Of a DNA stretch of 43,603 nt, positions 1-43,603 are shown piece by piece. Numbering within the stretch: the first letter of the stretch is position 1; each line of letters begins with the position of its first letter. The stretch lies in the sequence record SRR2962707_2065; one strand, written 5' to 3'. The position numbers were made by a program, and so were the translations under genes. The notes beneath the pieces are model-generated. The model made no database searches and was not told the DNA's origin. It was given only the letters and a program-made list of their open reading frames with translations.

Positions 1-130
1 TGCATTTGGTGTTTTCCTTATCGGCGTTCCCATGGGCAGCGTGACCGGCGGGGACAAAGAAGGTTTGATCTCCGTTTCCAAAGGTAAAATTCAATCAATG
101 GAAGCGGTAAGTAAAAATAAGGGCTGCTAG
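1..130 (+). CDS. 3' end of a small hypothetical (probably exported/lipo-) protein, cut by the window edge
   Basis: Frame 2 is open from the edge: AFGVFLIGVPMGSVTGGDKEGLISVSKGKIQSMEAVSKNKGC*, with TAG at 128-130. It resembles the C-terminus of small alphaproteobacterial lipoproteins. Confidence 0.55.
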   Translation, partial: AFGVFLIGVPMGSVTGGDKEGLISVSKGKIQSMEAVSKNKGC

Positions 131-234
131 ATCAAGTAGACAAAGCGTCTGCACGACCTGTCAACAACATACCTTCGATACGGTGCTGAAGTCTGATCGT
201 CTCCATTGTGTTATAACGCAAAACCACAGGAGTT

Positions 235-1212
235 TTGACAGTGACAAACGAGCCCTTGGCACCCTATCGCCTCTCAGAGGCATTTATCGGCGGACGAACT
301 TTTCAAATTGACGAAGCACAATATGCGACGCTTAACGATTCGCTAACTATGATCGCTTCGGCTATGGACATCGAAGAGTTATTTCAGGTCTTTGCGCAGT
401 CCTTTCTTAGGTTTGAAAAAGATCTTCTAGAAATAAGTTTCGAGTTTAACAATCACGATAAAAACGACGCAACCGAACTTCATTTTCTTCTCAGAAATAT
501 TCGAAACCGCTTTAATGTAAACATCATAACGATTCTGACATCGTACCAAGGCTATGACCATCAATGTGACAGAATTCTCACTTCTTCGGTTAACCCGCCA
601 GAAGCGCAAGAATTCAACCTCGAAATACGTCGTTCAGCATTCGAAAAACATCTAAGTTATCGTGTTTGCGCGCTACTTAGGAACTATGCCCAACACCGAG
701 CGCTTCCACTGGGTGGATTTGATATTGGCGCTGACGCAAATTTCAGTCGTGATGATTTAGGTAAACTCATAAAAGGTGACACGGGATTCAATGTTTCTCC
801 TTGGCTGGACGTCTTGACCTTTAAGGCATCTTCACAGTGCAAAGCCTATCTTCAAAAGGAGCTAGATGGTCTCGGATACGAAAAAATAGATATTAAATGG
901 CTAATTCGTTCTTTTGCCAGCGCTATGTACGAGCGTCATGCCGCGCTCCGAGCATTTTTAAAGCCCAAGGTTGAAGCGGCAGGTAAAAATATCGATGCAG
1001 GATATAATTTCGCCAGCCTAGAAAAAAACAGCGAGGCAACATTCCTTGTGCTTCACGGAAAGGGTGAGAAACGCCACATGAGAAATGATCTGGCTACGCT
1101 ACTCTTGACGCAGTTTGAAACCTACTCATCACTGCAAAACGCCGAGAATGTGTATGTCACATCACAGATAAAGCAAAAAGAAAACACATACTCTGGCCAA
1201 ACTATTGAATAA
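235..1212 (+). CDS. Hypothetical protein with a HEPN-like RxxxxH motif (putative RNase/toxin)
   Basis: 325-aa ORF with TTG start after an AGGAG RBS. Helical sequence containing YRVCALLRNYAQH (RNYAQH at 679-696). Confidence 0.6.
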   Translation: MTVTNEPLAPYRLSEAFIGGRTFQIDEAQYATLNDSLTMIASAMDIEELFQVFAQSFLRFEKDLLEISFEFNNHDKNDATELHFLLRNIRNRFNVNIITILTSYQGYDHQCDRILTSSVNPPEAQEFNLEIRRSAFEKHLSYRVCALLRNYAQHRALPLGGFDIGADANFSRDDLGKLIKGDTGFNVSPWLDVLTFKASSQCKAYLQKELDGLGYEKIDIKWLIRSFASAMYERHAALRAFLKPKVEAAGKNIDAGYNFASLEKNSEATFLVLHGKGEKRHMRNDLATLLLTQFETYSSLQNAENVYVTSQIKQKENTYSGQTIE

Positions 1213-1312
1213 CTAAAGAGTTTGCCTGTTCTCATCAAGCTGACATAGCTCCATACCTAATTGTCAATCAGCCCTGCCACACTTTTGAAAGCAGGCTGAA
1301 CTCCTCTCTCCC

Positions 1313-1654
1313 TTAGCTTGACCACGGCTTCTCAGTAAGATTCAGCGCATGGGTTGGACACCTAAAAAAATACACCCGATCAAAGGCGGATTGTATCGGC
1401 CGTTCAATCTCAGCGTCCGCAAAGTTCGTTGCACCTGAAACTAATAAAACTTTCGGTCGCTCTTTGGGAAGAATAATCGGAGGAACCATACCTGAAACAA
1501 TGACAAGCCAGCTCTCATCACACTGCCTGTAGCCCTTAAGAGCCTCATGCTTCTTTTCGAGGATTGGGTTTAAAGAAACTTCCGAAAAAGGCTCCACAGT
1601 GCCGCCGCGTGAGCATGTGACGGCCGAGGAGTTCTGTCCGTCATTGTAAAATTG
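1313..1654 (-). pseudogene. 5'-truncated remnant of a hypothetical protein (possibly nuclease-fold)
   Basis: The frame stays open upstream of the GTG (QFYNDGQNSSAVTCSRGGTVEPF...) up to a stop at the edge of an AT-rich tract, with no RBS or ATG. The pattern ILEKK..LKGY..CDESWLVIV...FDRVYFF looks like the C-terminal half of a larger protein. Confidence 0.45.
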
Positions 1655-2030
1655 TTATATAGAAATAATTATTTCTGATTAGTTCGCGAAAACGATCAAA
1701 TAGGCGCTGATAACAGCTGCAGTGTACTTAGCAAAAAAAATGCATATGTTTATACACAACAAAGTTTAATTGCTGCTTTGTAGCTAATTGTCGCAATAGG
1801 TTTTTACAAAAGACAATTATTTTAATTAATTTCCGTAAAGTTTTGTGAAAAAGTAGTTGAATTAAATCGCCTTTATTGCCCAAATTATTTTACGAAGATT
1901 TTAAGACTTCAGGAAAGAAATAATTGACCCCACAAATTTCTGATTTTCCCTTTTGCGCTTTGAAGGCAGTCATTATCCATGATACCGATCTCTTGATGTA
2001 TTTCTGAAAATTATCATCGAGAGCAAAAAT

Positions 2031-3080
2031 ATGGTTACTGAAGATGAAAATCCCGCAATTTGGGAAGCTTTCTGTACTGCGCTCGGCACCGAGTATCGCG
2101 AAGCTCAGGAAATAGTCGGCGCGAGTGGAATATCACATCCTGTCGAAGGTATAGGTGTAGATGACAAGGGCAAGCGTCTGGTCTTAGTCTCTGGCGAATA
2201 TAACCCCCGAATTGCTGCTCTTCTTCGGGTCGATGTACAAGCGACCATGACGGACGTTCGGGTGCTGGTTGCAAGGCCCCTAGCGCTCGATCTCGCTCAT
2301 ACCGCGCGAAAGATGTTCTTCACCGACGACGGTGTACTTGACATGCAGAGTATAATGCAGCTTTCCAAAATGGCCGAACAAGGTGACCGCGCTCAAGACT
2401 TTATGAAAGAAGCCTATGGGCCGTCGGCTACCGCACTTCTAAACTCAATGTCTAAAAGCAAACTTCCAGTTAGGTCTCACGTGCTTAATTTAGTTGAGCA
2501 GCTCACGTCATTGAACTGGGACCAAATGACGAAGCCAAACAAAGAGCAAGATTTGCTACAAGTTGCGGTTAATGTTCTCACGCAGTTTTCAACTATGGAC
2601 AACCTTGCCGCGGACCGCTCTCAGGGTATTTGTCCGATACCTACTTATGAATTGACGGATGCCGACTGGGAACTGTTTCAGAACCTAAAACATATTGAGG
2701 AAATCCAGGCAAGACTTCGGGAATTGAACATTTACCAATACTTTTACCCCCCAGCTGACAGCCTAGCATTGGGATTGATCGATAATGGCATAGCTACACA
2801 CTCAGAGATCGCCAGTGGCGTGGCGATAGCCGAGGCGCAAGGTCATCAGGTATCCAAAAACGCTCTGCTTGCAGACGTGACCAATTTCCAGGAAATTGTC
2901 GAACAATTGAAGGCAAGTGGTTATGCCATGGAGGGTGAATTCGCGATGGAGTTGACAGAAAAAGGGAAGGTGTTTCGACAATCTGTTAATATTAGGCCAA
3001 GCGAAAGCCTTTTTCAGAAGCTCTCACGACTTATGTCAGTGAAAGTGAACATAGATATTAAAGATTTGTTCGATCGATAG
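2031..3080 (+). CDS. Hypothetical protein with a restriction-endonuclease-like N-terminus
   Basis: 349-aa ORF with ATG after GAG. IVGASGISHPV resembles the G-x-SG-x-x-H motif of Mrr-like domains. The C-terminal LKASGY...ELTEKG resembles a winged-helix wing. Confidence 0.55.
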   Translation: MVTEDENPAIWEAFCTALGTEYREAQEIVGASGISHPVEGIGVDDKGKRLVLVSGEYNPRIAALLRVDVQATMTDVRVLVARPLALDLAHTARKMFFTDDGVLDMQSIMQLSKMAEQGDRAQDFMKEAYGPSATALLNSMSKSKLPVRSHVLNLVEQLTSLNWDQMTKPNKEQDLLQVAVNVLTQFSTMDNLAADRSQGICPIPTYELTDADWELFQNLKHIEEIQARLRELNIYQYFYPPADSLALGLIDNGIATHSEIASGVAIAEAQGHQVSKNALLADVTNFQEIVEQLKASGYAMEGEFAMELTEKGKVFRQSVNIRPSESLFQKLSRLMSVKVNIDIKDLFDR

Positions 3081-3332
3081 GAAGGAGCAGAGGCATCCGC
3101 AACTGCCATTCACAAATTCTGATTTATGGAATGACGAAAAAGTCCAAATGAAATATATATATAATTCGCGATAACATTCAATTATCAAAGCTAATTGATG
3201 TAAAAAAGGGAGGGGTTAAAACTCTCATTTATGATATTTATAAGGGCACATTGCCTTATATAACTGCAAAAGCTGCTAAAAACTCTGATCTAGTGGACAT
3301 CGACCACATGTACTAGACATTACTAATCATGC

Positions 3333-3644
3333 CTATTTGATCAGGTTATAGAAAATTTGGTGCATCCAGCTGCAATCAGGCATTCCGCGTTTCGCCAAGC
3401 AAACAAATTCGTCACGCTCTTCGTCCACACGAACACTATCTGTTTTGTCGATCGCGCTGCACCTACCTTCGAGGTATGCTTGGATCACAAACCGTTGTGC
3501 TGCTTCTTTATCAGCACTTTCCATCAACATATGCAGTTTTTTAGCATCACCATAGTATTTGCATGCGATACCTCCAATTTCATCTTGTGCACTCACAGAC
3601 GTCATTCCGCACAGAATAAAAATAAATACTAGAATTGCTCTCAT
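3333..3644 (-). CDS. Small secreted hypothetical protein
   Basis: ATG at 3644 follows a strong GGAGGAGG RBS. Signal peptide MRAILVFIFILCGMTSVSA, and four Cys in the mature part. Confidence 0.7.
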   Translation of the reverse strand: MRAILVFIFILCGMTSVSAQDEIGGIACKYYGDAKKLHMLMESADKEAAQRFVIQAYLEGRCSAIDKTDSVRVDEERDEFVCLAKRGMPDCSWMHQIFYNLIK

Positions 3645-3788
3645 TTCCTCCTCCAAAGTAGCCGCATTTATTTTCGCAAATCACTAATTCTACAAATAAA
3701 ACCGCGTTTTCTAGACATCCCTCAGGTTCATTTTCGCTGCTTTTAAAAGTCTGCAGGTGAAAGCAGCGTAATGATCGCGCCATCTAGA

Positions 3789-6700
3789 TTAAGGATGCCA
3801 ACGTTCACCAACTGCGGCCCGTTCGTCTTGACGTAGACCATCCCATTCATAACCTTCTGCTATTGTGATGATCATCGCTGAGACACGGGGATAGGAGTTC
3901 CCATATCGCCTAGCAAGAGCACGATAGTTACCTGCCAACTTCCGCTCCTGCGCTCCACCGTCATATGGACCGCGAGAGGTTACCCCACGCGCATTGCTTA
4001 CGCCCAAGCAAAACCGTTCACGCAAACCATCGTTTTGCTGACGGTTCAATAATTCAAGAACACAAGTAGGCAACCAATCATCCCAAGGTCGCCGACGAGC
4101 TAACCGCGCCAGCAAGGCCCCAAAATGAATTTGGGCAACCTCTCTTCGATCCGCCTCAGCGGCACCAATTAAAGCCTCATCGACCCAAGAATAGAAATCT
4201 TCATCGACTATTTCGCCATCCAAAGCGCTACCCGGAATTATTTCCCAACCTTCTAGTATATGGCGTGCCAACTTAGCTAGAAGTTCTTGTTTATCCTCAG
4301 TAAAATCATATTGAGAGGGTTCGAGCGCACCATCGCTTCGCTGATATCTCCAGCGAAGCAGTTGAACAAAAAGCATAGGTTTACGAGCTAATTCGCGATG
4401 CACTGCGAGAGTGCGTGTGTGGTTGCGATGTCCGTGCCTGCAAAGCAGCGGAACGAAAAACAATTCAAGATTTGCGATCTGTTCATCGGTTATTTCATCA
4501 GAAGCATCAAGTTGCTGGAGCACATCATCCAATTCGTAGGAGCTGGGGAATGGTCCATTTGGCTCTTCCCCCTGTCCCATAGCTTGCAGAATACGCATCC
4601 ACTGCTCAGCTGAAAGCCGATCTTTAACAAATGAAACGGCTGAAAACACAGATCGCGGCCGACTAGCGGCAAGCAATTTGTCAACAACATAATCAATTTC
4701 TTCCGGTGCCATGTCGTCCCGTACATGAATGTAAACTGAACTCCAAAACGCTGACGCAATATCATCACCCAAAGCCTCAGCGACGTGCCAACCAACTGAA
4801 CGCCCGGGGAGATGCTCAGCAAACCTCTTTCGTTGCTCTTCCATCTCAAGCAAACCTTGCTCAGTGAGCGCTGTGCTTACAGAACGCAAATCATTCCAAC
4901 TGGCATTCCATAATACCTGTTGCAGGAAGGCGTCGGAGCGATCATTCGGTTCTTCACGTAGTGCTGCACTAACCCAACGCGTCGCAGTCTCAAGACTTGC
5001 GTTTTGAGGAACCAATACCCTCGCAACCAAATCAGGCTGCTTTACACCTAGGGCGAACGGAAGAATTGCGTCTTCTCCAAATTGCTCTTGGATTTCAGTT
5101 AATGCTATGCGGCGTCTCTCTTCAATAATGGCCTCACGCTCCCGCCACGAAATACGCCCTTCACCTTCGTCTTCTGCCAATGCACGCCACTCTACATGGG
5201 AGCTTTTAAAAAGCCATCGATGGCGTGCCGTAGCGGAGTGCGGTTCTAGCGCGTCCTCAATTCGCTTAAGCGCGGTAACTAGTTCTTCTTCGTTATCGTT
5301 GTGCTGATACGCACGCAAAACGTCACGCTGCCGAAGAATATCCCGAAGCTCGGCCTTGTCTTCATCATCGGCACCATTTGACCAACGTTCCACTTCGCTT
5401 ACTAAGCGTTTTAAATCGTTTGGGTGCAGTCTTATTGCCACTTCAATCAGAAGCTTAAGTTCAGCAATGTCGCAGGGCGCTAAATCCAAAAGCAAGTGGC
5501 TGGCTTCAATTGCTGCATTAAGTACTTCGACGTCGGTTGGACTAGGCACTTCTTCTTCCAATGCTCGCCATTGTGGTCTCGCAGCTCTAGAAGCAAATCC
5601 CGGCCCGCCTTCTGGTAAAAGTGAAATACACACGTCAATGACAGGACCTCGAAAGCTGTCTGAAAGGCCACGCAATACCGCCATCCGGTCAGGCATTTTA
5701 AGGGCTGTGGCTGGCAACCACGCCAAAAACAGCGAACGGGCCGTTGATTTTGGCGAGTTTGACCAGTTGTCTTCAACCTCAAGTCCTCTTAAGCCAAATA
5801 TGATTTCTGCCACCCGCGAAAAATGAGCCGGATGCCAAGCCAGTAACTCTAATGCCCAAAGTAGGTCCGTTCTTAGGCAGTCGCCACTAATTCCCCCTTC
5901 TACTGTACCCATAATTGCACTGATCGGTGGGGTTGGCCTACTAAGCTCATATTCCAAACAATCGAGAAAGGCCGTGGGCGACGCTTCGGCGAGCATTCTC
6001 AGATGGCCGCGGATTGTAAGCCAGCGTTCCGCATCTGCGTCCTGAAGGAGCTTACGGACAACTTGATCAGCGCGATATCGCAAATCAATACCTAGCCGAT
6101 CACCACAAATTTCAGAGCCATAAATAGACACAATACATAAAGCATCGCCCAGACCGGAGAGTAGCGCCCCAGAGTTGCTTCGCGTGTGACCCAATGCATC
6201 AGCCATCCACCATTGTTCTTGCGGAAGGTCCAGCGCAGGATCTCTATCCCCCAAAATTTCCGGCAATAGTTGGAAAAAGCGGTCTAAATCTTCTCGCTCG
6301 ATATACGGCCCAACAGCAAAAAGTGCGTCTAATTGGGAAACAACCACATTTACATGGCCATAACGGGCAATTGGAGCGTCATCAAGTGCCAACAATTCTT
6401 GCTGAATGCGTACGACATCTCCTTTTTCAAGTTCACCAAGGAGTTGAATTATTATTTCATCATCCATGTTTTCACGCTCTACCCAAGAGCCAGCAAGCGC
6501 AAAAGGTAGTAAGAGCTTGGCTGATGCGCGATTGCGCGCCCAAAGTGGTCGCCTGACCTCAGGATCGCTTGATAGATGACGGCGTAAAACCGGAACCGAA
6601 TGACCCGTCTTCAATGCCATGCTTGTAGCTTCGTCGCGCGGTAGTCCCATGGCCTCAAGCTCAGAACGGAACGTCTCAGAAGGAACATGTGAAAGCAAGA

Positions 6701-7580
6701 GTGCATCTCTGACATCCAAACGGCCCTTGGGATAAGCACGGACAATGGTGATGTTTCGCCGGTCCCCAAAGTCTAACTCTTCACCTTCAGCTACATCCGC
6801 TACAACAATCAAACGGTTCGGGCCGGAAGGAATTCTGGCATCACTGGAGGTGGCCACAAGAGTGCGATCAAGAAGATCAAGTGCATCAGCTTCTATTAAA
6901 GACGAAACGACAAACGCAACGGCCTCTTCCCTGTCATCAGCTTGAACTGGAATGACGCGCGAACCATCGCGCAGCTTAGACAGCAGTGTCTCTCGCTCTG
7001 TATGCCGCCTTGTCGAGACAAGTTTCATGGTGATTGGTGGCACAGACGCGGTTGCCCACGCTTGCCACCACTCTTGCGGTGTTTTTAGGCCTGTGGAGGC
7101 TACTCCGATTTTTTCACCTAGCCAACGTGTGGTCGCGGGAGCCTCTTCTAGCCAAGTTTCGAGGTCGATAGCATCAAATGCGTGCACGGACGCCCAGCGG
7201 CCCTCCCGACGTCGCTCCGCAAGCCAAACGTCTTTGCTGCCCCACCTTCTGGGGGTTACAAAGACAAAACTGCTGGCCAAGCGATCTTCCAGAGGAGTTT
7301 CATTAGTTCGCTTGGAATAGTCACCATCTGCTTTTATACGCGGGTCTTGATTGCAACCCATTTCCCAAACGCTTCGGCCTTCCGGAACCCAAGTAGTTGC
7401 AGTATCGCATTCAACTTGACCATCCAGACCTGCCAAATCAACAGCTTCATTGCCAGGAAACCGTAACACTTTTAGATTTTGTGTAGTTTCCCGGATCAAT
7501 CTGCGAACTAGAATAGGCAGGTTGCTTCGACACTCATGGCGGTCAGCCCACTGGCGAATTTTCGTTTCGTCAATCAACAT
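3789..7580 (-). CDS. Large protein: N-terminal PD-(D/E)XK-like nuclease, degenerate STAND/P-loop-like region and helical C-terminus (candidate defence protein)
   Basis: 1263-aa ORF. N-terminal motifs GLDG...WEMG...KADGDYSKRT, FVFVTP and DAIDLETWLE. A Walker-A-position segment IPVQADDREEAVAF and a Walker-B-like LIVVAD. Long Leu/Trp-rich helical region. Confidence 0.65.
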   Translation of the reverse strand: MLIDETKIRQWADRHECRSNLPILVRRLIRETTQNLKVLRFPGNEAVDLAGLDGQVECDTATTWVPEGRSVWEMGCNQDPRIKADGDYSKRTNETPLEDRLASSFVFVTPRRWGSKDVWLAERRREGRWASVHAFDAIDLETWLEEAPATTRWLGEKIGVASTGLKTPQEWWQAWATASVPPITMKLVSTRRHTERETLLSKLRDGSRVIPVQADDREEAVAFVVSSLIEADALDLLDRTLVATSSDARIPSGPNRLIVVADVAEGEELDFGDRRNITIVRAYPKGRLDVRDALLLSHVPSETFRSELEAMGLPRDEATSMALKTGHSVPVLRRHLSSDPEVRRPLWARNRASAKLLLPFALAGSWVERENMDDEIIIQLLGELEKGDVVRIQQELLALDDAPIARYGHVNVVVSQLDALFAVGPYIEREDLDRFFQLLPEILGDRDPALDLPQEQWWMADALGHTRSNSGALLSGLGDALCIVSIYGSEICGDRLGIDLRYRADQVVRKLLQDADAERWLTIRGHLRMLAEASPTAFLDCLEYELSRPTPPISAIMGTVEGGISGDCLRTDLLWALELLAWHPAHFSRVAEIIFGLRGLEVEDNWSNSPKSTARSLFLAWLPATALKMPDRMAVLRGLSDSFRGPVIDVCISLLPEGGPGFASRAARPQWRALEEEVPSPTDVEVLNAAIEASHLLLDLAPCDIAELKLLIEVAIRLHPNDLKRLVSEVERWSNGADDEDKAELRDILRQRDVLRAYQHNDNEEELVTALKRIEDALEPHSATARHRWLFKSSHVEWRALAEDEGEGRISWREREAIIEERRRIALTEIQEQFGEDAILPFALGVKQPDLVARVLVPQNASLETATRWVSAALREEPNDRSDAFLQQVLWNASWNDLRSVSTALTEQGLLEMEEQRKRFAEHLPGRSVGWHVAEALGDDIASAFWSSVYIHVRDDMAPEEIDYVVDKLLAASRPRSVFSAVSFVKDRLSAEQWMRILQAMGQGEEPNGPFPSSYELDDVLQQLDASDEITDEQIANLELFFVPLLCRHGHRNHTRTLAVHRELARKPMLFVQLLRWRYQRSDGALEPSQYDFTEDKQELLAKLARHILEGWEIIPGSALDGEIVDEDFYSWVDEALIGAAEADRREVAQIHFGALLARLARRRPWDDWLPTCVLELLNRQQNDGLRERFCLGVSNARGVTSRGPYDGGAQERKLAGNYRALARRYGNSYPRVSAMIITIAEGYEWDGLRQDERAAVGERWHP

Positions 7581-7958
7581 ATTGCCACCTTTGCCACCGT
7601 AAAATGCAACTTATTTACATAAATGGTATTTGAGCCGGTTAATGACAACCCGTAATTGCAATAGTTGGTTACGTAACGTTAATTTACCAATTACATGGCC
7701 GCTGCGGATTTACGAATTTTGTCCACATAATGGAAATACAACTAACGATAACTCCCAATTTTCAATTCTAACTGCAGGCACAAAAAATCCTTTTGGCTAG
7801 CAAATTACAAAAGTATAATGCAAAATATGGTTCGTAAGTTTATGAAATAATTCTAGAATAAGCTGATAGGGCCTATTAAAGTAGATTATTACTGCGTAAT
7901 GTTGAAACGCCTGCTCGTCATGTATTTGGTTGGTTAGCTCGAATTACAAAGGCCGAAA

Positions 7959-8780
7959 ATGAACATCCCAACGTGGGCCAAAGCCAAGGCAAAATTGAGC
8001 GTGAAGGTAAATGATATTTATCGTCCCTTTATGTCAACGCCTGATAGTATGAAGCGATATGTTCGACCTGCTTTGTTCAGCACAGGCGATCCTGCATTTG
8101 AATTACGATACTTTGGGACAGCACTAATGGCAAGTTACTGCGATGTGCGTTTCGCGATTACAACCGCTCATCAAGTGGATACAAAGAAGGATGCGCCTGC
8201 AGCGGAGACTTTCGTTGTGGTCGTCGAAGGGCCTAGCGGGAAAATTGCGCTTCCCCCGGCATCTTATAACCAGCCTAGCTTCGCCGAAACGGAGTACTCT
8301 TCACTTAACGATTTAGTGTTCTTTGACTATGAAAACGATGTTGTAAGCAAAGGTGTAGATTTCCTGAATTTATCACAGGTGTTTTGGTCAGACGACCGCG
8401 ATTTGAATACTGATTACTCCTTTGTGATCGGTTACCCGACGAGTTCAGTAGCAATCGAAGTTGATTTAGACAATGGATCATCATTGTCGGAATTTGTTTT
8501 GCGCTGGGTAAGGCAGGATCTGCAGTCTGCTCCAGCAGAACCAATGGATACCGAAAATAGAAATATTTTTGTAAAACATGAAGGTTCAAAGCGTATCAGT
8601 ATAGAGCCAGATGGCCTTAGTGGGTCACCCGTTTTCTCCATCGTTTCTAACAGTTCAAAAGAGCGGCAGCTGAAATTTGAAGGTATAGTGACCGATGCAA
8701 ATAAGGATCGGTTTGCCGTGTATCCAAGCTCATTAATCAGGAAATCGCTTGATTGCATTCTAGAAAAACAAGCTAGTTAG
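7959..8780 (+). CDS. Trypsin-like (PA clan) serine protease, cytoplasmic
   Basis: Catalytic triad motifs in order: ITTAH (His), NDLVFF (Asp), DGLSGSPVF (Ser). No signal peptide or PDZ domain. Confidence 0.75.
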   Translation: MNIPTWAKAKAKLSVKVNDIYRPFMSTPDSMKRYVRPALFSTGDPAFELRYFGTALMASYCDVRFAITTAHQVDTKKDAPAAETFVVVVEGPSGKIALPPASYNQPSFAETEYSSLNDLVFFDYENDVVSKGVDFLNLSQVFWSDDRDLNTDYSFVIGYPTSSVAIEVDLDNGSSLSEFVLRWVRQDLQSAPAEPMDTENRNIFVKHEGSKRISIEPDGLSGSPVFSIVSNSSKERQLKFEGIVTDANKDRFAVYPSSLIRKSLDCILEKQAS

Positions 8781-9033
8781 CTTCGATTGCTTCTAGAGAG
8801 CGCGTATAGTGATCCGCGAGCTGGTTTTTCTTCATCTTTAATAACTCTGTTTCTTCATGCTCGGGACATTTTAGCACTCAATGATAGCCAAGCCATACTC
8901 AGCGCCGTTGGCCCTGTCGCGATAGCTCCCAATTATCACGACCAAAAATGCATCAGCTCGATGGTCTCTTAGCCTTCAATGCTTTTACTTAATGTGATCG
9001 ATCGTTTGTAGTCTAATCTAGTTGTCACCGGCG

Positions 9034-10629
9034 TTATTTCAAATAACGGGCAAGTTCATCGAATTCGAATAAATGTGTAAAATCCAAACTTGATTTTAAC
9101 GCTTTGATTTCTTCATTTATCGCTTTCTCATTTATAAATGAGGCGCCCTCAATGAGACCCTTTGCCAAAGTCGTGCGTAAGTATGAGCCTTGGTCAGTTC
9201 CTCTAGCCCCAGTCAGGACAAAACTGCCAAGACAGGTTATCTTGAAATCGTCGCTGAACTTCGGGCTAAGAATTACAATGCGTAGCGTTTCGCACAAGGT
9301 TTCGGCTGCCCAAAATGGTATCGCACACGCATTGCCTGCCTCACTTGCAGTCGTAGGCGCTTTGTGTGCATTTTGATCGGGCAGCGTGTGATCCAGTTCA
9401 ACCCAGCTTTCAAGGGTTGTCAGTGCTTTGAAAATCAAAGCTTCTTTTAGGTCAGAACCTTCAGACAATTGATTTTCTGGGCGTGTTCTATTTTTAGGAA
9501 GCTCTTCGAGATCTTTGACGAAAAATCGCAAATACATTAACCACATATGGTCCATATGTTCTTGTGTCGCAGCTTGCCGGACAAGGATATCAAAGAAGTG
9601 AATGGCAGAATATGTGATGTCGTCAAAAAGGTCGACACTTTCTTGAGGTGGAGCTTCATTTAGCCGAGCTTGATATGCTTTATTTTCTTTAATTTCCTTA
9701 GTTACGGCATCACCAACTGGCTTCCAGACACCTATTTTAGTTGCAAATTCCACTTGGCCAACAAGAGCATTAAGAAGAGTGCTTTCCTCAGAAATAAAAT
9801 ATCTGTTTAGATTGCGACCGTCTGTCCGCTTGATGTCTTGCCGTAGGTGGCTTTCTTTTTCCACCATGCTTTCGGCAAGGTAGAGATCGCACCAATCATA
9901 GTGGCTATCATAGAAGCGAGTGAAAAGCTGCGCAGCAAATTTCGGTTTAATGGTGTGGAATACATTTCGAACGCCTTTGCTTTTGGCTAAAATATCAATG
10001 ATTAACCGAGCACTATGCGTTTGCCGTTGAAATGAAGGGTGTAACCAACGAAGTGATACGAATATCCAGCGGCTCCACTTTGGACTTCTCCATCTAGGCT
10101 TCTTTTGAAGTCTATCTAAATATTCGTCTGCGGCAACCTTCTTTTCGCTTGCATAGGCAACCCAGTCATATCTTCTAAGCGCCCCAACCGTTCGTTCAAC
10201 ACTATGGCGCAAAACTGGCAAATAAGGCTCAACAAGCTCAAGTAATTCAAGGTAGCGCCTCTCGTCGTGGAGCCTCTCAACCAGAGGCAGAAGTCGTTTT
10301 AACTTTCCCGAATGAGGGCGATCAAAAAGAAATGACAGCCATGCAGCAATCGCCCAAATCAACGTTGCGATGAAAGCGATGTGTGTATTATTTAGTGGAT
10401 CATTCGGATTTCCAAACCCAAGCCCTTCCACCCCAAGTTTATACTCAGCGGGAAGGACATTCAGGATTGGCCCTATAAATTCAAATGGCAGTATAATGAG
10501 AAGAGCGGCGCAGATTAAAAAAACCTGATTTGGCGCATTGATGCGCAGCTTCAAACGCGTGACAGGGTCAAGGACGGCATAGCCCGCTATAAGTAAGCCG
10601 AAAAACGTCAAGAAACCATCTAAACTCAA
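9034..10629 (-). CDS. Hypothetical membrane-anchored protein (about 3 N-terminal TM helices plus a large soluble helical domain)
   Basis: 531-aa ORF with TTG start. Three hydrophobic segments in the first ~105 aa, then hydrophilic helical sequence. Confidence 0.7.
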   Translation of the reverse strand: MSLDGFLTFFGLLIAGYAVLDPVTRLKLRINAPNQVFLICAALLIILPFEFIGPILNVLPAEYKLGVEGLGFGNPNDPLNNTHIAFIATLIWAIAAWLSFLFDRPHSGKLKRLLPLVERLHDERRYLELLELVEPYLPVLRHSVERTVGALRRYDWVAYASEKKVAADEYLDRLQKKPRWRSPKWSRWIFVSLRWLHPSFQRQTHSARLIIDILAKSKGVRNVFHTIKPKFAAQLFTRFYDSHYDWCDLYLAESMVEKESHLRQDIKRTDGRNLNRYFISEESTLLNALVGQVEFATKIGVWKPVGDAVTKEIKENKAYQARLNEAPPQESVDLFDDITYSAIHFFDILVRQAATQEHMDHMWLMYLRFFVKDLEELPKNRTRPENQLSEGSDLKEALIFKALTTLESWVELDHTLPDQNAHKAPTTASEAGNACAIPFWAAETLCETLRIVILSPKFSDDFKITCLGSFVLTGARGTDQGSYLRTTLAKGLIEGASFINEKAINEEIKALKSSLDFTHLFEFDELARYLK

Positions 10630-10774
10630 TGTGCGTTACCTTTTTTGAATAACCGCCGAGTATCACGTCAACCGTAAAAAAGCAGTAGGAAATATGAGCT
10701 TCAAAATTGACTTAAAACGACCAGAAGATAGACTGGGTAGTTAATTGCGATCGTCAACTTTGCGCGCAAAACGC

Positions 10775-11214
10775 TCATTTCAAGCTAGAAAAACTGAGAC
10801 TGCGGGCTTTTAAAGTTACGTCACAAAATTTAGACACGTCGGAAACATCGCTAGTTCTGTGTATTGCGCGCGATGGCACGTAGAGCACAATACCGAAAAG
10901 TCGCTTGCTTTTAGTTCACGAATTTCGTTCGCTTCCATCTCAGCCCAAGGCAAAAGATGATGTAATTCAAATACACTACCCCAGATAGGCTGATCTTTTT
11001 GGGAAATAGAGTAAAAACAAGCCTCGCATTTAAATCCTTTTTCATGAATGAAGCCTCGGTTATTACCCCGTCCTTCCCATCTTTCATGTAGTTTGCGATG
11101 CCTGTAATCAGTCACGCTTTTCTGTCCCGTGGGCAAAGCCGCTTGGTCGTGTGCATATTTCAATGTATTTTTGATCCGCTCTTTTGATGCTTTAGGATAA
11201 ACGGAAGCTCCTTT
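10775..11214 (-). pseudogene. McrA-like HNH endonuclease remnant (5'-truncated and frameshifted)
   Basis: CEAC...FELHHLLPW...LCSTCHR zinc-HNH motifs. Removing 2 nt from the CG run at 10865-10872 restores CHRAIH and reads to TGA at 10775-10777. Upstream the frame hits a stop at ~11215 with no ATG. Confidence 0.7.
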
Positions 11215-11357
11215 CTAAGACAGATATTTCCCAGCGATGGATTTTGCGCTTTTATCGTGCAAAATTGCATTTCCTAGGTTAAACATGAAAACAGAACATT
11301 TCATTCGCCAGACAGAATATTTTAAACACTGCGTCTGGTAAAAAACATGAGGCTTAT

Positions 11358-12095
11358 GTGAATTTGCAAAACGACATTGTAGAAGATCCGGAAAACAGCA
11401 CCCGTGGCGTGGCGGCAGTCAACCGCGCTCTTTCAATTATTTCTGCGCTTGAAGCCAGCAGCATGCCCCGCAATTTATCTGAAATTGCCCGCACCACCGG
11501 ACTATACAAGAGCACAATTTTAAGAATTCTCGAGTCACTTCAAGACGCTGGCTACGTGGCTAGGGTCGAAGAATCCAAATACACTTTAGGTCCAACCATT
11601 GTGCAACTGGCGATGGCCTATGAACGCACGAATCCCCTCCGGCATATCATTTTACCGGTGATGGAGGGACTGGTACAATCAGGCACTGAAAGTCCGTCAT
11701 TTCATGTACGCCAAACTTCAGAAGAGCGGCTATGCTTATTCCGCCTGAACTCTAATCATTCGACATTGGACCGTGTGCGAGCTGGCGATCGAATGCCTAT
11801 GCAGCGCGGGGCAGCTGGCAAAGTCTTGTTGGCTTTTGATTCGCCAGAAGAGCCAACCGAAGAAATGAGCTTAATTCGCGAATCGTGTTTTGCTGTCTCA
11901 CTGGGCGAGCGCGATAAGCTATGTGCAGGCATCGCCGCACCCGTTTTTTCAGGTAAAAATCGACTTGTTGGCGCGCTGTCTTTTTCCGGTCCCAAGGAAC
12001 GCTTTAATCCAGAAGATATCGAGCGCATGAAACAGCAAATATTGAATGCCGCCCGAGAAATTTCTGCTGAGCTGGGCGGCATTTATCCTGTTTGA
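11358..12095 (+). CDS. IclR-family transcriptional regulator
   Basis: N-terminal HTH (AVNRALSII...LSEIARTTGLYKSTILRIL), GAAGKVLLA and GIAAPVF...GALSFSGP effector-domain motifs. Confidence 0.95.
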   Translation: MNLQNDIVEDPENSTRGVAAVNRALSIISALEASSMPRNLSEIARTTGLYKSTILRILESLQDAGYVARVEESKYTLGPTIVQLAMAYERTNPLRHIILPVMEGLVQSGTESPSFHVRQTSEERLCLFRLNSNHSTLDRVRAGDRMPMQRGAAGKVLLAFDSPEEPTEEMSLIRESCFAVSLGERDKLCAGIAAPVFSGKNRLVGALSFSGPKERFNPEDIERMKQQILNAAREISAELGGIYPV

Positions 12096-12114
12096 ACAGT
12101 GATTAGCTCTTGTT

Positions 12115-13590
12115 TTAGACCGCCCAGTAGAGGCTTTTGGACTGTTGGTAAGCACGAAGGCCTTGAAGACCCTTTTCGCGGCCCAATCCGGAGAGCTTAA
12201 AACCGCCAAATGGTGCAGCAATTGACAATTGCTTGTACGTATTGATCCAAATGGTTCCCGCTTCTAAGGCACGAGACACCCGCCAAGCGCGGCGGTAATC
12301 ATTCGTCCAAATTCCGGCAGCAAGTCCAAAGACGCTGTCATTTGCCGCCGCGATAAGCTCAGCTTCGTTTTCGAACGGCATAAAGCAGAGGACGGGTCCA
12401 AAGATTTCTTCTTGTGCGATCGCTGATGAATTATCGATGCTGCCAATGATCGTGGGCATATAATAAGCCCCCTTCTCAAATGTTGCACCTTCGGGCCGCT
12501 TTCCCCCGAATAGAACTTCTCCGCCTTCATCGATACCGCGCTGCACGAACGCCTCAACACGCTCGCGGTGGGCAAAAGAGGCAAGTGGGCCTAAAACACT
12601 CTCACTATTTTCCGGCGGACCGACATGCATTGCCTTTGCTTCGGCAATCAACAACTGTTGGAATTTATCAGCGACACTTTTCTCAACGAATAAACGAGAA
12701 CCTGCAACACAGGACTGTCCTGTACCGCCAAAAATGCCGGACGCGACCGCCTTAGCTGCTTCTTCGAGATTAGCGTCTGCAAAAACGATATGTGGCGACT
12801 TGCCCCCCAATTCGAGAATCAACGGTATCAAACGTTTAGACGCGCCGCGGGCGATACTTTGGCCAGTCGTCGTTCCACCTGTGAAAGAGATAAGGCCAAC
12901 GCCTGGATCTTCAACCAACGCAACTGCGGTTTCTACTTTGCCCGTAATGACAGACACCAAGCCATCTGGAACGCCAGCCGCGACGACACATTGCCCTAAT
13001 GCGAGCGAAACGAATGAAGTTGTCTCTGCCGCTTTAAGAACAATTGCATTACCAGCAGCCAGTGCAGGCGCGATCTTTTGCGCACCCATCGTCAATGGAG
13101 AATTCCAAGGCGTCAATGCAGCCACAACACCAACAGGTTCTTGAACGGTCATCGTAAAATATTCGCCACGCGCAGGCGGCATGGCATCTTCGCTACACTC
13201 ACAAACAGCCGCGTAATAGCGAAAAATATCTGCAGCCATCAGCGCTTGTGTTCGGCTTTCTTTTCGCGTCTTGCCATTTTCTAGCATCTGCAATTCAGCC
13301 AGATGATCGACTTGGCGCTCAATCTCGTCGGCAGCTTTACTTAAGACGCGGGCGCGTTTGTGCGGAGGCAATACGCCCCATCCAGACTTACGCAGCGCCA
13401 AATTGGCATCAGCTATGGTTTGGCTTACTTGCGCCGCACTTGATGTTGCGACCTTTCCAATGAGGCTGCCATCAGCTGGATTGACCACATCCAAAATCTC
13501 CCCGTCACCCTGAACAGGCTTTCCGCAAATTAATACTGGCTCGACGCGGTCAGCGGCGGGCAAACTTGGCGGTAAATCAAACAATGACAT
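12115..13590 (-). CDS. NAD(P)-dependent aldehyde dehydrogenase
   Basis: TPWNSP, FTGGT, LELGGKSP (catalytic Glu), GQSCVAG (catalytic Cys), EEIFGP and PFGGFKLSG. Confidence 0.95.
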   Translation of the reverse strand: MSLFDLPPSLPAADRVEPVLICGKPVQGDGEILDVVNPADGSLIGKVATSSAAQVSQTIADANLALRKSGWGVLPPHKRARVLSKAADEIERQVDHLAELQMLENGKTRKESRTQALMAADIFRYYAAVCECSEDAMPPARGEYFTMTVQEPVGVVAALTPWNSPLTMGAQKIAPALAAGNAIVLKAAETTSFVSLALGQCVVAAGVPDGLVSVITGKVETAVALVEDPGVGLISFTGGTTTGQSIARGASKRLIPLILELGGKSPHIVFADANLEEAAKAVASGIFGGTGQSCVAGSRLFVEKSVADKFQQLLIAEAKAMHVGPPENSESVLGPLASFAHRERVEAFVQRGIDEGGEVLFGGKRPEGATFEKGAYYMPTIIGSIDNSSAIAQEEIFGPVLCFMPFENEAELIAAANDSVFGLAAGIWTNDYRRAWRVSRALEAGTIWINTYKQLSIAAPFGGFKLSGLGREKGLQGLRAYQQSKSLYWAV

Positions 13591-13602
13591 GTGTAATCCT
13601 TT

Positions 13603-14316
13603 TTATACACCCAGATACGCGGCGCGTATTTCCGGACTATCTAATAATTCGCGTCCCGTGCCGGTCATTGTGACTTGACCAGTCTCCAGAACAATTCCGC
13701 TCTCAGCGAGTGATAAAGCCATGTTGGCATTCTGCTCGACCAACAAAACCGTCATGCCTAAATCACGGTTTATCTCGACGATGATTTTGCCCAATTCTGC
13801 GACAATGATCGGCGCAATACCCAGTGATGGTTCGTCCAATAAAAGTAGTTTCGGCTGCGCCATTAAAGCGCGACCTATCGCAGCCATCTGTTGCTCGCCC
13901 CCTGAAAGGGAGCCAGCCATTTGGCGCCGACGTTCTTTAAGGCGAGGGAAATAACCGTAGACGCGACTAAGCATATCGCGGCGGTCGGCAGCATTGGACA
14001 CCGTATAGGCGCCCATTTGCAGGTTCTCTTCAACGCTCAAACGTCCAAAGAGCCTGCGACCTTCCGGTGCCATAGCAACGCCCAGCTTTAATGCGTCGCC
14101 CGGCCGCGGATTGACGAGTTCTCCGCCGACGCTGACAGAACCGCTGGTAGGCACAACCAAGCCGCAAATGGTTTTTAGAACAGTGCTTTTGCCCGCTCCA
14201 TTTGAGCCCACTAACGCTGCGATCTGGCCAGCGGCCACGTCAAAACTAACGTCGTGAAGTGCTTCAACCGGCCCATAACTCACACTGATATTTTTAACTG
14301 AGAGATTGCTAGACAT
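13603..14316 (-). CDS. Branched-chain-amino-acid-type (HAAT) ABC transporter ATPase, LivF-like
   Basis: GSNGAGKST, LSGGEQQM and LLLLDEPSLG. Probable start is ATG 14316, overlapping the upstream gene end. Confidence 0.93.
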   Translation of the reverse strand: MSSNLSVKNISVSYGPVEALHDVSFDVAAGQIAALVGSNGAGKSTVLKTICGLVVPTSGSVSVGGELVNPRPGDALKLGVAMAPEGRRLFGRLSVEENLQMGAYTVSNAADRRDMLSRVYGYFPRLKERRRQMAGSLSGGEQQMAAIGRALMAQPKLLLLDEPSLGIAPIIVAELGKIIVEINRDLGMTVLLVEQNANMALSLAESGIVLETGQVTMTGTGRELLDSPEIRAAYLGV

Positions 14317-15082
14317 TTTCTTCAGCTCCCAAATATGCCTCAATCACACGCGGATTGTTTTGCACTTCTTTTGGCGTGCCCTGAGCGATCTTCTCGCCGT
14401 GATCGAGCACGACAATCCGATCACAGACCCGCATGATCAGCCGCATGTGATGCTCCACGATCAATATTGAGAGATTGAATTTGTCCTTAAGCACGCCGAT
14501 CATAGAGCTAAAATGGTCGACCTCTTCTGGGTTAAGTCCAGCAGCAGGTTCGTCGAGCAAAAGAAGCGCGGGTTTGGTTGCCAATCCTATGGCAACGCCC
14601 AACCGTTTTTGATGGCCATAGGCAAGTGTTCCTGCTTCGCGATCAGCGTGACGGGTGAGATCCAAAGCCTCCATCACTTCACCGACTGTTTGATCTGCAG
14701 CAATCAAAGCCCGCTTTGATGCGTCACCGCCAAGGACCATCTGCACAACGCTCAACTTGTGACGTAGCAATGCGCCGCGTAGAATGTTCTCTCGTACGGT
14801 AGCTTTTGGAAAAGTCGTCGCCGATTGAAACGTGCGCGCAAGCCCACTCTCCACCACACGGTGTGGTGCCAGCCCTGTAATTGACTTATCTTGAAAAATC
14901 ACTTTTCCAGAAGTCGCGGGCAACGTTCCCGTGATCAAATTGAAGCAAGTCGTCTTTCCGGCGCCGTTAGGTCCGATGAGGCCCGTCACCTCTCCCTGGT
15001 TAGCCTCAAAGTTAACATCGGATAGCGCAGTAAGGCCGCCAAACTGCTTCGTCAGATTTTGCAATTGGAGAATGACTGTCAT
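14309..15082 (-). CDS. HAAT ABC transporter ATPase, LivG-like
   Basis: GPNGAGKTT, LAYGHQKRL, LLLDEPAAG and VIEAYLG. ATG 15082 is coupled to the upstream TGA. Confidence 0.93.
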   Translation of the reverse strand: MTVILQLQNLTKQFGGLTALSDVNFEANQGEVTGLIGPNGAGKTTCFNLITGTLPATSGKVIFQDKSITGLAPHRVVESGLARTFQSATTFPKATVRENILRGALLRHKLSVVQMVLGGDASKRALIAADQTVGEVMEALDLTRHADREAGTLAYGHQKRLGVAIGLATKPALLLLDEPAAGLNPEEVDHFSSMIGVLKDKFNLSILIVEHHMRLIMRVCDRIVVLDHGEKIAQGTPKEVQNNPRVIEAYLGAEENV

Positions 15083-16053
15083 TTCGATGACCTCCACATT
15101 TGGTTTATTTTATGTGGCAATGCGGTGAGGCCATCAGGTAAGAAACGAAGCACAGCGATCAGAACCACACCGTAGATTATGTGTTGATATTCTTGGGCAC
15201 CGCGCAGAAATTCTGGCAATGGTGTTAGGAAAATTGCCCCGATCAAAGGACCGGCCAATAATAGCCGCCCGCCAGTAACGAGGATAATCACGTAGGAAAC
15301 AGATAACTGGAAAGCAAAGCTCTCCGGCGAAATGAACCCGATATAATGGGCCATGATTGCACCTGTAAAACCTGCTATTGCGCTGCCGATCACGAAGGCC
15401 ATGTTCTGCGTGCGGGCAGTTGGTATACCTGACGCTTCTGCAAGATCTAGGTTTTCTTCAACGGCTGCAAAGCGGCGTCCGAGCGGACCACGTTTAATCA
15501 TCCATAAGAAACCCATCACAAATGCGAGCATTACCAATGTGAAGATATAAACATCAGACTGTTGCTGCAGCTCCAAGCCAAAAATATTGATTTTAGGAAT
15601 GCCCGCTATACCGCTTGAGCCGCCAGAAACAGACGGGAACTCAAGCATTACAAGCCGGAAAAGTTCATTGAGTGCAAAGGTAATGAGCACGAAATAGACG
15701 CCGCGCAATCGCAGCAATGGAGTTCCGATAATATAAGCGATGGCGCCAGCTACCAAAGCAGCAGCAGGCAAACCGAACATGAATGGCACGCCCAACCGTG
15801 TGACAAGCAACACGCTTGTATAAGCACCAATACCGACAAAAGCGCCATGAGCCAGCGATAACTGACCAACCCACGCAACAGTCGCTAATCCAGCAGCAGC
15901 CATCGCGCCCAAGCACACCATAATGGCAATATGAAAATGAAATATACTGCCCGTAAACCAAGGAATTAAAGCGATCAGAACCAGTGCTGCTGTGTATCCA
16001 ATCACAGGGAAGCCAAGGCGGTTTTCTTTCCGACTTTCTACTAATTCACTCAT
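15079..16053 (-). CDS. HAAT ABC transporter permease, LivM-like
   Basis: Multi-TM protein with GQLSLAHGAF and LRLRGVYFVLIT motifs. Confidence 0.92.
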   Translation of the reverse strand: MSELVESRKENRLGFPVIGYTAALVLIALIPWFTGSIFHFHIAIMVCLGAMAAAGLATVAWVGQLSLAHGAFVGIGAYTSVLLVTRLGVPFMFGLPAAALVAGAIAYIIGTPLLRLRGVYFVLITFALNELFRLVMLEFPSVSGGSSGIAGIPKINIFGLELQQQSDVYIFTLVMLAFVMGFLWMIKRGPLGRRFAAVEENLDLAEASGIPTARTQNMAFVIGSAIAGFTGAIMAHYIGFISPESFAFQLSVSYVIILVTGGRLLLAGPLIGAIFLTPLPEFLRGAQEYQHIIYGVVLIAVLRFLPDGLTALPHKINQMWRSSK

Positions 16054-16913
16054 GCCTCACCTCGTCCCAAAATACCGGATGGGCGCACAAGTAAAACACC
16101 CACAACAAGTGCAAAGGTAACGATATCGGCGGCAGATGCGCTCACGAAGGAGCTTGTGAAACTTTCGATAAGTCCCAACAATAGCGCAGCCAGCGCGGCA
16201 CCTGGAATAGAACCCAAACCGCCAAGAATTACGACGATAAACGCCTTTAGCAATGGCGTTGCGCCAATAAAGGGTGAAACGCCAAACAAAGGCGCCATCA
16301 AACCGCCGGCGACAGCTGCGAGAGCCACGCCAATGCCAAGTCCCAACGGATACATAATTTCCAAGCGTACGCCGTATAACGCCGCAACTTGTTGATCTTG
16401 GACAAGCGCGCGCAAACCGCGTCCAAACCGAGTGTGCATCAAAAGGAAATAGAAGCCCGACAAAATAACGACAGCAACACCAAGCGTCAGCGCGCGAGAT
16501 TTGGGAACAATAAGATCGCCAAACCGGAAAACGCCGGACACCATAGATGGGAATGCTTGTGGATCTGGACCAAACAGGATGAGTGCCCCGTTTTGTAAAA
16601 TCATTGCCAGTCCTAATGACGCGATCATGCCTGACAATTCATCGGATCTAAATGGTCGGAAAACCAATCTTTCGGCGAACGCGCCAAGAAGAATAGCGAT
16701 ACCTACGGTGAGCGCTAAAGTCACGGCATAGGGCAAACCTAGCCAAGTAACGCCGATCAGCGTTAGAAAAGCGCCGATCATGTAGAACTCGCCATGGGCA
16801 AAATTCACGATCCGCATCACGCCAAATACTAAGGTAAAGCCGATTGCCATCATCAGATACAAAGTACCCAGAATTATGCCATTAATCAGCGATTGTGCGA
16901 TTAAGAAACTCAC
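16050..16913 (-). CDS. HAAT ABC transporter permease, LivH-like
   Basis: GFTLVFGVMRIVNFAHGEF and LGGLGSIPG motifs. Confidence 0.93.
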   Translation of the reverse strand: MSFLIAQSLINGIILGTLYLMMAIGFTLVFGVMRIVNFAHGEFYMIGAFLTLIGVTWLGLPYAVTLALTVGIAILLGAFAERLVFRPFRSDELSGMIASLGLAMILQNGALILFGPDPQAFPSMVSGVFRFGDLIVPKSRALTLGVAVVILSGFYFLLMHTRFGRGLRALVQDQQVAALYGVRLEIMYPLGLGIGVALAAVAGGLMAPLFGVSPFIGATPLLKAFIVVILGGLGSIPGAALAALLLGLIESFTSSFVSASAADIVTFALVVGVLLVRPSGILGRGEA

Positions 16914-16935
16914 GTAAGGAACCTTTCTTCAGAGG

Positions 16936-16963
16936 TGCTGCGCGATAGAAATATCGCGCAGCA
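16936..16963 (-). terminator. Intra-operon hairpin downstream of the ABC binding-protein gene (mRNA stabiliser or partial terminator)
   Basis: Perfect 12-bp stem TGCTGCGCGATA-GAAA-TATCGCGCAGCA, with no adjoining U-tract. Confidence 0.7.
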
Positions 16964-16972
16964 TTCTAATGT

Positions 16973-18142
16973 TTATTCGCAACCTGCTGTGGTGCATTTC
17001 GCAACGATCACTTCGCTGCCACCCTCAACTCGCGCAATATAGAAAGGGGAATCAAGCTGATGCGCAATTCCGTATGTTTCTTTGCCAGTCCAGTTCATGG
17101 TGCCAAGCACACCCTCGTAGTTGCTGATGTTTTCCATCGCTGTTTTCACGGCATCTGTGTCATCCACAGTGCCAGCAGTTTGAATGGCCTGTAGAAGCAT
17201 CTTGGTTCCGTCATAGAAAAACGGAGAAAAGCCGTTCATCGCCTCACCATAAGTGTCGGTGTAGCGTTGCTGATAGGCTGCCGCTGTTGCAACTTCCGGG
17301 TTAAATGCAGAATGAACAAACATGCCTTCTGTGGCCGTTTCACCAGCTACATTGACAATTTCCTGCGTAGCTGGACCGCCAGTGCGAATGATGACACCTT
17401 CAAACCCAATGTCGCGCGCTTGCTGCACAATCTGACCGGCTGTTACCGGCGAGTTACCATCGAGCTCGATCGCATCCACACCCTGCGCAACGATACGCGT
17501 CAAAAGCGGAATGAAATCGACGCGGTCACGTTCGAAAAACTCAGTCGAGGTTAAATCAGCGCCCGCTTTTTTGTATGCCGCACCAATGTCTTTCGCAATT
17601 GCTTCGCCAGTTTCGTCATTAGGAAACAATGCACCTACGGTTTTGATATTCTGAGTTTTAACCAGCCAGTCGATTTGTGGCTGAGCAACTTCTGCAGTCG
17701 TTGGGTTTGGACGGAAAGTATACGGTTTTTCAGGAGACAACGCCTGTGCAGTAAAACCAAGCGTCATGGTAATCACACCGTTTTCTTCGGTGATTGGCTG
17801 AATAGCCAATATCGGCGCTGAACCGACTGTACCGATAATGTATTTTACCTTGTCTTCGAATACGAGGCGATTGGCAGCTGTAACAGCTTCGTTTGCTTTA
17901 TAACCATCATCGTAAGCGATGACTTCAACTTTATATCGCGTTCCTGCAACTTCAAGACCGCCATCTTTGTTTGCATCTTCAGCCGCAAGTTCTGCGGCAC
18001 GCAACATGCCATTACCCCAACTAGCGCCTGCACCAGATTGCGTTACCAGCGCTCCAATTTTGAGCGTCTGTTCCTGCGACATCGCTGTGCCTGTCATTAA
18101 AGCCAGAGCGGATACAGCTCCTATAAGTACTAGATTCTTCAT
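16973..18142 (-). CDS. HAAT ABC transporter periplasmic substrate-binding protein
   Basis: ATG 18142 after GGGAGG. Signal peptide, then LKIGAL...INxxGG-like and IAYDDGY motifs of the Liv/PBP type 1 fold. Confidence 0.92.
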   Translation of the reverse strand: MKNLVLIGAVSALALMTGTAMSQEQTLKIGALVTQSGAGASWGNGMLRAAELAAEDANKDGGLEVAGTRYKVEVIAYDDGYKANEAVTAANRLVFEDKVKYIIGTVGSAPILAIQPITEENGVITMTLGFTAQALSPEKPYTFRPNPTTAEVAQPQIDWLVKTQNIKTVGALFPNDETGEAIAKDIGAAYKKAGADLTSTEFFERDRVDFIPLLTRIVAQGVDAIELDGNSPVTAGQIVQQARDIGFEGVIIRTGGPATQEIVNVAGETATEGMFVHSAFNPEVATAAAYQQRYTDTYGEAMNGFSPFFYDGTKMLLQAIQTAGTVDDTDAVKTAMENISNYEGVLGTMNWTGKETYGIAHQLDSPFYIARVEGGSEVIVAKCTTAGCE

Positions 18143-18158
18143 ATTCAGTCCTCCCATT

Positions 18159-19040
18159 TCATCGATTTTGGTCGTGTTGCCGAGTCAAACGGCTGTTCGC
18201 CGCAATCTGCTCCAGAACTGGATGCAAATATTTGGCAAATTGTGTGTAGTTTTCACTCATCGGGAAATGCCCCAACCGCTCCATGACAACCGCCTGACAC
18301 CCATCGATGGCATCGGCGGTCGCAAGCGTATCGGCCGGACGGCAGGAATAATCATATTCGCCGGTCAGCAGCCAAAGTGGGCATCGTTTTGTGTCAATTC
18401 TGGTAATTACGTCGCTCAAATTGCCGTCGACGCGATAAAACCAAAGGTCACCTTTAAATACGCCGGGGCCGCCTTGCATATAATGCCAAAGTGTTTCGTG
18501 GCGTTCGATTTGCGGACCTCCCGGCGCGATTAAGCCCGATACCAGTGCCGCGCAAACTTCACCGCCATGAACATCGGCGCGGTGCAGCCAATCGGTATCG
18601 TACCAAGGGTCCTGCCATGCTGCGCCCTGCGCACCAATCAGCCCACAAAAACGATCAGGATGATCAGCAGCCAATTGCAACACAATACGTCCGCCGATTG
18701 AACATCCGAGCACCGCCGGACGATCAAGTTCTAATGCTTCGCTGACGGCAAGTATCATCTCGACATAGGCTTGCGTCGAAAGCTTGTATTCCTCATCCTG
18801 CCATCCTTCAGGCGGACTGGATTTACCATGCCAAGGCATATCGAATGCAATGACCCTAAATTTATCAGTGATGGATTCATCGAGCATCATGCCGCGATAC
18901 TGACGGGCATCTGCTCCAGCCGTATGCAAACATAATACGGGAATTCCTTTACCGGCTTCCTCAATATAAATCCGATGCGCCGACCCACTTATATTTACCG
19001 ATAAATAACGCCCAATTATCGGTTCGAAATCAACACTCAT
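18159..19040 (-). CDS. Alpha/beta-fold hydrolase
   Basis: LHTAG oxyanion region, FDMPWHGKS, nucleophile elbow GCSIGG, GEYD acid and GHFP His. Confidence 0.9.
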   Translation of the reverse strand: MSVDFEPIIGRYLSVNISGSAHRIYIEEAGKGIPVLCLHTAGADARQYRGMMLDESITDKFRVIAFDMPWHGKSSPPEGWQDEEYKLSTQAYVEMILAVSEALELDRPAVLGCSIGGRIVLQLAADHPDRFCGLIGAQGAAWQDPWYDTDWLHRADVHGGEVCAALVSGLIAPGGPQIERHETLWHYMQGGPGVFKGDLWFYRVDGNLSDVITRIDTKRCPLWLLTGEYDYSCRPADTLATADAIDGCQAVVMERLGHFPMSENYTQFAKYLHPVLEQIAANSRLTRQHDQNR

Positions 19041-19411
19041 AATGCGCCTCGCGGCAAAGCCAATATGTCTTTAATGAGCTGTAAGTGACGCATGAAAGGT
19101 TGGAAGTTGCCTTCAACAACCAATCGTCCATGGCGGCGCATACCTAAAATATCTGAAGCGTCAGGCATCGGCATTTTTTGCCAATGATCAAGCCACACTT
19201 GGTCAGAACCGCGCAGCGCAATATCCCAAGAACTCATTGGCCCGTCTGCGCTATCAATGCGCAGCTCACCATTATCAATGATGATGCGCCGTGAGGCATC
19301 GCCCAATCCGATCAACAATATTACCTTGGCGCCAGCTGCGCACCGCACCAATCGGGGGCAAGCATGAAACAGCGCTGGAATGCGTTGAAATACAGTGATG
19401 CTGTCCGTCAT
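19037..19411 (-). CDS. Hypothetical protein, SCP2 (sterol-carrier)-like
   Basis: ATG 19411 after a GGAGG RBS. WDIALRGS...GRLVVEGN pattern. Translationally coupled to the hydrolase. Confidence 0.65.
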   Translation of the reverse strand: MTDSITVFQRIPALFHACPRLVRCAAGAKVILLIGLGDASRRIIIDNGELRIDSADGPMSSWDIALRGSDQVWLDHWQKMPMPDASDILGMRRHGRLVVEGNFQPFMRHLQLIKDILALPRGAL

Positions 19412-19444
19412 GTAACCTCCCTCCCGAAGCTTTATGGTCCGCCT

Positions 19445-19576
19445 AGCAGAACCTATGGTCTGTTTTATATGCGTCTTTGCATCTTCTTGGCAATGATTTT
19501 TTATGACGCAGAGCAACTTTTTCACATTAAAGCGCAATCTATCTGTTGCATCAAGCAGAACTTTTGGTCTATTTTA
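19445..19576. promoter_or_regulatory. Divergent promoter region with a 23-bp imperfect direct repeat (candidate IclR operators)
   Basis: AGCAGAACCTATGGTCTGTTTTA (19445-19467) and AGCAGAACTTTTGGTCTATTTTA (19554-19576), 20/23 identical. Confidence 0.6.
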
Positions 19577-19597
19577 GAGAAAATTGGGAGCTTCATT

Positions 19598-20557
19598 TTG
19601 CAAAAAGAAACAGTTCAGCCTCGCCTGACATATGATGACGTTACAAATATTGGCGCTGGCCTAGTGCGCCCTGAATCAGTGCATGTTCTATCTAACGGAA
19701 GCCTTGCCGTATCGCACCGTGGCCGAGGTGTCAGCTATATCGCTGCAAATGGTGACGTAGAAATAATTGGGCCATCACCGGCCTTGGCTGGCGGTGAAGA
19801 ACTGATTCCAAATGGCATCGCCCCGCAGGCCGATGGCAGTTTTCTGATCGCCAACATTGGTGAAGGCGGCGGCGTATGGCGACTATCGCCAAGCGGTGAG
19901 CTAACCCCATATTTAATGGAAGTTGATGGCGTATTTCTAGCTGCCTCTAACTTTGTTATGACGGATAATCAGGGACGAACCTTTATTACAGTCAGCACGG
20001 TCAGCCGTCCGCGTTTTGCTGCCTATACTGATAAGGTGAGCGATGGCTTAGTTATCCTTGTCGACGATAAAGGCCCACGCATTCTGGCGGACGACATTTG
20101 CTTTTCCAACGAATGTCGCCTGACGCCCGATGGCAACGGCCTAATGGTATCAGAGACTTTTTCTCGCTGCGTCACACGGTTTGATATTGGCGATAAGGGC
20201 CTCAGCAATCGAACAACCTATGCGCAATTTGGTCGAGGCGATTTTCCAGATGGTATTCGTTTTGATAAGGACGGCGCGCTTTGGGTCACAAGCATTGTTG
20301 GTAACCGCTTATGGCGCGTCACCGATGATGGAAATAAAGAACTTGTTCTTGAAGATTGCGACGCGCAATGGGTCGACACTGTCGAAACAGCCCTTGCCGA
20401 AGGCCGTATGGGCCGCGAACATTTTTACGAAACCGGAAAAAGCCGCTTGGGCAACATCGCAAGCATAGCCTTTTCTGCAGATAGCAAGACTGCTTATCTC
20501 GGCTCGCTTTGCGGCACCTCAATTCTATCTATCCCGACCACTTACGGAGCAAAATAA
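19598..20557 (+). CDS. SMP-30/gluconolactonase family beta-propeller lactonase
   Basis: RPESV, IPNGIA, FSNECRL and FPDGIRFD metal-ligand repeats. Probable start is TTG 19598 after GGGAG. Confidence 0.88.
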   Translation: MQKETVQPRLTYDDVTNIGAGLVRPESVHVLSNGSLAVSHRGRGVSYIAANGDVEIIGPSPALAGGEELIPNGIAPQADGSFLIANIGEGGGVWRLSPSGELTPYLMEVDGVFLAASNFVMTDNQGRTFITVSTVSRPRFAAYTDKVSDGLVILVDDKGPRILADDICFSNECRLTPDGNGLMVSETFSRCVTRFDIGDKGLSNRTTYAQFGRGDFPDGIRFDKDGALWVTSIVGNRLWRVTDDGNKELVLEDCDAQWVDTVETALAEGRMGREHFYETGKSRLGNIASIAFSADSKTAYLGSLCGTSILSIPTTYGAK

Positions 20558-21438
20558 TGAATAAACCTGTGCTTGGCTTTGCAGGCCTTGGCGTGATGGG
20601 CGAACCCATTTGCCGCAACATTCTCGAAAAATCCGGCGCTGAAGTCCATGTCTTCGACCTGAACGCGGGCCCCGTGGATCGCCTTGTAGGCAAAGGCGTG
20701 ATTAAGGCTCAGAGCATTGCTGCGCTCGCGCAAAACGTAGACATTCTTTTCCTTTCATTGCCCGGCGGTCCGCAAGTCGAAGCAGTCATTCTTGGTGATG
20801 ATGGTGTTCTGGCAAATGGGCGCGCTGGGCTCACCGTGGTCGATATGTCGACTGCACCAGTGGCTCTTACGCGTGAGATCGCTGAAAAGCTTGGCGAAAA
20901 AGGCATCCTTTTTGCTGATGCTCCCGTTGCACGTACACGCCAAGCCGCCGAAGACGGCACCCTATCTATTATGGTGGGTGCGAGCGATGAGATATTTAAC
21001 AAAATCCAACCACTCCTTTCTCATGCGGCCAGCGATGTCACCCATTGCGGCATGGTTGGATGCGGACAGGTAGTCAAAATTCTCAATAACATGGTGTTGT
21101 TCGAAACGGTCGTAGCGCTGTCTGAGGCACTGTCGCTTGGTAAAGCAGCGGGTGTCGACGTTGATCTTCTCTTTGACACGATGTCGAAAGGATCTGCAGA
21201 CAGTTTTGCCCTACGCAATCATGGCATGAAGGCAATGCTGAAAGACAATTTTCCAACAGGTGCATTCCCTACAGATTACGCCCTCAAAGATGTGAGCTAC
21301 GCACTTGATCTTGCTAAATTCACAGGCTTTCGTGCCCACGGCGCAGAACTGGCGCAAGCGCGGATGGAAAAAGCCAAGGCGGCAGGTTTTGCCGATAATT
21401 ATTTTCCAGTTCTATTGCGCGTTACCGATAAGGTTTAA
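20557..21438 (+). CDS. NAD(P)-dependent beta-hydroxyacid dehydrogenase (3-hydroxyisobutyrate/tartronate semialdehyde reductase family)
   Basis: GLGVMG Rossmann motif, DAPV, GTLSIMVG and KILNN. TAATG coupling at 20555-20559. Confidence 0.92.
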   Translation: MNKPVLGFAGLGVMGEPICRNILEKSGAEVHVFDLNAGPVDRLVGKGVIKAQSIAALAQNVDILFLSLPGGPQVEAVILGDDGVLANGRAGLTVVDMSTAPVALTREIAEKLGEKGILFADAPVARTRQAAEDGTLSIMVGASDEIFNKIQPLLSHAASDVTHCGMVGCGQVVKILNNMVLFETVVALSEALSLGKAAGVDVDLLFDTMSKGSADSFALRNHGMKAMLKDNFPTGAFPTDYALKDVSYALDLAKFTGFRAHGAELAQARMEKAKAAGFADNYFPVLLRVTDKV

Positions 21439-22827
21439 GTGAAAATGGATTTTGATGTTCTGATTGCGGGCGGCGGTAATGCTGCGCTTTGCGCAGCAAT
21501 CGCTGCGGCCAAGGAAGGCCGTAAAGTCCTGGTGGTGGAAGGTGCTCCGAAGTTTTATCGCGGTGGCAACACGCGCCATACACGAAATATGCGCTGCGCC
21601 CACGATCACGCGACAGGAACATTAACTGGTCCATATACAGAAGATGAATTTTCCGATGATCTTCTGCGCGTCACGAACGGCAATACAGACGAAGACCTTT
21701 CACGCATGATGATCGCACAATCCAAGCCGATGTTGGATTGGATTCAAGAACAGGGTGTGCGTTTTCAGCCTTCCCTCGGCGGCACAATCAGTCTTGGCCG
21801 AACCAACTCGTTTTTCCTAGGCGGTGGTCGCTCAATGCTCAATTCGCTTTACCGGACAGCTGAAAAACTTGGCGTGGAGGTGCGCTACGAGCACGAAGTC
21901 ATAGGCCTCGATATAACTGACGGCCAGTTCAATAGCGCGACAGTCAAACATCCGAGCGGTGAAACGACGATAACTGCCCATGCCTTCATTGCTGCCTGCG
22001 GCGGGTTCCAGTCCGATTTTGATTGGCTGAAAGAAGGTTGGGGCGAAAGAGCAGAAAACTTTCTTATTCGCGGAACGCCCTATAACCGAGGCACCGTTAC
22101 ACGCATGCTCATCGACAATGGTGTGATGCAAATTGGCGACCCAAGCCAATGCCATGCGGTCGCAATTGATGCGCGTGCGCCGCGTTACGATGGCGGGATT
22201 ATTACACGCCTTGATTGCGTGGTATTGGGCGTAGTCGTAAACAAAAATGCCGAACGCTTTTACAATGAGGGTGAAGACATCTGGCCTAAGCGTTATGCGA
22301 TTTGGGGCCGATTAGTCGCTGATCAACCCGATCAGCTTGCATATATCATTTTCGACGCACCCAATATTCCGCGTTTTATGCCGTCCCCTTACCCGCCAAT
22401 TTCAGCGCCAACGCTGAAAGAACTGGCCGTAAAACTAGAGTTGGATACAGCAAAATTCGAAAATACGATTACCGAATTTAACGCCGCTGTGATTGGTGGT
22501 AAACCGCTGGACACAAGCGACAAAGATGGCAACACCACGAAGGGGCTTGCCATCGAAAAAACCAATTGGGCGCAGCGCATCGAAACGCCGCCATATTATG
22601 CTTATCCCGTCAGACCGGGCATCACATTTACCTATCTTGGGGTGAAGGTCGCTCATAACGCGCGCATGGTGATGGCCAACGGACAGCAGGCTGACAATCT
22701 TTATGCAGCCGGAGAAATCATGGCTGGCAACGTGCTCGGGCAAGGTTACGCTGCCGGCATTGGTATGACCATCGGCTCAGTATTTGGCCGAATAGCGGGC
22801 ACGGAGGCCGCAAAACATGTCACATAG
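21439..22827 (+). CDS. tcuA: FAD-dependent tricarballylate dehydrogenase TcuA-like
   Basis: GGGNAALCAA, RGGNTRHTRNMR, RFQPSLGGT, CHAVAIDARAP, YPVRPGITFTY and AGEIMAGNVLGQGY. Adjacent to tcuB. Start is GTG 21439 or ATG 21445. Confidence 0.9.
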   Translation: MKMDFDVLIAGGGNAALCAAIAAAKEGRKVLVVEGAPKFYRGGNTRHTRNMRCAHDHATGTLTGPYTEDEFSDDLLRVTNGNTDEDLSRMMIAQSKPMLDWIQEQGVRFQPSLGGTISLGRTNSFFLGGGRSMLNSLYRTAEKLGVEVRYEHEVIGLDITDGQFNSATVKHPSGETTITAHAFIAACGGFQSDFDWLKEGWGERAENFLIRGTPYNRGTVTRMLIDNGVMQIGDPSQCHAVAIDARAPRYDGGIITRLDCVVLGVVVNKNAERFYNEGEDIWPKRYAIWGRLVADQPDQLAYIIFDAPNIPRFMPSPYPPISAPTLKELAVKLELDTAKFENTITEFNAAVIGGKPLDTSDKDGNTTKGLAIEKTNWAQRIETPPYYAYPVRPGITFTYLGVKVAHNARMVMANGQQADNLYAAGEIMAGNVLGQGYAAGIGMTIGSVFGRIAGTEAAKHVT

Positions 22828-23920
22828 CACACCTGCGTTAACCGAAGCAGACCGACTGATGACGATCTGCAACTCCTGCAGATATTGCGAGGGCCTGTGC
22901 GCTGTTTTTCCTGCAATGGAGTTCAAGCGCTCATTTACCGACGGTGACTTGAACCATCTAGCCAATCTTTGCCACTCCTGCGGCGCATGCTTTCACGATT
23001 GCCAATTTTCGCCGCCACATGAGTTTAATGTAAATGTACCGCAAGTGTTGGCACAGGTGCGCACCGAGAGTTATGCGCATTACGCTTGGCCTGCTGCAGC
23101 ACGACCTATCTTTGAAAAACACGGAATAGTTCTCGCGCTTGGCTGCGTTGTCACATTTGCTCTGTTTCTAATCGGCTTTATCGCCGCCAATGATCCAGCC
23201 GCCCTATGGGAGGCACATCTACAAGAGGGTCGTTTTTATGCATTGATGCCACACAATGCTATGGTTGCCCTTTTCGGCGCTGCTTTCGCATGGATGGTCT
23301 TTGCCGTTTTCATGGGCGCCCGCGCTTTCTGGCTTGATGCCGGAGCAAGCAATCTTGGTGTCGTCGATCACGCAAATGCTGCGCATGATGCTGCGCGTTT
23401 GACCTATTTAGACGGTGGTGGACAAGGTTGCTATAATGAAGACGATGCACCGACAGACCGCCGCCGTCTGTGGCACCATTTTACTTTTTATGGATTCATT
23501 CTGTGCTTTGCGGCCACCTCTTTGGCAACAGTTTATCATTATGCCTTTGGATGGGAAGCGCCCTACTCTTGGTGGCAGTTACCGCCTCTGCTAGGCATCG
23601 CTGGAGGCATTGGCTTGGTTGTTGGACCTATCGGCCTTTTTGTATCTAAACTGAATAGACTTGAAGAACTCAGTACTCCTGGTTTCAAAGGTATGGAGTA
23701 TGGATTTATCGCTATTCTCTTCCTGACCGGACTAACTGGACTGGCGCTGCGGTTCCTCGGTGAAACGCCTCTGCTTGGGATAATGCTGGCTCTACATCTT
23801 GGTGCCGTGCTGACATTTTTCTTGACTATGCCATACGGCAAATTTGTTCATGGACTTTATCGATACTTGGCGCTCGCGCGCTATGCGAAAGACAAACGCG
23901 CGGCCGGAACCCACGGATAA
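22817..23920 (+). CDS. tcuB: Tricarballylate utilization 4Fe-4S membrane protein TcuB
   Basis: CNSCRYCEGLCAVFP and CHSCGAC...CQFSPPHEF Fe-S motifs, TM helices and PYGKFVH. Confidence 0.92.
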   Translation: MSHSTPALTEADRLMTICNSCRYCEGLCAVFPAMEFKRSFTDGDLNHLANLCHSCGACFHDCQFSPPHEFNVNVPQVLAQVRTESYAHYAWPAAARPIFEKHGIVLALGCVVTFALFLIGFIAANDPAALWEAHLQEGRFYALMPHNAMVALFGAAFAWMVFAVFMGARAFWLDAGASNLGVVDHANAAHDAARLTYLDGGGQGCYNEDDAPTDRRRLWHHFTFYGFILCFAATSLATVYHYAFGWEAPYSWWQLPPLLGIAGGIGLVVGPIGLFVSKLNRLEELSTPGFKGMEYGFIAILFLTGLTGLALRFLGETPLLGIMLALHLGAVLTFFLTMPYGKFVHGLYRYLALARYAKDKRAAGTHG

Positions 23921-24096
23921 TGCCATAGACCTATCAAACTCCCGAATAAATATGGGTAGCAAGCGTCCTAGCGGACAAAAACATCTTGCCATCACAAAAC
24001 TATTGCCTAAAATAGAACATATGCACCACTAGACGGACCAAATAAACGTAATGGAGATGCTGTGACAGGGCGTATTTTAAAAGCCGAGGTGAAATA

Positions 24097-24423
24097 ATGG
24101 GCACCATTATTTTACATAGCCTAGCGCACGCGCGCTCCGGCGACAAAGGCAATCGGCAGAATATCTCAGTCATACCTTACAACCCGAAGCATTGGTCTCA
24201 CCTACTCCAACATGTGACCGAAGAACGGGTAAGCGAACTTTTTGCCCATCGCGGCGTCTCGAAAGTAACGCGTTATGAACTGCCAAATTTACCAGCAATG
24301 AATTTCGTACTCGAAGACGCACTCGAAGGCGGCGTTAACTCAGCGCTTTCGCTCGATACTCACGGCAAAACCATGTCATTTTTGTTATTGGGCATGACTT
24401 TGCCATCACCAATGGAGGCTTAA
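24097..24423 (+). CDS. Small AtuA-related protein (stand-alone AtuA C-terminal-like domain)
   Basis: LAHARSGDKGN, VTRYELP...NFVL..ALEGGV..ALSLDTHGK motifs. GAGG RBS. Confidence 0.85.
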   Translation: MGTIILHSLAHARSGDKGNRQNISVIPYNPKHWSHLLQHVTEERVSELFAHRGVSKVTRYELPNLPAMNFVLEDALEGGVNSALSLDTHGKTMSFLLLGMTLPSPMEA

Positions 24424-24432
24424 GCTTCTAAA

Positions 24433-24480
24433 CAGGGAGGACTAAATGAAGCAATTTTCACTCAGGGAGGACTATATGAA
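24433..24480 (+). repeat. Duplicated RBS plus start codon (18-bp direct repeat, 30-bp period)
   Basis: CAGGGAGGACTAAATGAA (24433-24450) and CAGGGAGGACTATATGAA (24463-24480). Confidence 0.85.
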
Positions 24481-25447
24481 ACGACTTTATAAATCCGCAG
24501 CGTTTGCCGCTGCATTGATGCTGCCTTTGGGAGGCATCTCGCATGCTGAACGGCTCGCGATTGGTTCCACAGCATCATCTTCAAGCCACTATGCCTATTA
24601 CGTGGCGGCCAGCCAAGTCATCAACAAAGGCGCAGAAGGCGTTGACACCAACGTGGTCGAAACAGGTGCTACACTTGACAACTTAAGACGTCTGGAGCGT
24701 GGCCAAGTCGATATGGGCTTGGTAACAACCAACGTTGCCTATGACATGTATAACGGCAAAGGTACGTTCGAAGGCAAGCCATATGGCGGACTCGTATTAT
24801 GGGTATATGGCGTTTCAATACAAAACGTCGTCACACGCAAGGATGCTGGAATTGCTACACTTTCTGACCTAGAGGGCAAAAAGTTCAACCCAGGCATTGT
24901 TGGGTCCGGCACCGAAGCGACCACTGAATCAGTGTTTGCGGCTTTAGGCATAGCGCCTGATTGGGCACGCGGCTCAACCGGCGATATTGTCGATCAGATT
25001 AAGGACAATCGCGTTGTTGGCTATGTAAAATCCAGCGCTGGGCGTAAACTTGACGCATCTTCGGTCGATATTTCAACACTCACACCGGTTAGCGTTCTAA
25101 GCCTAAACGACGAACAGGCAGCTATCGTTGCTGAAAAATTGCCTAGCCTCTCAATCGTCCAAGTTAAAGAAGATGAAGCGGCCAAAGGCGTGTCTGCCTA
25201 TCGTACATGGGCTTATGCGACCACGACAATCGCGCGTCCAGACCTAGACGAAGAAACCGCCTACCGCATCACAAAAGCTATTGTCGAAGACAATGAACTT
25301 CAAGCAGCAGCATTTGCAGGACTTAAAGGATCAGACATTCCATTAATGACAATGGAACTCTCGACATCACCGCTGCATCCTGGCGCTATTCGCTATTACG
25401 AAGAAATCGGAATGACCATTCCTGACCATCTACGGCCTGCTCAGTGA
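24476..25447 (+). CDS. TAXI-family TRAP transporter substrate-binding protein
   Basis: Signal peptide, ETGATLDN, GSGTE and PLHPGAIRYY motifs. Alternative in-frame start at 24446. Confidence 0.92.
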   Translation: MKRLYKSAAFAAALMLPLGGISHAERLAIGSTASSSSHYAYYVAASQVINKGAEGVDTNVVETGATLDNLRRLERGQVDMGLVTTNVAYDMYNGKGTFEGKPYGGLVLWVYGVSIQNVVTRKDAGIATLSDLEGKKFNPGIVGSGTEATTESVFAALGIAPDWARGSTGDIVDQIKDNRVVGYVKSSAGRKLDASSVDISTLTPVSVLSLNDEQAAIVAEKLPSLSIVQVKEDEAAKGVSAYRTWAYATTTIARPDLDEETAYRITKAIVEDNELQAAAFAGLKGSDIPLMTMELSTSPLHPGAIRYYEEIGMTIPDHLRPAQ

Positions 25448-27372
25448 CCATGGATAATCCAGACACATTGGAGGCCCATGCGGGCCTCCAAACGCCAAAT
25501 ACCCGTCGTAATTTTCAGGGCGCGCTTTCCCTCGCGATTGGTATTTTTATCCTCTGGACCGCGATAACAGGCCCGTTTGATGCGCTCGTGCAGCGATCAA
25601 TTATGCTTGCGTTGGTTGTTACACTCGGTTTCCTAACTTTCCCGCTTCGCATTGGGGGCCGGTCACCTATCTGGGCGACAGTTATTGATGCAATACTCTG
25701 GATTGGGTCTTGTGCAGCCTGCATTTATGTAAGTGCGACCGCCGAAACGATTATGACAAGCCTGCCGCTTGCTGACGTCAAGGACATGGTATTGGTCTCT
25801 ATTTTGGTCCTTACCCTTCTCGAACTCTCCCGTCGCGCAGTTGGAATTGCCTTTCCAATTCTGATCACCATTGGTCTTTTATATGTATTCTTTGGTGACA
25901 AAATCGCTGGGCCAATGGGCCATCGCGGATATGATATTTATTTTGTGACTGAAACCCTCCTACTTTCCGATATTGGAATCTGGGGCAAGCTCACTGGTAT
26001 CGCAGCGACCATCATTGCGGCCTTCGTTCTCTTTGGCGCGATGCTTTTACGCACCGGTGGTGGCGAGACCTTTATGGATCTGGCGATCCTTGTTTCAGGC
26101 CGCCGTGTTGGCGGCGCTGCGAAAATTGCAACAATCGCTTCAGCCGCATTTGGCACAGTCAACGGTTCAGCAGTTGCCAACGTGGCAACCACCGGTTCTA
26201 TGACTATTCCACTTATGAAGCGTATTGGCTATCCGGCGCCATTCGCCGCCGCTGTTGAAGCTGTCGCGTCTACTGGCGGCCAGATTACCCCGCCTATTTT
26301 GGGCGCTGCGGCCTTCATTATGGCTGAAATCGTCGGCGTGGATTATCTACGCATCGCATTGGCCGCCTTTATCCCTGCAGTATTATTCTACGCTGGTGCG
26401 CTAACCACGATCCATTTGATCGCGCTGCGTAACAATTATGGCGTCGTACCCGCTGAAGATATCCCCGCGGCACGCGACGTACTAACCGTCGTCCGCCTCG
26501 CACCCATTTTCGGCGGGCTTGGCGGGCTCCTTTGGATGTTGCTGACCGGTCGTTCCGTGGCTTTTTCTGCGGCTATCGGCATTCTCTGTATGGTAGTTCC
26601 GTTCGTCATCGGTGATTTAATTACAAACCGCGATTTAAAGGCCACTGGCAAAAAGCTGCTTGGCGGTCTGTCTGACGCCGGATCAGGTATCGTTATCGTT
26701 TTCGTCATGCTCGCTGGCGCACAAATTCTAGTAAGCCTAATCAACATGACCGGTGTTGGCGTTACGATTTCAGCGATGACAATTGCTCTGGGTGGCCAGA
26801 ATGAAATTTTGGTTGGATTGATTGTTGCCTTCGCATGCCTTGTGCTCGGCATGGGCATTCCCACAACTGCGGCCTATGTGCTTGTTGCGGCTGTTATGGC
26901 ACCTGCCCTCATCTCAATCGGCATTGAGCCACTTGCTGCCCATATGTTCGTATTTTACTACGCAACAATTTCAGTGATTACACCGCCGCTGTGTGTGGCT
27001 GTCTTTGTCGCCGCATCCATTGCAGGAACGAGTTGGTGGGGCGTTGGATTGCATGCCGTTAGGCTCGGCGCGGTAACCTATGTCGTGCCATTCATGTTCT
27101 TGACTTATCCTGGCATGTTATGGTCAGGCACGAACTATGAAATCGCTGAAGCTGCACTATCAGGGTTTGTTTTGATAACCGCATTTGCGCTGCTTCTTTC
27201 AGGCACAAAAATCCGTGGAAGCCGCATGGCTGCTATTTTGTTGTATGCGCCAGCTGCGATTCTGGCTGTGGTTCCTTCGCATATGGCATTGGTCGCGGCT
27301 ATACTATTGACCGGCGTGGGCATTGCCATAGGACGCCCTTTCCGGCCTCGAACTGAAGTTGTTTCCGAATGA
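25444..27372 (+). CDS. TRAP transporter fused 4TM/12TM permease (TAXI type)
   Basis: GSAVANVATTG, ASTGGQITPPILGAAAF, GMGIPTTAAY and AHMFVFYYA..SVITPP. Confidence 0.93.
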   Translation: MTMDNPDTLEAHAGLQTPNTRRNFQGALSLAIGIFILWTAITGPFDALVQRSIMLALVVTLGFLTFPLRIGGRSPIWATVIDAILWIGSCAACIYVSATAETIMTSLPLADVKDMVLVSILVLTLLELSRRAVGIAFPILITIGLLYVFFGDKIAGPMGHRGYDIYFVTETLLLSDIGIWGKLTGIAATIIAAFVLFGAMLLRTGGGETFMDLAILVSGRRVGGAAKIATIASAAFGTVNGSAVANVATTGSMTIPLMKRIGYPAPFAAAVEAVASTGGQITPPILGAAAFIMAEIVGVDYLRIALAAFIPAVLFYAGALTTIHLIALRNNYGVVPAEDIPAARDVLTVVRLAPIFGGLGGLLWMLLTGRSVAFSAAIGILCMVVPFVIGDLITNRDLKATGKKLLGGLSDAGSGIVIVFVMLAGAQILVSLINMTGVGVTISAMTIALGGQNEILVGLIVAFACLVLGMGIPTTAAYVLVAAVMAPALISIGIEPLAAHMFVFYYATISVITPPLCVAVFVAASIAGTSWWGVGLHAVRLGAVTYVVPFMFLTYPGMLWSGTNYEIAEAALSGFVLITAFALLLSGTKIRGSRMAAILLYAPAAILAVVPSHMALVAAILLTGVGIAIGRPFRPRTEVVSE

Positions 27373-28739
27373 GTGATCCATGCCTCATAGGGTCCGGCGC
27401 TGGCTTTTCTGGCGACCGAGTTGATGCGGCTGGACCTGTTGTGCGGGAAATCGCTCGCCAAGGAGGCGGCACGATTATCTTCGAAACGATTGGCGAGCGC
27501 ACCCTTGCGCTTGGCCAACTTGCTCGCGCGTCAAACCCCGATTTGGGTTATGAACCACTATTGGAGCAGATGCTGCGTCCAATTTTGCGTGAAGCGATTG
27601 AAGGACGCGTAGCAATTGTCGGTAACTTTGGCTGCGCTAATCCTCAGGCGGCCGCTAAATGCGTTGCCAACTTGTGTATCGAATTAGGGTTAGACTTGCC
27701 AAAAATCGCCATTGTTGAAGGCGACAACATTCTTTCCAAAATCAAACCTAATGAGATACTCCCTTGGCCTGAAGACAAAGCAATGCCTGCGCCTCCTGGA
27801 TCTATGGTTTCGGCCAATGCCTATATCGGCGCATGCGCAATCGCCGAAGCATTGCGTGCTGGAGCACAAATCGTAGTTTCCGGACGTGTCGCCGATCCTG
27901 CCCTTGTGTTAGGGCCGCTTGTTGCCCATCACGGGTGGGATTGGAATGATCTTGACCGTATCGCCGCAGGAACACTTGCAGGACATCTTCTAGAATGCGG
28001 CAGCCAAGTCAGCGGCGGTTATTTTGCCGATCCGAAATTCAAAGACGTGCCTAACATGGCAGAAATTGGATTTCCAATTGGCAAGATAGATGAAGACGGT
28101 ACGCTCGAAATTTTCAAAGCGCCAAATACAGGTGGGCGCATAGATAGAATGACCGTAATTGAGCAACTGCTTTATGAGGTGCATGATCCTGCTGCTTACA
28201 TAACGCCCGATGTCATACTCGACATTACGGGCGTAACAATAGAGGAAATCGCGCCTGACCGTGTCCGCGTAAAAGGCGCCAAAGGCAAAACACGGCCAGA
28301 TTATCTTAAAGCGACACTAGGCTATCAAGGCGACTGGCTGGGCGAAGCAGAAATTTCATATGCCGGTCCAGGCTGCGTGAAACGCGCAAAGCTCGCCGCA
28401 GACATAATCAAAGAGCGTTTGCGCATTCGAAAAATTGAGCCGATTGCCCTCCGATTTGACCTCATCGGCGTCACATCCAGCTTTGATGATGATGCAGGTA
28501 CTTTTTCTTCAAATTTCCACTCCGACGAAAATCCAGAGGTGCGCCTTCGCCTAGCTGTGCGCACGAAGACAAAGGCAGAGGCCGAAGCCTGCGCACAAGA
28601 AGTGCTGGCTCTTTATTGCTGCGGACCTGCAGGCGGCGGCGGTGTGCGCTCTTCAGTCAAGAGCCGTGTCGAAACGCGTTCATGCCTTGTCTCCCGCGAA
28701 CTCGCCGTTGAAAGCTTTACTTTTTACACAAATAACTAA
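27369..28739 (+). CDS. Acyclic terpene utilization AtuA family protein (DUF1446-like)
   Basis: IGSGAGFSGDR, FETIGERT, ANAYIG, GRVADP, GHLLECG, EQLLYE and GPAGGGG. Confidence 0.9.
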   Translation: MSDPCLIGSGAGFSGDRVDAAGPVVREIARQGGGTIIFETIGERTLALGQLARASNPDLGYEPLLEQMLRPILREAIEGRVAIVGNFGCANPQAAAKCVANLCIELGLDLPKIAIVEGDNILSKIKPNEILPWPEDKAMPAPPGSMVSANAYIGACAIAEALRAGAQIVVSGRVADPALVLGPLVAHHGWDWNDLDRIAAGTLAGHLLECGSQVSGGYFADPKFKDVPNMAEIGFPIGKIDEDGTLEIFKAPNTGGRIDRMTVIEQLLYEVHDPAAYITPDVILDITGVTIEEIAPDRVRVKGAKGKTRPDYLKATLGYQGDWLGEAEISYAGPGCVKRAKLAADIIKERLRIRKIEPIALRFDLIGVTSSFDDDAGTFSSNFHSDENPEVRLRLAVRTKTKAEAEACAQEVLALYCCGPAGGGGVRSSVKSRVETRSCLVSRELAVESFTFYTNN

Positions 28740-29038
28740 TTTCAATATTGCTCAGGGAAAGAACTATTTACTTTGAGCATTTGAATCAAATTACTCCAGT
28801 CAAACCAATGCAAGCTTGCATCGAAGTCCGTCGTCAAAGTTTTTTCAACAGATTCCAGCTTGAATTAAATGAGAGCCTAACTCACCGTTTTTTTCAAAAT
28901 TATGCCGCCCGCGAAGCGCGCCCTAGTTGAGCTGTTTGCATTTGATCCCGAAGGGATGATGCATAGAATGACTACCGCCCCAAAATGCATTCAGTGAACT
29001 TTATTCTCGCATTTTGGCTTGAGCTCCAAAATAGGCTT

Positions 29039-29065
29039 TGAATAGCCCCGAGTTTCCTAGACACC
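29039..29065. mobile_element. Solitary IS3-family-like terminal inverted repeat (IS scar)
   Basis: TGAATAGCCCCGAGTTTCCTAGACACC resembles the TGAAnnGCCCCGGGTTTnnnnGA ends of IS3/IS51-group elements. I saw no transposase or partner IR. Confidence 0.6.
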
Positions 29066-29120
29066 ATGGGGTTTCATTTTTTCTATTTCTCATTCAGTTT
29101 TCTAGAAGCTCCCAAAAGGC

Positions 29121-29450
29121 TTAGCGCATAGGCGAAAACGATGTTGGTGCAAGAAAGCTATTCGAGATAACAGCCACAACTTCACCATACTCTTTTTGGT
29201 GAGCAGCACGCGCTTCAACCCATTCAGGATCGCTGGCAAATTCGTTCCAAAGACGCTCACGTTCTTCCATAGAATCCCAAGCCAGAATATAGGTTAGGTC
29301 ATGATTGGATTCACCCACGAGCGTTGTAAAAAATGCGACCGGGCGCAACCCAATCCGCTCCCATATAGCCAAAGTCGCCTTCTCGAACCGCTGTAAGAGC
29401 TGTGGCATGCCACCAGGGATACACCTGTAAACACGCATTTCATATATCAT
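29121..29450 (-). CDS. NIPSNAP family protein
   Basis: MIYEMRVY, LTYILAWDSMEERE.W..F..DPEW and FLAPTSFSP. Confidence 0.9.
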   Translation of the reverse strand: MIYEMRVYRCIPGGMPQLLQRFEKATLAIWERIGLRPVAFFTTLVGESNHDLTYILAWDSMEERERLWNEFASDPEWVEARAAHQKEYGEVVAVISNSFLAPTSFSPMR

Positions 29451-29479
29451 GAGAATTCCTTTTCGAAGCGATAGTATTG

Positions 29480-30916
29480 TTAGGCGGCCGTATATGCGGT
29501 TTTAACAGTTGTGAAAAATTCAGCAGCGTAGCGTCCCTGCTCCCGTGAGCCATAACTCGAGGATTTTCGCCCACCAAATGGCACATGAAAATCTACACCT
29601 GCCGTCGGCAGATTGACCATTACCATGCCTGCCTCCGAGTTGCGTTTAAAATGCGTAGAGTGCATTAAGCTGGTCGTCGCAATACCTGCCGACAAGCCAA
29701 AATGTGTATCATTGGCTACGGCAAGAGCCTCATCATAATTCTTCACTGGAATCACAGCTGCTAAAGGCCCGAAAATTTCTTCTCGAGCAATTATCATCTC
29801 ATTTGTACAGTCAGCGAAAAGTGCGGGCATTTGGAAAAAGCCTTCTGTATCTCGCTGCAAACGCATTCCTCCACTCACTAGTCTGGCACCCTCGGCCTCG
29901 CCGATAGCAATATATTTTTCGTTTTGTTTGAGCTGGCTTTCATCAACCACTGGCCCAATTTGGGTGCCTTCAGTTAGAGCATTACCTACCTGCAAATTTT
30001 CCATCTTTTCCGTCAGAGCCGCCAAAAACTGATCGTAGACAGGCTCCTCAACGATGATACGCGACGAGGCAGTACACCGCTGTCCAGTTGAAAAGAAAGC
30101 GCCATTAATTACGCAATCAACAGCGGTATCAAGATTCGCATCAGCCATTACAACGAAGGGATTTTTGCCGCCCATTTCCATTTGAACTTTGCGCATTAAT
30201 TTCGCGGACTCAAGAGCAAGCGCCTGCCCTGTTGCCTGCGAGCCAGTAAAGGTCAAAGCATCTACATCCGCGCTTTCAACAATGGCTTGACCAACGACCG
30301 ATCCGCGTCCCATGACCAGATTCACGACACCATCTGGCAAACCGGCCCGATGCAATATATCGACAAGCGCCCATCCGCATCCCGGCACAAGATCGGCTGG
30401 CTTAAACACAACGGTGTTTCCGTAGCATAATGCTGGAGCTAACTTCCACGCAGGGATAGCAATGGGAAAATTCCACGGAGTAATAATGCCGACAACCCCC
30501 ACAGCTTCGCGAGTGATCTCAACCCCCACACCGGGCCTTATGGAAGGAACGACATCACCTGTTAATCGCAGTGCTTCGCCAGCGAAAAAGTCAAAAATTT
30601 GAGCAGCGCGTATCGTTTCGCCAATACCTTCAGCTAACGTTTTTCCCTCTTCTCGAGACAAAAGGCGTCCTAACTCATTCTTGCGCGCAAGAATTTCATC
30701 TGAAGTTTGGCGCAGGATTGCGTGACGATCCAGTGGAGTAGAACGTGACCAGCTAGGGAACGCGCTTTTGGCTGCAGCGATCGCATCATGGGCTTGCTGC
30801 GCCGATCCGCGCGCATAATGCCCAACTATATCGGACGTGTCGGATGGATTGATATTTGGCGATGCATCTCCCGTAACCCATTCACCGTTAATCAAATTCA
30901 TTTTAGTTTCAGTCAT
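29480..30916 (-). CDS. Aldehyde dehydrogenase, alpha-ketoglutaric semialdehyde dehydrogenase-like
   Basis: TPWNFPIAIPAWK, MEMGGKNP, GQRCTASS and NLPTAGVDFHVPFGG.KSSS.G.REQG. ATG 30916 after GGAG. Confidence 0.9.
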   Translation of the reverse strand: MTETKMNLINGEWVTGDASPNINPSDTSDIVGHYARGSAQQAHDAIAAAKSAFPSWSRSTPLDRHAILRQTSDEILARKNELGRLLSREEGKTLAEGIGETIRAAQIFDFFAGEALRLTGDVVPSIRPGVGVEITREAVGVVGIITPWNFPIAIPAWKLAPALCYGNTVVFKPADLVPGCGWALVDILHRAGLPDGVVNLVMGRGSVVGQAIVESADVDALTFTGSQATGQALALESAKLMRKVQMEMGGKNPFVVMADANLDTAVDCVINGAFFSTGQRCTASSRIIVEEPVYDQFLAALTEKMENLQVGNALTEGTQIGPVVDESQLKQNEKYIAIGEAEGARLVSGGMRLQRDTEGFFQMPALFADCTNEMIIAREEIFGPLAAVIPVKNYDEALAVANDTHFGLSAGIATTSLMHSTHFKRNSEAGMVMVNLPTAGVDFHVPFGGRKSSSYGSREQGRYAAEFFTTVKTAYTAA

Positions 30917-30950
30917 CGTCTTCTCCGGCAAAAAAGTTTGAGATAAAAGA

Positions 30951-31325
30951 TTAGCCGCTAATTAAAGCGCTCTGATCGGAGTAACGAACTGTGAAAGTCA
31001 TCGCTCCTTCATTCAGCATCCAACGGTTTATGGTATAATTGCGTAAGCCAGCGATATGAAATGGGTCTCTATCCGCGAGCGCGCGGGCTTCCGTTGCATC
31101 CTTGGCACGAACGATAATCATGCCGCCATATGGAATGGTCTCACCTTCATTAAACAGTGGACCAGCACCAAATAAAATTCCATCTTGTTCCATCTTGATC
31201 TGATAATCAAGATGCGCGGGAAGCACTTCTTGCATGCCCGGCGCGCGTGCGGGTGTCGTCGTGATAACATAGAGCGACTGGCGCAGCATAGTTGCATAGA
31301 GATCTTCTGGTTTTACCGCCGTCAT
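30951..31325 (-). CDS. YciI family protein
   Basis: AHLDYQ, GAGPL, GMIIVRA and DPFH motifs. Confidence 0.85.
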   Translation of the reverse strand: MTAVKPEDLYATMLRQSLYVITTTPARAPGMQEVLPAHLDYQIKMEQDGILFGAGPLFNEGETIPYGGMIIVRAKDATEARALADRDPFHIAGLRNYTINRWMLNEGAMTFTVRYSDQSALISG

Positions 31326-31354
31326 GGCCCAATTCCAATCCATTTAAAATGATG

Positions 31355-31383
31355 AAAGCCCGCTAACTTTAGGCTGGCGGGCT
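31355..31383 (-). terminator. Hairpin downstream of tctC
   Basis: Minus strand AGCCCGCCAGC-CTAAA-GTTAGCGGGCT followed by a short T run. Confidence 0.6.
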
Positions 31384-31392
31384 GGGTTTATT

Positions 31393-32355
31393 TTAGCGTT
31401 TTTCGATGCCTGCCGAGTTTATAACATCGGTCCAAACTGCGATCTGGCTTTCAATGAGCGCCTTCAATTCTTCACCGCTTGATCCACCCGGTTTAGCACC
31501 CAAAGCGGCTATTTTTTCGCTAGTATCAGGATTAGCAAGCGCTGCATGAATTTCGCTACGGATACGATCTGCAATAGCGTCAGGCACGCCTGCTGGCATC
31601 CCAATCGCGGTCCAAGAAACGACCTCGAAACCAGGCGATACTGTTTCTGCAATGGTTGGAACGTCAGGTAAATCCGGCCAGCGATCCTTTGAGGTAACAG
31701 CGAGAATATCATAAACACCCGCGTCCGCTTGCCCCGTAATCACAGTGCCAGCATCGATAATCAAATCGACCTCGCCGCCCATAAGCGCGGTACTTGCAGC
31801 AGCGCCACCTTTATAAGGCACCTGAACAAACTTTGCGCCAGTGCGCAATGCGAGAAGTTCACCAGTCAAATGCTGTGTAGAGCCAACACCAGAATGGCCG
31901 ATTTTGATTGTACCGGGTGCCGCTTTAGCAGCCTCAATCAGCGCATTCAAAGACTCGTACTTACCCGCACGTGCAGCCACCATAAATGGGAACTGGCCTA
32001 AGGTCGAAATGAATGTAAAGCCGTCGACGGATTCATATGGCAAACTTTTATAAAGTGCCGCTGCAACGGCGTGACCGCCCACCATTAACTGCATTGTATA
32101 ACCGTCAGGAGCCTGTTGTGAGACATAGCCTGAAGCCACAGTGCCGCCAGCGCCCGGTCGAGATTCAACCACCACCGGTTGACCCAGACTTTTAGACATT
32201 GATTCAGCAAGAATGCGTGACACCGTATCAGCATTGCCACCCGCACCGAAACCATGAACAATCCTCAAAGCACGGTTTGGAAAATCATCTTGCGCAGCTG
32301 CAGGTAGTGTCAGCGCGACCATTAATGGTAGCGCCATGAGTAGTTTTTTAATCAT
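31393..32355 (-). CDS. tctC: Tripartite tricarboxylate transporter substrate-binding protein (TctC/Bug family)
   Basis: FP.RALRIVHGFGAGG..D, RPGAGG, APDGYT, VPYKGG and PDVPT. Signal peptide and GGGAGG RBS. Confidence 0.9.
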   Translation of the reverse strand: MIKKLLMALPLMVALTLPAAAQDDFPNRALRIVHGFGAGGNADTVSRILAESMSKSLGQPVVVESRPGAGGTVASGYVSQQAPDGYTMQLMVGGHAVAAALYKSLPYESVDGFTFISTLGQFPFMVAARAGKYESLNALIEAAKAAPGTIKIGHSGVGSTQHLTGELLALRTGAKFVQVPYKGGAAASTALMGGEVDLIIDAGTVITGQADAGVYDILAVTSKDRWPDLPDVPTIAETVSPGFEVVSWTAIGMPAGVPDAIADRIRSEIHAALANPDTSEKIAALGAKPGGSSGEELKALIESQIAVWTDVINSAGIEKR

Positions 32356-32440
32356 AGTCTTCCTCCCAGTTGATGAAGCCCTTATTTCAACAATTTGGCC
32401 CTGGGCTTTTGTAGGGCCTACTATTCAATCGAATGTCTGA

Positions 32441-33925
32441 TCAGACAGTATTTCTTCGAGCAGAAATCCCCGACCAGATCGCAAAGATGATCAAAAGAGC
32501 CGAGCATATTACCAAAACCGCACTAATCGGTCGGGTAAGAAAAATGGTGAAGTCACCGTTATAAAGAATCATTGTGCGGCGGAAATTGTCTTCCAACAGT
32601 GGACCCAGAACGAAGCCTAAAAGCACCGGTGCCGGCTCGAACCGATAATTCTTCATGAAGTAGCCTAAGACGCCAAAAACGAGGGTCAGCACGACATCAG
32701 TGACACTTGTTCTAAAGGAATAGACGCCCACACAGATCATTAAAATAATTACTGGATAGAGCTTCTGATAAGGAATCCGCAACAACAGAACCCAAACCTT
32801 GATAAGCGGGATATTGATCAGCAGCAAAATTATATTGCCCACAAAAAAACTAGCGATCACACCCCAAAAGAGCTCAGGTTGATCAACCATAAGTCGAGGT
32901 CCAGGAATGATGCCATTGAGGATCAAAGCGCCAATAATCAGCGCCATGACCGCATCACCAGGAATGCCTAGAGTAAGTGTGGGGATGAACCCAGTTTGGG
33001 CAGCAGCGTTGTTTGCTGATTCCGGTGCAGCTATGCCCGGCAAATGACCCTTACCAAATTTTTCTGGCGTGCGTGAAAAACGCTTCTCCATCGCATAAGA
33101 CATGAACGATGCAATCGCAGCACCAGTGCCGGGCAAAGCACCGAAAAAGCTGCCTATGATCGAGCCGCGCACGATGGGAAAGACCAATTGCCGAGCCTCT
33201 GCCCGTGTTGGAAAAATATCGCGCATTGAAACGGATAAAGATGGACCCGATGAACTGGGACGAGAAGCATTGCGAATGATTTCACTGACGCCGAACAAGC
33301 CCATAGCCAAGGACACAAGGCTGATACCATCGGCCAATTCGGGCATTGCAACAAACCGGTAGTAACCAGTTGTTGCATCTGCACCTACTAAGCCTATTGC
33401 AACGCCCAATACGACCATTGCAAAGGACCGAATTTGCGAGCCGGTACCGATGAGTGATGCAGCAAGCAAACCAAGGATAACAAGCATTGCGTACTCAGGC
33501 GCGCCGAATTTCAACGCAATTATAGTCATTGGGATCGCGGCAAGCACCAGAATAGAAACCCCGACCATTCCGCCGATAAATGACGATCCTGCGGCAACAA
33601 ACAAGGCGAGCCCAGCACGATTGCTCTGCGCCAATGGGTAGCCATCAATACAAGTAACCACTGATGAAGGCGTCCCTGGTAAGTTCAGTAAGATGGACGC
33701 AATCGATCCACCATATTGAGACCCATAGTAGATGCCAGCAAGCATGATCATCGAGGTCGTCGCATCGAGGTAAAAAGTTACCGGTAGGAGCAGGGAAATC
33801 GCTGTGATTGCGCCGATCCCAGGCAACACACCAATAAGCTGCCCGATAAAAACGCCAACAAAAGCATAAAGCAATATATGGGGCTGCATAACGACGGAAA
33901 GGCCGAATAAGAATTGATCAATCAC
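32441..33925 (-). CDS. tctA: Tripartite tricarboxylate transporter large permease TctA
   Basis: GVLPGIG, YGGSIASILLNLPG, APESANNA and PTLTLGIPG. Probable start is GTG 33925 after GGAG (the ORF track starts at 33937). Confidence 0.93.
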   Translation of the reverse strand: MIDQFLFGLSVVMQPHILLYAFVGVFIGQLIGVLPGIGAITAISLLLPVTFYLDATTSMIMLAGIYYGSQYGGSIASILLNLPGTPSSVVTCIDGYPLAQSNRAGLALFVAAGSSFIGGMVGVSILVLAAIPMTIIALKFGAPEYAMLVILGLLAASLIGTGSQIRSFAMVVLGVAIGLVGADATTGYYRFVAMPELADGISLVSLAMGLFGVSEIIRNASRPSSSGPSLSVSMRDIFPTRAEARQLVFPIVRGSIIGSFFGALPGTGAAIASFMSYAMEKRFSRTPEKFGKGHLPGIAAPESANNAAAQTGFIPTLTLGIPGDAVMALIIGALILNGIIPGPRLMVDQPELFWGVIASFFVGNIILLLINIPLIKVWVLLLRIPYQKLYPVIILMICVGVYSFRTSVTDVVLTLVFGVLGYFMKNYRFEPAPVLLGFVLGPLLEDNFRRTMILYNGDFTIFLTRPISAVLVICSALLIIFAIWSGISARRNTV

Positions 33926-33927
33926 GA

Positions 33928-34392
33928 CTATCTCCAAAATGCTGGTATGGGCAACTCAAGCACCACGAGGAACAACAGCCAACCTGCTAAGGTTGAGAGG
34001 CTCGCGTAAATCAATGCCGTTAGAATTTTTGCTTTATCATCCGCAAACATTGACACGAAAACGGAGACAAACATTGAAGGCACAAGGCCGAGAAAATCCA
34101 CAAGGAGAGCAAAAGCAATTATCGCTGTTGAAACGAAAATCAGACCGCGTAAATGCATTGCTCCGGCGCGTTGAATTTGCAGCGTAGTCACATCAATAAA
34201 AATCATCAAAAGCGACAAAACGCATATCAAGAAGCCCACAACCCGAGGAATAAACCCTGGCCCCATTTGTGAGACTGTGCCTGCCGGATAGCCCCAAGAA
34301 AAGTACAACATGACCATACCAACGGCTAAAATCAGACTACCGCTTACAGCGCGCCTCGCTTTCGACTGTTGATCTTGATTTGCAGTTTGCAT
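33928..34392 (-). CDS. tctB: Tripartite tricarboxylate transporter small permease TctB
   Basis: MGPGFIP motif and 4-5 TM helices. ATG 34392 after GGGAGG. Confidence 0.88.
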   Translation of the reverse strand: MQTANQDQQSKARRAVSGSLILAVGMVMLYFSWGYPAGTVSQMGPGFIPRVVGFLICVLSLLMIFIDVTTLQIQRAGAMHLRGLIFVSTAIIAFALLVDFLGLVPSMFVSVFVSMFADDKAKILTALIYASLSTLAGWLLFLVVLELPIPAFWR

Positions 34393-34430
34393 CGTTGTTC
34401 CTCCCAAGAACGTTGAAGACTGTAGTAAAT

Positions 34431-35480
34431 TTACGTGTATTGACCTGCTGGTTCTGAAATCGAAATGAGCGGCGGTACATCAAACCTCTCGGCCACATCA
34501 GCCAAACGTTTAAGTGTTCCCTCAGCAAGCGGAATGCCCGAATTCATGCGCTCGGCAGATAAGCGAAATCCTCTTTCGCCTGGCATTAAAATTTCATTCG
34601 TACCAATGGCCTTCGGTAGTTTTTTAAGTTGCGCAGCCAAATTTGCGATGTGCTGAGCGAAGACATCCGACGGACCAAAAGCGTCGACCTTGATCGCCAA
34701 TGCAACTCCATTCATCGCACCTATGCCGCCCGATAAAACGGACGAGATCACAGGGTTCGAAACAAGTACACTTGCCAAGACTTCGATCATCAAAGATAAC
34801 CCCGAGCCTTTAGGTCCCCCAAGAGGTGTTAATGTGGTTGCATCAGCCGCATTGGTGGCAGGAGCCCCATTCACATCAATCGCCGAACCTTCAGGAAGTG
34901 CAGCGCCAGTGTCTCTAGCATGCAAGATTTTACCCAGCGCTACCGTCGAAGTAGACATATCGAGGAGCAAAGGCATTCCCGTGCATGGCACAGCGATAGA
35001 AATTGGATTTGTGGATAACCCAGCAACGCGCGCGCCATGATAAGCCATCAATGGACCTGACGCCGTCATCACAATTCCAAGGCACCCTTTTTCAGCGGCC
35101 CTCAATGCAAAATAACCAACTGCACCCGCATGCGTAATATTACGCGCAGAGCACCAACCAATATTGTAACGGTTTGCAATATCAATGGCAGTATCAATCG
35201 CGCTTACCATAGCAGATGGGCCAGGAGCTCGCCCAGCTTCTAAAACCGCAATAGCGCCTTCCTGATTTATCAGTTTAGGTTCTGCGACTGGATCAATCAT
35301 CCCTGCTTCAATCATCTCGATATAGCGCGGAATTCGAAGGACCCCATGTGAATCAGCCCCACGAGCATTTGCCCAGACAAGAATGTCAGCTGTACGATCT
35401 GCATGGACAGAAGAATATCCACCCGCTTGCAATATTTCCTTTGCATAAGCTTTCAAATCATCTGGGCGAAATAACATCAT
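34431..35480 (-). CDS. Ldh_2 (type 2 malate/L-lactate dehydrogenase family) oxidoreductase
   Basis: GADSHG, HAGA.GY, TNPISIA, LDMSTS, GGPKGSGL and MPGE. Confidence 0.92.
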   Translation of the reverse strand: MMLFRPDDLKAYAKEILQAGGYSSVHADRTADILVWANARGADSHGVLRIPRYIEMIEAGMIDPVAEPKLINQEGAIAVLEAGRAPGPSAMVSAIDTAIDIANRYNIGWCSARNITHAGAVGYFALRAAEKGCLGIVMTASGPLMAYHGARVAGLSTNPISIAVPCTGMPLLLDMSTSTVALGKILHARDTGAALPEGSAIDVNGAPATNAADATTLTPLGGPKGSGLSLMIEVLASVLVSNPVISSVLSGGIGAMNGVALAIKVDAFGPSDVFAQHIANLAAQLKKLPKAIGTNEILMPGERGFRLSAERMNSGIPLAEGTLKRLADVAERFDVPPLISISEPAGQYT

Positions 35481-36364
35481 GTGTCATCGCTCAGAGTTGT
35501 TGGGAAGTGCTTTTTGAGCCATGCCGAGATCAGCGCCGTAGTATGGGGAGCATCTTCATCAGACAGCGGGAAATGAGAAACCCCCGTTGGAATCATTAGT
35601 TCGGCATTTGCTCCCGCTCTTTGGAAAAGACTAATGGATTGTTCCATTGGAGTTATTACATCCCCAGCGGTGTGAAACAGTAGGAGTGGACGCGGCGCGA
35701 TATCGGCGACGACATCATCCGCCCTAAAGTTATACATGCTAATGCCAGTCTCGACTGGAACCTCAAACTGCGCGTGTGGAGACAAATTCTTGCGCAATTC
35801 TTCAGGGATAGGCACTAAGTCAAATCGCGAAACCCAGAGACTTTCGCCGGTTTCAGCTCTATGTTTACGGCCTTTTTCGAGGATCGCCGTAAACTTAGCC
35901 CAAGCTTCTGGTGTCGGATGTTGGCCACGGAATTTCCGCTCACCATCGCCCCAGCCGCATAAAGACACAACGCAAGCTACCCGCTGATCAACGCCACCTG
36001 TAAAGATCGCAACAGCGGCACCAAAGCTGTGGCCTGTTAGAGCAATTCGCTCTGGATCCACCTCTTCGCGTTGAGCAATAAAAGTTAGCGCATTGCGCGT
36101 ATCAGCCACTTGATCAAAACAACGGACTTCACCGCGGGCGCCCTCGCTTTGACCGCAACCACGAAAATCGATCCGAAAAACACAATACCCCATGTCTTCG
36201 ACCATGCGTGCGACAAGCTCGACATGGGATTTATCTTTGGTTCCTACAAAGCCGTGCAATACGATAAAAGTAGGCAGACGTTGACCTGGTTTGCGCCCTT
36301 TTGGAACATGCAGAACTCCTGATAGCTTAAGGCCATCGGACATAAAGGTTAGATCGTGTTCCAT
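35477..36364 (-). CDS. Alpha/beta-fold hydrolase
   Basis: LHGF, DFRGCGQSEG, GHSFG nucleophile, GDVITP and SHF. ATG 36364 after AAAGGA. Confidence 0.9.
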   Translation of the reverse strand: MEHDLTFMSDGLKLSGVLHVPKGRKPGQRLPTFIVLHGFVGTKDKSHVELVARMVEDMGYCVFRIDFRGCGQSEGARGEVRCFDQVADTRNALTFIAQREEVDPERIALTGHSFGAAVAIFTGGVDQRVACVVSLCGWGDGERKFRGQHPTPEAWAKFTAILEKGRKHRAETGESLWVSRFDLVPIPEELRKNLSPHAQFEVPVETGISMYNFRADDVVADIAPRPLLLFHTAGDVITPMEQSISLFQRAGANAELMIPTGVSHFPLSDEDAPHTTALISAWLKKHFPTTLSDDT

Positions 36365-36392
36365 TTGAAATCCTTTTCTACAGCACGAATAT

Positions 36393-36956
36393 TTACTGAT
36401 TTCCTGCGCCGCAAACGGAGCAGTATGATTTGAATTGTGCGAGATGGCTGCGCAGAAAAGCTTCGGTATCTGCGTTGGTAACGCGCCCTGCCTCCACATC
36501 AACCTTGCCCTTAGCGCCTGCGATTTGAACTTCGGGCTTCGCCATAATTTTCATATCCATGCAGTGCAGCACCTGCCTCAGGCTTTCATGTACGCGAGCG
36601 CCCCCAAGCAAGCCGGGAGAAACGCTCCAAATTGCAACAGGCTTGCCTGCAAGTGGATCGGGCTTAGCGCGCGAAATCCAGTCGATCGCATTTTTCAACC
36701 CACCTGGCACCGACCAATTGTATTCTGGCGTCACGATCAGCAAGGCATCAACACTTGCAACAGCATCGATCAGCACGGCCGCACTTTCCGGCATGCCCGC
36801 GTCCAACACATCTTGATTAAACAGTGAAAGCGTTCCTGGATTAGGCAACATAACGCACGACATGTCGGCTGGCGCGATATCAATTGCTGCGCGCGCAACC
36901 GCCCGTGACAGCGAAGCTTTACGCAGTGACCCTTCAAGAATACCTACTTTAATCAC
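36393..36956 (-). CDS. NAD(P)H-dependent FMN/quinone reductase (ChrR/SsuE-like flavodoxin fold)
   Basis: GSLRKAS, TPEYNWSVPGGLKNAIDWISR and SPGLLGG. Confidence 0.92.
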   Translation of the reverse strand: MIKVGILEGSLRKASLSRAVARAAIDIAPADMSCVMLPNPGTLSLFNQDVLDAGMPESAAVLIDAVASVDALLIVTPEYNWSVPGGLKNAIDWISRAKPDPLAGKPVAIWSVSPGLLGGARVHESLRQVLHCMDMKIMAKPEVQIAGAKGKVDVEAGRVTNADTEAFLRSHLAQFKSYCSVCGAGNQ

Positions 36957-36997
36957 GACTAAGTCCTTTAAAATTAATGGAAAATTTTAGCGCCCTA

Positions 36998-37903
36998 TTA
37001 TGCCTGAGGCGCGGCCCATGGGAATTTATGCGCCAACCAAGGCGCAGGTGCAGGTTCACCCCACACATTCATCACGCGAACATTTTCTGGACGTTTTAAT
37101 GCTGTTATGACGTTCGGCTCGTAACGATCATCATCGTGAATGAACGCCATACCGCCAGCACATTCCACCATCGCGCCACAAGCATCGATATAATATGCGT
37201 AAGTATTGTCGCCAGGCCGATGGCGGCCTGGACCCCAAACAAGCATCTTGTCGTGATCATCTAAAATATCACCCAATCGGCAATAATCTGAAAATTCCGC
37301 AACTTCCCATGAATAATGATGCATACCAGTGGGACCGCGCACGATGCCTAAAATATGATGCAAGCGATTACCACCGCGCATCCAACTTAGCCCATCATCC
37401 ACCATTCGTTCTGATAGACGCAAACCCATAATCTGTTCGAGCTGAGTGCGTGTCTCCGCTGGCTCAGGAGACGTGATATTGACATGATCTATCCGCAGCG
37501 GCGCGATGCCTGCGGACACATGCCTGCGATCATAAGTTTCATCCGCAATCGGGGAGTGCACTTCGAACATGTGCCCCTGAGGCGTTACAAAACTCATACC
37601 TGTTTCGCAGCAAGACAAAGATGGCTCGCGTGAAATAAGACGGCAACCGGCGCTCTCAACACGATCTGCTGCCTCGGCCACCGCAGCTTCCGACACGGCA
37701 TCAAAGCCCACAGAGCGCACAGAATTCTCAGTTGATTGATGGATCACAAGCTCAGCTTTACGACCATTACAAGACATCCAAACGGAATCTCCGTCTTCAT
37801 GAGTAACATGCAGACCAAGGACCGAAATTGACTCTTTAACAAGCGCATCAACATCAATCACATTTAACTGCACATGACCAAGTGCGTTTACTAGGTAACT
37901 CAT
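36998..37903 (-). CDS. VOC-family extradiol ring-cleavage dioxygenase (catechol 2,3-dioxygenase-like)
   Basis: Two VOC domains. DHVN, HHYSWE and WGPGRH..GDN.YAYY.D..G..VE supply the His-His-Glu ligands and active-site His/Tyr. Confidence 0.88.
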   Translation of the reverse strand: MSYLVNALGHVQLNVIDVDALVKESISVLGLHVTHEDGDSVWMSCNGRKAELVIHQSTENSVRSVGFDAVSEAAVAEAADRVESAGCRLISREPSLSCCETGMSFVTPQGHMFEVHSPIADETYDRRHVSAGIAPLRIDHVNITSPEPAETRTQLEQIMGLRLSERMVDDGLSWMRGGNRLHHILGIVRGPTGMHHYSWEVAEFSDYCRLGDILDDHDKMLVWGPGRHRPGDNTYAYYIDACGAMVECAGGMAFIHDDDRYEPNVITALKRPENVRVMNVWGEPAPAPWLAHKFPWAAPQA

Positions 37904-37968
37904 CGCATCCCCCCTCTGGAATTCATCATTTAACAGAAACTAGACCAAACTTTCAGTTATTGCAAACA

Positions 37969-37997
37969 TTTTCGAAAATTTCTTTATAGTGGAAAAT
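37969..37997. promoter_or_regulatory. Candidate GntR operator/promoter, copy 1
   Basis: TTTTCGAAAATTTCTTTATAGTGGAAAAT contains the TTTTCGAAAA palindrome and is 24/29 identical to copy 2. It lies upstream of the dioxygenase operon. Confidence 0.7.
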
Positions 37998-38030
37998 TAC
38001 TCAACGGTTGCGCCCCTTTGGACAAATGAT

Positions 38031-38885
38031 TCACAACTCTGACGGCTCAGCCTCAACTGAATTGGACAATTTGCCAATTCCCTCAATTTCCACTTCGACC
38101 ACATCACCTGGCTTAAGGAATTCTTGTGGTCGACGCGTTGAACCAAAGCCCGTGCAAGTACCCGTGACAATAACGTCACCGGGCACAAGCGGCGCAAAAG
38201 TTGATATGTAAGCAATTAAGTAAGGGATATCGAAAATCATTCTGGATGTATCAGTGCGTTGCTTTTCAACACCATTCACTCGTGTGAGCAGCGAATAGCC
38301 TCGATCCGCTAAACGGATATGTTCTGCCTCGACCATCCAAGGGCCAAAAGCGCCAGTACCTTTAAAGTTTTTACCAGGCGTGAATTGATGCGAGTGCCTC
38401 TGCCAATCGCGAACACTCCCATCATTGTAGATGGAATAACCCGCTACATGCGACATCGCCTCATCCTGAGGAATATGCCGACCTCCGAGCCCGATGATAA
38501 CAGCAAGCTCCCCTTCAAAATCAAGAGATTCCGATGAGCGCGGCTGAATCATCGGATCGCCGTGAGCGATCTGAGAAGAAGGGAGACGCAAAAACAACAC
38601 AGGATATTTTGGGGCCTTGGCTGGATCATCCCCAACCTCATGGTAGTTTAGAGCCGCCATGATAATTTTATCTGGATTTGGCACTACCGGCAACAATTTC
38701 ACTTCATCAAATTCATAGTCGACGACCGACAAATCCTCTAATAAATCCCTCGGAGCGCCAGCAGAAAGATAAGACCTAAGATCGGGGAAAACAAATCCAG
38801 ATCGGGATCCTAAATCAATTACGCCGTTATCCAGAACGATACCCCACGATGCGCGTTTATCTTTTTCAAAGGAAATAAATTTCAT
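38031..38885 (-). CDS. Fumarylacetoacetate hydrolase (FAH) family protein
   Basis: LDFEGELAVIIG, NDGSVRDWQ, GKNF..TGAFGPW and PGDVIVTGT. ATG 38885 after AGGAAGAG. Confidence 0.93.
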   Translation of the reverse strand: MKFISFEKDKRASWGIVLDNGVIDLGSRSGFVFPDLRSYLSAGAPRDLLEDLSVVDYEFDEVKLLPVVPNPDKIIMAALNYHEVGDDPAKAPKYPVLFLRLPSSQIAHGDPMIQPRSSESLDFEGELAVIIGLGGRHIPQDEAMSHVAGYSIYNDGSVRDWQRHSHQFTPGKNFKGTGAFGPWMVEAEHIRLADRGYSLLTRVNGVEKQRTDTSRMIFDIPYLIAYISTFAPLVPGDVIVTGTCTGFGSTRRPQEFLKPGDVVEVEIEGIGKLSNSVEAEPSEL

Positions 38886-38900
38886 TCGCAACTCTTCCTG

Positions 38901-38929
38901 TTTTCGAAAATATGTCTATATTAGAAAAT
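38901..38929. promoter_or_regulatory. Candidate GntR operator/promoter, copy 2
   Basis: TTTTCGAAAATATGTCTATATTAGAAAAT, in the divergent region between the FAH gene and gntR. Confidence 0.7.
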
Positions 38930-39054
38930 ATTAGCTGTGAAGGAATTTCTTTGACCTTTAGGTATCAACAGTGTCTTTGGAGTATTCAGAACCATCAGAT
39001 TGACAAAAATAGCTATCTAGAAGTGCTTTAGCCGCTAGAAAAACGGAGCATACC

Positions 39055-39753
39055 TTGAACAAGGCCCTTGAAATGCGAAGCCAAAAACAAGCAAAATCTG
39101 GAGACGCGTCTTCTAGTCAGGACGTTTTGACTCGATTACGCACAGATATTGTCAGCAGCGTTTTTGAACCAGATACACGGCTAAAATTTGCTGACATGAC
39201 AGAACGTTATGATGTTGGTGTTGGCACCTTAAGAGAAGCCTTATCACAGCTGGTATCTGAGGGGTTTGTTGTCGTTGAAGCTGGAAAAGGCTTTAAAGTT
39301 GCGCCAGTTTCAGCCTCAGAGCTAATCGAAATTACCGAGCATTTCATTGACCTTGAAAAAAGAGCTGTACGAAATGCTATCGAAAATGGCGGTGACGATT
39401 GGGAAGCCAATATTGTGGCGGCTCATCACCGGCTGAGCTTAATCGAAAGCCTTCCTTGGGACGATCGAATGAAACGGCATGCTGAATGGGTCCATCGCCA
39501 TAGGGAGTTTCACGAAGCAATCGTGGCTGCATGCACTGGGCCGTGGCTTTTGAGACTTCGCTCTATGATGTTCGATCAACTCGACCGCTATCGCTTTGTA
39601 ACTAAAAGGACACCTCAAGGTCTTGGTGGTAGGAAATTCGAGGAACACCGCGAAATCATGACCGCTACCCTCGAGCGAAAAGCTGATCTAGCATCAGAAC
39701 TCATCGAAATTCACAATCGTGACACTTCGGCGCGCGCGCTAGAATTGCTTTAA
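39055..39753 (+). CDS. GntR-family regulator with FCD domain
   Basis: wHTH LREALSQLVSEG..GKGF, and FCD motifs HREFH and EHREI. Confidence 0.93.
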   Translation: MNKALEMRSQKQAKSGDASSSQDVLTRLRTDIVSSVFEPDTRLKFADMTERYDVGVGTLREALSQLVSEGFVVVEAGKGFKVAPVSASELIEITEHFIDLEKRAVRNAIENGGDDWEANIVAAHHRLSLIESLPWDDRMKRHAEWVHRHREFHEAIVAACTGPWLLRLRSMMFDQLDRYRFVTKRTPQGLGGRKFEEHREIMTATLERKADLASELIEIHNRDTSARALELL

Positions 39754-39969
39754 CTCCTCTGCAAAGTCAAAAACACGTATGAGGCAAACGCTGGAGAGAT
39801 GATGTGAAAGGCCAATACCGGTGAGATTAAAGGTTGTCGCCGAGAAGCAGTGATTTGAAAGAAGTGGTATTGTCATCCAAACTATCCTATAATTTATCAG
39901 CCAAACCTCGCAAATGATCACTGGCTGATGCATAAGGTTCAATTACAAAAATTCGACTACGAGCTGAAT

Positions 39970-41631
39970 CTAGTCATCTTTTACAAATTTCCCAGAATTT
40001 AATAATGCAGAAAGCTTCTCAACTAGAACGCTGGGATCGTCGTTCGTCCTCTTGAAGTCGGCCTTTTTGATCAACCTTTCCTGTTCTTCCAAAGTCATCT
40101 TCATATAGCCTTCGACGGTTATCTTTGGATTGGCATGACCCAAATTTCTACTCCATGCCAATGCCTCAGGAAAGGAGAGTCCCAATTCCATTATGAGGTG
40201 CCCAATTGTATGGCGAACCGAATGAGGGGTATATGGTGGATGCCCTGACATTAAGAATGCACGCGTAAAAATCCGCACAGCCGCTTGACTATCTGCCCAA
40301 TGGCGCTTTTGGACTTCCTTTTGTCCAAAATGCCTTTTGCCCAACTTGTTGGGACCGGTCCGCGGGAAGAGCGGATCACAATCACTGAAATGCAATTCAG
40401 ACCGTAAATACCGCTCCCATTCTACAACGATTTTTGTGAGTTCATCGCTTATTGGCAAAAGATATGTGTGGATGTTCTTACCAAACTTTGTATTGACCTC
40501 ATTACCTGCTTGCCGGAGATACATCCGCGCAACGTCGAGATGTTTCAGTTTTAGCGAAATGCATGCGCCTATCCTAACGCCGGTGAGAGCCAATAATGCA
40601 AGCATGGCCTGATCTCTTCGCTGTAAAACATTATCTAACGGCATAGCCTTGATAACATTTTCCAAATCTTTAAATGACGGAAATTTAGGAGCTGTTTCCA
40701 CGTGTTGAGCCCGACGACGATCGCGATTTGTAACATTCAAGTAATCGACGTCACTAAAACGAATTTTACCGCCAAACTCCGGTTCATCTGCAAGAAATAT
40801 TAAAAACTTTTGCAGAGTCCCCAATTCTGCTATGCGTGACGGAAGGGTTAGATGAGTCATAGAAAGATAAGTCTTGTATTCGATCGCCTGCTCTTTTGAG
40901 AAATCTGCAAAATTGACAAAGTCATATTTTTGCTCATACCGCAGCAGGGCAATTTCATCTTTTCGTATGGACTTCAAATTACGGCCCTTACTATGCTCGA
41001 GGTAATGAAAGAACTCTCTTTTTAGTCGCTCATTATGAGCATTACAGGGTAGAATTGGCTCTGTAACTTGTCGCTTTTTTATCTCATTACAATTCGCACC
41101 ATCGCAGGTCGAAGAATTATCCAAATCACCAACGGGTTCGTTTCCGTCCTTTTGCAACGATTCAATGCCATTATTGGGCACGATACGATTCCTAATGAAT
41201 CTATCTATTTGCCCCAACAAAGCTTTATCAGCACCAGCAATCGCTTTTGCATTTTCGACGGTAATGCCTTGGTTATTCGTTTTACCACAAACGGTGCATT
41301 CGCCATAGAACTGTAGTGCTGAGTTTATGCGTTCAACGAAACGTACACTTTCTCGCAGCGTCGGCTGAGACTTGGTACATTTGAAACAATAGAGTTCTTC
41401 GAGCGCCGTCCGGTGCTTTCTTTTAGCCCAACGTTCATGGTGCCAGTTTCTGAATTCCCAGCCATAAATCAAGATCTCATGATGATTATCAATAGTCGGC
41501 AGACCGCAGTCCAAATAGCCTTCTATCGTGTCCACTGTTTTATCTAATGCATTGGCGAGCTCGCAAAGGGAGTAAGACTTTGTCGGTCTAATTTTGCGTA
41601 GATCTGGTCGCCGTTTTGAATCTTTTGGCAT
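39970..41631 (-). CDS. Tyrosine recombinase with fused N-terminal HTH and Zn-ribbon
   Basis: Catalytic set GVR, TKFGK, HSVRH, LGH and GY. N-terminal SYSLCELANAL...TIEGY..GLP HTH plus CFKC/CTVC. ATG 41631 after GGAG (the ORF track extends to 41721). Confidence 0.85.
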   Translation of the reverse strand: MPKDSKRRPDLRKIRPTKSYSLCELANALDKTVDTIEGYLDCGLPTIDNHHEILIYGWEFRNWHHERWAKRKHRTALEELYCFKCTKSQPTLRESVRFVERINSALQFYGECTVCGKTNNQGITVENAKAIAGADKALLGQIDRFIRNRIVPNNGIESLQKDGNEPVGDLDNSSTCDGANCNEIKKRQVTEPILPCNAHNERLKREFFHYLEHSKGRNLKSIRKDEIALLRYEQKYDFVNFADFSKEQAIEYKTYLSMTHLTLPSRIAELGTLQKFLIFLADEPEFGGKIRFSDVDYLNVTNRDRRRAQHVETAPKFPSFKDLENVIKAMPLDNVLQRRDQAMLALLALTGVRIGACISLKLKHLDVARMYLRQAGNEVNTKFGKNIHTYLLPISDELTKIVVEWERYLRSELHFSDCDPLFPRTGPNKLGKRHFGQKEVQKRHWADSQAAVRIFTRAFLMSGHPPYTPHSVRHTIGHLIMELGLSFPEALAWSRNLGHANPKITVEGYMKMTLEEQERLIKKADFKRTNDDPSVLVEKLSALLNSGKFVKDD

Positions 41632-41735
41632 TTTATGCTCCAAACTTGGATGTAAAGAACTGCCTCCGTCGCGAACGCAACGAAGAGTGGTATCTTCAAA
41701 AATTCTAGCGTCGATCTTCAAGGTGGGACGAATGG

Positions 41736-41826
41736 CCCCCTAAACAAAAAAATCCGCAAGGCGAACCTTCGGGCAAGGGCGCCGGTTAAAATGAGTAAAC
41801 GGTTATGTTTGGGGGATGAAGCGGAT
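41736..41826. other. Candidate structured non-coding element between alpA and the second recombinase
   Basis: Interleaved complementary segments: CCCCC(T)AAACA with TGTTTGGGGG, and ATCCGC with GCGGAT, around a central GGCG..CCTT/AAGG..CGCC hairpin. A T7 tract follows on the minus strand. Confidence 0.4.
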
Positions 41827-41839
41827 AAGGAGGCGTGCA

Positions 41840-42034
41840 TCAGTCTACACCTGCCAAAGCCTCAAAATCCAATAAATCGGGGAGTCTCCAACGGGTGCAG
41901 CCACGACCGAGTTTTACTGGATTAGGGAATTCGGCCCTGTGCGATGTCCATCGCCAAATGGTATTTACGGAAACACCATAGCGTGCGGCGACGTCTTGAA
42001 CTGAGAGGAATAGAGCTTCTTGCAACGTTTTCAT
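41840..42034 (-). CDS. AlpA-family HTH protein (probable excisionase/RDF)
   Basis: FLSVQDVAARYGVSVNTIWRW...FPNPVKLG..TRW. Start is ATG 42034 or 42046. Confidence 0.9.
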   Translation of the reverse strand: MKTLQEALFLSVQDVAARYGVSVNTIWRWTSHRAEFPNPVKLGRGCTRWRLPDLLDFEALAGVD

Positions 42035-42228
42035 GACGAAATCCATAGTGGTCCGTAGACCGGCTATAAGCACGTCATGCGCTAGCAAGGTTTATTGAGT
42101 CACATTTGACCCAAGCGAGTAACAAAGATGACTCTATCGGCTCCGCGAGTCAACAAAGCATCTAAATAAAATTTTCTTGAAAGATAACGGCTTGGCGCAA
42201 GCATCGGCATCATTCAAAAAATCAACAC

Positions 42229-43419
42229 CTAAAAAACTCCATTGCTCTTCAATTCATTCTGCCACTTTTCTAAAGCGATCAGCTTTTCATCAAAATAGGA
42301 ATAGCGATTATAGGTACCGGCAACGCCTTCCACGACATGTCCCAAAACTCTTTCAATGTGCTCTTGAGCCACCGCGAGACGAGCCATATGGGTTGCGACA
42401 GAGCGTCGAATATCGTGCAAGGTCCAATCCTCTACCCCACTAACCTTATCCAACCGCAGCTTCAACTTGCTGAATCCCGATACGGGTTTTATGCCGCCAT
42501 TTGTTGAGAATAGGAACTCCCCTTTTTCCCAAAACGGTTGAGCTGAAACCAATGTGGCGGCCGCCGTTGAAAGAGGCACTACATGTACTCGTTTAGTTTT
42601 ATAAATTGTGGCCGGTATTTCAAATAAGGTTTGTTCTTTAGAAAGCCAGCTACGTCGCATGCCAGCAATTTCGGAACGCCTTTGTCCCGTAAGGATGAGT
42701 AGCTTTACGATCGGACCGAACGGAAAGCCGCCTTGGTCTGCAGCTAGCCAGATTTTCTTGATTTCATCAATTTCAAGAACTCGCTCTCGCGGAATGTAGG
42801 CTAACTCAGGCCGCCTCATGCCAGCCATTGGACTTGCGGGTAGCATCCCTCTGTCTACGGCCCAATTAAAAAACTTCGAAAGTTTACGTCTCAGCTCACT
42901 TGCGTAGCTCTCACCTCTGTCCTTTATCAACAAATCAATAAGTTCGTGGACGTCCGATCTCCCGATTTCACGAATATCACGTTGATGCCAACCGTACTTT
43001 AAGGGACACTCCAAAAGACGAGCCGTATTGCGCCAGTTCTTCGTATTCGGCCTAGCATAAAGTTCCACGTAGCGTTCCAGAACTTCATTGTAGCGATTTT
43101 TATTGCGTAAGACAGCTTCATCTTGCCTGCTCGAGCTGGGATCAATACCCAAATCAACAAGTTGCTTAGCTTTACGATGAGCGGCTCTCGCGCTTTTCAA
43201 ATCCATAAATGGATAAGCTCCAAGCGTGTACCGCTTTAAACTGCCTGTCTTACCGTCCAAACCAGCACCAGCAACGCGGTACAACATGGACCACGTCTTC
43301 TTACCCTTCTGCGTAACGCGAAGAACTAACCCGGGAGACAGCTCATCAAAGATATCTAAGCGGCCCACAGTCGGGGATGCGAGTTTTTGGATTGATAATT
43401 CAGTAAGTCGTTTTTTCAT
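42229..43419 (-). CDS. P4-like tyrosine integrase with N-terminal arm-binding domain
   Basis: GLVLRV..GKKTW..YR...TLGAYP arm domain. Catalytic TGQRRSE, HDIRRS, VLGH and TY. ATG at 43419, adjacent to the tRNA att. Confidence 0.95.
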   Translation of the reverse strand: MKKRLTELSIQKLASPTVGRLDIFDELSPGLVLRVTQKGKKTWSMLYRVAGAGLDGKTGSLKRYTLGAYPFMDLKSARAAHRKAKQLVDLGIDPSSSRQDEAVLRNKNRYNEVLERYVELYARPNTKNWRNTARLLECPLKYGWHQRDIREIGRSDVHELIDLLIKDRGESYASELRRKLSKFFNWAVDRGMLPASPMAGMRRPELAYIPRERVLEIDEIKKIWLAADQGGFPFGPIVKLLILTGQRRSEIAGMRRSWLSKEQTLFEIPATIYKTKRVHVVPLSTAAATLVSAQPFWEKGEFLFSTNGGIKPVSGFSKLKLRLDKVSGVEDWTLHDIRRSVATHMARLAVAQEHIERVLGHVVEGVAGTYNRYSYFDEKLIALEKWQNELKSNGVF

Positions 43420-43441
43420 CTGGGGTAACACTGGGGTAACA
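43420..43441. repeat. Tandem 11-bp direct repeat, probable integrase arm-type binding sites
   Basis: CTGGGGTAACA twice, abutting the integrase ATG and about 125 bp from the att core. Confidence 0.75.
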
Positions 43442-43564
43442 AAACCCTGTTATATTCAGTGTTACTAGATAAAACAAGATGAAACAGAATTTGGCCCCAA
43501 CCAACTGTTTTAAAATGCTTTTTAAGCAAATAATTATGCTATTTGATACACCCTGAAACAATAT

Positions 43565-43603
43565 AGCACTCCCTTGGTAAGGGAGAGGCCGAGAGTTCAA
43601 ATC
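43565..43603 (+). tRNA. 3' fragment of tRNA-Thr(GGT), the attachment-site duplicate (not an intact tRNA)
   Basis: Anticodon arm CTCCC-TT-GGT-AA-GGGAG, variable loop AGGCC and T-arm GAGAG-TTCAAAT-C. The upstream sequence lacks an acceptor stem and D-arm. Confidence 0.88.

Follow-up and report, generated by a model that had tools for sequence, protein, structure and literature searches.

A probable defence-type variable region of stand-alone genes whose largest predicted product resembles Avs proteins but lacks a P-loop

Positions 235–11163 of SRR2962707_2065, the 43,603-nt stretch that forms the window analyzed here, are probably a defence-type variable region of putative function. We lean toward viewing these ~11 kb as a horizontally acquired region of independent single-gene modules, as in anti-phage islands, with the Avs-like gene E as the main member. 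Eight stand-alone ORFs, A–H, lie on both strands (Table 1). D and E share a strand, as do G and H, and with five strand switches the orientation, which the first-pass annotation had called alternating, is not strictly so. The AT-rich spacers of that annotation were found as described (GC 0.36–0.46). The island genes have a GC content of 0.43–0.50, compared with 0.50 for the metabolic genes that fill the adjoining 27.5 kb. The GC content of the 11-kb region is lower.

Table 1. Positions of ORFs, protein segments of E, and the E–F spacer in the window
Feature	Position	Strand	Description
Gene A	235..1212	+	325 aa, unnamed family
ORF B	1313..1597	-	94 aa, GTG start, unsupported
Gene C	2031..3080	+	349 aa
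ORF D	3333..3656	-	107 aa, six cysteines, unsupported orphan
67-aa ORF	3580..3783	-	directly downstream of E, overlaps D in another frame
Gene E	3789-7580	-	1263 aa, largest ORF of region
E residues 341-1263 + stop codon	3789..6560	-	long conserved C-terminal region (alignment invariants)
E residues ~162-340	6561..7097	-	AAA+/STAND-type module without P-loop (VIA, Foldseek)
E residues 1-158	7107..7580	-	REase-like (Mrr/PD-(D/E)xK fold) head (AF2 and VIA)
Spacer between E and F	7581..7958	unstranded	divergent, AT-rich, GC 0.357
Gene F	7959..8780	+	273 aa
Gene G	9034..10629	-	531 aa
Gene H	10816..11163	-	115 aa, edge of region

The predicted structure of E gives strong support to its earlier description as nuclease/STAND-like. 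The AF2 model of residues 1–345 has a pLDDT of 93.6 and a pTM of 0.89. By VIA, in which Z scores of 7–10 are middling on the tool's own scale, the head matches AF1548 (Z 9.8, rmsd 2.6, 111 residues aligned), R.BspD6I (8.8), FokI (8.7), and MspJI (8.5), and the core matches ClpA (8.4–8.6), the NRC2 resistosome (8.6), RFC (8.3), ZAR1 (8.0), and EfAvs5 (7.2). Residues D53, E73, and K83 of the head are invariant in alignments of 23 and 60 sequences. In the core, strand 209–214 leads directly into helix 217–230, and none of the 23 family members has a Walker A pattern at the equivalent place. In Foldseek, residues 1–345 match best to Avs3 (8dgc, E 5.6e-5) and Avs4 (8dgf, 2.7e-4), with AVAST5, EfAvs5, and SAMD9 among the other top matches. 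The remaining C-terminal region, presumed to be the sensor, ends in a strongly conserved motif (R1198, G1199, G1208, G1209, E1212, and R1213). Family variants of 1182, ~930, and 767 aa retain the C-terminal part only, their alignment to E starting at residue ~347 or ~516, and 14 nt upstream of one such variant is an ORF with a HetE-N domain.

With a predicted nuclease head, a predicted NLR-type core, and a long, presumably helical tail, E looks like an Avs protein that has lost the usual ATP-binding loop, and a P-loop-less Avs-like variant with an inferred role in defence is the reading to which we incline. Against it, Walker A, which is defining for STAND proteins, is absent from E. The matches to Avs3 and Avs4 span both head and core with Foldseek probabilities of 0.96–0.99, but identity is 12–13%, and the much greater length of the targets keeps TM scores low. 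As active NTPases that form tetramers when they bind terminase or portal, Avs3 and Avs4 differ from E, which has no P-loop.

A second connection is to PD-lambda-4A, an E. coli system of Vassallo 2022 that has been renamed Avs8 and is described as combining an Mrr nuclease with a P-loop NTPase and as being triggered by HK97-fold capsid proteins (10.1101/2025.07.02.662641). One Avs8 homologue is described as having degenerate Walker motifs (10.64898/2026.01.04.697583). When the E-family profile was aligned by hhalign with a full-length PD-lambda-4A (PADLOC E=0), the two matched with a probability of 89% (E 2.4e-6) over only 120 of ~1260 columns, placing E 525–653 on equivalent positions 556–680. 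The PD-lambda-4_A model weakly matches 5 of 13 scanned family members (1.1e-7 to 3.1e-4), and the window's own E did not reach the PADLOC models of this name. The two proteins are alike in size (1283 aa for PD-lambda-4A) and in order, each with an Mrr/REase-type head, an NLR-type core, and a long C-terminal region. However, PD-lambda-4A has a Walker A motif at residue 241, whereas the E family has none at the equivalent place, and no sequence similarity to E was detected outside the 120 columns. In one locus (L036), an E-family gene adjoins a PD-lambda-4A gene, and a P4-type integrase is flanking; the ORF downstream of that PD-lambda-4A gene, presumed to be Avs8B, has no relative among the island ORFs.

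Relatives of E are sporadic and are found on plasmids and prophages. Matches occur in 13 of 401 genomes of the class (10 near full length), in 12 of 401 genomes of the phylum, in 25 plasmid records (12 conjugative), and in 26 viral contigs, and phrog_18693 matches E over its full length (E 1.7e-200). PADLOC defence genes (E ≤ 1e-10, within 3.6 kb) adjoin E relatives in 10 of 24 loci, a count made with no matched control on a sample of 14 loci from a viral-contig collection and 10 from whole genomes. Directly upstream of the closest relative (68% identical) are WYL and the CBASS genes for cyclase, E2, and patatin. AbiE, AbiL, PD-lambda-4A, RM, and PDC candidates are neighbors elsewhere, and on a Thalassospira plasmid an E relative is surrounded by Abi, SIR2, two RES-Xre pairs, and AbiEii. 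Among the whole-genome loci, clear PADLOC neighbors are present in 2 of 10 (L001, L050), or 3 of 10 with the Pfam Abi_alpha of L047, and neighbors are only metabolic or unnamed in 5 of 10. Integrases, transposases, or phage genes adjoin E relatives in 10 of the 24 loci, with E-family genes in hotspots beside integrases in L034, L036, and L042. Because PADLOC recognizes no defence gene among the region's own genes, the neighbor counts are uncontrolled, and most of the sampled loci are from viral contigs, we infer a defence function, whereas the patchy mobile distribution of the E family, its loss of Walker A, and the defence genes beside some of its relatives are observed.

The other genes were also found to be unnamed, as first reported: none of A–G is named by a model of Pfam, NCBIfam, or PADLOC (no match at a cut-off of E ≤ 0.01 for PADLOC and 0.001 for NCBIfam). 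For the region as a whole, Pfam gave only sub-threshold Tea_mid (A) and HNH (H) lines, and PADLOC at E ≤ 0.01 only a chance-level DpdF line for H. The claim that no member matches a named system no longer applies to E, which is recognizable as Avs-like. Conserved homologue families mark A, C, E, F, and G as real genes, and H brings the number of genes taken as real to six. Across 36 loci, none of the island genes co-occurs with E relatives, indicating that they are independent modules.

Gene A has 47 homologues, all unnamed or "hypothetical" and 42–66% identical. It was called HEPN-like, and its R149/H154 pair forms an R-N-x3-H motif conserved in every one of the 21 aligned family sequences. 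R-N-x3-H is the HEPN catalytic signature, and A shares it with HEPN abortive-infection proteins such as AbiD/F and AbiJ. However, the searches recovered neither a HEPN family nor a HEPN fold: none of the 21 members matches a HEPN model of Pfam or PADLOC, hhalign gave no match to any of three Abi-type proteins, and A has no above-threshold match in Pfam, PADLOC, NCBIfam, PHROG, or PDB sequences. A is thus a candidate RNase effector on the strength of one motif. Its family is present in 1 of 401 alphaproteobacterial genomes, where 0 of 8 neighbors have a match. Gene C (63 homologues) was called REase-like, and its AF2 model (pLDDT 78.9) gives moderate support to a PD-(D/E)xK-like N-terminal domain, a helical insert, and a winged-helix domain (~241–306). 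Its best VIA matches all have the REase fold (AF1548, Z 7.0; NucS, 7.0; Can2, 6.9), winged-helix matches score 4.4–5.4, and Foldseek returned nothing at E ≤ 0.001. By an uncontrolled count, 9 of 32 C-family loci have a PADLOC match no more than 3 kb away.

Gene F is a candidate chymotrypsin/trypsin-type serine protease, in agreement with its first description. The triad H71, D118, and S221 (the last in G-x-S-G-x-P) is invariant in an alignment of four sequences with 25–51% identity, and Trypsin_2 is found in 10% of the members of one neighboring Atlas cluster; F itself has no Pfam or PDB sequence match. F relatives occur in six plasmid records. They lie directly downstream of a DUF4238 gene, and a DUF4238 protein is reported to give T7 resistance (10.1101/2021.01.21.427644). 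Another relative adjoins type II RM, TrlF, and SIR2. G was described as a membrane protein, and about three hydrophobic segments within residues 2–103 predict an N-terminal anchor followed by a conserved cytoplasmic domain. It matches phrog_13820 (E 1.1e-20) and has 430 representative clusters of relatives at E ≤ 0.001; none of 30 family members has a Pfam family of substance, and one relative adjoins PIN, HNH, Abi, and DUF6602 genes. H is a candidate small HNH-type nuclease, a description upheld by PHROG HNH families (4.7e-5 and 7.5e-5) but not by Pfam, where HNH (E 0.005, 17.4 bits) falls below the cut-off of 21.4. Some of the loci examined thus place relatives of E, C, F, and G beside known defence genes, and the single A locus does not.

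The genes could also be generic cargo that serves a mobile element, helping to maintain it, to keep out competing plasmids or elements, to enforce addiction, or to process DNA, rather than to defend against phage. In that case the defence-gene neighbors would reflect only shared residence in variable regions. The frequent plasmid residence of E relatives, the mobile-element genes beside them, the uncontrolled neighbor counts, and the half of whole-genome loci with no defence neighbor all favor such a role. We nonetheless judge it unlikely, given that the combination of nuclease head, NLR-type core, and long C-terminal region is the signature Avs architecture, that the family profile connects to a validated anti-phage protein, and that a CBASS operon directly adjoins the closest relative. 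Public annotation suggests instead that E binds DNA as a regulator or acts as an antitoxin: relatives are named "HigA family addiction module antitoxin" or "XRE family / helix-turn-helix transcriptional regulator," and an HTH_3/HTH_31 domain is present at the N terminus of those that are ~30% identical. This domain is an add-on of ~90 residues, absent from E and all its closer relatives, and the names leave the other ~1260 residues out of account; no conserved toxin partner lies next to family members, and such a role is very improbable.

Part of the region may be non-functional, with B, D, and the 67-aa ORF as chance ORFs and some larger genes as decaying relics in a cold spot by the catabolic island, although we find this improbable. 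A 15-billion-protein collection contains no identical copy of any of the nine ORFs, promoter and terminator scans of the region (including a consensus promoter scan of the E–F spacer) did not exceed shuffles, and the three small ORFs have no relatives in any search: B has no match in Pfam, PADLOC, NCBIfam, PHROG, or, by tblastn, plasmids; D has none in the same databases or plasmids; and the 67-aa ORF has none in Pfam, PADLOC, or PHROG. Yet A, C, E, F, and G have family-typical full length and keep every family-invariant residue, and no frame breaks were seen in the region's ORFs or spacers. The two decayed genes of the first-pass annotation were not confirmed: neither B nor D has detectable relatives, B shows no sign of belonging to a longer, interrupted frame, and six-frame reading of the spacers shows no obvious broken long frame. 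B could be either an orphan gene or a frame that arose by chance. D, with a signal-like N terminus (hydrophobic residues 4–25), reads as an intact small protein, and the 67-aa ORF is probably not a gene; no same-strand ORF of at least 90 aa lies directly downstream of the closest E relative (L001).

Independent small systems in mixed orientation with AT-rich spacers are also features of hotspots in P4-like satellites, prophages, and plasmids, but the present region borders on no integrase, tRNA, or known defence gene. The proposed integration at a tRNA is not borne out: no tRNA or other Rfam RNA was found anywhere in the window, and no att-like repeat at the region. The only recombinases lie at 39970–43431, 29 kb away, beyond the 28 kb of ordinary catabolic and transport genes of the right flank. 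The first-pass annotation thus largely holds in its ORFs, spacers, and most motifs but not in its decayed genes and tRNA, and its defence island has circumstantial support from E architecture, the Avs8 connection, and neighbors but no recognized defence gene.

If E acts as an Avs-like protein, the trigger would be a phage protein recognized by the C-terminal region, and binding would release or assemble E, perhaps as an oligomer, through the NLR-type core. Because this core has no P-loop, that step would need no nucleotide binding. The REase-like heads, brought together, could then cut DNA and abort infection. In the simplest reading, A, C, F, G, and H would be additional stand-alone genes of effector type in this region, with putative roles suggested by motif, fold, and the genomic neighborhoods of some relatives.

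Eight ORFs of at least 94 aa, designated A to H, and a ninth of 67 aa occupy the first 11.2 kb of the window. The spacers between them have a GC content of 0.36–0.46 and the genes one of 0.43–0.50, compared with 0.50 for the following 27.5 kb. The ORF map and these GC values agree with the first-pass annotation, which had described stand-alone ORFs separated by AT-rich spacers. It had also described the orientation as alternating, which does not hold strictly, the orientations being mixed, and it had listed two decayed genes, for which a six-frame reading of the spacers gave no long broken frame. D appears to be a small, intact protein with a signal-like N terminus. A consensus scan yielded 13 promoter and 14 terminator sites versus 16.8 and 12.7 in shuffled sequences.

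Positions and strands of the ORFs in the region
ORF	Coordinates	Strand
A	235-1212	+
B	1313-1597	-
C	2031-3080	+
D	3333-3656	-
Ninth ORF (67 aa)	3580-3783	-
E	3789-7580	-
F	7959-8780	+
G	9034-10629	-
H	10816-11163	-

None of the nine ORFs is on record by exact sequence look-up, and none of the 10 ORFs between 235 and 11163 has a meaningful PADLOC match to a known defence system. A–D and F belong to no family in Pfam, NCBIfam, PADLOC, or PHROGs, the sole line being a sub-threshold Pfam Tea_mid match for A. Homologues of A, C, E, and G fall into 47, 63, 196, and 430 clusters, respectively (those of G being representative clusters), and relatives of F are found in six plasmid records and in unnamed Atlas clusters. 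A, C, E, F, and G each span the full length of their family and retain its invariant residues. For B, D, and the 67-aa ORF the family libraries gave no relatives, and neither did a plasmid tblastn search with B and D; the plasmid tblastn search with A was likewise without a match.

E, the main protein of the region at 1263 aa, matches phrog_18693, a family of unknown function, over its full length (E-value 1.7e-200), and the Atlas clusters that match it are all unnamed. In alignments of 23 and of 60 family members, the N terminus and a C-terminal motif are both very conserved, with Asp53, Glu73, and Lys83 invariant in the 60 sequences. A PDB sequence search with the family profile returned nothing meaningful. 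An AlphaFold2 model of residues 1–345 (pLDDT 93.6, pTM 0.89) was compared with 48,161 PDB representatives. In the VIA comparison, residues 1–158 align with AF1548 (Z 9.8, rmsd 2.6, 111 aligned residues), and further REase-fold matches include R.BspD6I (Z 8.8), FokI (8.7), MspJI (8.5), and Card1/Can2 (7.7–7.9). E is thereby predicted to begin, as an Avs protein would, with an effector domain of the Mrr/PD-(D/E)xK nuclease type. Residues 162–340 of the model resemble AAA+/STAND modules, among them ClpA (Z 8.4–8.6), RFC (8.3), ZAR1 (8.0), Dark (7.5), and EfAvs5 (7.2), and a second search added the NRC2 resistosome (Z 8.6); a central STAND/AAA+ NTPase fold thus appears to be present. Across both domains the best Foldseek matches are Avs3 (8dgc, E-value 5.6e-5) and Avs4 (8dgf, 2.7e-4), followed by AVAST5, EfAvs5, and SAMD9. 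The folds of head and core are in this way both predicted and matched, and the VIA and Foldseek results for residues 1–345 support well the earlier label of "nuclease/STAND-like."

The E family has lost its P-loop. The Walker A motif, defined as G-x4-G-K-S/T after the first core strand, is found at the equivalent place in 0 of the 23 aligned members and in 0 of seven viral-contig variants; the pattern occurs elsewhere in the sequence in three of the aligned set and in one viral-contig variant. In the positive control, the anti-phage protein PD-lambda-4A, Walker A is located at residue 241. The model of E runs from strand 209–214 to helix 217–230 with just two to three residues between them.

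PD-lambda-4A is also a named system to which E can be linked. On one viral contig (L036), an E-family gene adjoins a full-length match to the PADLOC PD-Lambda-4_A profile (E-value 0). The E protein of the window does not match this profile at an E-value of ≤0.01; five of 13 relatives scanned match it weakly (1.1e-7 to 3.1e-4) over ∼70–110 residues at equivalent positions. An hhalign comparison of the E-family profile with the PD-lambda-4A of L036 gave a probability of 89% and an E-value of 2.4e-6 over 120 columns. According to two preprints, PD-lambda-4A has been renamed Avs8A (10.1101/2025.07.02.662641), and capsid sensing by PD-lambda-4A/Avs8 has been confirmed (10.64898/2026.01.04.697583); a figure legend in the latter describes the Walker motifs of KpAvs8 as degenerate, "suggesting a lack of ATPase activity." The anti-phage activity of Avs8/PD-lambda-4A is triggered by the HK97-fold major capsid protein. 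PD-lambda-4A has a Walker A motif, whereas the E family lacks one at the equivalent place. The fold of E and the weak profile link to PD-lambda-4A make E Avs-like in architecture. We consider it no more than a distant relative of Avs8 that lacks the P-loop, and do not count it as a member.

The surroundings on L036 (4709–16467) form a hotspot flanked by a P4-type integrase, in which the PD-lambda-4A (Avs8A) gene, a 1248-aa E-family gene in divergent orientation to it, and an AbiLi/AbiLii pair are found. The hotspot combines an NLR-type gene that has a P-loop with another that lacks it.

The E family varies most at its N terminus. Relatives of ∼30% identity carry an extra N-terminal XRE-type HTH, and it is because of this add-on that distant relatives bear public names such as "HigA family antitoxin." On viral contigs there are shorter variants (1182, about 930, and 767 aa) whose alignment with E begins only at residue ∼347 or ∼516, so that they have other heads or no head; Pfam has no name for the heads of these variants. 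On an IMG/VR contig (L031, 9543–12676), a 107-aa ORF consists of a complete HetE-N domain (Pfam E-value 5.6e-33) and stops 14 nt before a headless E-family gene of 931 aa in a different frame, an arrangement that could represent a split pair of effector and sensor or else a fusion interrupted by a frameshift. In genome G211 (L049, 3488–7441 and 12266–15820), an HTH-bearing relative sits between ORFs of 1317 and 1184 aa that are unnamed and have no Pfam or PADLOC match.

The spread of the family is patchy: in samples of 401 genomes each, 13 from the class (10 with a near-full-length member) and 12 from the phylum have a match. It is mobile: members occur in 25 plasmid records, including some from Actinomycetota and Bacteroidota hosts, and on 26 IMG/VR contigs, and they are common on plasmids and prophages of Alpha- and Gammaproteobacteria.

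Part of the E loci have defence genes as neighbours. We scanned 148 ORFs within 3.6 kb at 24 loci with PADLOC (E-value ≤1e-10), leaving out five ORFs, one of which (2177 aa) gave no match when scanned separately. PADLOC neighbours are present at 10 of the 24 loci and account for 22 of the 148 ORFs, an uncontrolled raw count that includes two matches regarded as generic (SNF2 at L028 and an ABC ATPase at L048).

PADLOC neighbours of E relatives by locus
Locus	Neighbours	Position
L001	WYL, CBASS cyclase, E2, patatin effector	directly upstream of 68%-identical E relative
L022	NsnB/HEC-03B-type ATPase	
L024	two methyltransferases, type IV enzyme	
L026	methyltransferase	
L027	PDC-M28B/C	
L031	PDC-S31, methyltransferase	
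L033	AbiEi/AbiEii	
L034	PDC-S33	
L036	PD-lambda-4A, AbiLi/AbiLii	
L050	type I S subunit	

Pfam adds AbiJ and HD at L050 and Abi_alpha at L047, and places integrase, transposase, or phage genes at 10 of the E loci. Of three plasmid contexts viewed among the 25, the first is crowded with Abi, SIR2, RES-Xre, and AbiEii genes, the second has a restriction enzyme and IS elements, and the third has IS elements and plasmid maintenance genes. Set against the defence reading is the origin of the loci, 14 of the 24 coming from a viral collection, and the scarcity of PADLOC neighbours in the 10 that come from whole genomes, where clear ones are seen at L001 and L050 only and five loci (L051–L055) have metabolic or unnamed neighbours only. 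The idea of a constant partner of E within the island was rejected, as none of the other genes of the region co-occurs with E relatives at 36 loci; the genes of the region form independent modules. At L001 (6071–13792, a genome_contigs record), the closest E relative in a named record comes immediately after a WYL regulator gene and a type II-like CBASS operon, and the patatin stop codon lies 2 nt before its start.

Among the other modules, C may be a nuclease. In its model (pLDDT 78.9, residues 311–349 unreliable), the top eight VIA matches are nucleases or nuclease-like proteins with middling Z scores of 5.4–7.0 (AF1548 7.0, NucS 7.0, Can2 6.9, and VC1899 6.0 among them), which we take to share the PD-(D/E)xK (REase-type) fold; residues 241–306 form a winged helix. 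Foldseek returned nothing at an E-value of ≤0.001, and a PDB sequence search gave nothing meaningful. The invariant residues of the family are His36, Asp44, Arg49, Asp68, Arg82, and Pro83; an invariant E/D-x-K is absent, and no canonical catalytic motif is invariant. C is present in one of 401 genomes. From 65 metagenome loci with relatives, 38 were kept by eye for their flanks, and 31 of these after de-duplication, plus one genome locus, make up the 32 analyzed. PADLOC neighbours lie within 3 kb at nine of the 32 (14 of 136 ORFs, an uncontrolled raw count, twenty ORFs under about 110 aa being left out): two type II RM systems, a DRT reverse transcriptase, Dsr1, PD-T7-4, PDC-S47, PDC-M36A, a PD-T4-6-type kinase, and a weak pVip match. 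On Sinorhizobium meliloti pSymA, the surroundings of a C relative include a pYEATS protein, IS21, and a type I R subunit. The idea that C has a constant partner gene was rejected, neighbours being common to near-duplicate loci only. A hypothetical protein of 1714 aa is encoded 30 nt after the C-family gene of pSymA on the same strand (L058, 8065–13209); it and a 1707-aa neighbour of C at another locus (L133) are unrelated to each other.

R-x4-6-H is the catalytic signature of HEPN proteins, and HEPN-like motifs had been listed for the region in the first-pass annotation. For A that call stands as far as the motif is concerned, with Arg149 and His154 (R-N-x3-H) invariant in all 21 A-family sequences. 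It finds no backing in family, PDB sequence, or profile searches: Pfam matches of the 21 members (E-value ≤1) include no HEPN family, a PDB sequence search with the A profile gave nothing meaningful, and hhalign against three Abi-type proteins gave nothing. A is rare, occurring in one of 401 genomes, and that single locus has no PADLOC neighbour (0 of 1).

F is a candidate serine protease of the chymotrypsin/trypsin fold, as suggested by a G-x-S-G-x-P serine motif and by His71, Asp118, and Ser221, three residues in triad order that are invariant in four sequences of 25–51% identity. Pfam has no match for F at an E-value of ≤0.01, and the PDB sequence search gave nothing meaningful; Trypsin_2 occurs in 10% of one F neighbour cluster. 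On a Rhizobium plasmid, an F relative starts 17 nt after a DUF4238 gene, and a DUF4238 protein is reported to have protected against T7 (10.1101/2021.01.21.427644). On an Agrobacterium plasmid, the relative lies beside type II RM, TrlF, SIR2, and ATPase genes, and two more contexts are IS-rich, one with AbiEii nearby. G matches phrog_13820, also of unknown function (E-value 1.1e-20), and has about three N-terminal hydrophobic segments; Pfam assigned no real family to 30 members. One plasmid relative of G has PIN, HNH, Abi, and DUF6602 genes as neighbours and another has a UvrD-type helicase and a PD-(D/E)xK nuclease, and Stx-converting phage records have weak matches ∼2.3 kb in from their left end. 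H is a candidate small HNH protein, scoring 17.4 bits against Pfam HNH, below the 21.4 cut-off (E-value 0.005), and matching five PHROG HNH families at 4.7e-5 to 6.5e-3.

The window boundary truncates the region on its left side, and on the right the genes from 11358 on are ordinary (an IclR regulator, aldehyde dehydrogenase, a Liv-type ABC transporter, TcuA, AtuA, and TRAP and Tct transporters). Nothing supports the tRNA-linked insertion proposed earlier: the whole window contains no tRNA or Rfam RNA, its two tyrosine recombinases (39970–41721 and 42229–43431) are 29 kb from the region, and no direct repeats that could be att marks are long or flank the region, short chance pairs only being found. 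No near-identical DNA was found among plasmids and phages. An empty insertion site in genome G001 was considered and rejected; the best aldehyde dehydrogenase match there is 38% identical, so G001 is not a close relative. The outer recombinase is of the P4 type (Arm-DNA-bind_3 and Phage_integrase) and ends 172 bases short of the window end, and a single large genomic island may make up the whole window, with its tRNA or att site just outside. Within 11358–43431 are 28 kb of catabolic and transport genes, including two aldehyde dehydrogenases, an AtuA pair, TAXI-TRAP, TctABC, hydrolases, and GntR. Where the TAXI-TRAP binding-protein gene starts, a 26-nt direct repeat is present in two copies 30 nt apart (24433–24488); it includes a ribosome-binding-site-like GGAGG and an ATG.

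We judge the chance that this is a defence-type variable region to be slightly better than even. In such a region, E would represent a new, P-loop-less form of Avs-type protein and not a categorically new system. The C-terminal 900 residues of E would bind a phage protein, as the C-terminal, TPR-like repeat sensor of Avs proteins does; binding would drive assembly of E without nucleotide, and the nuclease heads could then cut DNA, so that infection is aborted. A, C, F, G, and H would be separate effector-type genes, judging from their motifs, folds, and anecdotal context. A bolder reading, which we hold to be rather doubtful, is that the whole phrog_18693 family consists of NLR-type immune sensors, all without a P-loop, that couple recognition of phage proteins to a nuclease head, as a nucleotide-independent Avs branch with swappable heads (nuclease, HetE-N, and others) and an optional HTH, and that A, C, F, and G are each a new single-gene anti-phage system.

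To our knowledge, few defence systems of marine alphaproteobacteria have been tested, and A, C, F, and G offer four more unnamed families from these organisms as defence candidates. The phrog_18693 family is large, widely spread, and unnamed, with many members labelled "HigA antitoxin" or "XRE regulator"; with the E family mis-annotated as antitoxin or regulator, its recognition would correct many records. STAND/NLR receptors are thought to need nucleotide binding for switching on. A degenerate Avs8 is already in print; the E family is mechanistically odd as well as large and mis-annotated. If it still defends, an immune switch would be workable without nucleotide, as the degenerate Avs8 homologue of the 2026 preprint hints.

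Follow-up and report, generated by a model that had tools for sequence, protein, structure and literature searches.

A STAND-type module lacking the phosphate loop in a large bacterial family of putative single-chain, Avs-like sensor-nucleases

A nucleotide-driven switch is the defining feature of STAND/NLR receptors, and a family of this build that has no P-loop would test what the nucleotide is for. Avs3 and Avs4, the closest described antiviral proteins, use ATP, and effectors are exchanged within Avs families. DSR2-type proteins work without a nucleotide switch: their N-terminal effector is restrained by a large, HEAT-like sensor, whose ligand is a structural protein of the phage. The layout of Avs3 and Avs4 (8dgc, 8dgf) combines in one chain an N-terminal PD-(D/E)xK-type nuclease, a module of STAND type and an extended sensor of helical repeats, encoded by stand-alone genes that are patchily distributed in defense islands. 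Erosion of the nucleotide site has been described as well. According to the available text of a preprint (10.64898/2026.01.04.697583), KpAvs8 of the PD-lambda-4 family has degenerate Walker motifs and, in its authors' view, is probably without ATPase activity. The iSTAND modules (BrxB, BrxF, the PglW C-terminus, the PglZ N-terminus, MoxR-vWA iSTAND and iSTAND2) are of STAND/ORC-Cdc6 type with eroded Walker A/B motifs; the accessible portions of the reports on them describe a pairing with nuclease effectors and suggest that these modules sense invaders in BREX and MoxR-vWA systems (PMC12839542; PMC8195603). These published examples, as far as the accessible portion of the first report describes them, belong to multi-gene systems, evolve fast and are without a C-terminal helical bundle (PMC12839542). 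With inactive STAND modules and an Avs8 of degenerate Walker motifs already in print, our claim of novelty is tempered.

Here, we analyzed a stretch of 43,603 nt from source record SRR2962707_2065 (the window), in which one open reading frame with an ATG start encodes 1263 residues (Table 1). Direct reading of the sequence and translation confirmed this frame and every motif quoted for it in the original prediction, namely GLDG (aa 51-54), WE(MG) (aa 72-75), KADGDY (aa 83-88), QADDREEA (aa 213-220) and GVTSRGPYDGGAQER (aa 1199-1213). An open frame of 3.8 kb with many homologs is far beyond chance. The structural parts are AlphaFold predicted models (pLDDT 93 and 87), and in these models an effector, a central STAND module and a C-terminal repeat sensor are predicted to follow one another in a single chain, the tripartite order of the Avs type.

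Table 1. Positions in the window of the gene, its upstream signal and the parts of the encoded protein
Feature	Positions	Strand	Basis
Whole gene, 1263 aa plus stop	3789..7580	-	Full-length relatives, 27-76% identity
Shine-Dalgarno-like AAGGTGG, ending 4 nt before ATG	7585..7591	-	Direct reading of sequence
aa 1-160, PD-(D/E)xK (restriction-endonuclease-like) nuclease domain, presumed effector	7101..7580	-	Model pLDDT 93.1, VIA matches
aa 51-88, candidate active-site residues GLD53G, WE73, K83AxxD87Y	7317..7430	-	Invariance across family
aa 162-345, AAA+/STAND-type alpha/beta core and helical lid, without Walker A	6546..7097	-	Foldseek, VIA
aa 213-220, QADDREEA, short link in place of P-loop	6921..6944	-	Model and family alignment
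aa 325-336, lid helix, TGHSVPVLRRHL, invariant G326, S328, R333, R334	6573..6608	-	Invariant columns
aa 346-415, winged-helix unit after lid	6336..6545	-	Topology only (secondary-structure order)
aa 416-1160, HEAT/ARM-like alpha-solenoid, presumed sensor	4101..6335	-	Model pLDDT 87.2, fold searches
aa 1161-1263, conserved C-terminal helical cap	3792..4100	-	Helices at model residues 833-921; entropy 1.88
aa 1196-1213, conserved loop N-x-R-G ... G-G-x-Q-E-R between two cap helices	3942..3995	-	Conservation

The first ~160 residues had been predicted to be nuclease-like, and their model bears this out, adopting the alpha-beta-beta-beta-alpha-beta core of the PD-(D/E)xK superfamily. In VIA, this domain matches AF1548 (Z 10.0 over 112 aa, 2.5 A rmsd), LlaBIII (Z 9.4), FokI (Z 8.6), AspBHI (Z 8.6), MspJI (Z 8.3) and Can2 (Z 8.1); no Pfam nuclease model matches it. 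D53 precedes strand 2 and E73 ends strand 3. At the +2 position after E73, the canonical lysine of (D/E)xK is replaced by Gly75, and an invariant Lys83 is found on the next helix. Six residues (D53, G54, W72, E73, K83 and D87) are invariant in 30/30 and 62/62 sequences and conserved in at least 97% of 166, and the column entropy of the nuclease (1.65) is the lowest among all the domains. That D53, E73 and K83 do not vary across phyla speaks for a functional active site, in which GLD53G, WE73 and K83AxxD87Y would be the catalytic candidates. The same invariance, including D87, and the lowest variability suggest that a nuclease effector is under selection.

A STAND-like fold, on which the original prediction had staked itself for residues ~190-450, is present in the model at aa 162-345. 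In Foldseek, the aa 1-345 model has Avs proteins as its three top matches, i.e., Avs3 (8dgc_A, E 4.6e-6, probability 1.00), AVAST5 (9nc9, E 2.6e-4) and Avs4 (8dgf, E 4.9e-4). When aa 162-345 were compared in VIA, the matches included ClpA (Z 8.9), NRC4 (8.7), NRC2 (8.7), ZAR1 (8.1), RFC (8.1), Apaf-1 (7.6) and EfAvs5 (7.4), with Z >= 8 in 40 of the 999 re-aligned chains; these values (7-9) do not separate Clp/RFC AAA+ from NLR/Apaf-1 proteins and are near the level termed "a common arrangement" by the tool. The assignment to STAND rests on the Foldseek ranking and on the winged helix. Helices at 301-343 align with AAA+ lids in the model, and they are followed by an H-E-H-H-E-E unit (model residues 12-74, aa ~351-413), so that the predicted order is that of STAND proteins, an NBD with an ASCE core, a lid and a winged helix, the last recognized by its secondary-structure order. 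No Pfam model of a STAND family matched at E <= 1. A protein-language-model look-up of aa 162-420 placed nSTAND_NTPase5 (0.78) and nSTAND3 (0.75) as the nearest named clusters, both below the tool's trusted level.

The apparent loss of the P-loop had been read from a single sequence, and it proved to be a property of the family rather than the quirk of one copy. QADDREEA lies exactly at the Walker A site, where strand 209-214 and helix 217-230 of the model correspond to beta1-loop-alpha1 of an AAA+-like domain. The site reads ADD-xx-EA, and the link between strand and helix is only two residues long, which leaves no loop to wrap a phosphate; acidic residues occupy the positions of the expected Lys and Ser/Thr. 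Walker A ([AG]xxxxGK[ST]) was found at this position in 0/193 family sequences, whereas 167 of the 193 carry [AG][DG][DSG]xxEAxAF there. After strand 257-261, no conserved Walker B (hhhhD[DE]) was found across the family alignment. Thus, the intact Walker A and Walker B that Avs proteins need for ATP-dependent oligomerization are both lacking. The column entropy of the central domain is mid-range (2.09), yet some of its positions are fixed: E219 and A222 are invariant across phyla and D215 is nearly so, and G326, S328, R333 and R334 of the lid helix are invariant across the family. By AAA+/STAND anatomy, the region of R333/R334 may be either a pair of arginines resembling sensor 2 or a relic of GxP type.

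The absence of Walker A in the 193 members examined sets the family apart from Avs3 and Avs4. It also differs from KpAvs8, which in the available text of the preprint is a lone degenerate homolog in an otherwise ATPase-bearing family (EcAvs8; 10.64898/2026.01.04.697583), whereas here the loop is absent from all examined members of a family of ~4000 clusters. The erosion of Walker A/B within a STAND/ORC-type fold is shared with the iSTAND modules. Unlike them, this protein keeps a lid and a winged helix, is well conserved, forms a single-gene unit and carries a solenoid of ~750 residues.

The C-terminal ~900 residues had been expected to be helical throughout and to end in GVTSRGPYDGGAQER. Most of this part is indeed a solenoid, but the winged helix precedes the repeats, and the motif, though present, is followed by 50 further residues. 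Foldseek matches of the solenoid are FANCI, karyopherin-beta2, CAND1 and CRM1 (E 2e-5 to 4e-4); in VIA, the best match is Gea2 (Z 9.6) and all others are at or below 8.0, values under which the tool advises caution with repeats. The proposed nuclease-STAND-TPR layout of an Avs-like receptor thus stands as to its order of effector, NTPase-like module and sensor in the models, whereas the sensor is generically HEAT/ARM-like and not demonstrably TPR. Across phyla, the solenoid can be aligned over its whole length at 27-30% identity, and its most variable stretch is aa ~700-960 (entropy 2.46 at aa 701-960, against 1.79 at aa 416-700 and 2.23 at aa 961-1160). In the cap, N1196, R1198, G1199, G1209 and E1212 are invariant in 30/30 sequences, and G1199, G1209 and E1212 are conserved in at least 97% of 166.

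The likeness to Avs proteins is one of fold, as seen in Foldseek, and does not extend to sequence kinship with any Avs family searched, the search covering those named before Avs6-24 (up to 2023). PADLOC v2.0 matched 0 families at E <= 1, and hhalign against an Avs2 alignment gave a probability of 0.13% (E 0.43). Because PADLOC contains PD-lambda-4 models and found no match, KpAvs8 is not related in sequence. The same search found no relation to DSR2-type proteins, and no DSR2 chain is among the solenoid fold-search matches listed.

Relatives are numerous. Of 8000 candidates scored, 267 are at E <= 0.001; there are 668 or more copies confirmed by tblastn in species-representative genomes, and 3982 clusters at 50% identity (E <= 0.001), spanning many bacterial phyla. 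Among family models, Pfam matched none and NCBIfam returned noise only, and a PDB profile search gave no match. The distribution is patchy, with the gene in 5 of the 301 genomes of one taxonomic family and on 25 of 72,556 plasmids, 12 of the 25 conjugative. At the N-terminus of most members is an XRE-type HTH (HTH_3), which is absent altogether from the clade of the protein studied here. In contrast to Avs families, the effector is fixed: the same nuclease is found in 71 of 73 loci, is absent in 2 and is swapped in none. The sensor type, the unexchanged effector and the added HTH of most members are further differences from Avs3 and Avs4.

The genomic surroundings of the relatives are those of a defense gene. 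Among the 124 nearest neighbors in 66 loci, 24 matched PADLOC models at E <= 1e-10, compared to 9 of 124 ORFs drawn at random from genomes of the same kind (Fisher's exact test, P = 0.008); when generic cross-hits (ABC, UvrD, MoaA and primase, by our judgment) were removed, the counts were 21 and 1 (P = 5e-6). These matches include RM IIG, Avs2, Lit, AbiTii, HmaC, SoFic, a ThsA-like SIR2, BrxF/BrxC and GmrSD, and Dsr1-like proteins also occur beside relatives. In one locus (L013), an Avs2 gene adjoins the relative, and in another (L061), a truncated copy lies upstream of BrxF-BrxC. By Pfam, 33 of the 57 neighbors with a match are of defense, toxin-antitoxin, restriction-modification or mobile-element types. 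There is no conserved partner gene, the best neighbor cluster being present in 5 of about 70 loci. Lack of a fixed neighbor, patchiness, plasmid carriage and defense neighbors are typical of defense genes. Within the window itself, none of the flanking ORFs matched a defense model. Two integrase genes are also found in the window.

The reading that we favor, and to which we give about an even chance, is that of an Avs-like sensor-nuclease for defense that acts as a single protein and is probably independent of nucleotides. It would stand alone and share the build of antiviral STAND (Avs) or NLR receptors, with four modules: the PD-(D/E)xK effector, the NBD-lid-winged-helix unit without a phosphate loop, the solenoid sensor of ~750 residues and the conserved cap. 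At rest, the solenoid and cap would restrain the nuclease. A conserved invader molecule, be it a phage protein or a nucleic acid, would bind to the solenoid and free or re-orient the N-terminal modules, and the nuclease would then cut DNA, halting infection, possibly at the cell's cost. As the P-loop is absent, we propose that ligand binding alone, without nucleotide exchange, drives the switch, and the acidic pair D215/E219 and lid residues R333/R334 may form a fixed latch that replaces the nucleotide. Phage sensing, a putative oligomeric state and the defense phenotype would all belong to this proposal. Restraint of an N-terminal effector by a large sensor, with no nucleotide switch, is also the working principle of DSR2-type proteins, which differ in having a SIR2 effector instead of a nuclease and no STAND-like module. 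Several features count against the favored reading: no known defense family is linked to the protein by sequence, the ORFs that flank the gene in the window match no defense model, the effector is never swapped, glycine takes the place of the (D/E)xK lysine, the XRE-type HTH of most members is more usual in regulators, and the solenoid is more uniform than an arms-race sensor would lead one to expect.

That uniformity would fit an invariant ligand such as DNA, and the protein could instead be a restriction-like, DNA-sensing nuclease, Type IV-like without a motor, in which the solenoid, the winged helix and the HTH of most relatives bind DNA. In this unlikely reading, a feature of foreign DNA (modification, end or structure) would be recognized and the DNA then cut by the PD-(D/E)xK domain. 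In structure, the nuclease is closest to Mrr-like and modification-dependent restriction enzymes (AF1548, LlaBIII, AspBHI and MspJI), HTH_3 is fused in most members, a winged helix is present, and the solenoid resembles DNA-binding FANCI, condensin and the cohesin loader in Foldseek, as well as AlkC (Z 6.1). Inactive STAND domains have, in the accessible part of one report, been proposed as nucleic-acid receptors (PMC8195603). However, the solenoid matches are generic (all Z <= 9.6), neither a methyltransferase nor another partner for self-protection is conserved beside the gene, and the clade under study is without the HTH.

A non-immune function, either as a MalT/AfsR-type transcription regulator with a degenerate nuclease fold or in maintenance or addiction of mobile elements, is distinctly unlikely. 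Relatives are named "XRE family transcriptional regulator" or "HigA antidote" in databases, and current annotation labels members "HTH transcriptional regulator", "HigA antitoxin" or "hypothetical", but the regulator and antidote names derive only from HTH_3, which this protein does not have. MalT is among the fold matches (8bob_D, Z 7.4), copies of the gene are found on plasmids and next to transposases and integrases, and the window contains two integrase genes; against this, the invariant D53, E73 and K83 argue for a working active site, and neither a regulated operon nor a partner toxin is conserved beside the gene. It is very unlikely that the central domain of the same sensor-nuclease retains non-canonical binding of a nucleotide, or of some other phosphorylated ligand, and still works as a switch: the pocket of D215, E219, R333 and R334 is invariant and thus still under selection, and the lid and winged helix are kept where the accessible portion of one report has BrxB-type iSTANDs losing the helical bundle (PMC12839542), but the two-residue link, the acidic residues in place of Lys and Ser/Thr and the missing Walker B all speak against it.

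Within the favored reading, that of a nucleotide-independent sensor-nuclease, a more specific version is possible but doubtful: a very large family of NLR-like immune receptors, as yet unnamed, would have this protein as its type member; in this family, the P-loop would have been deleted early, D215/E219 and R333/R334 would serve as a built-in latch, and the nuclease would be activated by the solenoid ligand only. STAND surveys seeded on NTP-binding motifs would miss such a family, judging from the methods in the available text of the preprint (10.64898/2026.01.04.697583). A large family that no Pfam, NCBIfam or PADLOC model covers would join the known defense repertoire. If the proposal is true, receptors with a NOD module can signal without nucleotide exchange, as the design of a whole family rather than as an occasional degenerate copy.

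The gene at 3789..7580 on the minus strand has an even chance, in our estimate, of encoding an as yet uncharacterised defence nuclease, a single protein of Avs-like build, that would work without a nucleotide switch. The open reading frame is real; its translation comprises 1263 residues, and a ribosome-binding-like AAGGTGG lies 4 nt upstream of the ATG. All motifs quoted in the original prediction were found in the translation (see table); the last of them, GVTSRGPYDGGAQER, had been taken as the end of the protein and is followed by another 50 residues. The G+C content is 50.4% in the gene, 43% in its immediate flanks and 49.8% in the rest of the window. A scan for promoters and terminators returned sites no more numerous than in shuffled sequence. 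Neither a separate HTH gene (beside the gene or upstream) nor a small partner ORF was found, and an adjacent 67-aa ORF has no family match.

Coordinates of features in the protein, in the window and at related loci, with column entropy over 166 full-length sequences
Feature	Residues (aa)	Nucleotide position	Column entropy
Predicted nuclease domain	1-160		1.65 (lowest)
GLDG	51-54
WE	72-73
KADGDY	83-88
Second acidic cluster	135-143	window 7152-7178
NTPase-like domain	162-345		2.09
QADDREEA	213-220
Predicted winged helix	~351-413		2.04
Solenoid, first part	416-700		1.79
Solenoid loop	~461-470	window ~6171-6200
Solenoid, middle part	701-960		2.46 (highest)
Solenoid, last part	961-1160		2.23
C-terminal cap			1.88
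Cap loop	1196-1213
GVTSRGPYDGGAQER	1199-1213
67-aa ORF		window 3580..3783 (-)
273-aa ORF, divergent from the gene		window 7959-8780 (+)
Low-G+C flanks		window 1-3700, 7600-11200
Flank ORFs without family		window 235-1212, 2031-3080, 9034-10629
ORF with weak HNH match		window 10816-11163
Tyrosine recombinase (Phage_integrase) genes		window 39970-41721 (-), 42229-43431 (-)
Locus with Avs2 protein and Lit-like peptidase		L013:2789-6964, L013:12059-12991
BREX locus		L061:7959-10979, L061:10976-15201
Interrupted copy		G271:C1:3854928-3857252
Buttiauxella plasmid copy (L074)	361-1245	NZ_CP033075.1, 3875-6643

A model of aa 1-345, built from 62 sequences (pLDDT 93.1, pTM 0.90), predicts a PD-(D/E)xK nuclease fold for the N-terminal domain. 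In VIA fold comparison, this domain matched AF1548 (Z 10.0, rmsd 2.5 A over 112 aa), the Mrr-like nuclease of LlaBIII (Z 9.4), the FokI cleavage domain (Z 8.6), AspBHI (Z 8.6), MspJI (Z 8.3) and Can2 (Z 8.1). Residues D53, G54, W72, E73, K83 and D87 are invariant in 30/30 and 62/62 sequences. Since Gly75 occupies position E73+2, where a lysine is usual, and the invariant Lys83 sits on the next helix, the active site is judged probable, short of established. The reading of the whole protein as a restriction-like, DNA-sensing enzyme is the foremost of the alternatives and is held to be unlikely. Past the fifth strand of the nuclease lies a second invariant acidic cluster, D136-x-x-D139-L-E141-x-W143, which may be an additional metal-binding site, or else an interface.

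The protein matched no Pfam family at E <= 1 and nothing in PADLOC v2.0. NCBIfam returned just two noise matches (E 0.13 and 0.16), and phmmer and profile searches of PDB sequences gave nothing useful, the best match (E 0.043) being a de novo designed ATPase. A search that took in lengths of 694-2211 aa scored 8000 candidates, of which 267 are relatives at E <= 0.001; of the 120 listed, almost every one is 1250-1380 aa long and spans 100% of the query. At least 668 copies were confirmed by tblastn in species-representative genomes of many phyla, from which 73 loci were kept, and the aa 1-345 profile matched 3982, 3406 and 2432 clusters at 50% identity (E <= 1e-3, 1e-10 and 1e-30, respectively). 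Most relatives at ~30% identity have an additional N-terminal HTH_3/HTH_31 domain of ~100 residues, absent from the window's clade; the databases' labels for such relatives, "XRE family regulator" and "HigA antidote", come from this domain alone. Of 301 sampled genomes of one taxonomic family, 5 have the gene, and it occurs on 25 of 72,556 plasmids, of which 12 are conjugative. Phages hardly ever carry it: among 50,697 phage records there was one match, and that a partial one. A non-immune role, whether as a regulator of the kind those names imply or in the service of mobile elements, is a further alternative, which we hold to be improbable.

Two loci, L048 and L061, bear relatives without the nuclease, and upstream of these neither a substitute domain nor a nuclease relic, as effector swapping or split forms would leave, was found. 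The relative in L061, with only half of the NTPase-like domain left as well, sits in a BREX locus, immediately upstream of BrxF and BrxC. The plasmid copies H21 and H25 are truncated remnants. Another plasmid copy, from Buttiauxella, matches only the part of the protein listed in the table and has a group II intron reverse transcriptase gene just upstream on the opposite strand. In one genome (G271), ~1.3 kb separates the first 110 codons from the remainder, a sign that an insertion may have interrupted the gene.

The domain after the nuclease is predicted to be an AAA+/STAND-type core with a helical lid. Foldseek ranked Avs3 first (8dgc_A; E 4.6e-6, probability 1.00), followed by AVAST5 (9nc9) and Avs4 (8dgf), with RFC, NorQ and Clp lower; in VIA, ClpA (Z 8.9), NRC4 (8.7), NRC2 (8.7), ZAR1 (8.1), RFC (8.1), Apaf-1 (7.6) and EfAvs5 (7.4) are ties under VIA's own rule. 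The P-loop of this domain, proposed earlier to be dead, is missing: [AG]xxxxGK[ST] occurs at the beta1-alpha1 position in 0/193 family sequences, and in the model two residues link strand 209-214 to helix 217-230, with no loop for a phosphate. At this position 167 of the 193 sequences carry [AG][DG][DSG]xxEAxAF. E219 and A222 do not vary, D215 hardly does, and in the lid G326, S328, R333 and R334 are invariant; a Walker B motif, hhhhD[DE], after strand 257-261 is not conserved among the aligned relatives. Judged from sequence, the lack of Walker A throughout the family and the invariant columns at the site thus point to a loss that is ancient and family-wide, at a site still under selection. 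These columns, read with general AAA+ anatomy, suggest a latch in the former place of the nucleotide, made of the acidic pair D215/E219 and the arginines of the lid. That the domain binds a nucleotide in some non-canonical way is the least probable alternative. GK[ST]-like strings, present in 28/193 sequences, were rejected as Walker A: they do not follow the core strand and fall mostly in a solenoid loop at ~aa 460-470. This loop is conserved: in the HTH-bearing clade it reads W-A-A-x-x-Y-G-K-[ST]-R, a Walker A mimic, and in the window protein LGHTRS, with S470 invariant and G464 almost so. Complex prediction for two copies of aa 1-420 scored 0.00 and was used neither for nor against any reading.

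The remaining 924 residues (aa 340-1263) were modelled from 61 sequences (pLDDT 87.2, pTM 0.69). The model begins with a helix-strand-helix-helix-hairpin unit, by topology a predicted winged helix; with this unit after the lid, the protein follows the order NBD-lid-WHD seen in STAND and ORC/Cdc6 proteins. The remainder is an alpha-solenoid with generic fold matches only: FANCI, karyopherin-beta2, CAND1 and CRM1 in Foldseek (E 2e-5 to 4e-4), and Gea2 in VIA (Z 9.6, all others <= 8.0). The entropy profile, together with a near-invariant cap loop, N-x-R-G...G-G-x-Q-E-R, indicates a conserved scaffold around a more variable mid-solenoid. Across phyla the full chain can still be aligned from end to end, a uniformity greater than that of a typical arms-race sensor.

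In layout the protein resembles Avs3 and Avs4, which are also the best matches of its predicted fold. The architecture and the dead P-loop of the original prediction are borne out by the fold models and the family alignment, but membership in Avs is not, for want of two defining features: Walker A is absent, and neither PADLOC nor hhalign, in which the aa 1-345 profile was compared with 36 aligned Avs2 relatives (probability 0.13%), shows a sequence relation. Nor does a function follow from these features. DSR2, an effector paired with a HEAT-like sensor, is probably the closest precedent for a working principle without a nucleotide. Inactive STAND modules have been described in BrxB, BrxF, PglW and PglZ fusions, MoxR-vWA iSTAND and iSTAND2, and in these accounts all are proposed to be invader sensors (PMC12839542; PMC8195603). 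Those modules are portrayed as fast-evolving, as components of multi-gene systems and as stripped of the helical bundle, whereas the window protein's domain is conserved, keeps its lid and winged helix, and is part of a single-gene unit. The degenerate Walker motifs of KpAvs8 are reported for a single homologue (preprint 10.64898/2026.01.04.697583), in contrast to a whole family here. Keyword searches of the open-access literature turned up no account of a single protein that joins nuclease, iSTAND and solenoid.

Conserved neighbours are lacking: even the largest cluster of neighbouring genes covers 5 of ~70 loci. From 66 loci we took, on either side of the gene, the closest ORF that was 110 aa or longer (124 proteins), a set without L001, L024, L032 and L043, which have no qualifying ORF, and without L071-L073. 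Pfam matches at E <= 1e-5 were obtained for 57 of the 124, which we sorted into 24 defence, restriction or toxin-antitoxin proteins, 9 transposases, integrases or replication proteins, and 24 others. The defence-type neighbours include Type ISP (two), DUF499 (three), Fic (three), RES, HNH (two), Lit, AbiTii, TOTE primase, SIR2_2, GmrSD, DUF6079, PIN_12, ArdA, a STAND-TPR protein and methylases. PADLOC matched 24/124 neighbours at E <= 1e-10, located in 18/66 loci once three doubtful matches are set aside. Among 124 random control ORFs, from nine 20-kb stretches of genomes carrying the family, 9 matched, mainly ABC-ATPase and UvrD cross-hits and one PtuA (24 vs. 9, P = 0.008, Fisher's exact test); with generic cross-hits removed by our judgement, the counts are 21 vs. 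1 (P = 5e-6). In one locus, clearly a defence island, the relative lies between an Avs2 protein (PADLOC E 2e-239) and a Lit-like peptidase.

The window's own flanking ORFs belong to no family in Pfam, PADLOC or NCBIfam, and further along are genes for catabolism and transport as well as two tyrosine integrases; this context neither strengthens nor weakens the defence picture. The integrase genes are at the far end, one with an Arm DNA-binding domain, and the window has no tRNA gene. The divergent 273-aa ORF, likewise unmatched in the three databases, contains the strings TTAHQV ... GLSGSPVF, which we take to resemble a trypsin-type serine protease. The flanks are low in G+C (43% vs. 50%) and look like a mosaic island; of their ORFs, 9034-10629 has an N-terminus of membrane-spanning appearance, and another shows a weak HNH match only (E 0.005).

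For a candidate defence nuclease that may work without a nucleotide switch, the interest lies in the size of its unnamed family and in the clean loss of the P-loop.
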